From the NCBI GenBank assembly GCA_964600865.1, contig CAZRJP010000005.1:1-35813 (forward strand): a DNA stretch of 35,813 nucleotides, written 5' to 3'. Of the stretch, positions 1-35,813 are shown in pieces (the stretch's first letter is position 1; each line of letters opens with the position of its first letter). Both the position numbers and the translations under genes were made by a program. The notes below the pieces were generated by a model. That model did no database searches. It was given only the letters and a program-made list of their open reading frames with translations, and was not told the DNA's origin. The stretch comes from Candidatus Woesearchaeota archaeon (GTDB lineage: Archaea; Nanobdellota; Nanobdellia; Pacearchaeales; GW2011-AR1).

Positions 1-129
1 ACTAAAAACAATACTAAAAGCATTTTTAAAGGCTTTTTGACATTTATTATAGAAAAGAGAGGGATAATAATTAAAAAACAAGTAATTGTTAATATTATTA
101 ACAATTAATCACAATAATAATTATAGATT

Positions 130-1476
130 ATGGAAATATGTACAGTCGGTGGATATGAAGAAGTAGGAAAAAATATGACTGCAATTAAAATAAATGAAGA
201 TGTCATAATAATAGACGCAGGTGTGTTTCTGCCTCCTTTAATGGAAATGCAGCAAGAGGAACAAATCCAAAATCCTTCTGTTAAAAAATTAAGAGAAATA
301 AAGGCCTTACCTAATGATAAAGTATTAGATGAATTAAAATGGAGAAAGAAAGTATGCGCAATAATTCTAAGTCATGCGCATTTAGACCATGTAGGAGCAG
401 TTCCTTACATTGCAAGTAGATATCCAAAAGTCCCAATTTATGGAACACCATTCACAATAGAGGTTTTAAAGAATATATTAAAAGATGAAAAAATAAAAAT
501 AAAAAATCCAATAAAAAAAGTAAATCCTGATTCTACTCACACTATAAAAGGAAAATCTAAAAATTACAAGGTTGATTTTATAAGGTCAACTCATTCAACT
601 ATTCAACCAGTCTTTCCAGTTATTAATACAGATGAAGGAAGTATTCTTTATACATTAGATTTTAAATTTGACAATTTTCCAACACTAGGAAAACCACCAA
701 GTTATAAGAAAATAAAAAAAGCAGGGAAAAAAGGTGTAAAAGTTTTAATTGCAGATGCATTATATTCTGGAACAGAAAGAAAAACTCCTAGTGAAAGAAT
801 TGCAAGAAATCTTTTAGAAGATGCATTTAAGGTGACAGGGGCAGATAAAAATGCTGCATTATTTGTAACAACTTTCTCTTCACATATTGCAAGACTAAAA
901 AGCATTATAAAATTTGGGAAAAAAACAGGGAGAAAAATAGTTTTTATGGGAAGAAGTCTTCATAAATATTTAACAGCAGCTATAAAAGCAACTAATTTAT
1001 CTATTCCTAAAAAAATAAAGATTTTGAAATATAGAAGACAGATAAATTCTGTGTTAAAAAAAGTAGCTAAAAATAGAGGAAAGTATCTTGTTGTATGTAC
1101 AGGACATCAAGCAGAAAATGGGTCAATAATGGATCGTTTAGTAAGTGGAGAGACACCTTTTCAATTTCAAAAAGGAGATAATGTAATATTTTCTTCTAGT
1201 GTTATCCCTACTCCAGTGAGTATTCTTGCAAGAGAAAAAATGGATAAGAGATTAAGACGTATGGGTGTAAGAGTTAAGACAGATGTTCATGTTTCAGGAC
1301 ATGCAGGAAGAGAAGATTTAAGAGAATTAATAAGAATGGCTAAACCAGAGCATATTATCCCAGCTCATGGAACACTTCAACAAGAAACACCCTTAATTGA
1401 ACTTGCTAATGATTTTGGATATAATTTTGGGGAAACATCTCATCTTTCATCAGATGGCAAGGTTTTAAAGTTTTAA
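130..1476 (+). CDS. rnj: Ribonuclease J (beta-CASP metallo-beta-lactamase RNase)
   Basis: N-terminal VGGYEEVGKNMTA, IIIDAG, SHAHLDHVG metal motif, TTFSSHIARL, CTGHQAE, VHVSGHA and IIPAHG; 448 aa fits archaeal RNase J. Confidence 0.92.
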   Translation: MEICTVGGYEEVGKNMTAIKINEDVIIIDAGVFLPPLMEMQQEEQIQNPSVKKLREIKALPNDKVLDELKWRKKVCAIILSHAHLDHVGAVPYIASRYPKVPIYGTPFTIEVLKNILKDEKIKIKNPIKKVNPDSTHTIKGKSKNYKVDFIRSTHSTIQPVFPVINTDEGSILYTLDFKFDNFPTLGKPPSYKKIKKAGKKGVKVLIADALYSGTERKTPSERIARNLLEDAFKVTGADKNAALFVTTFSSHIARLKSIIKFGKKTGRKIVFMGRSLHKYLTAAIKATNLSIPKKIKILKYRRQINSVLKKVAKNRGKYLVVCTGHQAENGSIMDRLVSGETPFQFQKGDNVIFSSSVIPTPVSILAREKMDKRLRRMGVRVKTDVHVSGHAGREDLRELIRMAKPEHIIPAHGTLQQETPLIELANDFGYNFGETSHLSSDGKVLKF

Positions 1477-1505
1477 ATCCTATAAACTAATATCAAAGAG
1501 GAAAA

Positions 1506-2030
1506 ATGGTTAATGAAGAAATTTTACAAGGACTAAGAATTGCAATTCAAAGAGGTTATTCTTTAGAACAAGCAATGATGAGTTTTTGGAATGCAGGTTA
1601 TGAAAATAAAGAAATAGAAGAAGCTGCAAGAGCTCTTTACAAACAATATCCAGATATTAGGCTTAAATCTAGTGAAAAGAAGAAAACAAAACCTAATCCA
1701 AAAAGTTCTAAACCTCAAAAATCTAATGAACCAAAAGAACCTCAAAAACCTAAATCTAATGAACCAAAAGAACCTCAAAACGATTCTAAAGACAAATCTA
1801 AAACAAAAGAATATGATTATTTAAAGTCAGAAAAAGAATCTAAAAAAGAAGCAAAAGAACCTAAAAAAGTTAATATACAAAAAGCATCAAAATACGGAGA
1901 AAAAACAAAACCTAAGTCAAAGATTACAATAATCCTGGTTATTCTTTTAATAATAATTGTTATATCCTTACTTGCAGGAGTCTTTATATTTAGAAATAGT
2001 TTATTAAACTTCTTTCAAAATTTATTTTAA
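1506..2030 (+). CDS. Hypothetical membrane-anchored protein (small helical N-domain, K/P/E-rich linker, C-terminal TM helix)
   Basis: N-terminal RGYSLEQAMMSFWNAGYENKEIEEAA, low-complexity linker with KSNEPKEPQ twice, hydrophobic ITIILVILLIIIVISLLAGVFIF; its stop overlaps the next start (TAATG). Confidence 0.8.
   Translation: MVNEEILQGLRIAIQRGYSLEQAMMSFWNAGYENKEIEEAARALYKQYPDIRLKSSEKKKTKPNPKSSKPQKSNEPKEPQKPKSNEPKEPQNDSKDKSKTKEYDYLKSEKESKKEAKEPKKVNIQKASKYGEKTKPKSKITIILVILLIIIVISLLAGVFIFRNSLLNFFQNLF
1719..1780 (+). repeat. Intragenic tandem repeat, 29-bp identical unit with 33-bp period
   Basis: aaatctaatgaaccaaaagaacctcaaaa at 1719-1747 and 1752-1780, encoding KSNEPKEPQ. Confidence 0.85.
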
Positions 2031-2386
2031 TGGATCTAAAAAAATATTTTGATGTATGGTCAATAATGCATTTTGGATCAGGAGTTTTACTAGGAATTTT
2101 GTTTATATTATTAGAGTTAAAGTTCTCTGTTTCCTTTATATTAACATTAACAATTCTAACTATTTTTGAAGTGTTAGAACCTAAATTGTATAAGATTTTT
2201 CCAGATAGATTAAAAGAAGTATTTTTTAATCAGATAATGGACATAATAATAGGATTATTTGGATTTTTACTTGCTTTTTCAATCTCCTTAAAAAACAGTG
2301 TAATAATTTATTCGATTATTATCGTTTTATTCTTATTTGTTATTTTACCAAAAAGATTTAATACAGGCAATATCTTTAACAAGTAA
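2030..2386 (+). CDS. Small polytopic membrane protein (DUF2585/VanZ-like H-E-D pattern)
   Basis: About 4 hydrophobic segments with WSIMHFGSG, IFEVLE and NQIMDIIIG; TAATG overlaps with both neighbours. Confidence 0.7.
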   Translation: MDLKKYFDVWSIMHFGSGVLLGILFILLELKFSVSFILTLTILTIFEVLEPKLYKIFPDRLKEVFFNQIMDIIIGLFGFLLAFSISLKNSVIIYSIIIVLFLFVILPKRFNTGNIFNK

Positions 2387-2943
2387 TGCATAACTCTATT
2401 TATCCTCCTGCAGAAGATTCACATCTTATGTCAAGGATTTTAAAACAGAAAATTCCAGAATTATTAGAAGAAAATCCAGATTCAAAGATATTTGGAATGG
2501 GTGCAGGTTCAGGAATTCATTTACAAACAGCATTAGATTTAGGTGTTAAAAAGCAAAACATTCTTTCAGGAGATATTAATGAAAACGCTGTTTCACATTG
2601 TAGTTCATTAGGTTTTAATTGTGTTCAAACAGATTTATTTAAGAATATAAGTGGAAAATATGATATAATTATATTTAATCCTCCTTATCTTCCTAGAGAT
2701 AAAGAAAACATAGAGTCAAATGAATCTAAAATAGCTACAACAGGTGGAAAAAAAGGAAATGAAATTATTATTAGATTTTTAAAACAAGCAAAGAATTACT
2801 TAAAACCAAATGGAAAAATATTCTTAATAACCTCCTCTCTTGCAAAAGAGATTAATTTCAAGAATTTAGAGTATAAATTTAAGGAATTAGGTTGTGAGAA
2901 ATTGTTTTTTGAAAGATTGTGTATTTGGGAATTAAGTAAATAA
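2386..2943 (+). CDS. HemK2/Mtq2-family SAM-dependent methyltransferase (probable release factor glutamine methylase)
   Basis: IYPPAEDS N-terminus, GMGAGSG motif I, DIN, DLF, IIFNPPYLP and GGKKG. Confidence 0.85.
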   Translation: MHNSIYPPAEDSHLMSRILKQKIPELLEENPDSKIFGMGAGSGIHLQTALDLGVKKQNILSGDINENAVSHCSSLGFNCVQTDLFKNISGKYDIIIFNPPYLPRDKENIESNESKIATTGGKKGNEIIIRFLKQAKNYLKPNGKIFLITSSLAKEINFKNLEYKFKELGCEKLFFERLCIWELSK

Positions 2944-3019
2944 TATTTCCTTATACTAAATCACACTCAATTTTATATAGTTTAATCATCAATTATTGTT
3001 ATAATTATAATTATGAAAA

Positions 3020-4186
3020 ATGGTGAAATTTGCTCATATATCAGACGTTCATTTAGGAGGATGGAAACAAGAACCACTTAGAAATCTGAATTTTCAATCT
3101 TTTCAAATGGCTGTCTCTAAATGCATTCAGAATAAATTAGATTTTGTTTTAATAGCTGGAGATTTATTTGATTCAGCTTATCCTCCAATTGAAATTCTTA
3201 AAAAAACATTTGCTGAATTTAAAAGACTTAAAGATGCAAAGATACCTTGTTTTATTATAGCAGGAAGCCATGATTATTCTGTTTCTGGAAAGACTTTTTT
3301 AGATGTTTTAGAGCATGCAGGATTCTGTAAGAATGTAACTAAAATTGAAGAGATAGATGGCAAAAAATATCTTAATCCTGTTTTACATGAGGGTGTAGCA
3401 ATTTATGGCTATCCTGGAAAAAGATCTGGACTTGAAATAGAAGATATAAGAAAAATAAAATTAAATGATTCTCCAGGAATGTTTAAGATTTTCATGTTAC
3501 ATACAACTATTGATAAGGCAAAAGGAACATTACCAATAGATTCTCTTTCTACAGAAAAATTACCTGATGCAGATTACTATGCTTTAGGACATTTACATAT
3601 GGATTTTCAATATGAAAATTTTGTTTACCCAGGACCAATATTTCCAAACAATTTTCAGGAATTAGAGGATTTACAATTCGGAAGATTTTATATAGTAGAT
3701 ACAAACCTTCCAAAAAAAGATAATCTAAAGAAAATAGATTTGAAGATAAAACAAGTAGAACCTATTGAAATAACTCTTAGAAATGCATTAACAGCAACAG
3801 AAGACATTGTAGAAAAAATAAAGCAAAGAGAAATTCAAGACAAGATTGTTTTACTAAGAGTTAAAGGAACTTTAGAAAAAGGAAAAAATTCAGATATAAA
3901 ATTCTCTAAAATAAAACAAGTTGCTAAAGAAAGAGGAGCTTATTTTTTATTAAAAAATACACATGATCTAAATGTAAAAGAAGTTGAAACAGAATTTGAT
4001 GTTAAAGATTCAGAAAATATAGAAGAAGAGACAATTAAAATGTACTCAAAAGAAAACCCTTCTGACCTGAATTCATTAATACCTGAATTAATGGATTCTC
4101 TTTCAATTGAAAAACAAGAAGGTGAAAAAAATGCCATATTTGCTAAAAGAATTTTAGAGGGTGCAAAAAAAGTCTTGAAATTCTAG
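3020..4186 (+). CDS. mre11: DNA double-strand break repair nuclease Mre11
   Basis: FAHISDVHLG, IAGDLFD, IAGSHD, FMLH and YYALGHLH phosphoesterase motifs; directly upstream of rad50. Confidence 0.92.
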   Translation: MVKFAHISDVHLGGWKQEPLRNLNFQSFQMAVSKCIQNKLDFVLIAGDLFDSAYPPIEILKKTFAEFKRLKDAKIPCFIIAGSHDYSVSGKTFLDVLEHAGFCKNVTKIEEIDGKKYLNPVLHEGVAIYGYPGKRSGLEIEDIRKIKLNDSPGMFKIFMLHTTIDKAKGTLPIDSLSTEKLPDADYYALGHLHMDFQYENFVYPGPIFPNNFQELEDLQFGRFYIVDTNLPKKDNLKKIDLKIKQVEPIEITLRNALTATEDIVEKIKQREIQDKIVLLRVKGTLEKGKNSDIKFSKIKQVAKERGAYFLLKNTHDLNVKEVETEFDVKDSENIEEETIKMYSKENPSDLNSLIPELMDSLSIEKQEGEKNAIFAKRILEGAKKVLKF

Positions 4187-4193
4187 GTATAAA

Positions 4194-6257
4194 ATGAAAA
4201 TTAATAGAATTGAAATAGAGAATATTCGAAGTTATGAAAAACAAGAAATAAACTTTCCAGAAGGTTCCACGTTATTATCTGGAGATATTGGTTCAGGAAA
4301 AACATCTGTTCTTTTATCAATAGAATTTGCCTTATTTGGATTACAACCAGGACAAAGAGGAGCATCATTATTAAGAAACGACGCTAAATCAGGGAGAGTA
4401 GAAATAGATTTTGAAATAGATGGTAAAGAAATAACCATTGAAAGGACACTCAAGGAAACCTCAAGGTCAATTACTCAGGATTATTGTGCTATAACTATTG
4501 ACGATGAAAAAATAGAATGTTCTGTAACTGAATTAAAAAATAAAGTATTATCCTTATTAAATTATCCTTCAGAATTTGAAAAAAAGCAAAATATCCTCTA
4601 TAAATTTACAGTTTATACTCCTCAAGAAAGTATGAAGGAAATTATATTACAAAATCCTAAATCAAGAGTAGACACTTTAAGACATGTTTTTGGAATTGAT
4701 AAATATAAGACAATTTTAGAAAATACATCTGTTTTGCTTTCAAAAATAAGAGAAGAAAAAAGATTAAAACAAGGAATGATAAGTGATTTAGATGAACAAA
4801 AAGAACAATTACAAAATAAAAAACAAGAGCTTGAATCAAAAGGACATAATTTAACATCTGTTGAAAAGGAACTCTCTTCTAAAAAAGCACTTAGAGAAAA
4901 ATGTCAAGAAGAAAAAGAAGAAGTTTCTAAGAAAATAGAAAAGAAAAATAAATTACAATCTGAAATAGAAAAAACAAAATTAATGATTTCTAATAAGAAT
5001 GACACTATTTCAAATAATAAAAGAACAATTAAAAAATTAAATATACAAATTGATGAATTTAAGGATTTAGAGTTTAAGGAAGAAGAAATTGAGAAATTAA
5101 AAAAGCAAATAGATTTATTAAAACAAGAAAAACAAGAATTAAGTGAAAAAAAACTTGACACTTCTTCAGATATGTCTTCATTAAATAGAAAAAACAAAGA
5201 AAATGATGATTTAAAGAAAAAGATATCTAATCTTAAAATGTGTCCTACGTGTCTTCAAGATGTAGACCCTGTTCATAAGAGTAATGTAGTTAATAAGATG
5301 GATGAGGAAATATCAGAGAATGTTAAACAAATAGAATCTTTATCATTAGAAAAAAGAAAGTTCTCTAAACAATTAAGTAACATTGATTTTGAAATATCTA
5401 AAAAACAAAATAAAATACAGGAGCTAAATGTGATTAAGATTAAGATTAAGAATCTTGATGAAAAGAAATCACGAATTAAGGAATTAGAAAATAAAAACCA
5501 GGAATTTCAAAAAGATGCAAAATTATTAGAAGACCATTTACAAGATTTAAAGAGCTCTGTTTTTGATTTAAATAAATATGAAAATTTGTTTAAAGAAAAG
5601 AAAAAAGAGTTTGAAGAAGCATTAAAAGAAGAGAGAAAGACAGAAATTAGAGTTGCAGAACTAAAAAAAGAGATTGATATGTATGAGAAACAAATAAAGG
5701 AATTAAAAGAAAGAATAAAGAAAACAAAGGAAATCAAAAAACAACTTAATTATGTATCTGAACTTGAAGATTGGGTGAAGAATAGTTTTATCCCTTTAAT
5801 ATCAAATGTTGAAAAAAATGTTATGATTAAACTTAAAACAGAGTTCTCTAAACTATTTTCAGAGTGGTTTTCAATGCTTGTTTCAGATAATTTTAATGTT
5901 AGATTAGATGACCAATTCACACCAATAGTAGAACAGCAAGATTATGAAATTGATTATGAGTATCTTTCAGGAGGGGAGAGAACAGCAATAGCACTAGCAT
6001 ATAGATTAGCATTAAATCAAGTAATAAACTCATTATTAAGTAAAATTAAAACTAAAGATATAGTTATATTAGACGAACCTACAGATGGTTTTTCAGACCA
6101 ACAATTAAACAAAATGAGAGAGGTTTTAGATCAATTAAATGTGGCTCAATTAATAATAGTAAGTCATGAGCAAAAAATAGAAGGGTTTGTAGAAAATGTC
6201 ATTAAATTCAAAAAAGAACAGGGAGTGACTAAAAAAATAACTAAAAAAGAATCTTAA
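4194..6257 (+). CDS. rad50: DNA double-strand break repair ATPase Rad50
   Basis: Walker A GDIGSGKTS, Q-loop YTPQ, coiled coil with central zinc hook CPTC, signature LSGGE, Walker B VILDEPT, H-loop IVSH. Confidence 0.93.
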   Translation: MKINRIEIENIRSYEKQEINFPEGSTLLSGDIGSGKTSVLLSIEFALFGLQPGQRGASLLRNDAKSGRVEIDFEIDGKEITIERTLKETSRSITQDYCAITIDDEKIECSVTELKNKVLSLLNYPSEFEKKQNILYKFTVYTPQESMKEIILQNPKSRVDTLRHVFGIDKYKTILENTSVLLSKIREEKRLKQGMISDLDEQKEQLQNKKQELESKGHNLTSVEKELSSKKALREKCQEEKEEVSKKIEKKNKLQSEIEKTKLMISNKNDTISNNKRTIKKLNIQIDEFKDLEFKEEEIEKLKKQIDLLKQEKQELSEKKLDTSSDMSSLNRKNKENDDLKKKISNLKMCPTCLQDVDPVHKSNVVNKMDEEISENVKQIESLSLEKRKFSKQLSNIDFEISKKQNKIQELNVIKIKIKNLDEKKSRIKELENKNQEFQKDAKLLEDHLQDLKSSVFDLNKYENLFKEKKKEFEEALKEERKTEIRVAELKKEIDMYEKQIKELKERIKKTKEIKKQLNYVSELEDWVKNSFIPLISNVEKNVMIKLKTEFSKLFSEWFSMLVSDNFNVRLDDQFTPIVEQQDYEIDYEYLSGGERTAIALAYRLALNQVINSLLSKIKTKDIVILDEPTDGFSDQQLNKMREVLDQLNVAQLIIVSHEQKIEGFVENVIKFKKEQGVTKKITKKES

Positions 6258-6259
6258 TC

Positions 6260-6275
6260 CGAAAGACTTATAAAT
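6260..6275 (+). promoter_or_regulatory. Putative BRE/TATA promoter for psmB-aCPSF1
   Basis: cgaaagac-ttataaat, a purine-rich BRE followed by a TATA-like box, about 50 bp before the psmB ATG. Confidence 0.45.
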
Positions 6276-6327
6276 GTATTATACTCTACAAAATTAGATT
6301 CTAATTAAATTTAGATTATTCTTAAAA

Positions 6328-6996
6328 ATGGATGATAGTGAATTAAAAAAATCGGTTCTTAAAACAGGAACGACAGTTTTAGGGATTGTATGTAAGGACG
6401 GAATTGTAATGGCTGCAGATAGACAGGTTACAGCAGGAAATATAGTAATGAATAAAAATGCCCCTAAGGTAGTTCAAGTTAATGATTATTTGGTTGTTTC
6501 TTGGACAGGAGGAGCTGCAGATGCTCAGAGACTTGGGAAATTAGTAGCTGCAGAACTTAAATTAAAACAATTAAAAGCTAGAAGTAGACCAACTGTAAAA
6601 CAAGCAGCTAATCTAACAGGAAGTATTTCTTACTCAAAAATAAGACAACCTTCTATGATTCCAACTATTGTAGGAACATTAGTTGCAGGATTTGATGAAA
6701 CTGGCTCAACTGCATTATATACTATAGAACCCGCAGGAGGAGTTTATAAGGTAGAGGATTATGATGCTAATTTTGGAAGTGGTATGCCTTATGTTTTAGG
6801 TTTATTAGAAAGACAATATAAAAAGGACATAACTACTAAAGAAGGAGTAGAACTTGCTAGAGAAGCTCTAAAATCCTCAACACAAAGAGATGTTGGAAGT
6901 GGTTATGGAATAGATGTATTTGTTATTAAAAAAGATGGAATTAAAAAAGTGGTGGGCCAAAAAATTGAGACTAGTTTTAAAGACGATAAAGAGTAA
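6328..6996 (+). CDS. psmB: Proteasome subunit beta
   Basis: 14-aa propeptide then KTG|TTVLGIVCKDGIVMAADRQVT with catalytic Thr, GSG and RDVGSG; next to aCPSF1, a known archaeal synteny. Confidence 0.95.
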   Translation: MDDSELKKSVLKTGTTVLGIVCKDGIVMAADRQVTAGNIVMNKNAPKVVQVNDYLVVSWTGGAADAQRLGKLVAAELKLKQLKARSRPTVKQAANLTGSISYSKIRQPSMIPTIVGTLVAGFDETGSTALYTIEPAGGVYKVEDYDANFGSGMPYVLGLLERQYKKDITTKEGVELAREALKSSTQRDVGSGYGIDVFVIKKDGIKKVVGQKIETSFKDDKE

Positions 6997-7026
6997 TTAT
7001 ATTTATAATAAATTAAAATATTTAAA

Positions 7027-8910
7027 ATGGACATTCTAAAATCAATAAAAGATAAGTTACACGTAAGTATCACTGACGCAGGTTTTGAAGGAGCAAATAT
7101 TGTTATTTATACAGATAATGAAAGATTCTTTAAGAACAGTGAAGGAAAGATTAAGGAAATTGTTAATGATCTAAAGAAGAGAATTGAATTAAGAGCAGAT
7201 CAAAAAATTCTTCCAGATAAAGAAGATGTTAAGAAACAAATTAAAGAGATTGTTCCAGAAGATGCAGAGGTAACTAATATCTTTTTTGATCATCATAGAA
7301 GTATAGTTATTATTGAGGCAAAAAAACCTGGTTTAGTTATAGGAAAAAAAGGTAGCATTATAGAAGAAATAAGAAAGAAAACACTATGGGTTCCTCAAGT
7401 TCAAAGAAGCTCATCAATAAAGAGTAAAATAACAGATAATATTAGGGAAGTTTTATATGCAAATAATAATTACAGAAGAAGATTTTTAAATAAAATAGGT
7501 AAGAAAATCTACAAAGAATGGTCTCCAGATAAAGTAGATGAATGGGTAAGAGTTACAGTACTTGGTGGAGGAAGGCAAGTAGGAAGAAGCTGTTTTTTAT
7601 TACAAACACCTAATTCAAAAATATTATTAGATTGTGGTGTTGATGTTGCAACAAGTGGGCCAAAAAAATTCCCTTATCTTAATGTTCCAGAATTTGATAT
7701 AAAGCAATTAGATGCAGTGATTATATCTCATGCTCATTTGGATCATGTGGGATTAGTCCCTTACTTATATAAAATGGGATATGAGGGTCCAGTTTATATG
7801 ACTAAACCTACAAGGGATATAGCAGCATTATTATCTCTAGATTTTATTGGTGTAGCTTACAAACAAGCATCTAAACCAATATTTGGTTCCAAAGATGTTA
7901 AAGAAATGGTGAAACATTCTATTTGCCTTAATTATAGGGAAGTTACTGATGTAACACCAGATATAAGAATAACAATGTATAATTCTGGTCATTGTTTAGG
8001 AAGTTCTATTATACATATAAATATTGGAAATGGACTTCATAATTTAGTTTATACTGGAGACCATAAATATGGAAAGTCAAGATTATTAAATCCAGCAGTT
8101 GCAAATTACCCAAGGGTTGAAACAGTTATAACTGAGGCAACTTATGGGTCTAAAAAAGATACACTTCCTAAAAGACAAGAATCTGAAAAACAACTTTTAG
8201 ATTATGTTAGAAATACAATAGAGAAAAAAGGAAAAGTCTTAATCCCTGAATTAGGTTTAGGTCGTGCACAAGAGACAATGTTAATTTTAGAAAATGCAAT
8301 GAAAAAAGGCAAATTACCTAAGATACCAATTTATATTGATGGTATGATATGGGATATTAATGCGATTCATACAGCTTATCCTGATTTTTTAAATAGTAAA
8401 GTAAGAAATGATATTTTTAAAGGAAATAATCCTTTTATTTCAGATATTTTTTCAAGAGTAGCATCACATCAGGAAAGAAAGAATGTTATTGAAGGAGGAC
8501 CTTGTGTTGTTTTGGCAACTTCAGGAATGCTTGTAGGTGGAGCATCTGTAGAGTATTTTAGAGAGTTTGCAGATAATAAGAATAATTCAATTATCTTTGT
8601 ATGTTATCAGGGTGTAGGAAGTTTAGGAAGAAAAGTTCAAGAAGGTATAAAACAAGTTAAGATGAATGTTGATGGGAAAGAAAGAAAAATAGATATTAAT
8701 TTAGAAACTCATTCTATTAGTGGATTAACAGCTCATTCTGGAAGAAACCAATTAATAAATTTCTTTAATAATATGAGACCTAAGCCAAAAAGAGTTTTAG
8801 TAAATCATGGAGAGGTTTCTAAATGTCTTGATTTAGCATCATCTATTTATAAGATTAAAAGAATAGAAACAAATGTTCCTAGAAATCTTGAAACATTACG
8901 TTTGAAATAA
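7027..8910 (+). CDS. fttA: aCPSF1/FttA (KH-domain beta-CASP ribonuclease, transcription termination factor)
   Basis: N-terminal KH region (FEGANIVIYT, KPGLVIGKKG), LGGGRQVGRSC, SHAHLDHVG, SGHCLGS, ATSGML, SGLTAHS, NHGE and C-terminal PRNLETLRL. Confidence 0.93.
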   Translation: MDILKSIKDKLHVSITDAGFEGANIVIYTDNERFFKNSEGKIKEIVNDLKKRIELRADQKILPDKEDVKKQIKEIVPEDAEVTNIFFDHHRSIVIIEAKKPGLVIGKKGSIIEEIRKKTLWVPQVQRSSSIKSKITDNIREVLYANNNYRRRFLNKIGKKIYKEWSPDKVDEWVRVTVLGGGRQVGRSCFLLQTPNSKILLDCGVDVATSGPKKFPYLNVPEFDIKQLDAVIISHAHLDHVGLVPYLYKMGYEGPVYMTKPTRDIAALLSLDFIGVAYKQASKPIFGSKDVKEMVKHSICLNYREVTDVTPDIRITMYNSGHCLGSSIIHINIGNGLHNLVYTGDHKYGKSRLLNPAVANYPRVETVITEATYGSKKDTLPKRQESEKQLLDYVRNTIEKKGKVLIPELGLGRAQETMLILENAMKKGKLPKIPIYIDGMIWDINAIHTAYPDFLNSKVRNDIFKGNNPFISDIFSRVASHQERKNVIEGGPCVVLATSGMLVGGASVEYFREFADNKNNSIIFVCYQGVGSLGRKVQEGIKQVKMNVDGKERKIDINLETHSISGLTAHSGRNQLINFFNNMRPKPKRVLVNHGEVSKCLDLASSIYKIKRIETNVPRNLETLRLK

Positions 8911-8945
8911 TTAATTCTTTAGATATTTGAATACTTATTTAAGAG

Positions 8946-8977
8946 CCCCAAATTTGAGAGAGTTTCAAATTTGAGGG
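8946..8977. promoter_or_regulatory. Palindromic operator-like element or hairpin directly upstream of a TATA box
   Basis: ccc-caaatttga-gagagtt-tcaaatttg-a-ggg: a 9-bp inverted repeat containing two self-palindromic CAAATTTG boxes 17 bp apart. Confidence 0.6.
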
Positions 8978-8982
8978 AGTAA

Positions 8983-8990
8983 TTTATATA
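8983..8990 (+). promoter_or_regulatory. TATA box of the peptide-hydrolase-ThiF operon
   Basis: TTTATATA ending 21 bp before the ATG at 9012, the spacing expected for a leaderless archaeal mRNA. Confidence 0.7.
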
Positions 8991-9011
8991 GTTAAAAAAG
9001 AAATAAAGTAT

Positions 9012-9161
9012 ATGAAAAAACTTGAAATTAAAGTAAGGAAAGCTATTGAAGAGAATAGACCAAAGGAATCTGATGTTAAAATCTCAGATACTTATGAGGG
9101 TTTTAGAGTTGTAGAAGACATTGCTTACAACGGCCCGACAAGTATAAGATATTGGATGTAA
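9012..9161 (+). CDS. Unlisted 49-aa peptide, candidate RiPP precursor: MKKLEIKVRKAIEENRPKESDVKISDTYEGFRVVEDIAYNGPTSIRYWM
   Basis: Translated by hand, ATG 9012 to TAA 9159-9161; TATA box at leaderless spacing; 13-bp gap to the next gene; first gene of an operon encoding an RRE-ThiF enzyme. Confidence 0.8.
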   Translation: MKKLEIKVRKAIEENRPKESDVKISDTYEGFRVVEDIAYNGPTSIRYWM

Positions 9162-9174
9162 TTTTTTTTGAAAA

Positions 9175-9744
9175 ATGGCTGAATTAATTTTTATAGGAGA
9201 TACTCACGGATTTATTGATGATTTTGATAAGCAGAAAGAAATTATTAATGAAACAAATCCAGAATTTGTTTTAGATGAAAGAATGGAGGATATTACTTTA
9301 GATTCAGAGGACAAATTTATCTCTTTTTTAAAGAAAAAACAGGTATCTAATATGACTTCTTTTAAGGAAGTAGAAGATTTAGTAAAATTTTGTAAAAAAA
9401 GAAGAATAAAGTTAATTGGAATTGATTTCAGAAATTTTGGATTTGATAAGAATTTGCAGAATAAGATAAAAAAACAGATTAAATTAAATGAGGAAGAGGA
9501 AACTCTTTTGCAAGAAATATTAAGAAAAAGAGAAAAGAGATATTTGGAAAAAATAAGAGAATATTCTAAAAAAACTGACAATGCAATAGTGATAATTTTA
9601 GGTTCCTGGCATCTTAGAGAGGAGTCATTAATTATGAAAAAATTAGAAAAATATAAGGTTATTTTTCCCTCAGATAAAAAAGGAAATCTCTTAATCAAAC
9701 CTAATTCTAGAGATAAAATAATTTATAGTGAAAAGACAAAATGA
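9175..9744 (+). CDS. TraB/Tiki/ChaN/EreA-superfamily hydrolase, possible peptidase
   Basis: Motif series IFIGDTH, FVLDE, LIGID, RE and IILGSWHL matches the GxxH...E...D...R...GxxH layout of this superfamily; no signal peptide; ATGA overlap with the ThiF gene. Confidence 0.65.
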   Translation: MAELIFIGDTHGFIDDFDKQKEIINETNPEFVLDERMEDITLDSEDKFISFLKKKQVSNMTSFKEVEDLVKFCKKRRIKLIGIDFRNFGFDKNLQNKIKKQIKLNEEEETLLQEILRKREKRYLEKIREYSKKTDNAIVIILGSWHLREESLIMKKLEKYKVIFPSDKKGNLLIKPNSRDKIIYSEKTK

Positions 9745-10781
9745 CAAAGAAGTTAAAACTTACAGAATCAACTTATATATTAAAAGAAAAAGAGGATATT
9801 TATGATGTTATTTTCACTTCTACTAGAAGAATAAAAAAATTTAAGGTAGATAATCTTGTAAAGGAAGTAATAGATAAGTTAAATTCAGAAGAAGACCATG
9901 ACATAAGATCATTAACGAAAGAATTATCAGGTGATTATAAACCTAAACAGGTTTTTTCATGTATAAATTCATTAGAAAGAGAGGGAGTAATTAAAGAATA
10001 TGGAGATACACAAATTGATGAGAAATATAATAATCAACTTTTATTTATTGATGAATTAACTAATTCGTGGGATGAGACTCTTGAACTTCAAGAGAAGATA
10101 AATCAATCTAAAATAGGTGTTTTTGGTGTTGGAGGTATTGGGACATGGATCGTAAATGGATTATCTCAAATTGGAATTGGAGAAATAAAAATATCAGATC
10201 CAGACACAATTGAAAGAAGTAATCTTAATAGACAATTATTCTTCGATTCTTCAGATGTTGGAGATTATAAGGTAGATGTAATAAAATCAAAAGTGAAGGA
10301 TTCAAAAATAAGGACCTTTAAAAAATTTGTTTCAAAAAAAGAGAATTTAGAGGAAATAGTTTTTGATTTAGATTTTATAGTCAACTGTGCCGATTCACCT
10401 TCAATTGCAGATACAACAAAAATAGTGGATGAATATGCCACAAAATATAATGTGCCTTATTCCGTTGCAGGAGGATATAATCTTCATTTGGGGATGGTAG
10501 GGCCAATAATTGTTCCAGGGAAAACAGCAACTTTTGAAGATTTTCTGGAGTATCAAAAGTCGCAAGATCCCTTTAATGATTTAATAAAAATAAAAGATAT
10601 ATCTAAAACAGGAAATCTTGGGCCTATTGCAGGTGCCGTATCTAATATACAGGTAATGGAAATTTTTAAGTATTTAATTGGGAAAGGAACATTAAATCTA
10701 AATAGATTTGCAGAAATAGATTTCATGAATTTTAATGTTTCTTGGAGAGAATTTGCAAATAAAGGGAAAAGTAAAAATTAA
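9741..10781 (+). CDS. ThiF/E1-like adenylyltransferase with N-terminal RRE-like domain (MccB/PaaA architecture)
   Basis: GVFGVGGIG, DPDTIERSNLNRQLFF, GDYKVD, NCADSP and VGPIIVPG; an extra ~90-aa N-terminus of three beta strands then three helices ending CINSLEREGVI. Confidence 0.85.
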   Translation: MTKKLKLTESTYILKEKEDIYDVIFTSTRRIKKFKVDNLVKEVIDKLNSEEDHDIRSLTKELSGDYKPKQVFSCINSLEREGVIKEYGDTQIDEKYNNQLLFIDELTNSWDETLELQEKINQSKIGVFGVGGIGTWIVNGLSQIGIGEIKISDPDTIERSNLNRQLFFDSSDVGDYKVDVIKSKVKDSKIRTFKKFVSKKENLEEIVFDLDFIVNCADSPSIADTTKIVDEYATKYNVPYSVAGGYNLHLGMVGPIIVPGKTATFEDFLEYQKSQDPFNDLIKIKDISKTGNLGPIAGAVSNIQVMEIFKYLIGKGTLNLNRFAEIDFMNFNVSWREFANKGKSKN

Positions 10782-10785
10782 AAAA

Positions 10786-10959
10786 ATGACAAGAAAATTA
10801 AATATTGAGGATATTATTCTATTCTTCATATTTTGGATTGTAACTTCCATAATATGGGCAATTTGGTTAAATGGAATTTTGGTTCCTATAACCGGGTTCG
10901 GATCTGCAGTTATTTTTATGATTATGTCAGATTTGTTAAATTTTATTGATAAGAAATAA
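10786..10959 (+). CDS. 57-aa two-TM membrane protein (possible immunity/export accessory)
   Basis: Start re-assigned to the ATG at 10786, 4 bp after the ThiF stop; IILFFIFWIVTSIIWAIWL and ILVPITGFGSAVIFMIM. Confidence 0.65.
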   Translation: MTRKLNIEDIILFFIFWIVTSIIWAIWLNGILVPITGFGSAVIFMIMSDLLNFIDKK

Positions 10960-10965
10960 TCTTTT

Positions 10966-11155
10966 TCTTGAAACATTACGTTTGAAATAATTAATTCTTT
11001 AGATATTTTAATATTTATTTGAAAGAGTAATTTATATAGTTAAAAAAGAAATAAAGTATATGAAAATGGCTGAATTAATTTTTATAGGAGATACTCATGG
11101 ATTTATTAATGATTTTGATAAGCAGAAAGAAATTATTAATGAAACAAATCCAGAA
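10966..11155 (+). repeat. Copy 2 of the direct repeat, lacking net 32 bp (operator) and 157 bp (peptide gene)
   Basis: Offsets to copy 1 step from 2080 to 2048 to 1891 across the three blocks; junctions fall at short microhomologies (gag, tgaaaa). Confidence 0.92.
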
Positions 11156-11170
11156 GATGCCCTAAGATAA
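11060..11170 (+). pseudogene. Truncated duplicate of the hydrolase gene (MKMAELIFIGDTHGFINDFDKQKEIINETNPEDALR)
   Basis: 30 codons nearly identical to 9175-9264, then unrelated sequence and TAA at 11168-11170; keeps the duplicated TATA box. Confidence 0.85.
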
Positions 11171-11236
11171 AGGAATTTTATTTATCAGCTTTTTGGCTGA
11201 AACCAGAAAGGTTTTAAGTTCAGATATCTTTTTCAT
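11162..11236 (-). CDS. 24-aa ORF MKKISELKTFLVSAKKLINKIPLS, a small peptide or truncated gene remnant
   Basis: Minus-strand GAGGTG Shine-Dalgarno 5 nt before the ATG (cgaggtggcaaaATG); TAG at 11162-11164. Confidence 0.35.
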   Translation of the reverse strand: MKKISELKTFLVSAKKLINKIPLS

Positions 11237-11303
11237 TTTGCCACCTCGTTTTTTAGTTAAAATAAGGTGGCTTTCTTATTTTATAATGGTTTCACCAAAG
11301 CCA
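11188..11303 (-). other. Structured intergenic element with nested and alternative inverted repeats
   Basis: gccacct(11240-11246)/aggtggc(11265-11271); tggcttt(11268-11274)/aaagcca(11297-11303); imperfect gctttttggctgaaacca(11188-11205)/tggtttcaccaaagc(11287-11301). Confidence 0.45.
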
Positions 11304-11344
11304 TTTTTAGAAAGATTTATATATTAATTATCTTTTGTCATTTT

Positions 11345-12076
11345 ATGGTGAAAACAATAAATGAAAAGGCAGTAATAATAGGATTTGATGGACTTCATAG
11401 ATCAGGGAAAGTTACTCAAATAAAGTTACTTCAAAATTATTTGAACAAAAGAAATAACCCAAACATAGTTATTAGGGGAGATGGTATGAGGCCAGGAGAT
11501 GGTTCTAAATTTTACGATGTTCCTTCAAAATGGTGGAGAAAAAATTTCGATTATTTCTTACAAAAACCTAAATCCCTGGAAGAGAACATATATAAGTTAA
11601 ATCTTAAATATCAAAGACTTAATAGAGAAGCAAAACTTGTTAGAGATTCTATTTTACCCAAAAAAGTATCAAAAAGTAAGTCAAAACTTGGCACAATAAT
11701 TATGGACAGAACATTTGTATCTAGATATTTTACTATGAAACAATACGTCCCAGATATTTCTTTAAAATCTGCATTGGATGTCAAAAATCCAAAAAATGAT
11801 AAGAAGGTAGAGATTATTATTCCTGATAAAACATTTATTTTAGAAGGAAGCAAAAAATTATTATTGCAAAGATTAGAAGATTCTGAAAAAAACAAGGCAA
11901 AATTAAAGTTTAAGAAAAAAATACTTCATGATCATTACGACTTATTTAATTCTGTAGTTAAGGAGATGAAAAAAAGAGAAGATATTATCTGTCTAGATGC
12001 TTCACTATCTCCAGAAGAGATTCATAAAAAAGTGTTAAGAGAATATTCTAAATTGGAAAAAAGAATAATTAATTAA
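11345..12076 (+). CDS. Thymidylate-kinase-like P-loop kinase, divergent
   Basis: Start re-assigned to ATG 11345 (TTTATATA at 11316-11323). IIGFDGLHRSGKVTQ P-loop, IIMDRTFVS DR motif, IIPDKTFILE, LLQRL and LDASLSPEEIHKKV. Confidence 0.75.
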   Translation: MVKTINEKAVIIGFDGLHRSGKVTQIKLLQNYLNKRNNPNIVIRGDGMRPGDGSKFYDVPSKWWRKNFDYFLQKPKSLEENIYKLNLKYQRLNREAKLVRDSILPKKVSKSKSKLGTIIMDRTFVSRYFTMKQYVPDISLKSALDVKNPKNDKKVEIIIPDKTFILEGSKKLLLQRLEDSEKNKAKLKFKKKILHDHYDLFNSVVKEMKKREDIICLDASLSPEEIHKKVLREYSKLEKRIIN

Positions 12077-12086
12077 TTTTCTTTAT

Positions 12087-13268
12087 TCATTTTATTTCTT
12101 TTAGGTTTATTTTTATTTGATTGACTATCCTTTCAGGACAATATGATTTATTAAACCTTATTATCCCCTCTTTTTCTAATTCTTTCAAATATCTACTTAC
12201 ATTAGGAACTTTTATGCTTAGTTCTTCTGCTATCCTTACAATTGAATTTTTCCCATCGCATAATTTTATTATTTCAAGGATATTTTGGCTTCTTAATGAA
12301 CCGGATAAGTCTTTTATTTCTTTTTGAGATTTAACTGTTTTTATTTTTGAAAGGGAATCTTTATGACCCAGCTTCTTTTTAATTTTTTTAAAGTATTTAA
12401 CAAAATCTCTTGCAATACTTGTTTTATTTTTCTTTAATTTAATATCTTTTATGACCTTATTAAATATAGAATTGTAAAGATAAGCTATTTTTTCCTTACT
12501 TAATTTATCTTGAACTAAAATATCATATATTTCATCATATTTCATATTAATAGAGGGGATTAAACCTTCCTTATTTTTTAATCTTATTTTTTTAGAATAT
12601 AGAAAAACAGGTTTTTCCCTTTTTATTATTTTTTCATCTCTCATACCTTTTTTTAAATGTTCAAATAACATTTTTCTTCTTTCACTTAAATAAAAAAAGT
12701 CTGCAGATCTTTTTGTTTCTTCAGGATAAATTAGGTGATAAAAATTTGCTAAAAATAAGTCACCAGTAAGTGTTGTAGCATGATTCAATGTCCATCTGCC
12801 TTTAATTCTATCTTTTATGATAAGTTTGGAAGCTAGTTGATTATATTTGATTAACATTCCTTTTTCAATGAATTTTTTCCAAGCATCAGAAAACTTAACT
12901 ATATGCATGCTTTTCTCTTTAACTCCTAATGAAATTAATAGTCTCCTATAATTCTCTATTTTTTTATTTATTAATTCTTCAGAAGAAATATCATTTGTAA
13001 TTTCTTGTTTAAAAATTGGATTAAAGTACATAAAAGGGTCTAGAATTACAATGAAGAGTTTTGCACCTAAATCTGAAAATTCTTTTAATTTTATTGAAAA
13101 ATTTATTAATTCATAATTTAGATTAATTGGAGTTACAGATAAGTAGATTGTAGGAGGGTCTTTTTCTTTTTTAGGACAATTTAATCTTTCTTTAAAATAA
13201 CATAAATCTTTTTCATTTAAGTCTTCTATTCCTTCTAATAATTTTTTTACTTGTTTGTTGGTTATCAT
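12087..13268 (-). CDS. Degenerate tyrosyl-tRNA-synthetase-like domain fused to a C-terminal ArsR-type winged HTH; probable regulator
   Basis: TIYLSVTP...KLKEFSDLGAKLFIVILDP, YRRLLISLGV...HIVKFSD, ADFFYLSERRK and KPVFLY follow archaeal TyrRS topology but HIGH and KMSKS are absent; the C-terminus has SIVRIAEELSIKVPNVSRYLKELEKEGII. Confidence 0.7.
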   Translation of the reverse strand: MITNKQVKKLLEGIEDLNEKDLCYFKERLNCPKKEKDPPTIYLSVTPINLNYELINFSIKLKEFSDLGAKLFIVILDPFMYFNPIFKQEITNDISSEELINKKIENYRRLLISLGVKEKSMHIVKFSDAWKKFIEKGMLIKYNQLASKLIIKDRIKGRWTLNHATTLTGDLFLANFYHLIYPEETKRSADFFYLSERRKMLFEHLKKGMRDEKIIKREKPVFLYSKKIRLKNKEGLIPSINMKYDEIYDILVQDKLSKEKIAYLYNSIFNKVIKDIKLKKNKTSIARDFVKYFKKIKKKLGHKDSLSKIKTVKSQKEIKDLSGSLRSQNILEIIKLCDGKNSIVRIAEELSIKVPNVSRYLKELEKEGIIRFNKSYCPERIVNQIKINLKEIK

Positions 13269-13327
13269 TTTTTTATAATCATATTTTGAAATTTATTTAT
13301 TGTTTATGTTTTTTTGATAACGAAATT

Positions 13328-13368
13328 GTTTATATATATCATTATCTTATAACTTATAGTATATAAAC
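13328..13368. promoter_or_regulatory. Inverted pair of TATA boxes in a divergent intergenic region
   Basis: gtttatata (13328-13336) and tatataaac (13360-13368) form a perfect 9-bp inverted repeat, giving TTTATATA on each strand. Confidence 0.5.
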
Positions 13369-13377
13369 GTTTTGAAA

Positions 13378-13974
13378 ATGTCAAAATCAATATTAAAAAA
13401 AGCAGCAGAAAAAACTCTTTGTGATGTTTTAGGATTTGATGAAGGGAGAATTTATTATTTGCTATTAACTAAAAATAATAAAAGAATAAAGGAACAATTT
13501 AGTTATAGTAAAAGATATAGATTATTAAAATCATTATTTGTATCTGGAGCCATAGGAAAAATAAAGAAACAAGAAAATAGTTCCTTTAAGTATAAGCTTC
13601 TTCCACCAAGTTTTCTCCATTATAGTGATAAAAATAAAGAAATTATTGAATATCTTGAGGGATTATATTTTAAGAATTATCAAAATTTCATTCAAACAGA
13701 TTTTTCACAGATTATTGTAAAAGATGATAAAGGATTGGTTTTATTCTTGTTAAAGTATGTTATGAAAAAGAGTGCAGAAATTTTCGGGAATAATTTCAAT
13801 CTTTCTTGTTTAGGAAAAAATAAAACTAAGGTGCAATTCAATAAAACAAAACAATCAAGAAGAAGAGGGATAATAGATAAAAGGTTTAAATTTGAATTTT
13901 CTGCAATTAAAGGAAAAAATTCTGATGATTACATAGGATATATATCAAACAATGAATTTAATGATTCTAATTAA
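13378..13974 (+). CDS. Divergent TrmB-like protein
   Basis: VLGFDEGRIYYLLL, YRLLKSLFVSGAI and FKYKLLPP echo the TrmB N-terminal pattern with a shortened HTH; GIID near the C-terminus; ATG 13378 preferred over TTG 13372. Confidence 0.55.
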   Translation: MSKSILKKAAEKTLCDVLGFDEGRIYYLLLTKNNKRIKEQFSYSKRYRLLKSLFVSGAIGKIKKQENSSFKYKLLPPSFLHYSDKNKEIIEYLEGLYFKNYQNFIQTDFSQIIVKDDKGLVLFLLKYVMKKSAEIFGNNFNLSCLGKNKTKVQFNKTKQSRRRGIIDKRFKFEFSAIKGKNSDDYIGYISNNEFNDSN

Positions 13975-14010
13975 TTTTATAAACTAAATTATCCTTTCTT
14001 TAAAAAGAGA

Positions 14011-15003
14011 ATGAAACATACATTTAAGATAACCACTATTTTATTAGCAATGTTTTTAGTTACACAGATAATTGGAGTAGTTGTTGTTTCTTCAGAGCCA
14101 TTAAAAGTTCAAACAGAAATAAATGGGACTGTTCAACAAGTAACAAATCCTTATCTAAGTTGGATGGATGTTCCTGAACCAGAAACACAACAAGATTTTA
14201 CATTTGCATTTGGCCAATTAATAATGGCTTTTTTTATTGCAATATCTTTACTAATATTTTTAATGAAGTTTAAAATTGAGATCTTCCTTAGGCTATGGTT
14301 TTTTGCAGTTGTAACAATTGCATTATTTTTATCTATTGTATCTTTTGAAAAAATTATCCCTGTAATGATAGAACTCAAAACCGCGATGTTTATTGCACTT
14401 GCAATATCTTTGTCTTTAGCATATTTAAAAATATTCAAAAGAGATATTTTTATTCATAATATGACTGAATTATTAATATACCCAGGAATTGCAGCTATTT
14501 TTGTTCCTATACTAAACTTTTATACTATTATTATATTATTGATATTAATTTCTATTTATGACATATGGGCTGTGTGGCACTCTGGTGTAATGCAAAAAAT
14601 GGCAAAATATCAAATAGATAAAGTAAAGGTATTCTCAGGATTTTTTGTTCCATATATGTCTGACAAAGTAAAAACTAAAATTCAAAAAATTAAGAAATCT
14701 AAGAAAAAGAATAAAAAAGTAAAAGTAAATGTAGCTGTTCTTGGTGGAGGAGACATAATATTTCCAATAATAACAGCAGGAATCATGTATGGATTTTTTA
14801 GTAAAACACCTATTTTAGCAGCATCTTTAGTAATATTAGGGGCAACAAGTGGATTAGCATATTTGTTTTTCTTTGCAAAAAAGAGAAAATTCTATCCTGC
14901 TATGCCTTTTATAACAACAGGAATTTTAATTGGAATATTTTTAACATGGATAATTTATACTAAGATATTAGGATTCACATTAAATATATGGCCTTTTATT
15001 TAG
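14011..15003 (+). CDS. Presenilin/signal-peptide-peptidase family (A22) intramembrane aspartyl protease
   Basis: About 9 TM helices, ISIYDIWAVW (YD), LGGGDIIFP (GxGD) and YPAMPF (PAL-like). Confidence 0.9.
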   Translation: MKHTFKITTILLAMFLVTQIIGVVVVSSEPLKVQTEINGTVQQVTNPYLSWMDVPEPETQQDFTFAFGQLIMAFFIAISLLIFLMKFKIEIFLRLWFFAVVTIALFLSIVSFEKIIPVMIELKTAMFIALAISLSLAYLKIFKRDIFIHNMTELLIYPGIAAIFVPILNFYTIIILLILISIYDIWAVWHSGVMQKMAKYQIDKVKVFSGFFVPYMSDKVKTKIQKIKKSKKKNKKVKVNVAVLGGGDIIFPIITAGIMYGFFSKTPILAASLVILGATSGLAYLFFFAKKRKFYPAMPFITTGILIGIFLTWIIYTKILGFTLNIWPFI

Positions 15004-15329
15004 GATTTAGAATCTGCATGAATACTTTTTAGATTATATTCACAACGATTTTCCAAACTTTCTTTTGTTGTAGGTTCAATATTAGATCCAGGAAGATATA
15101 TCAATGAGTCTCCTTTCTTTAGAGTATAAACTGGTTCGTTTTTAGTATATTTTACTCCACTAAAGGGGTTTAAAACACCATAATCATTGTCAATGATTTT
15201 AATCAATTTACCACTAAAACTTTTATTTGGAGAGTTTGAAGGAAAAATAACTATCCATTTATTCAAATAATCTTTCCATAACTTTTTTCTTTTAGGTAAT
15301 CCAAATTTATTTCCCATAATTATGAACAT
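15000..15329 (-). CDS. Hypothetical protein, possibly a small beta-barrel; start may be 15317
   Basis: 109-aa ORF filling the gap; LWKDYLNKWIVI...FSGKLIKI resembles the start of an Sm-like barrel (weak). Confidence 0.6.
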   Translation of the reverse strand: MFIIMGNKFGLPKRKKLWKDYLNKWIVIFPSNSPNKSFSGKLIKIIDNDYGVLNPFSGVKYTKNEPVYTLKKGDSLIYLPGSNIEPTTKESLENRCEYNLKSIHADSKS

Positions 15330-15425
15330 TTTTTAACATATTTAAATCTTTTTATTGTATTCACTAAGGAAAGGTAACAAATAGGAACCTTTATAAAAGA
15401 AAAAGACTTATTTTTTAAGAAGAAA

Positions 15426-16205
15426 ATGATAGTAAAAAAAGTATTAATAAGTAAAATAAAGGATTATTTTGACTTAAATGTATATGAAACAAAGGTATGG
15501 CTAGCTTTGCTCAGTAAGGGAATAGCGTCTGCTGGAGAGGTTTCTACACTTTCTGGGGTACCAAGGTCTAGGACATATGATGTTTTAGAATCATTAGAGA
15601 AAAAAGGGTTTGCTATAGAGAAATTAGGGAAACCAATAAAATATCTTGGAGTTAAACCACAAGTAATTCTTGAAAAATTAAAGAATAATGTTAAGAAAAG
15701 AGCAGAATCAAGGATAAAAAACCTAACAAAGATTAAAACAACTGATGAATTTGAAAAGATTAAAAGTCTTTATAATGAAGGGATTAGTCCAGTTAAGAGA
15801 GAAGAAGTCTCTGCATCATTAAAAGGAAAATCAAACATTTCTAATCATTTAAGAGAAATATTACAAAATGCAGAAAAACAAGTAATTATATGCACTAATG
15901 CTAAGGAATTAGCTGCTAAGTTTAAGTTATTCAAGAAAACAATTGGAAGATTAAAAAACAACAACATAAAGGTTGAAATGGCTCTTTCAGGAACAAAGAA
16001 GCTAATCAAACAACTTTCAGAGAAGTTAGATGTGGATATAATAAAAGTAGATATTGATGCTAAATTTTTCATAGTAGATAGAAAAGAAATATTATTTTAT
16101 TTGTCTAAAAATCCTCAACAAGAAAATATTGCCATATGGCTTAATTCAGAGTTCTTTTCTGAAGCATTTGCAGGTCTTTTTGAATTGGCAGTTAAAGGTG
16201 AATAA
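15426..16205 (+). CDS. TrmB-family transcriptional regulator
   Basis: FDLNVYETKVWLALL, SGVPRSRTYDVLESLEKKGF and GKPIKY; C-terminal effector domain KFFIVDRKEILF. Confidence 0.92.
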   Translation: MIVKKVLISKIKDYFDLNVYETKVWLALLSKGIASAGEVSTLSGVPRSRTYDVLESLEKKGFAIEKLGKPIKYLGVKPQVILEKLKNNVKKRAESRIKNLTKIKTTDEFEKIKSLYNEGISPVKREEVSASLKGKSNISNHLREILQNAEKQVIICTNAKELAAKFKLFKKTIGRLKNNNIKVEMALSGTKKLIKQLSEKLDVDIIKVDIDAKFFIVDRKEILFYLSKNPQQENIAIWLNSEFFSEAFAGLFELAVKGE

Positions 16206-16207
16206 AA

Positions 16208-16489
16208 ATGCCAAGAGAATTATATAAGCAAACAACATATGATACGAATGGAAAAAGAGTGGAATATGGATTAGAACCAGGAACATTACAGCCAGATTTA
16301 GGCTCTTTAGCAAATTATATGGTAACAGAGTTTCCAAGCCCTATTTTAAGAAATTTATATGGAGATGAACAGAATGCAATAGTATTACATGAAAGATTAG
16401 AAGGTGGAATTGATGCAATTGTTAGAGAAGGATTAAGCAAAAAAGAACTTCATGATCTTGCACTTAAAATTTCAATTAAAAGCAGATAA
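16208..16489 (+). CDS. Hypothetical protein
   Basis: 93 aa, 2 bp after trmB, preceded by the SD-like AGGTGA. Confidence 0.7.
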   Translation: MPRELYKQTTYDTNGKRVEYGLEPGTLQPDLGSLANYMVTEFPSPILRNLYGDEQNAIVLHERLEGGIDAIVREGLSKKELHDLALKISIKSR

Positions 16490-16500
16490 AAGATAATAAA

Positions 16501-17109
16501 ATGTCAAAAAAAAGAACAATCCCTCAAGTATACCAGTATCCTGTTGTAGTTACAAACAAAGGTATTTGGTTAGTAAAACCTGAAAATCATCAAAAAGTAA
16601 GAGCTGCTTCTGCTAAAGATATTTTAGATTCTTACATTTCAGATAGAGGCATCTTTCACGCTGTTGAAGACCATGATTATGAATCAAAGATTGTTAGAGG
16701 TAAAAACACCAAAAGATCAAAAAAATTCAGGTATAATTATGTTTCAGTAATAGACAGTTTAACTGGAAATAATATAATGAACATTTATCCAGAAGGTCAA
16801 AGACAAAAACCAGTTGAAGAAAGACTAGTTAATCTTGATTTTTCTTTTGGGAAAAAAGGGAAATCTTTAGCATATGTTTTAAATGGGGAACAAGGAGAAT
16901 TATTTAAATCTCATGCTGGGCCAACCCCACCTGACATGGCATATAACCATAATGATAGTAGAGTTTATTTTTGTGGAAGAAGGGTAGCTAGATTTGACAA
17001 AGGAGAGAGGATAAGAGATCTTACAACTCTTTCTGCTAAAAAGCTAGATAGACTTCTTAGAAGAAAAAATCCTAAGTTATTACAAAGATGGAGATCCTTA
17101 GGGGAATAA
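16501..17109 (+). CDS. Hypothetical basic, beta-rich protein
   Basis: 202-aa ORF at operon spacing; no motif recognised. Confidence 0.7.
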   Translation: MSKKRTIPQVYQYPVVVTNKGIWLVKPENHQKVRAASAKDILDSYISDRGIFHAVEDHDYESKIVRGKNTKRSKKFRYNYVSVIDSLTGNNIMNIYPEGQRQKPVEERLVNLDFSFGKKGKSLAYVLNGEQGELFKSHAGPTPPDMAYNHNDSRVYFCGRRVARFDKGERIRDLTTLSAKKLDRLLRRKNPKLLQRWRSLGE

Positions 17110-17113
17110 GAAA

Positions 17114-17326
17114 ATGACAGAATATAAAAGATTTGAAATAGTTAAAACAGATTTTGGAAGCGAAGGACAAATCATAGGTGTAAGAAGGCCCATTTTAAGA
17201 TTTTTTAGGAAGGTATATGATGTAAGAGTAGAATATAAAACAGCATTAGGTAAAACAAGATCAAGGATTATGTCTTTTAGTGAAAATCAATTAGAAAAAT
17301 CATCTAAAAATAAAAAGGCAGAATAA
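17114..17326 (+). CDS. Hypothetical small basic protein, possibly SH3-like
   Basis: 70 aa, 4 bp after the previous gene; pattern FEIVKT...EGQIIG...YDVRV...FSENQLEK. Confidence 0.6.
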   Translation: MTEYKRFEIVKTDFGSEGQIIGVRRPILRFFRKVYDVRVEYKTALGKTRSRIMSFSENQLEKSSKNKKAE

Positions 17327-18631
17327 TTATTTTTTTTCAACTTTTTCTAAATCAAAATCAGTAATGCTCATATCTTCCATCAGTTTCTTATTACTTTTAT
17401 CTTTTTTCCATTTATTAAGAAATTCTTTAGCTGTAAAATCAATTTTTTCCTTAGAATATAATCTATGATTTTTAGTGTGTGTTTTTTTGTGTTTTTTCTT
17501 AAATGCAGCTGCATTTTTTTCATCTATTTCAAATGGACCTTTATGAATAACTTCTTTTTTATTTTTAACAGCAAAATAACAAAGAGCTTCTTTACCTCCT
17601 AAATAATCAAATCCTTTTTTCTTTATCTCAAAAAATTTCTTAATTTTACCTCCAAGATATTTATAAAATTTTAATAATTTACTTCCAGCAATATCTCCTT
17701 CTTGTTTTTTTGTTTTTATTCTTATTTTCAACAACTCAAATTTATACCTATTACAATAAGATTTAATTTTATGGAAATTTAATGTTTTTCTTTCAAAACT
17801 TTCCATTTTAGGATTTTTTAAGAATTTTTTACATGCTTTTTGAAATTTTTTAAATGTTTTATTACTTAAGGCAGCTAAAACATTTCTTTGTTTATATGTA
17901 GGATCAATAAGTATTATAGGAGAAGCTAATTTAGAGGAGTTCATATCCATCAAAACTCTTTTTCTACCCCTATACTGTTTTTCTATATCTATAACAAGCT
18001 TCTTATCCTCAATATTTAATTTAGACATTTTTTTAATAAACTTCTTAAAACCCCCGTAGTAATATATTAGCAATTCTAATCCATATCCAGAAAATCCTCT
18101 TATATATGATTCAGCACCATAGCATTTATTTGCATAACAAAATGATTTCGCTATTTTTATATCATCTAATATGCCTTCCTTTTTCACTTTTCTTTGAACA
18201 TAATAAACATGACTATATGATAAATCAGTAATATTTCTTGATAATTGAGGATTAATAACTTTTGCAACAGGAACAATCTCTAAATAAAAATTATCTTTAA
18301 GTTTTATTCTAAAATAATCCCTTGAACCATGTATCTTTTTTGTTTTCTCATCTTCAAGTATTTTTTTAAGTAACTCTGATAATCTATCATCCTGATAAGA
18401 AGAATCAAATCTCACAAAAACATCAATATCATACTTTCCTTTTTTTATAAGAGTTTTTTTTGCAAAACTTCCTCCAACAAAAATTTCTGCTTTAATCTTA
18501 TGTTCATCTATTTTTTTCTTAAATTTTTCCGTATATTCTTTAACACTCTTTTCAATGAATTTTGCGTCCTTTTTAGGAGGATTTATCTTCTCTAAAACTT
18601 TTTCAAGAATATTATTTACTTTTTTTGCCAT
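17327..18631 (-). CDS. cca: Archaeal class I CCA-adding tRNA nucleotidyltransferase
   Basis: FVGGSFAKKT, YDIDVFV, EIVP, TDLSYSH, YGAESYIRGFSGYGLELLIYYYGGF and IDPTYKQRNV. Confidence 0.93.
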   Translation of the reverse strand: MAKKVNNILEKVLEKINPPKKDAKFIEKSVKEYTEKFKKKIDEHKIKAEIFVGGSFAKKTLIKKGKYDIDVFVRFDSSYQDDRLSELLKKILEDEKTKKIHGSRDYFRIKLKDNFYLEIVPVAKVINPQLSRNITDLSYSHVYYVQRKVKKEGILDDIKIAKSFCYANKCYGAESYIRGFSGYGLELLIYYYGGFKKFIKKMSKLNIEDKKLVIDIEKQYRGRKRVLMDMNSSKLASPIILIDPTYKQRNVLAALSNKTFKKFQKACKKFLKNPKMESFERKTLNFHKIKSYCNRYKFELLKIRIKTKKQEGDIAGSKLLKFYKYLGGKIKKFFEIKKKGFDYLGGKEALCYFAVKNKKEVIHKGPFEIDEKNAAAFKKKHKKTHTKNHRLYSKEKIDFTAKEFLNKWKKDKSNKKLMEDMSITDFDLEKVEKK

Positions 18632-18668
18632 AAATTACCTAAGAAATCCATATTTATAAATCATACAC

Positions 18669-19076
18669 TTATTTTGGCTTTTTTATCTCTTTTAGGCTCT
18701 TTGTACCCTGTTTTAGTGTAGATGCTAGGTCAATTATATACTTACCTTCTTCCATTTTATACACTAATGGACGGTCTTTTCTAAATAAATTAACAATATC
18801 TATTTCAAATTTACCCTCTCCTATGGCTCTTACTGATTCAAAATCTAATATAACTGGGGCAGATGTATCTGTAATCCCTGCTATTTCTCTAATGTCTTTT
18901 TCAATCTTTTTCTTTTCTTTGTCTGGAATTTGTTTAGCAGGATTTTCCATTAATTTTTTGAACTTTTTGTCTTTTATATAAAAAAAGAAATGACTTTCAC
19001 ATTTACTACAACCTTCTAATAATTCTTTACTTCCTGCAGCATAAACTTTTCCGCAATGTACGCATTGGTGTGGCAT
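18669..19076 (-). CDS. oapC: Zn-ribbon protein OapC (DUF2072)
   Basis: MPHQCVHCGKVY...LLEGCSKCESHFFFY, ESVRAIGEGKFEID and EEGKYIIDL. Confidence 0.85.
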   Translation of the reverse strand: MPHQCVHCGKVYAAGSKELLEGCSKCESHFFFYIKDKKFKKLMENPAKQIPDKEKKKIEKDIREIAGITDTSAPVILDFESVRAIGEGKFEIDIVNLFRKDRPLVYKMEEGKYIIDLASTLKQGTKSLKEIKKPK

Positions 19077-19164
19077 TTTTCTTTTTTGTCTCTCTTTTAT
19101 TTTTTATATCAATTCAAAATATGAATTATATTAATTAATAAAGATGAATAATACTTATAAATTT

Positions 19165-19620
19165 TTACTTATTCAAGAACAATTCAATTTTCTTAGGATT
19201 TCTTTTTATCTCTTTAACAACTGTTGCAGGACCAATAATTGTAACAGCTCCTAAATCTCCATTAGAAAGAACATTAACAAGTTTGTTCCTCATTTTATTT
19301 AGCATATTTTTTTCATTGTTATTTTTATTATCAATAACTGCTAACTCAATTCCTTTAAAATTTTTAACATGGTCAATCATTGCCATAGTATCTCCAATAA
19401 GTCTTGTTTCTTCTTCAGGTTTTAGTCTTCCCTGTAAAATTAAAATATTGCTTCCAAGAATTATATCTAATATCTTTTTAATTCTTCCATTACTGTCTAA
19501 ACCTCTTATTTCTGAGAAAGGCATAAATCTTATAGAAAATCCCTTTATTTTCTTAGGTTTTTTCTTCTTGGACTTTTTCTTTTTAGAACGTTTTTTCTTT
19601 GATTTTTTTTTCTTACTCAT
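19165..19620 (-). CDS. oapB: DUF2073 protein OapB with Lys-rich N-terminal tail
   Basis: RIKKILD...ILILQGRLKPEEETRLI...TM...FKGIE...TIIGPA; lies between oapA and oapC. Confidence 0.85.
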   Translation of the reverse strand: MSKKKKSKKKRSKKKKSKKKKPKKIKGFSIRFMPFSEIRGLDSNGRIKKILDIILGSNILILQGRLKPEEETRLIGDTMAMIDHVKNFKGIELAVIDNKNNNEKNMLNKMRNKLVNVLSNGDLGAVTIIGPATVVKEIKRNPKKIELFLNK

Positions 19621-19657
19621 ATTATCCTCTTTTTCTATTTATTTGTATTTTTCTGTC

Positions 19658-19778
19658 TTTTATCCTGGTTTGATTTTTTTATTTGTTTTCCTTTTATTTT
19701 CTGGTTCTGTCTTTTATCCTGGTTTACTCTAAATTTTTTTGAAAAATTTATTTGTCTAATCTTTTTTGAAAAGATTAT
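19658..19778. repeat. Dispersed intergenic repeat with TATCCTGGTTT boxes and two palindromes
   Basis: 19658-19752 matches 28439-28533 (95 bp, 2 mismatches) and 19752-19778 matches 28563-28589; palindromes at 19730-19750 and 19757-19777. Confidence 0.9.
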
Positions 19779-19827
19779 CTATATATTATGTGAAATATAC
19801 TTTTAATTGTTACTATATTCTCCTTTT

Positions 19828-20469
19828 TTAAGCATTTTTCGCAAGTTTAAATACTGCCTCATAAAACTCCTCTAAATTTTTTCCATACTTAGCACTTACT
19901 CCCACTGTTTCATATTCTGGAAAAGCAGATTCTACTTTTTTAATATCTGATTTTTTTAAATCAGTTTTATTAGCAACTATTAATACAGGTATTTTTCTTG
20001 CTACAAGATTACCAATAATTGTAATATTAACCTGATTATAAGGATTTTTTGTGCTGTCTAAAACAACAACTACTAGGTCCATATCATCTAACCATTTGAT
20101 ACTTTCTACAACTCCTTGTGTAGCTTCTTTAGCTCTTTTTTTAGAACTTTTCTTTTTCATTTTATACTTTAAGAAGTCTTCATAATCAATTCTAGTAGCT
20201 ATTCCAGGAGTATCAACCATTTTAAAAGTTATTTTCTTGCCCTTATATTCTATTTCTACTTTTTCTTTAAATTGAACATTTCTAGTTTCATGAGGTATTT
20301 TACTAACACTCCCTATTTCTTCTCCAGTAAAGTCCTTACATATCCTATTTGCTAAACTAGTTTTTCCTGCATTTGGAGGACCGTAGAAACCCAATTTCAT
20401 GTCCTTTTTGTTCTTGAACATTCTAGAGAAAATCCCTTTAAAGAAGTTCTTAAAAACTTTTATCACCAT
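19828..20469 (-). CDS. oapA: Era-like GTP-binding protein OapA
   Basis: G1 GPPNAGKTSLANRI, G2 PHETR, G3 DTPG, G4 NKTD, G5 SAK, plus RAKEATQGVVESIKWLD. Confidence 0.9.
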   Translation of the reverse strand: MVIKVFKNFFKGIFSRMFKNKKDMKLGFYGPPNAGKTSLANRICKDFTGEEIGSVSKIPHETRNVQFKEKVEIEYKGKKITFKMVDTPGIATRIDYEDFLKYKMKKKSSKKRAKEATQGVVESIKWLDDMDLVVVVLDSTKNPYNQVNITIIGNLVARKIPVLIVANKTDLKKSDIKKVESAFPEYETVGVSAKYGKNLEEFYEAVFKLAKNA

Positions 20470-20517
20470 ATTACTTTTTGAGGTTTTAACTTTATTAAGG
20501 TTTGTATGATTTAATGT

Positions 20518-23283
20518 CTATTTTTTAAAAAAGGGTTTTTTATTTTTCGGATTTTGGCCTTTTTTCATTGCATTTTGAGGCAATTTATTTTGTGGTTTTG
20601 GTATACCTTTTCCAAATTCCTTTTTCTTTTTAAATTTATTAAGTATTTTATCTATTGGTATTTCAATCATCCCTGTTCTTTTTCCAAGATATTTTTTCAT
20701 AACATAGTTAATTTGTTCAGAGTTCCACCCAGTTTTTTTCAATTTCTTAAAAATTTTCTTTTCTTCTACATTTTTCTTTTTTTGCTCATCAATATAGTGA
20801 ATTAAATTAAATAGATAGTTTCTATTTTTAAACAAATACTTCTCATATTTTGTTTTGTACCAGTATTGTAGAATAATATAAATTACAAAACCAATTAAAA
20901 TTAAGAAAAATATTATTAGAATAAATAATGCCCATTTAATCCCTTCTTCCTCTCCATTTTCTACTATCTCTAAAATATCTACTTTTTCTAATGAAGGAGA
21001 AACAAATAAAGGTAAGTCTAAAAAATCCACATCCTCTGTTGTAGAAAAACTTAGTTTCTTTTGATTAGATTCAATTGGTATGCCCACATATCCAGAACTA
21101 GTTTTTTGAGAATAATTTTTATTAAACTTTAAATTTTCTAAATCTTTTATTATTAAATAAGGAGTGTAATCTAATGAAGACTTTTCTTTAACATCTAATT
21201 CAAAAACATTTATTATGGGTTTGGTATTTCCAGAATAAACCCCTTTTATTTTGCTACTTTTAATTTTAATATTAAAATTATTAACTTGCCACTGAATTAT
21301 AGAGTATTTATAATCCTCAGTATTTTCAACAGTATATTCTCCTCCTGCAATATTTGAGATAGCATTCAAATCAACACCACTTTCAAAAGGATAAAAATTT
21401 ACTGTTCTAGGGCTACTAATTGTTTTAATTGATTCTGGAATATTTAATCCAACCATCTCAGATATAATCACATTATAATCATCTTCTCCTTCTGCTTGAG
21501 AAAATGATCTTTGTAATTCCTCTAATTTGTCTTTTGTTTCTTGCGGTTTAATTATTTGTTTAACACTTTCTTTTTGAAAAGCTGGAAGAGAATTAATCTT
21601 ATTAGTAATATTATCTAAATTTGTTTGCATATTATTTAATCTTGTTCCAATAACATTTTTAGGAGAGTCCACACCCACTGTAAATGTCTTTGAACCAATT
21701 CTACCTTGATCATCAATAACTTTTATTTTAACATTATACGTTCCTATTGAAGGAAAAGGATATTCTAATGTATTAACAGGTGTTGTTTTTGTTAATTCAC
21801 CTATTGTCCATTCATAACTTGAAACACTTGAATTTTCTGCAACTTCTACATCAACTTCTAAAGTAGTAGGAAAAGAAGATATAGTTAAACTTGGGGTAAG
21901 AGACAAAATTTCAGGAATTCTCTCAACGATAATTTCTTCTGTAAAGATTTCTGTATCCTTTAAACTAAGAGTATAATTATGACTTTTAAATTCACTTGGC
22001 ATAGTAAAATTAGCATAACTTAAATCTATTTTTTTAAATCCTTCTGTACTTACCTGAGTGGGAACAGTATCTGCGTAGTAAAAATTATTTTTCTCTGTTT
22101 CAGCTCCATCCTCAAGCGTATAATCTATAGAAATATTTTCTAAGGTAATTGTTTGCTTTTTATTAGAAATTATTCTTATTGGAATAAAACATCCTTCTCC
22201 TTGACTACAATCTAAATCTGAATTGTATTTTTCAGTAACATAACTCCTTGCAATTTCATTTAAATTTCCGTCTTGAGCATCATTTTTAACAGTAATCTTT
22301 TCTGGAGTTCCAAACATTTTTGTTTGAATAAAAAATTGAAATGCTCTTGTTTCAATTGGGTTTTCTTCTCCCCCAATATGATAAAATCCACATCCTTCAT
22401 TTTCATCTCCATATCCTCTTATAGAAGATTCACTATCTCTTTCTGAAGTTATACATACATAGTAATCATCTGTTTTTGCAATAGCATAATCTATTTCACA
22501 TGCCTTTTTCTCTTCATTTGCAGAAGTTATTTCACACTCTCCCACGTGACTCCCTAGGTCATCTATAGAATAAAGACTAATTGTAGCTTCATCTCCTACC
22601 CCAATATCTAACCATGCACCGATTCTTATTTTTGGAGCTTCAGGAATTCTTATTCTTTGACAGTATCTATTAGAATTTTTTAACTTATAGGTTTGTAACT
22701 CTGATTCTGGTTTTTCAGTATCAAAACAACCATAGGATTTAGAATCTGAACATGTTCCTAATGAAGATTTATTATTTGTAATTAATAACTCTCCTTCTGC
22801 AATATCTACTTTTATTTGGCTTTCACAAGAGGGTTCAGCATTACTATACAAATCAAAATTAACTGAAAGAATATCTTTTAAGTTTTCTTCAAATTTTATC
22901 CCAACTATTTTTTCTGAATTAGAATCCATATTAAATTCTGTTGAACCAAATGATTCTTGAGGAGAATAATCTAATCTACAATCAGCAGTATCACAAGAAT
23001 AAGAAACATCTTGATTAAGATCAGGATTAGCTTCTAATAATTTAATAATCCACATAGAATTTCCTTGATTATCTTCTATTTTTGAATTAATTTTAATATT
23101 TTCTAAACTTAGATTAATCCATCCATATAATTCATCTGAAGGACCATACATATTATTTATAGAATGTGTCACATTTCCAAGATTAACACTAGAAGAAATA
23201 ACACCCATAGACAATATAAGAGATAAAATAATAAGTATATTCAAGATACACTTCTTTTCACTCTTTTCACAACCCTTTTTCAT
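20518..23283 (-). CDS. Large membrane-anchored surface protein with a PKD-like domain
   Basis: N-terminal signal, Cys-containing acidic ectodomain, YEWTIG...YPFPSIGTYNVKIKVIDDQG (PKD), TM WALFILIIFFLILIGFVIYIIL and basic cytoplasmic tail with KTGWNSEQI. Confidence 0.85.
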   Translation of the reverse strand: MKKGCEKSEKKCILNILIILSLILSMGVISSSVNLGNVTHSINNMYGPSDELYGWINLSLENIKINSKIEDNQGNSMWIIKLLEANPDLNQDVSYSCDTADCRLDYSPQESFGSTEFNMDSNSEKIVGIKFEENLKDILSVNFDLYSNAEPSCESQIKVDIAEGELLITNNKSSLGTCSDSKSYGCFDTEKPESELQTYKLKNSNRYCQRIRIPEAPKIRIGAWLDIGVGDEATISLYSIDDLGSHVGECEITSANEEKKACEIDYAIAKTDDYYVCITSERDSESSIRGYGDENEGCGFYHIGGEENPIETRAFQFFIQTKMFGTPEKITVKNDAQDGNLNEIARSYVTEKYNSDLDCSQGEGCFIPIRIISNKKQTITLENISIDYTLEDGAETEKNNFYYADTVPTQVSTEGFKKIDLSYANFTMPSEFKSHNYTLSLKDTEIFTEEIIVERIPEILSLTPSLTISSFPTTLEVDVEVAENSSVSSYEWTIGELTKTTPVNTLEYPFPSIGTYNVKIKVIDDQGRIGSKTFTVGVDSPKNVIGTRLNNMQTNLDNITNKINSLPAFQKESVKQIIKPQETKDKLEELQRSFSQAEGEDDYNVIISEMVGLNIPESIKTISSPRTVNFYPFESGVDLNAISNIAGGEYTVENTEDYKYSIIQWQVNNFNIKIKSSKIKGVYSGNTKPIINVFELDVKEKSSLDYTPYLIIKDLENLKFNKNYSQKTSSGYVGIPIESNQKKLSFSTTEDVDFLDLPLFVSPSLEKVDILEIVENGEEEGIKWALFILIIFFLILIGFVIYIILQYWYKTKYEKYLFKNRNYLFNLIHYIDEQKKKNVEEKKIFKKLKKTGWNSEQINYVMKKYLGKRTGMIEIPIDKILNKFKKKKEFGKGIPKPQNKLPQNAMKKGQNPKNKKPFFKK

Positions 23284-23305
23284 ATATAAAAACAGCTTTT
23301 GAGTT

Positions 23306-24397
23306 TTATAAATATTCTTTTTTTATGAGAATAAAATAAATCCCTGCAATTAAGAGAATACTGAGAATTAATCCATATGCATTAAAGAAATCTACCTTAA
23401 TTTGAGAAGGACAAGGAATTGGTTGTGTTTCCCACGGAAGACAATCCTCTTGATTAGAAGTATATTTTACCATAAAAAATTGTTCTCCTGCAGAGCAATC
23501 ACCTATCTTTTCCTCGTTTGGATAACTACATTCTGTATTTATAGATTTATCAGTACAATCTTTTGAATTTTCTGGGTCAGAAGTTTCTGCTGTTCTTTTT
23601 TGAACACACTTTCCTGTAGAGTCATCCCATCCACAAAAAGTATTTGATATAAAATAACAATCACTCCCTTCTGGGTCTTCTCTTCTATACTCTCCTCCAC
23701 CAACACTATTATTATCATCCTCACAAGTTGTTTGTGTTTCATAATTAGAACATAAACTTTCTTCTTGGTCAATAAAAAGAGTTTCATTTATTGTAACTAC
23801 ACCATTATCATAATCTTTACTATCTATTTCCCATGAAGATAATTCTGCTTCAGCCTTAAAATAGAATTCATCAGTATCTGATGCTTCAAATTCTTCACTA
23901 GTAACTAACCACTCTGATTTAATATCTCCATTTTCAACTTCCTCATTTTTTTCAGTTATTACATCTCCAAACCACTTTTTTTCTTTAACAAATATGGTTA
24001 CTTCATCTCCGTTTGATAATTCTTCCACATTCTTTATTATCATATAGATAGTGGTTTCATCTAAAACAACATTAACATCTGTATCAGGATTGGTTCCATC
24101 TGAACTCCAAAAAGCTATCTCATCATCGTCATCTCCCCCTGCACAATCAGGATCTACCTCATCGCAAACAGCACCAAAGTCCTCAGGGCAATACCCATCG
24201 TCTTCACCACAATAAACACAAGGATTTGAAGTTATTTCTGGAATATAAGCACCATGAATATCCGGATCACACTCCCCTGTTTCTGGATCAGTAGGATTAC
24301 AAATAGGATGACAATTATCTTGGGAAGAAACAAAAATTATATTACTAAATAATATTAAACATAATACTAAAATTAATCCAGCCCCTTTTTTAATCAT
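23306..24397 (-). CDS. Cys-rich, highly acidic secreted protein with C-terminal membrane anchor
   Basis: Signal peptide, about 18 Cys in two clusters, D/E-rich, ending VDFFNAYGLILSILLIAGIYFILIKK. Confidence 0.82.
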   Translation of the reverse strand: MIKKGAGLILVLCLILFSNIIFVSSQDNCHPICNPTDPETGECDPDIHGAYIPEITSNPCVYCGEDDGYCPEDFGAVCDEVDPDCAGGDDDDEIAFWSSDGTNPDTDVNVVLDETTIYMIIKNVEELSNGDEVTIFVKEKKWFGDVITEKNEEVENGDIKSEWLVTSEEFEASDTDEFYFKAEAELSSWEIDSKDYDNGVVTINETLFIDQEESLCSNYETQTTCEDDNNSVGGGEYRREDPEGSDCYFISNTFCGWDDSTGKCVQKRTAETSDPENSKDCTDKSINTECSYPNEEKIGDCSAGEQFFMVKYTSNQEDCLPWETQPIPCPSQIKVDFFNAYGLILSILLIAGIYFILIKKEYL

Positions 24398-24454
24398 AAA
24401 ATAAAATAGGATTTGAGTTTTATAAAGTTTCTTATGAGGAGCATTTTAGAATTA

Positions 24455-25894
24455 TTACCCTATACAAACAATTAATGGTTTCAATTTAGCAACTTTCTTG
24501 CTAATACCTAAATCATCAACTACTCTAACAACCTCATTTATATCCTTATAAGCATAAGGCCCTTCTTGGCTAATTGACTTCCATCCTCCAGATGCTCTAA
24601 GTTCAATACCTTCTTTCTTTAACATTTTTTTTACTTCCTTGCCAGTCATTTCTTTCATTGCTTTTCTTCTACTTTTAATTCTTCCAGCACCATGAACTGA
24701 ACTTCCCCATGTAAGTTTTTCTGATTTTTTTGTTCCAACTAAGACATAGCTTGGAGTTGCCATGCTTCCTGGAATGAGAACAGGCTGTCCAACATCTCTA
24801 TATGCTTTTGGCACTTCAATTCTTCCTTTTCCAAATGACCTAGTTGCACCTTTTCTATGAACACATACCTCTTTCATTTTTCCATTAATATCAAACTTTT
24901 CAAATTTTGCAATATTATGACATACATCATAGACAACATCTATTTTCAAATCTTTTTTTTCTGAAAATAAATGAGCCATTTCCTCTCTAACCCAATGAGT
25001 AATTATTTGTTTATTAGCAAAAGCAAAATTTGCAGCACATGCCATTGCTTTGTAATACTCTTTTCCTAACTTACTTTTTATGGGTGCATTTATTAATTGT
25101 CTGTCTGGCAAGTCCTTGAATCCATATTCTTTTTCCATAGCCTTAATATAATCTGAAGCAACTTGATGCCCTAACCCTCTTGAACCGCAATGAATCATTA
25201 TTGTTACTTGTCCTTTTTTTAATCCAAAGGCCTTAGCAGTTTCTTTATCAAAAATATCTTCTACATAATGAATATCTAAAAAGTGATTTCCAGAACCAAG
25301 TGTACCCAATTGTCCTAATCCTCTTTTTATTGCCCTTTTAGAAACTTTTGAAGAATCTGCACCTTTTATACACCCTTCTTCTTCCATATGTTGGTAATCT
25401 TCTTCAGAACCATATCCTTTTTTTACCATATAAGGAACACCTTTTTCTAACATCTCCTTAAATTCTTTTTTATTAATTTGAAACTGGCTTCCTCTCCCTA
25501 ATCCTGAAGGAATCTTCCTAGAAATTTGGTCAGCAATTTCTTTTTGATTTTTTATAATATCTTCTTTTGTTAAGTTAGTTCTTAAAAGTCTTACACTGCA
25601 GTTAATATCAAAACCAACACCACCTGGGCTTATAACTCCTTTGTCAAGGTCAAAAGCAGCAACACCTCCAATAGGAAAGCCATATCCTTGATGTGCATCA
25701 GCAACCGCAATGCTCTCTTTTAATATTCCCGGCAAATGAGCAACATTCTTTATTTGAGGTAGAGTTTTATCTTGTTTAATATATTTAATTAATTTATCAG
25801 AAGCATAAATTTTAACTGGAACATTCATCTTTCCAGTTTTAGGAATTTCATAGACATTCTCTTTAACTTTTTTTATCTCCTGAATATTAGCCAT
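24455..25894 (-). CDS. rtcB: RNA-splicing ligase RtcB
   Basis: DAHQGYGFPIGGVAA, GGVGFDINCSVR, LGTLGSGNHF, IHCGSRGLGH, YDVCHNIAK, HRKGATR, PGSM, HGAGR and AYKD. Confidence 0.97.
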   Translation of the reverse strand: MANIQEIKKVKENVYEIPKTGKMNVPVKIYASDKLIKYIKQDKTLPQIKNVAHLPGILKESIAVADAHQGYGFPIGGVAAFDLDKGVISPGGVGFDINCSVRLLRTNLTKEDIIKNQKEIADQISRKIPSGLGRGSQFQINKKEFKEMLEKGVPYMVKKGYGSEEDYQHMEEEGCIKGADSSKVSKRAIKRGLGQLGTLGSGNHFLDIHYVEDIFDKETAKAFGLKKGQVTIMIHCGSRGLGHQVASDYIKAMEKEYGFKDLPDRQLINAPIKSKLGKEYYKAMACAANFAFANKQIITHWVREEMAHLFSEKKDLKIDVVYDVCHNIAKFEKFDINGKMKEVCVHRKGATRSFGKGRIEVPKAYRDVGQPVLIPGSMATPSYVLVGTKKSEKLTWGSSVHGAGRIKSRRKAMKEMTGKEVKKMLKKEGIELRASGGWKSISQEGPYAYKDINEVVRVVDDLGISKKVAKLKPLIVCIG

Positions 25895-26679
25895 TTCCTT
25901 TTTTTCCTTTTCTTTTTCTTCTTTTTTTTGTTCTTAAAAAATTTATTAACTATTCTGATATTTTCATTAACTTCCTTTTTCTTTTCAAAACCTAAATTAA
26001 CCCCATCTGAAAATTTTTGGTTTAAACCATATCTAATTGCTTTACCTATTTTATCTATCATTCCATGAGCAAATAATTTAATTAAAAATATGTCTTTACC
26101 ATATTTTTTACATTTCTTTAATGCCCGTCTCATTTTACCTCTTCTAACTAAAAAAGTTTTATCATTATGAACACCCATAATTCTAAATCCTTTGTAATTA
26201 TATGGAGCAAGAATAAATTCAATATCTTTATTTTTTGCAACTTTTTTTATTATATTTGGTTTATGACTTGATAATCCAATATGTTTTATTGATTTCATTT
26301 CTTTTAAAAAAGGGATAATTCCTAAATATTTTTCAAGTTCTTTTTCAGAATCAACTGAATGCAATAATAAAATGTCAAGATATTTTGTTCCAAGTTCCTT
26401 TAACATTTTTTTAACATGTTTTTTTACTCTTTTTTCTCCAAAAGTATTTGTTATCTTTGTCATCAAAATCACATTTTTCCTATTTGCTTTTTTTAATGCC
26501 GCTTTCACATGTCTATGAGTGCCATAATTATCAGAGGTATCCCAAAAATTAACTCCTCTTTTATATGCTTTTAAAATTAATTCTGCTCCTGCCTTAGAAG
26601 TAAATTTTTCCATTCTTCCAGTTCCAAAACATAACTTTGAAACTTTCAATCCTGTATTTTTTAGTTTTATTTTTTTCAT
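25873..26679 (-). CDS. Aldo/keto reductase
   Basis: Start re-assigned to 26679 (MKKIKLKNTGLKVSKLCFGT, ATGA overlap with the archease stop); catalytic tetrad in WDTSDNYG, MTK and LLLH; IGLSSH. Confidence 0.88.
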   Translation of the reverse strand: MKKIKLKNTGLKVSKLCFGTGRMEKFTSKAGAELILKAYKRGVNFWDTSDNYGTHRHVKAALKKANRKNVILMTKITNTFGEKRVKKHVKKMLKELGTKYLDILLLHSVDSEKELEKYLGIIPFLKEMKSIKHIGLSSHKPNIIKKVAKNKDIEFILAPYNYKGFRIMGVHNDKTFLVRRGKMRRALKKCKKYGKDIFLIKLFAHGMIDKIGKAIRYGLNQKFSDGVNLGFEKKKEVNENIRIVNKFFKNKKKKKKKRKKRKWLIFRR

Positions 26680-27086
26680 ATGTCCATCACAACTTGGCAA
26701 ATCCAACCATTTGAATCTTTTTTTACAAACATTTCATTATAAGTAACAGATTTTATATGTGTTTTGATATTATATTTTTTTGCTAAATCTCCTTTAATCT
26801 CACATTTTAATGCATTCTTGCCAGCATTTATTTCAACATTAACTTTAGAAGGTAAAAGGTTTTCTGTTTCAAATAAAAACAAAATCTCTTCTAAAAAATT
26901 ATACATAAGGCTTTCTTTATCATTTCCTTTAACCTTAAAACTTTTTTTTATTTTTTTCTTTATTTTATCATCACATAAAGAATCAATAACAGCATAAGCA
27001 GCATTTTCATAACATTTTTCTAGTGTTTTCCCAAATGCCTGAAATTTAATATCTGCAGTATGTTCTAAATATTCAAATTTTTTCAT
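26676..27086 (-). CDS. Archease (RtcB cofactor)
   Basis: Start re-assigned to 27086: MKKFEYLEHTADI, FLEEILFL, IKSVTY and C-terminal VVMDI. Confidence 0.93.
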   Translation of the reverse strand: MKKFEYLEHTADIKFQAFGKTLEKCYENAAYAVIDSLCDDKIKKKIKKSFKVKGNDKESLMYNFLEEILFLFETENLLPSKVNVEINAGKNALKCEIKGDLAKKYNIKTHIKSVTYNEMFVKKDSNGWICQVVMDI

Positions 27087-27146
27087 AAACTCCAAAACAA
27101 AAACATATTTAAATACTTTATACTTTAGTTTTTTGTAAAAGAGAAG

Positions 27147-27701
27147 ATGATACAAATAAATATCTCAAATAAAGTCGCATACACCTTTATTGCAATAACT
27201 ATTTTAATTGCACTTGGAGGAATTGTTTATGCTTATGGTGGTTCTCAACCAGAAATAATGGGACATTCTGCAGGAGAGATAGTTTTGCAAAATGGACAGA
27301 ATTTAGAAACAGCCTTTCAGGAGATTAATTCTAATTCTGAACTTACCCCAGGAGATATTTCTATTGCAAATGCAGGAGACACAACACATGTAGGACATGA
27401 TTGGACGGTTGTTAAGAAATTTAAAATGGGGACAGACGGCTCTGCCAATTTTAATGCAGATATAGAGTCATGCCGTATCGATAAAACTTTTAGAATTCGT
27501 TATAGAAAAAATGAAGAAGATATAGAGGACACTTTATGTGAGACCAATACAAAAACTTCTTGTTCATCAGTATTGGATTTTAACAAAGGAGACGAAATCA
27601 AAATGATGGTACGGGGAACTAAGTATTGTTCTTCAATCGTTTCTGATATACACATTAGAGTAGATAATGCTCCTACAGCAGAAATTTTACCTATGGAATA
27701 A
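27147..27701 (+). CDS. Secreted or membrane-anchored hypothetical protein
   Basis: N-terminal TM followed by VYAYGGSQPEIMGHSAGEI and a beta-rich C-terminal domain with 4 Cys. Confidence 0.75.
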   Translation: MIQINISNKVAYTFIAITILIALGGIVYAYGGSQPEIMGHSAGEIVLQNGQNLETAFQEINSNSELTPGDISIANAGDTTHVGHDWTVVKKFKMGTDGSANFNADIESCRIDKTFRIRYRKNEEDIEDTLCETNTKTSCSSVLDFNKGDEIKMMVRGTKYCSSIVSDIHIRVDNAPTAEILPME

Positions 27702-27842
27702 TTTATTGAATATAATTATATTTTTTTTGAGGAGATTTGTTGTTATTATGATTATTATTGTAAGGTAATCTACCAATAAAATTTATTTTTTATTACTATT
27801 CCCTTTAATTCTAATTATTTGAAAGATACATTTATTGTAGAT

Positions 27843-27875
27843 TCTGGTTTGTAGTGTATCTTTTTGAAAGATACA
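27843..27875. repeat. Divergent member of the CTGGTTT plus palindrome family
   Basis: tctggtttgtag followed by tgtatcttt-ttg-aaagataca (27855-27875); extra half-site ttgaaagatacat at 27819-27831. Confidence 0.7.
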
Positions 27876-28325
27876 TTATTCTTCAATCCAACAAAACATC
27901 TTCAATTGCCTTGGAGAGTACTCTCTTAGGTTTGCTGCAATTGCAATAGAACTAACATAAACATTAGACTGATATGTCTCTTGTGAACAGATATCTTTTA
28001 ATTTACATAATTTAGCATTGCAAGTTAAATAATTAGGCATTCTTGTTTCAATCTTCTCTTTAATCCCATCTAATCCTTGGCTATCAAAATCATCCCATTT
28101 AACTGACAAGTTATCTTCAGGAACAGATAAGATATCACTCCTTAATTCTTCATTTAATTGAATTTCTTTAAGAACAGATTTTTCTATCTCATATATTTCT
28201 TTAGAATCATCTGTTTTAGTAACATATCCCTTGTTTATAACAATAAGTAAAACACTAGAAACTAACATAATTGCAATAAATGCTTCTACAATTTTTATCC
28301 ATCCTCTTTTATTTTTTATCATCAT
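27876..28325 (-). CDS. Pilin-like protein with class III signal peptide
   Basis: NKRG|WIKIVEAFIAIMLVSSVLLIVI; lies in the type IV pilus locus. Confidence 0.75.
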   Translation of the reverse strand: MMIKNKRGWIKIVEAFIAIMLVSSVLLIVINKGYVTKTDDSKEIYEIEKSVLKEIQLNEELRSDILSVPEDNLSVKWDDFDSQGLDGIKEKIETRMPNYLTCNAKLCKLKDICSQETYQSNVYVSSIAIAANLREYSPRQLKMFCWIEE

Positions 28326-28410
28326 TTTTATTATCTCTCTTTTTTATTTATTTTTTAATCCAGATTTTGCCTTTTTATCTTTGTTTTATTTTTTTATTTG
28401 TTTTCCCTCT

Positions 28411-28647
28411 TATCTTGGTTTGATTTAAAACCTTCTTTTTTTATCCTGGTTTGATTTTTTTATTTGTTTTCCTTTTATTTTCTGGTTTTGTCTTTTATCC
28501 TGGTTTACTCTAAATTTTTTTAAAAAATTTATTGATCTAAAACCTTCTTTTTAATCCTGGTTTTGTCTAATCTTTTTTGAAAAGATTATTTTGAAAGTTT
28601 TATTTATGTCCTATCCTGGTTTGATCTAAAACTTTTTGAAAGTTTTA
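28411..28647. repeat. Cluster of TATCCTGGTTT boxes and three palindromes
   Basis: Boxes near 28411, 28442, 28496, 28553 and 28612; palindromes at 28511-28531, 28568-28588 and 28627-28647. Confidence 0.9.
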
Positions 28648-28648
28648 T

Positions 28649-29365
28649 TTACCATACTTTAATTCTTAAAAAACCAGGTTTAATATTAGCAGATTCATCT
28701 ACATATTGAATAGGTAACTCCTTAACATAAATGTTTTCCTTCACATCTTCGTCATTTGTTTTAATAGTACCTCCATCACTATATTCAAAGCTAAGACCAA
28801 AATTATCTCCACTAGGAATATCTAACTTTTCTTTTATATTATTGTACTCTTTTTTTGATTCAGTGATATTATTAATTATTTCTTCTATCTTAACTTCAAA
28901 AGGATGTTTGGTTGTTCTTAATAAAATAATTTCATAATCAGATTCATCTGGTTCCTCACAATTTAATCTATCTATATCTTCCTCAAATTGTTTAGAATAA
29001 TATACTTTTACAATCTCTGCCCCACTTCTTTCAAATTCAACTTCATTATACATAGAATGCTCTAAAATTTCAGGGACATTTTTTCCTACGTCTTTAACAA
29101 TTGCATTCAATTCTCCAACACCATTAATAGGTATTTTAACACAGTCATCTGCTTTTTTATCAAATTCAATTGTTGCTGTAGTAACATAATCAGAGACCTC
29201 GCTCTTTAAACCTTCTTTAACTGAATCTAGTAATTCTTGTTTGTCTCTTCCTTGTTTTGCTACGGGTTCAGTTATTGAAAAAAGGAATATTAAGAAAGTG
29301 ATGAATATAACAAAAGATAACATCATTCCAACATGTGAGCCTTTTTTATTTTTTATCTTAATCAT
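28649..29365 (-). CDS. Pilin-like protein with class III signal peptide
   Basis: NKKG|SHVGMMLSFVIFITFLIFLFSI, ending in a beta strand FLRIKVW. Confidence 0.72.
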   Translation of the reverse strand: MIKIKNKKGSHVGMMLSFVIFITFLIFLFSITEPVAKQGRDKQELLDSVKEGLKSEVSDYVTTATIEFDKKADDCVKIPINGVGELNAIVKDVGKNVPEILEHSMYNEVEFERSGAEIVKVYYSKQFEEDIDRLNCEEPDESDYEIILLRTTKHPFEVKIEEIINNITESKKEYNNIKEKLDIPSGDNFGLSFEYSDGGTIKTNDEDVKENIYVKELPIQYVDESANIKPGFLRIKVW

Positions 29366-29395
29366 TTTAATATTAAATATTTTAAATTATTAAAT

Positions 29396-30226
29396 TTATC
29401 CTCCAAAAAATGCATTTGCTCCTGCAGATATTAAAAAAGACATAACAACCAATGCAAAGGAATGTTTTATCCCTGCCTTAATGTTCCCTGCAGATAATTT
29501 TCCTATTGTTAGTCCAGAAAAAAATCCTTGGACTAAAAGAAGATATAGAAATGCATTAGATATTTTTGATTGATCTATTGCTTGTCCACCTCCAAGTCCA
29601 AATCCCCCACCAACATCTGCAATACCTGAAATCATTGGGAGAATTCTAAATTGCATAACTAGTATTATAATTATGAATACAAAAAAGATAATATATCCTT
29701 GAACTACAAGTGTTTGTATTGTAGCCTTTCTTTCTTTTTTTAGTTTTTCAGAGGTACTAACTGCATTTGCAACACTTTCAAGAATAACTCCAATATCTCC
29801 TCCAGCTCTCTCAGCCTGCCCAATTAAAGTTAATGCTCTTGAAATAGATTTATTATTAACATCTTTTGAAAAGGTCTTTAGTGCTTTATTTAATGGTATA
29901 CCTAATTGGATTTGATTAGCTAATTTATTAATATTCTCAGTTAAAACACCATATGGCCTATCTTTAACATTTAATATACTTTTACTAATAGGTGTACCTG
30001 TTTTTACACTTTCTACAAGATTTCTTGCAAATTCAAGAAACATCTCTTCTTTTTCATTTGCAACAATTGTTTCTCTTATAAGAGAAAAAACAAAAGGACT
30101 TAAAGCAATTAAAACACCAATTCCAATAAAAAAGAAAAACATAGCAGTTCCAAAAAATAAAAAAGAAAAACCTGCAACAGCTAAACCGAATATTATTCCA
30201 ATAAGATGACTAGCTTTTAACCTCAT
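29396..30226 (-). CDS. Type IV pilus membrane platform protein (T2SSF / TadC / ArlJ-like)
   Basis: EEMFLEFARNLVESVKTGTP, YGVL, QIQLGIPLNKAL, AERAGGDIGVILE and multiple TM helices. Confidence 0.9.
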   Translation of the reverse strand: MRLKASHLIGIIFGLAVAGFSFLFFGTAMFFFFIGIGVLIALSPFVFSLIRETIVANEKEEMFLEFARNLVESVKTGTPISKSILNVKDRPYGVLTENINKLANQIQLGIPLNKALKTFSKDVNNKSISRALTLIGQAERAGGDIGVILESVANAVSTSEKLKKERKATIQTLVVQGYIIFFVFIIIILVMQFRILPMISGIADVGGGFGLGGGQAIDQSKISNAFLYLLLVQGFFSGLTIGKLSAGNIKAGIKHSFALVVMSFLISAGANAFFGG

Positions 30227-30256
30227 TTTATTATATATTCGAAGATTTCCAAGTTT

Positions 30257-31483
30257 TTAAAACTTCATAGTATAACCTAATTCTAGGTTTAATCCATTGT
30301 CCTTCCCAAAAATAGTATTTTCCATTATGTCTTCTTTGTTATATGCTAAATCAAAAAATATGCCTTTTTTATCACTATTATGCACTTTCCCTTTAACTCC
30401 AACTGAAAGACCCTTTATATTTGCATTCTCAAAATTTAGATAATTATAAAACCTCATTGAGAAATTATCTTTTTTTATCCCTCCATATTCTGCACCAATT
30501 CTAATATTTTTTACCTCTCCTCCCATTGGATCTGCATCAAATCCAAAATTAATATCTATGGGTAAATCACTATGTGGATTCACTTTTGAATTAACATCAA
30601 AATAACTCCCTTTTGAAGTCATATAAAGATTAATAATCGGCCAAGTCATCTTCATATCACCAATATTAAAAGAACTAAATTTATGTTCTCTATTATCTTG
30701 ACCTCCAGATAAATAACTAAATATGCTCGCATAACTTTCATAAAAACATGAAGATAGTAATTCTGAAAAAAGAACTTGATTGTAATACCCTTTTTTATCT
30801 AATTCTATGCCTTTTTCATTTAATTTAGTGATGTAAGAATTAACATCATCTCTAGAAGTTACATCCTCCTCTAATCCAGAAAATAGAATATAAGTTAAAT
30901 CCTGCATTTTATTTGTCAATAAAAATATATTATCATAAAAGGTGTTTTTATTCTTAAAAGACTTCTCCCACTGATTATAAGATGCATACTCTGCTTGATT
31001 TAAGCCATCTAAATGAATCTTAATTGACTCTTCCTCATTCATATCATTAAGAATATCATTTGGAAGTTTTTCATCTATCATAGGCCATAAGCCTCTTTCT
31101 AAATCAATTTCAGTATTAAATCCTTTTTTAAATCCATATTTTCTAGGAATAAATAAATGAGCATTTTCATGTTGATAATATGCTATCATCTCTGAGAAAT
31201 ATAACCCCATTATAACATCACCTAATCTTCCTTTCCAATCTCCTTCACCATTAAACTTTCTGAATTTATCATTACAATTAGATGTAACTTGATAAAGAGA
31301 GTTCCAAAAATTAGTATTAGAATCATAATTATCAAATGGATAATCAAAATTAACCATAATTTCTCTTTCTAATGATTTTTGTTCTATATTCTGTTCTTCT
31401 GCTAATGAATTTTTTGAAAGACCTAGTAATCCACTAGCCCCAATTAAGCCATAAGCAAGTAAGTTCTTCATATTATTTGTCAT
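30257..31483 (-). CDS. Secreted hypothetical protein with HExxH motif and beta-strand-rich C-terminus ending in Phe
   Basis: Sec-like signal ending SLA|EE, YYQHENAH, alternating-pattern strands and terminal LNLELGYTMKF. Confidence 0.7.
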   Translation of the reverse strand: MTNNMKNLLAYGLIGASGLLGLSKNSLAEEQNIEQKSLEREIMVNFDYPFDNYDSNTNFWNSLYQVTSNCNDKFRKFNGEGDWKGRLGDVIMGLYFSEMIAYYQHENAHLFIPRKYGFKKGFNTEIDLERGLWPMIDEKLPNDILNDMNEEESIKIHLDGLNQAEYASYNQWEKSFKNKNTFYDNIFLLTNKMQDLTYILFSGLEEDVTSRDDVNSYITKLNEKGIELDKKGYYNQVLFSELLSSCFYESYASIFSYLSGGQDNREHKFSSFNIGDMKMTWPIINLYMTSKGSYFDVNSKVNPHSDLPIDINFGFDADPMGGEVKNIRIGAEYGGIKKDNFSMRFYNYLNFENANIKGLSVGVKGKVHNSDKKGIFFDLAYNKEDIMENTIFGKDNGLNLELGYTMKF

Positions 31484-31514
31484 AACTCTGGAGATACAAC
31501 AAAACTTATAAACA

Positions 31515-32876
31515 TTATGTTTTAGATTTCAATTGTAAGAATATTAAGAATAATATATTAACAAAACTAACTCCTAAAACCATAACTAAAGAAATCATAC
31601 TTGCACTTAATGAAATACCTAATCCTGAAACTCCCATCATTATCAATAATAACATTAATATCATTGGAGCAGCTATAACTACACTAATATAAATATCCAT
31701 AAAAGTCTCTGCAGATTTTGTTTTCTTTTCTTTCTCTATTCTATAATCAAATAATAAACTCTGTGCACGTTTCTCAAAGAATTCTGATAAATCTCCTCCT
31801 GAGGTAATTGTGGTTGCAAGACCATCGAATAATTCCGCAAGTTTTCTACTAGGATTATTAAATGCAGCTTTTCTTAATGCACTAACTAAATCCTTACCAA
31901 AGACATTAACTTCATTAAGTAATTTAACAAACTCTTTTTGTAATGTAGGATAATCATTTGTTTTTACCATTATTTTAAAGATATTAGTTGGTTCTATCAT
32001 TGATTCTGAAATAGATGCCATATTAATAGTTGCAAAAGGCAATTCTTGAGATATCCTATTTTCAATTGATTTTTTCTCTATTCTTGGATAAAAATAAGTC
32101 AGAAAAAATGTTAAAATTGGAATAACAATCAATATCCATCCAAAACTAAAGATTCTTGATGAGATACTTTCATTTGCAACTGTAATAAAAGGATACATAA
32201 CTCCAAAACTAAAAAACAAGAAGAATGTAAGTATAATAAAACTAGCAATAAACGAAATAAAAGTATTAAATAAGATAATAGAAACATAACTTTTTGTTAA
32301 AAATTGCATATTCCCTTTAATTAGGTTCATTTTTAGTTCCTTGAAAAATCCTTTTTTTAATAATTTTTCAGAAACTACTGAAAAAAGTTTATTTGCACTT
32401 TGAACATATTTGCTTGCTTTTTTCTTCTTTTTTTTAACGTTCTCTTTTTGGTCTTTTTCTCTTCTTTTTTTTATTCTTCTTAAAGTGTCTCTTTCAAATT
32501 CTTCTATTTTTATTTTTGCTTTTCTACTTTTTATTTTCTTTTTAGATTTAAATTTTTTCTTAGGATGTTTCTTTTTACTTTTTTTAGGCTTCCTTTTACT
32601 AGATTTTTTACTTTTAGATTTTTTAATTGGTTTAAAAGAAGGTTTGGATTTACCTGGACCTAGAGAAATACCTGAAATATCTTTTTTCATACTATTATTT
32701 ATTTTTTTAACAGAATCTTTTAACTTATTAATTTGAGATTGAATCATTCTTTTTTCTTCAGAGTCAGCTGTTTTTTCAAATTCTTTTTTAAGATTAGATA
32801 TTTCTTTAACTGCTTTTCTTTCTTTAGAAATTTTTATGTTGATTTTTGAGAATTTATCTCTTTTTCTTTTTATCAT
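31515..32876 (-). CDS. Type IV pilus membrane platform protein (T2SSF / TadC / ArlJ-like) with Lys-rich N-terminal extension
   Basis: ISQELPFATINMASI, FGKDLVSAL, PSRKLAELFDGLATTITSGGDLSEFF and DIYISVVIAAP. Confidence 0.9.
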   Translation of the reverse strand: MIKRKRDKFSKINIKISKERKAVKEISNLKKEFEKTADSEEKRMIQSQINKLKDSVKKINNSMKKDISGISLGPGKSKPSFKPIKKSKSKKSSKRKPKKSKKKHPKKKFKSKKKIKSRKAKIKIEEFERDTLRRIKKRREKDQKENVKKKKKKASKYVQSANKLFSVVSEKLLKKGFFKELKMNLIKGNMQFLTKSYVSIILFNTFISFIASFIILTFFLFFSFGVMYPFITVANESISSRIFSFGWILIVIPILTFFLTYFYPRIEKKSIENRISQELPFATINMASISESMIEPTNIFKIMVKTNDYPTLQKEFVKLLNEVNVFGKDLVSALRKAAFNNPSRKLAELFDGLATTITSGGDLSEFFEKRAQSLLFDYRIEKEKKTKSAETFMDIYISVVIAAPMILMLLLIMMGVSGLGISLSASMISLVMVLGVSFVNILFLIFLQLKSKT

Positions 32877-33084
32877 TTTTTAATATTTTATTGATATTAT
32901 CTTGGATTTCTAACATTAGTTTTTTCATTTGTTTAAATTCTTTATAATCTTTTTTCTTATAAGCATCCTTCATTTTTACTTGCGCTTTATCTAATGAATT
33001 TACTAATTGTTTTAAAAATGATCCATCTTTTTCAAATTTTAATCCATTTTCTTCTTTATTTAGCTCTTCACTCTCTTTTATCAT
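32854..33084 (-). CDS. Small helical hypothetical protein
   Basis: 76-aa coiled-coil-like ORF between the ATPase and the platform gene. Confidence 0.6.
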   Translation of the reverse strand: MIKESEELNKEENGLKFEKDGSFLKQLVNSLDKAQVKMKDAYKKKDYKEFKQMKKLMLEIQDNINKILKNDKKKKR

Positions 33085-33120
33085 GTTTGTGAATAGAAAT
33101 AGAGATTATTAAAGATTTTG

Positions 33121-34665
33121 TTATCTAATACCAAATTTTTTCAACACTTTTTTAGGTTCTTTGTAATATTTATTAATAACTTTTTGAACCTCTTTAAATT
33201 TCATAATCTTTTGTTGTCGCAATTTTTTTAATAATTCAGTTCTCCTTGCAAATTCTTTATTTAATTCTTGCATTGAAAGACCATTTCTTGATGAGATTTT
33301 TTCAAATACTTTTTTTTCATCTTTAAAATAAAATCTATCTTTTTGAGAATCCCAGTAAAAAGGTTTATTTGTAAGTGCAACACCATTAGATTTAACATCT
33401 ATTATTTCAACTATTTCTCTTAATTTTCTTTCTTCTTCACCCTTAACATTTGCATGACTCATAATGCAAACACAATCTAAGATATTTAGTAAAGTAGGAG
33501 ATAATTCAATTGGAGGGCTTTCTAATCTTTTTATTACAGTATCTACTGATTCTGCATGAATAGTACCTATTGAAGAATGTCCTGAAGCCATACCCTGAAA
33601 TAAAACATAGGCTTCTTTCCCTCTAACCTCTCCAACAACAACATAATCAGGATTTTGTCTAAATGATGTTTTTAATAATGCAAATAAATCAATTTCTCCT
33701 GCACCTCTAATTCCTGTAGCAGTCCTTACTACACTTGGAAGCCAGTTCTCTCTTGGAAGATTTAATTCTCGTGTGTCTTCAATTGAAACTACCCTGTCTT
33801 CTGGAGGGATAAAAAATGCAACAGCATTCAACAAAGTAGTTTTTCCAGATGCAGTTCCCCCTGCAATTAAAAAATTCATTCCATATTGAACTAACATCCA
33901 TAAATAAGCCATTCCTTCTGGGCTAAGAGTTTCAAAATCAATTAATTGTATAGGTGTCCAAGGTGTTTTAGTAAATTTTCTTATTGTAAAAGTAGGTCCT
34001 CTACTAGTAATATCTTTAGTATAAGTAGCATTAACCCTACTTCCATCTGGCAATCTAGAATCCAAAATAGGATTTGAATAAGAGATATATTTCCCACTTC
34101 TTTGAGCAAGTTTTTCTACAAAACTTTCTAATTTTTTTGAACTTTTAAATACAAGGTTTGTCCTTATATTTCTATAAATTCTATGAACAATATAAACTGG
34201 TCCTCCACTCCCATTACATTCAATATCCTCTACAAAATAATCTCTTAATAATGGTTCAGTTTCATTAAAACCCATAAAATCTCTTGCAAGATAATAAAAT
34301 ATTTTCTTATAACTATCATAACTTATATCCATTCCTAGTTCAATAGCAAGAACTCTAAACATCTTATCAATATAATCTAATAGATTACCTTTCTTTTTAT
34401 CAACTATTTCTTCAAAATTCATCATTTCAGACATAGCAGATATAATCTCTTTTTTATACTTTTTTTCTTGTTCATTTAATATTGGTTCTTCTATCTCATA
34501 GATTAATTCAGATTTTTTCTTATTCCAATGAATATGTGCAAATGCAAATGGTTTTATTAAAACATACCTAATATCTACCTTAGTTTTATTCTTTAGTTTT
34601 TTAATCTTAGGAATTTTAGGATTAAAATCTATTTTCACTTTTGGGAATTTTTCTATTGCAGTCAT
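33121..34665 (-). CDS. Type IV pilus assembly ATPase (VirB11/TadA/ArlI family)
   Basis: EDIECNG, LPDGSRVNAT, FTIRKF, Walker A GGTASGKTT, SIEDTREL, RQNPDYVVVGEVRG and GH...TIHA. Confidence 0.95.
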   Translation of the reverse strand: MTAIEKFPKVKIDFNPKIPKIKKLKNKTKVDIRYVLIKPFAFAHIHWNKKKSELIYEIEEPILNEQEKKYKKEIISAMSEMMNFEEIVDKKKGNLLDYIDKMFRVLAIELGMDISYDSYKKIFYYLARDFMGFNETEPLLRDYFVEDIECNGSGGPVYIVHRIYRNIRTNLVFKSSKKLESFVEKLAQRSGKYISYSNPILDSRLPDGSRVNATYTKDITSRGPTFTIRKFTKTPWTPIQLIDFETLSPEGMAYLWMLVQYGMNFLIAGGTASGKTTLLNAVAFFIPPEDRVVSIEDTRELNLPRENWLPSVVRTATGIRGAGEIDLFALLKTSFRQNPDYVVVGEVRGKEAYVLFQGMASGHSSIGTIHAESVDTVIKRLESPPIELSPTLLNILDCVCIMSHANVKGEEERKLREIVEIIDVKSNGVALTNKPFYWDSQKDRFYFKDEKKVFEKISSRNGLSMQELNKEFARRTELLKKLRQQKIMKFKEVQKVINKYYKEPKKVLKKFGIR

Positions 34666-34666
34666 T

Positions 34667-35188
34667 TTAATTTATTGTAACATCTACTTGTGTTTTACTT
34701 TGCTCATTTGCTCCTTTATTCTCCACAAATATATTATATGGGGTAGATGCCTTACTTATGGTTTTTAATTTTTGTTCAGAGTTAAACGTTAAATCATAAT
34801 TATAAGCTCTTTTTATTTTAACAGTATATAAATCACCTAATTTTTCTGTTTTAATAATTAAATTACCTTCAGAAATTTCTTCTCCAACATCACTATAAAG
34901 ATATCTTCCAGTTAACTCAAATTCTATTTTATCTTCTTTAGAATTAATTTTTAAAGAACCCTTTTTAATAGAAACCTCTAATTTTCTCTTATTTCCAGCA
35001 ACATTTCCAGTAACACTTCCTATTGTTTCATCTAAAGATTTCATAAGTTCAATTGATTGATCAACATATGCCTTATCTTGCATTTCCTCTATTTTTGGTT
35101 TAGCAAACCCTAAAACAGCTCCTATTAAAATAAATGCAATAAGAGTGTAAATAACTGTTTCTATCCAAACTTGGCCTCTTTTTAACAT
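34667..35188 (-). CDS. Pilin-like protein with class III signal peptide
   Basis: MLKRG|QVWIETVIYTLIAFILIGAVL with Glu at +5. Confidence 0.82.
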   Translation of the reverse strand: MLKRGQVWIETVIYTLIAFILIGAVLGFAKPKIEEMQDKAYVDQSIELMKSLDETIGSVTGNVAGNKRKLEVSIKKGSLKINSKEDKIEFELTGRYLYSDVGEEISEGNLIIKTEKLGDLYTVKIKRAYNYDLTFNSEQKLKTISKASTPYNIFVENKGANEQSKTQVDVTIN

Positions 35189-35255
35189 CTTTAATATATT
35201 GTGAATATAATTTATAATACTTTTTGTTCAATATATATGTTCGTTTACTATTATT

Positions 35256-35777
35256 TTACTCAAAGAAATAACAAGTATCTATCTCATTTAGAGTATCTGT
35301 AGAATCACATTGCTTTTTTCCTACAACTGGAGAAACCTCTATAGAATCTGGTTTATTAGAAAAGTATGTAGTAATATATGTTAATCCTTCGTTTTTACCT
35401 GGCATTTTAACTAAATCATCTCTATCTGGATATGTTTTCAGTCCTTCTATACTCTTCCCCTCTGGAGTTAAGGTATAACTTTTTGTTGTTCCATCCCCAG
35501 AAATAGATACAACTAATTTACTAATATCAATATCTTTAACTTTTACTGAAAATAAAAATTCATTTGCATCTGAAGTAGAATTCCAACAAGTATATTTATT
35601 ATTAATTTCAATCTTTTCAAAAATATCAAAACAACTTCCTGCATCTTCTAATTGTTCTGAAACAAGATTATTAACAACCATCCACACAACACCACCTATT
35701 GCAATAACAAGTGCAATCATAATTACTGTCGCAACAATTCCTGAAACACCTTTTTTATTTGATTTTATTATTTTCAT
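35256..35777 (-). CDS. Archaeal type IV pilin
   Basis: NKKG|VSGIVATVIMIALVIAIGGVVW, a canonical archaeal pilin N-terminus; paired Cys. Confidence 0.88.
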   Translation of the reverse strand: MKIIKSNKKGVSGIVATVIMIALVIAIGGVVWMVVNNLVSEQLEDAGSCFDIFEKIEINNKYTCWNSTSDANEFLFSVKVKDIDISKLVVSISGDGTTKSYTLTPEGKSIEGLKTYPDRDDLVKMPGKNEGLTYITTYFSNKPDSIEVSPVVGKKQCDSTDTLNEIDTCYFFE

Positions 35778-35813
35778 GTTTTATTCTTGTCCTTTCTTCT
35801 TTTGGTTTTATTT

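Follow-up and report, generated by a model that had tools for sequence, protein, structure and literature searches.

The window analysed here, a stretch of 35,813 nucleotides, carries a compact cassette of three genes in the order short peptide, 189-aa TIKI/TraB-like hydrolase and 346-aa RRE-ThiF enzyme (Table 1). A gap of 13 nt separates the peptide gene from the hydrolase gene, which overlaps the ThiF gene by 4 nt, and across 38 related loci these three genes are the only ones that recur, with the hydrolase gene present in 35 of the 38. No conserved gene lies 3' of the ThiF gene in the other loci. A/T-rich TATA-like elements are located 20–35 nt 5' of the ATG in all 13 loci inspected, and because the G+C content of the window is 27%, such boxes are weak as promoter evidence. 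Attenuation through an oligo-T terminator 3' of the peptide gene was considered and rejected: the run, 8 T long in the window, is seen in 8 of 34 loci and is not conserved.

Table 1. Features of the cassette and its surroundings, in window coordinates.
Feature	Position	Strand	Remarks
Island of ~5.1 kb	8911..14010	.	Between the FttA/aCPSF1 gene and a presenilin-like peptidase gene
TATA-like box TTTATATA	8983..8990	+	Likely cassette promoter; ~26 nt upstream of the peptide ATG, read from sequence
Precursor peptide gene, 49 aa	9012..9161	+	ATG start, TAA stop; synteny in 32/38 loci, third-codon-position excess
N-terminal motif, residues 1–9	9012..9038	+	Proposed RRE-bound leader; M1 invariant, L4 and E5 at least 90% (alignment A3)
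E13-E14-N15	9048..9056	+	In variable linker, not conserved
Conserved C-terminal block, residues 28–49	9093..9158	+	Proposed core; alignment A3, family counts
Minimal TIKI/TraB/ChaN/EreA-fold hydrolase, 189 aa	9175..9744	+	Fold match; proposed leader peptidase or other peptide hydrolase
RRE-ThiF-like adenylyltransferase, 346 aa	9741..10781	+	Winged-helix ~1–95, adenylation domain ~110–340
Hydrophobic ORF, 57 aa	10786..10959	+	Just after ThiF; this copy only; no Pfam family
Degenerate second copy of 8886–9018 + 9172–9264	10966..11155	+	93–98% identical; repeat families D1, D3, D4

The peptide ORF had been put forward in a preliminary description as a hidden precursor gene; its reading frame and translation are as given there, E13-E14-N15 included, and it is a real gene by synteny, family profile and codon-position pattern. 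A homologous short ORF is present at the equal position and orientation in the great majority of the related loci (32 of 38, in addition to the window), and at four of the six ThiF-homologue loci without a peptide ORF the upstream DNA is absent. A search with the single peptide sequence recovers itself alone (1/1 candidates), and an Atlas search gave no usable match; the family was brought out via synteny and then with a profile. This profile, built from 33 peptides, finds 243 proteins with a cut-off of E≤0.01 and, in a search of representative clusters, 177 of these at E≤0.001, with all family members being unnamed, without a Pfam family, and 44–57 aa in length. One match (P0318, 1604 aa, with six stretches on profile positions 18–40) was judged to be of low complexity and excluded from the counts. 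In the 33 loci, codon positions 1, 2 and 3 of the final 22 codons show 0.309, 0.233 and 0.491 pairwise differences per site, respectively, and four different codons encode each of the invariant residues Gly(-20) and Thr(-7); the peptide gene is therefore under selection at the protein level.

The E13-E14-N15 tripeptide had been singled out as a possible internal core of a pantocin-like peptide with a long follower, with the caveat that it could have arisen by chance. In an alignment of the short ORFs upstream of the ThiF homologues the C-terminus is conserved and EEN is not invariant, as it occurs in one of the 33 aligned syntenic peptides, that of the window, and at the corresponding site the nearest same-genus homologue reads EEG. 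EEN is seen 4 times among 120 listed family proteins and in 11 of 249 pooled peptides, at differing positions, within a linker that varies in both length and sequence. Based on the composition of the window ORFs, it is expected in a 49-mer with a probability of about 0.015–0.017, and its scattered occurrences show no excess over chance. Judged by this distribution EEN is a chance occurrence, in keeping with the caveat, and since it is not conserved the pantocin-like reading fails. The lesson for such scans is that the striking EEN is noise and that the C-terminus is the conserved signal.

The aromatic C-terminal tail, also noted previously, is the truly conserved part of the peptide and belongs to a 22-residue block with the pattern Y-x-G-[LF]-x-x-[VI]-E-[DE]-x-x-Y-x-G-x-T-S-I-[KR]-Y-W-M. 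Y28, G30, T43, Y47, W48 and M49 are invariant in alignment A3, YWM is followed directly by the stop codon in 242 of 249 family peptides, and Thr(-7), Tyr(-3) and Tyr(-22) are found in 243, 242 and 240 of 244 peptides respectively. The end is neither Asn nor Gly-Gly, as had been pointed out, with Met being the last residue. The block is nearly invariant while the ThiF-like enzymes are only 47–66% identical. Lys(-4) was rejected as a universal ring nucleophile, as of 244 peptides 191 have Lys here, 28 Arg, 16 Met, 4 Gln, 3 Val, one Ile and one Cys, and the window copy itself has Arg. At the other end of the peptide, residues 1–9 have the family consensus MEKLEKTLE and read MKKLEIKVR in the window copy, such that the 'basic amphipathic N-terminus' described before holds for the window copy but not as a family trait, the consensus being acidic. 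By analogy with IndA/IndF (PMC12150305), this N-terminal motif is proposed to be a leader bound by the RRE domain of the enzyme.

The 346-aa enzyme matches Pfam PF00899 over residues 115–340 (E 1.6e-42), and in a PDB profile search MccB was the best match (E 9.6e-29, query residues 62–310), together with PaaA (E 1.7e-26). An AF2 model (pLDDT 89.5) compared by Foldseek aligns with PaaA (5ff5, E 1.6e-20) over 350 columns and with MccB over 354–369 columns, essentially the full length and with a TM of ~0.73 for both, whereas matches to the ThiF/MoeB fold span only ~260 columns. In the model, residues 1–90 form strands followed by three helices and pair in the alignment with the N-terminal domain of both PaaA and MccB; Pfam gives a winged-helix hint for this domain (E 0.059), and the RRE assignment comes from fold comparison. 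The GxGGxG motif (G129/G131/G132/G134), D153, R164, Q165, K177, D218 and Y246 are invariant in 31 enzyme sequences, and the nucleotide-binding and catalytic residues align with the MccB motifs, with the ATP/Mg residues and the MccB-type Tyr invariant; there is no Cys pair at the place of the MccB CxxC. A scan of viral contigs with the ThiF alignment found no relatives among 51 pattern matches.

The TIKI/TraB-like middle gene was not part of the preliminary description, and neither were the flanking direct repeat and the inserted island described below. Its product matches Pfam TraB_PrgY_gumN at E 1.1e-3 (19.3 bits, below the gathering cut-off of 26.8), and of 30 family members, 11 match TraB_PrgY_gumN at E≤0.1 and 8 match Cofac_haem_bdg. 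Within this superfamily, PrgY has a peptide pheromone as its target. Foldseek with the AF2 model (pLDDT 93.9) gave no match at E≤0.001 (best E 3e-3); with VIA-align against 48,161 chains, the top seven all belong to the TIKI/TraB/EreA superfamily (Z 8.4–11.3), namely HopBA1 (Z 11.3, rmsd 3.8, 163 aligned), ChaN (Z 11.3, rmsd 3.7, 165 aligned), 2qgm (9.1), EreC (9.0), 2rad (8.8), RRSP (8.6) and PMT (8.4). T10, H11, E35, D84, R119 and H146 are invariant in the hydrolase family, and H11, E35 and H146 appear to match the TIKI/EreA-type His/Glu catalytic set (excerpts of PMC6254334). The first Glu of the 2His/2Glu set would fall at position 9, two before H11, where the residue varies, and the mapping to RRSP is by motif order and spacing. 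Tiki/TraB peptidases have been predicted as processing enzymes in graspetide loci, as stated in excerpts of PMC8939145, and a literature search found no description of a TIKI-like hydrolase paired with a ThiF-like enzyme.

Beyond the three genes, neither a transporter or immunity gene nor a radical-SAM or redox partner recurs among the neighbours in the 38 loci. A Pfam scan of 38 window ORFs found no transporter or 2OG-Fe(II) oxygenase family, in agreement with the earlier statement that a PaaB-type oxygenase and a PaaC-type transporter are missing nearby, and no MccC/D/E/F-like genes. A proteasome subunit gene adjoins the cassette in the window, and we rejected this adjacency as a functional link, since the gene is no recurring neighbour in other loci. 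A match of the ORF at 13372–13974 to McbB (E 0.004; 16.8 bits, with the cut-off at 65) was treated as noise.

The cassette lies in the island together with a kinase-like gene, a wHTH gene and a 200-aa ORF. In all nine same-genus loci, a homologue of window positions 14011–15003 follows FttA within ~0–640 nt and the island genes are absent; by this comparison of gene order, the island is an insertion. The degenerate second copy takes in the 3' end of FttA, the promoter region and codons 1–31 of the hydrolase gene, with the body of the peptide ORF missing and a 36-aa remnant ORF at 11060–11170. Contigs from two DNA runs bridge both the peptide-bearing copy (8989–9201) and the second-copy junction (11037–11092, run X1); the runs on record for the stretch are three DNA runs from a single study, with no RNA run among them. 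Cassette records are labelled Woese-, Pace- and Nanoarchaeota (DPANN archaea) and are sporadic: in a sample of 400 genomes from the phylum, the cassette was found in 4 besides G000. Decayed copies are found in some genomes, and at locus L024 the peptide and hydrolase genes have decayed together.

In four loci (L027, L036, L037 and L059) a polyprenyl-synthase-like gene is located between the peptide and hydrolase genes; it is absent from the window cassette and from most others. PF00348 matches one of three of the extra proteins weakly (E 2e-4; 21.1 bits, with the cut-off at 27), and the PDB matches, to FPPS/OPPS structures, are weak as well (E 0.23–0.45). By Atlas language-model features, 28 of 30 matches are polyprenyl_synt (score 0.94), and the extra proteins keep YDxxxDxH and [DE]DLIDL motifs. 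A metagenome scan with the polyprenyl-synthase-like alignment gave at least one locus. The enzyme probably adds a further modification in this sub-lineage. With a polyprenyl-synthase-like gene right beside that of a short Trp-bearing precursor, the arrangement in these four variant loci resembles the Bacillus pheromone system ComX/ComQ, the ComX precursor having an essential Trp in its C-terminal part. To our knowledge, ComX systems contain no ThiF-like enzyme.

Complex prediction with two copies of the ThiF enzyme and the peptide gave a score of 0.48 (runs 0.50, 0.48 and 0.46), compared with 0.01 for the best of three controls. Of 157 solved complexes 116 reach the benchmark mark, as do 2 of 215 mismatched pairs; at scores of 0.60 or below only 18 of the 157 solved complexes passed, along with both passing mismatches. 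We take the result as weak support. At least 79% of contacts agree among the runs and the pLDDT of the partner is 51 or higher; the prediction returned no interface. The pass may reflect likeness to the solved MccB-MccA complexes.

We consider it fairly probable that the ORF encodes the precursor, and thus the substrate, in a minimal cassette for ribosomal-peptide modification that is sporadic in DPANN archaea, with the core at the C-terminus. As the alternative to EEN, activation of YNGPTSIRYWM, a core at the C-terminus, through its carboxylate had been offered, and it is supported as far as sequence allows by the conserved block, the MccB/PaaA-like enzyme and the bacterial RRE-ThiF precedent, in which such enzymes are reported to adenylate precursor C-termini with the aromatic/hydrophobic motifs NWYFI and WWIVI (PMC12150305; excerpts of PMC12250964). 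In the mechanism we propose, the MEKLE-type N-terminal motif would dock on the dimeric ThiF-like enzyme at its winged-helix (RRE) domain, the variable linker would let the conserved 22-residue tail reach the adenylation site, and the free carboxylate of the C-terminal Met would be adenylated with ATP/Mg. A nucleophile would then capture the acyl-adenylate, most likely intramolecularly to yield a C-terminal ring, and the nearly invariant candidates are the Thr(-7) hydroxyl, the Tyr(-3) hydroxyl and the Trp(-2) indole nitrogen. By our own count, closure between Trp(-2) and the C-terminus would make a strained 9-membered ring, and IndF-like indolylamide chemistry is therefore doubtful here. Finally, the co-translated TIKI-like hydrolase would cleave the peptide, removing the leader, or would otherwise hydrolyse the product. 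The binding, the adenylation of Met49, the kind of ring or adduct, the part played by the hydrolase and a biological role as signal or antagonist are what we infer for this system.

Some observations sit less easily with this proposal. A nearly invariant 22-residue block is unusual for a secreted antimicrobial and suits a cofactor-like or tag-like role too, a C-terminal Met is not among the published substrates considered (Asn, Ile, Glu/Cys), and there is no recurring transporter or immunity gene, unlike in the ind, enf and mcc clusters. The C-terminal residues could instead be turned into a small intracellular molecule and be cut off by the TIKI-like hydrolase, for which the mycofactocin, PQQ and pearlin pathways offer a comparison. 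Extreme conservation of the block alongside enzymes that have diverged to 47% identity would fit such a scaffold, as would the near-constant presence of the hydrolase gene without a recurring exporter, but residence on an inserted island in so few genomes, with decay in some of them, is odd for a cofactor pathway, and no redox or radical-SAM partner recurs. We regard this explanation as unlikely, though deserving of some weight.

A somewhat smaller chance is given to the peptide being a protein tag, joined by its C-terminus to target lysines by an E1-like enzyme in the manner of Pup or SAMP and de-conjugated by the TIKI-like enzyme. The E1-type adenylation domain with intact catalytic residues, the exact and invariant C-terminus, the conservation of both peptide ends and the neighbouring proteasome subunit gene in the window are all compatible with this. 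Nevertheless, there is no Gly-Gly end, 44–57 aa is too short for a beta-grasp fold, and the enzyme has the RRE-type N-terminal domain of the peptide-modifying MccB and PaaA; moreover, the proteasome adjacency is not conserved, the distribution is sporadic, and four loci carry the polyprenyl-synthase-like gene, which is of a tailoring kind. Slightly less plausible again is a peptide that acts as a small regulatory or structural partner and not as a substrate, with the enzymes working elsewhere. This would accommodate the weak complex-prediction support for the peptide-enzyme pair (score 0.48), but the combination of an RRE domain, an N-terminal motif and an invariant free C-terminus is a substrate signature in this enzyme clade (PMC12150305; excerpts of PMC12250964), and the joint decay of peptide and hydrolase genes at L024 also speaks against it.

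A microcin C-type peptide-nucleotide, with a C-terminal phosphoramidate to AMP or CMP, is very improbable even with MccB as the best PDB sequence match, as the MccB-type phosphoramidate chemistry depends on the side-chain amide that a C-terminal Asn provides (according to excerpts of PMC12596934) but Met is last in 242 of 249 peptides, and MccC/D/E/F-like genes are lacking in the window. Cyclisation of an internal Glu-Glu-Asn core by the ThiF/PaaA-like enzyme, with leader and follower removed, has next to no likelihood, since EEN, although present at residues 13–15 of a peptide whose enzyme has PaaA among its two closest solved relatives, shifts about the variable linker in the few peptides that have it (1 of 33; 11 of 249), and neither a 2OG-Fe(II) oxygenase nor a transporter accompanies it.

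Returning to the precursor with a C-terminal core, ThiF-like peptide-modifying enzymes have so far been studied in bacteria, and the cassette would extend the class to archaea. It pairs a ThiF-like enzyme with a TIKI-fold hydrolase, the natural peptide substrates of which are poorly known, and, with a 49-aa peptide and two soluble enzymes, is a small and easily testable system. The organisms carrying it have genomes of ~0.7 Mb and are host-dependent, and a dispensable, horizontally moving peptide system in them may therefore bear on interactions with hosts or rivals. The literature gave no relevant match for the tail motif and no description of an archaeal cassette of ThiF, TraB and peptide; the string 'archae' is absent from the main text of the two 2025 reviews searched, ThiF goes unmentioned in the main text of a survey of archaeal RiPPs from 2025, and the global mining behind IndF covered bacterial RefSeq only (PMC12150305). 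A bolder possibility, less likely than not and less expected than the substrate role itself, is that the archaea have here their first family of peptides modified in a ThiF-dependent way, with a new kind of C-terminal ring (e.g. a Thr(-7)-to-Met lactone or an aryl or indolyl acyl link), Trp prenylation in some lineages, release by a TIKI-fold peptidase, and use by the DPANN symbionts as a signal or weapon in contact with their hosts.

Of the known systems, the ind cluster of Streptococcus pneumoniae, comprising the IndA precursor, the IndF RRE-ThiF enzyme, the IndP peptidase and a transporter (PMC12150305), is likewise a minimal set of precursor, RRE-ThiF enzyme and peptidase with a Trp-containing aromatic/hydrophobic tail. 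IndF adenylates the C-terminal Ile of the NWYFI tail and joins it to Trp N1, and has been modelled as a dimer with the leader on the RRE of one subunit and the tail in the partner subunit's active site (PMC12150305). The cassette described here differs in its archaeal host, in its tail (TSIKYWM versus NWYFI, with Trp one residue from the end), in a longer conserved C-terminal block of 22 aa, in having no transporter, and in a TIKI/TraB-fold hydrolase replacing the M16 peptidase. EnfB acts on the WWIVI tail of EnfA and requires a leader motif (excerpts of PMC12250964), and its ATP-binding Arg/Lys and Mg-binding Asp have equivalents here in R164, K177 and D218; the enf cluster, in contrast, has a 21-aa precursor, four transporter genes and regulators, compared with the longer peptides, the absent transporter and the hydrolase of the archaeal loci. 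A dedicated exporter is present in the mcc, paa, ind, enf and grc clusters as published. MccB and PaaA are the closest solved structures in both sequence and fold, the N-terminal peptide-binding domain included, although the C-terminal Asn, MccC-F, a conserved EEN, and PaaB/PaaC of microcin C and pantocin A have no counterparts in the cassette. The hydrolase shares the fold and, by motif order and spacing, apparently the His-Glu pair and the second His of the TIKI/TraB/PrgY/ChaN/EreA superfamily, members of which hydrolyse peptide or ester bonds, but consists of the 189-aa domain alone, with neither membrane nor targeting parts, and scores below the Pfam cut-off. The cassette is set apart from IndA/IndF, EnfA/EnfB and MccA/MccB by its lack of a transporter, its archaeal setting, a new precursor family, the TIKI-like hydrolase and, in four loci, an extra polyprenyl-synthase-like gene.

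The open reading frame at 9012-9161 (+ strand, ATG start, TAA stop) encodes 49 residues, and the translation given in the preliminary description, with Glu-Glu-Asn at 13-15, matches it exactly. The window (27% G+C) is contig 5 of a genome measuring 0.67 Mb, with 87% completeness, and the genes surrounding the ORF are, judged by their content, archaeal in character (Table). Used alone as a query, the peptide matched only its own sequence. Relatives of the ThiF protein with 60-63% identity are present in 2 of 60 related genomes, and in one of the two (locus L004) a 56-aa ORF ending in GGTSIQYWM lies upstream of hydrolase and ThiF homologues. When a three-protein ThiF alignment was scanned against a single genome from each species, 38 loci emerged, titled as Woese-, Pace- or Nanoarchaeota except for three generic 'archaeon' records and two titled as bacteria, for which our guess is mis-binning. 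A short + strand ORF with a YWM-stop end is positioned just 5' of the cassette enzymes in 32 of the 38, and four of the remaining six (L014, L018, L028, L029) have no DNA upstream. L024 has no YWM peptide ORF, and its hydrolase (547-1251) is frameshifted, with the TH motif changed to TP; L047 retains only a C-terminal ThiF fragment (2190-2612), and in L039 and L041 the ThiF gene is split over two frames. We read these four as decaying copies of the cassette.

At E<=0.01 a profile of the 33 peptides recovered 243 proteins, none of which has a Pfam family or any name other than 'hypothetical'; it also recovered 177 matches at E<=0.001 among representatives of 1.84 billion clusters. Among the 150 listed of these 177, all but one are 39-84 aa long, and the exception, a low-complexity match of 1604 aa, was excluded from the counts. 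Across the last 22 codons in 33 loci, the first, second and third codon positions differ pairwise at 0.309, 0.233 and 0.491 per site, and the invariant Gly(-20) and Thr(-7), numbered back from Met49 as -1, each use four different codons. Given the low divergence at positions 1 and 2 relative to position 3, the varied codons for invariant residues, the family and the synteny, we take the peptide gene to be translated and under selection, and the ORF is almost certainly a real gene.

The peptide alignment has three parts: an N-terminal motif (consensus MEKLEKTLE, with M1 invariant and L4 and E5 at least 90% conserved), a linker variable in both length and sequence, and the C-terminal block Y-x-G-[LF]-x-x-[VI]-E-[DE]-x-x-Y-x-G-x-T-S-I-K-Y-W-M. 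YWM ends 242 of 249 pooled short family proteins. Among the 244 ending in WM, to which the per-position counts are confined, Thr(-7) occurs in 243, Tyr(-3) in 242, Tyr(-22) in 240 and Gly(-20) in 238; position -4 is K in 191, R in 28, M in 16, Q in 4, V in 3, and I and C in one each. EEN falls in the variable linker. Of the 33 loci the window alone has it, as do 4 of 120 listed proteins and, at differing places, 11 of the 249 pooled, and its composition-based probability in a 49-mer here is ~0.015. Because it is rare in the family, scattered in place and of this probability by composition, EEN is a chance occurrence, and its proposed pantocin-like meaning falls away. The basic N-terminus described with it is present in the window's copy, but is a local peculiarity against the family consensus. 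Alignment of the short ORFs upstream of ThiF homologues, proposed as a check of whether EEN or the C-terminus is invariant, favours only the latter, which is nearly so.

The ThiF-like enzyme belongs to the MccB/PaaA-like clade. The best PDB matches of an alignment of 31 ThiF proteins are MccB (E 9.6e-29, query 62-310) and PaaA (1.7e-26), with Uba1, ThiF and MoeB ranking behind. In its AlphaFold2 model (pLDDT 89.5) the N-terminal domain consists of strands and three helices; the structural overlap with PaaA and MccB extends over 350-369 columns at a TM of about 0.73, and that with solved ThiF and MoeB over only about 260. No variation occurs among the 31 sequences in the Gly-rich loop, D153, R164/Q165, K177, D218 or the Tyr of MccB type (Y246), and the archaeal proteins have no Cys pair at the place aligned with that of MccB.

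Published accounts describe RRE-ThiF enzymes as adenylating a carboxylate of the precursor, after which a nucleophile attacks: MccB converts a C-terminal Asn to a phosphoramidate, the GrcB product contains a Glu-Cys thiolactone, and from a WWIVI tail EnfB forms a cyclic imide or, with free amines, an amide (PMC12150305; PMC12250964; PMC12596934). IndF joins Trp N1 of an NWYFI tail to the C-terminal Ile, and is modelled with the leader on the RRE of one subunit and the tail in the partner subunit's active site (PMC12150305). The archaeal peptide is laid out like RRE-ThiF precursors: its N-terminal motif is conserved, a spacer follows, and the invariant tail leaves its carboxylate free. For two ThiF copies plus one peptide, complex prediction gave 0.48 versus 0.01 for the best of three controls (a score only), with contact agreement of at least 79% and partner pLDDT of at least 51. 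Of 157 solved complexes 116 attained the mark used, as did 2 of 215 mismatches; at scores <=0.60 only 18 of the 157 attained it, along with both passing mismatches. The prediction lends weak support to binding, and its score may reflect likeness to solved MccB-MccA complexes.

The peptide is very probably a substrate of the ThiF-like enzyme. From the RRE-ThiF precedent, the shared peptide layout and the complex prediction, the Met49 carboxylate would be adenylated and then captured by a nucleophile; we regard C-terminal adenylation as likely, and formation of an intramolecular ring as possible, if somewhat doubtful. Candidate partners would be Thr(-7), Tyr(-3) and Trp(-2), or an outside amine. 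Incomplete conservation rules out Lys(-4) as the partner in general.

The 189-aa protein is probably hydrolytically active on peptide or ester bonds. With its model (pLDDT 93.9) as query, Foldseek gave weak matches only; of 48,161 chains compared, the seven structurally closest are all members of the TIKI/ChaN/erythromycin-esterase superfamily (Z 8.4-11.3). All 30 sequences share T10, H11, E35, D84, R119 and H146; of these, H11, E35 and H146 parallel, in order and spacing, the His/Glu catalytic residues of RRSP and Ere enzymes (PMC6254334), a set whose first Glu shows no conservation here. PMC8939145 predicts Tiki/TraB peptidases to be leader peptidases in graspetide loci, and suggests an Ere-like enzyme there as a modifier or resistance factor. 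By analogy the archaeal hydrolase would most simply remove the leader, a role we assign tentatively, at close to an even chance; an esterase acting on a lactone product is the alternative. A 164-aa TTG ORF (9204-9698, - strand) is antisense to the hydrolase gene, and antisense ORFs over ThiF and hydrolase genes recur in other loci, shadowing the conserved sense frame; we judged it non-coding.

Positions of features (window unless a locus is named; L027, L036 and L037 are loci from other archaeal records, L059 a metagenome locus)
Feature	Position	Strand	Remarks
Mre11/Rad50-like genes			neighbours of cassette
Proteasome subunit gene	6328-6996		
FttA/aCPSF1 termination factor gene	7027-8910		
Hydrolase gene, 189 aa	9175-9744	+	directly 3' of peptide gene; TraB/PrgY/GumN match below threshold
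ThiF gene, 346 aa	9741-10781	+	4-nt overlap with hydrolase gene; ThiF domain at residues 115-340, E 1.6e-42
57-aa ORF	10786-10959		strongly hydrophobic; starts 5 nt past ThiF stop
P-loop kinase-like gene	11267-12076		in island
Winged-helix protein, 393 aa	12087-13268	-	in island
ORF, 200 aa	13372-13974		in island; without family
Polyprenyl-synthase-like gene	L027 1471-2352; L036 1435-2370; L037 1453-2385; L059 2857-3741		

Only the peptide, hydrolase and ThiF genes recur across the 38 loci, with the hydrolase in 35 and no conserved gene 3' of ThiF. The usual order is peptide, hydrolase, ThiF; in L012 ThiF precedes the hydrolase, and in L045 the hydrolase is on the opposite strand. The 57-aa ORF, likely with two membrane helices, has no counterpart found behind ThiF in other loci, and may either assist immunity or export locally or have no role.

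The cassette lies within a ~5.1 kb island (8911-14010). In nine of nine same-genus loci the homologue of 14011-15003 is directly 3' of FttA and the island is absent; the same-genus genome with the cassette has it on a different contig. A 190-nt direct repeat (10966-11155) copies 8886-9018 and 9172-9264 at 93-98% identity, comprising the final 25 nt of FttA, the promoter region of the cassette and hydrolase codons 1-31. The body of the peptide ORF is missing from it, between two short GAAAA-type repeats, and a 36-aa remnant ORF is left at 11060-11170. Both copies are supported by contigs of two DNA runs, and the repeat looks like what is left of a tandem duplication or of repeated insertion at the 3' end of FttA. 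Beyond the window's own genome, the ThiF family occurs in 4 of 400 genomes sampled evenly across the phylum, spread over three families, and none was found in viral contigs. With its island insertion, this sparse spread and its decaying copies, the cassette is an accessory, mobile trait. Elsewhere in the window, OapC and OapB (origin-associated protein) genes (18669-19620, - strand; Pfam E 1e-19 and 1.5e-15) suggest that a chromosomal replication origin may be close by, and a T2SSE-type ATPase, two T2SSF-type membrane proteins and several family-less small ORFs (28649-35777, - strand) probably form a type IV pilus or archaellum-like apparatus.

In L027, L036, L037 and L059 an extra gene of about 300 aa lies between peptide and hydrolase, always in the same order, and the hydrolase is of a more divergent type. 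The extra gene's conserved motifs are YDxxxDxH and [DE]DLIDL; one of three proteins has a sub-threshold polyprenyl-synthetase match (E 2e-4), PDB matches to FPPS/OPPS are weak (E 0.23-0.45), and 28 of 30 language-model neighbours come from polyprenyl_synt clusters (score 0.94). The gene is a lead, hinting that one sub-lineage may prenylate its peptide, an arrangement that would resemble ComQ/ComX. Just 5' of the L059 cassette (3-1692) is a second putative peptide cluster, with a radical-SAM/SPASM-like protein fragment, a 221-aa HExxH-motif protein and a 61-aa Cys-rich peptide whose MSLENLE start is like the MENLE start of YWM peptides.

No published description of the archaeal cassette was found in literature searches or in the main texts searched: 'archae' and 'TraB' are absent from those of two ThiF-RiPP reviews, one of them PMC12596934, 'Tiki' from that of the other review, and 'ThiF' from that of an archaeal RiPP survey. 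The cassette is simple to test at the bench and of moderate to good interest. A microcin C-type system is ruled out because MccA's C-terminal Asn is absent, as the preliminary description had remarked. Nor is the system pantocin-type, since that type has an oxygenase, an exporter and a conserved EEN, whereas the archaeal cassette has none of the three. The cassette probably works like bacterial ThiF-like RiPP clusters; what sets it apart as new is its host range among archaea, its family of precursors, a partner of TIKI fold, the missing exporter and an optional gene resembling a polyprenyl synthase.
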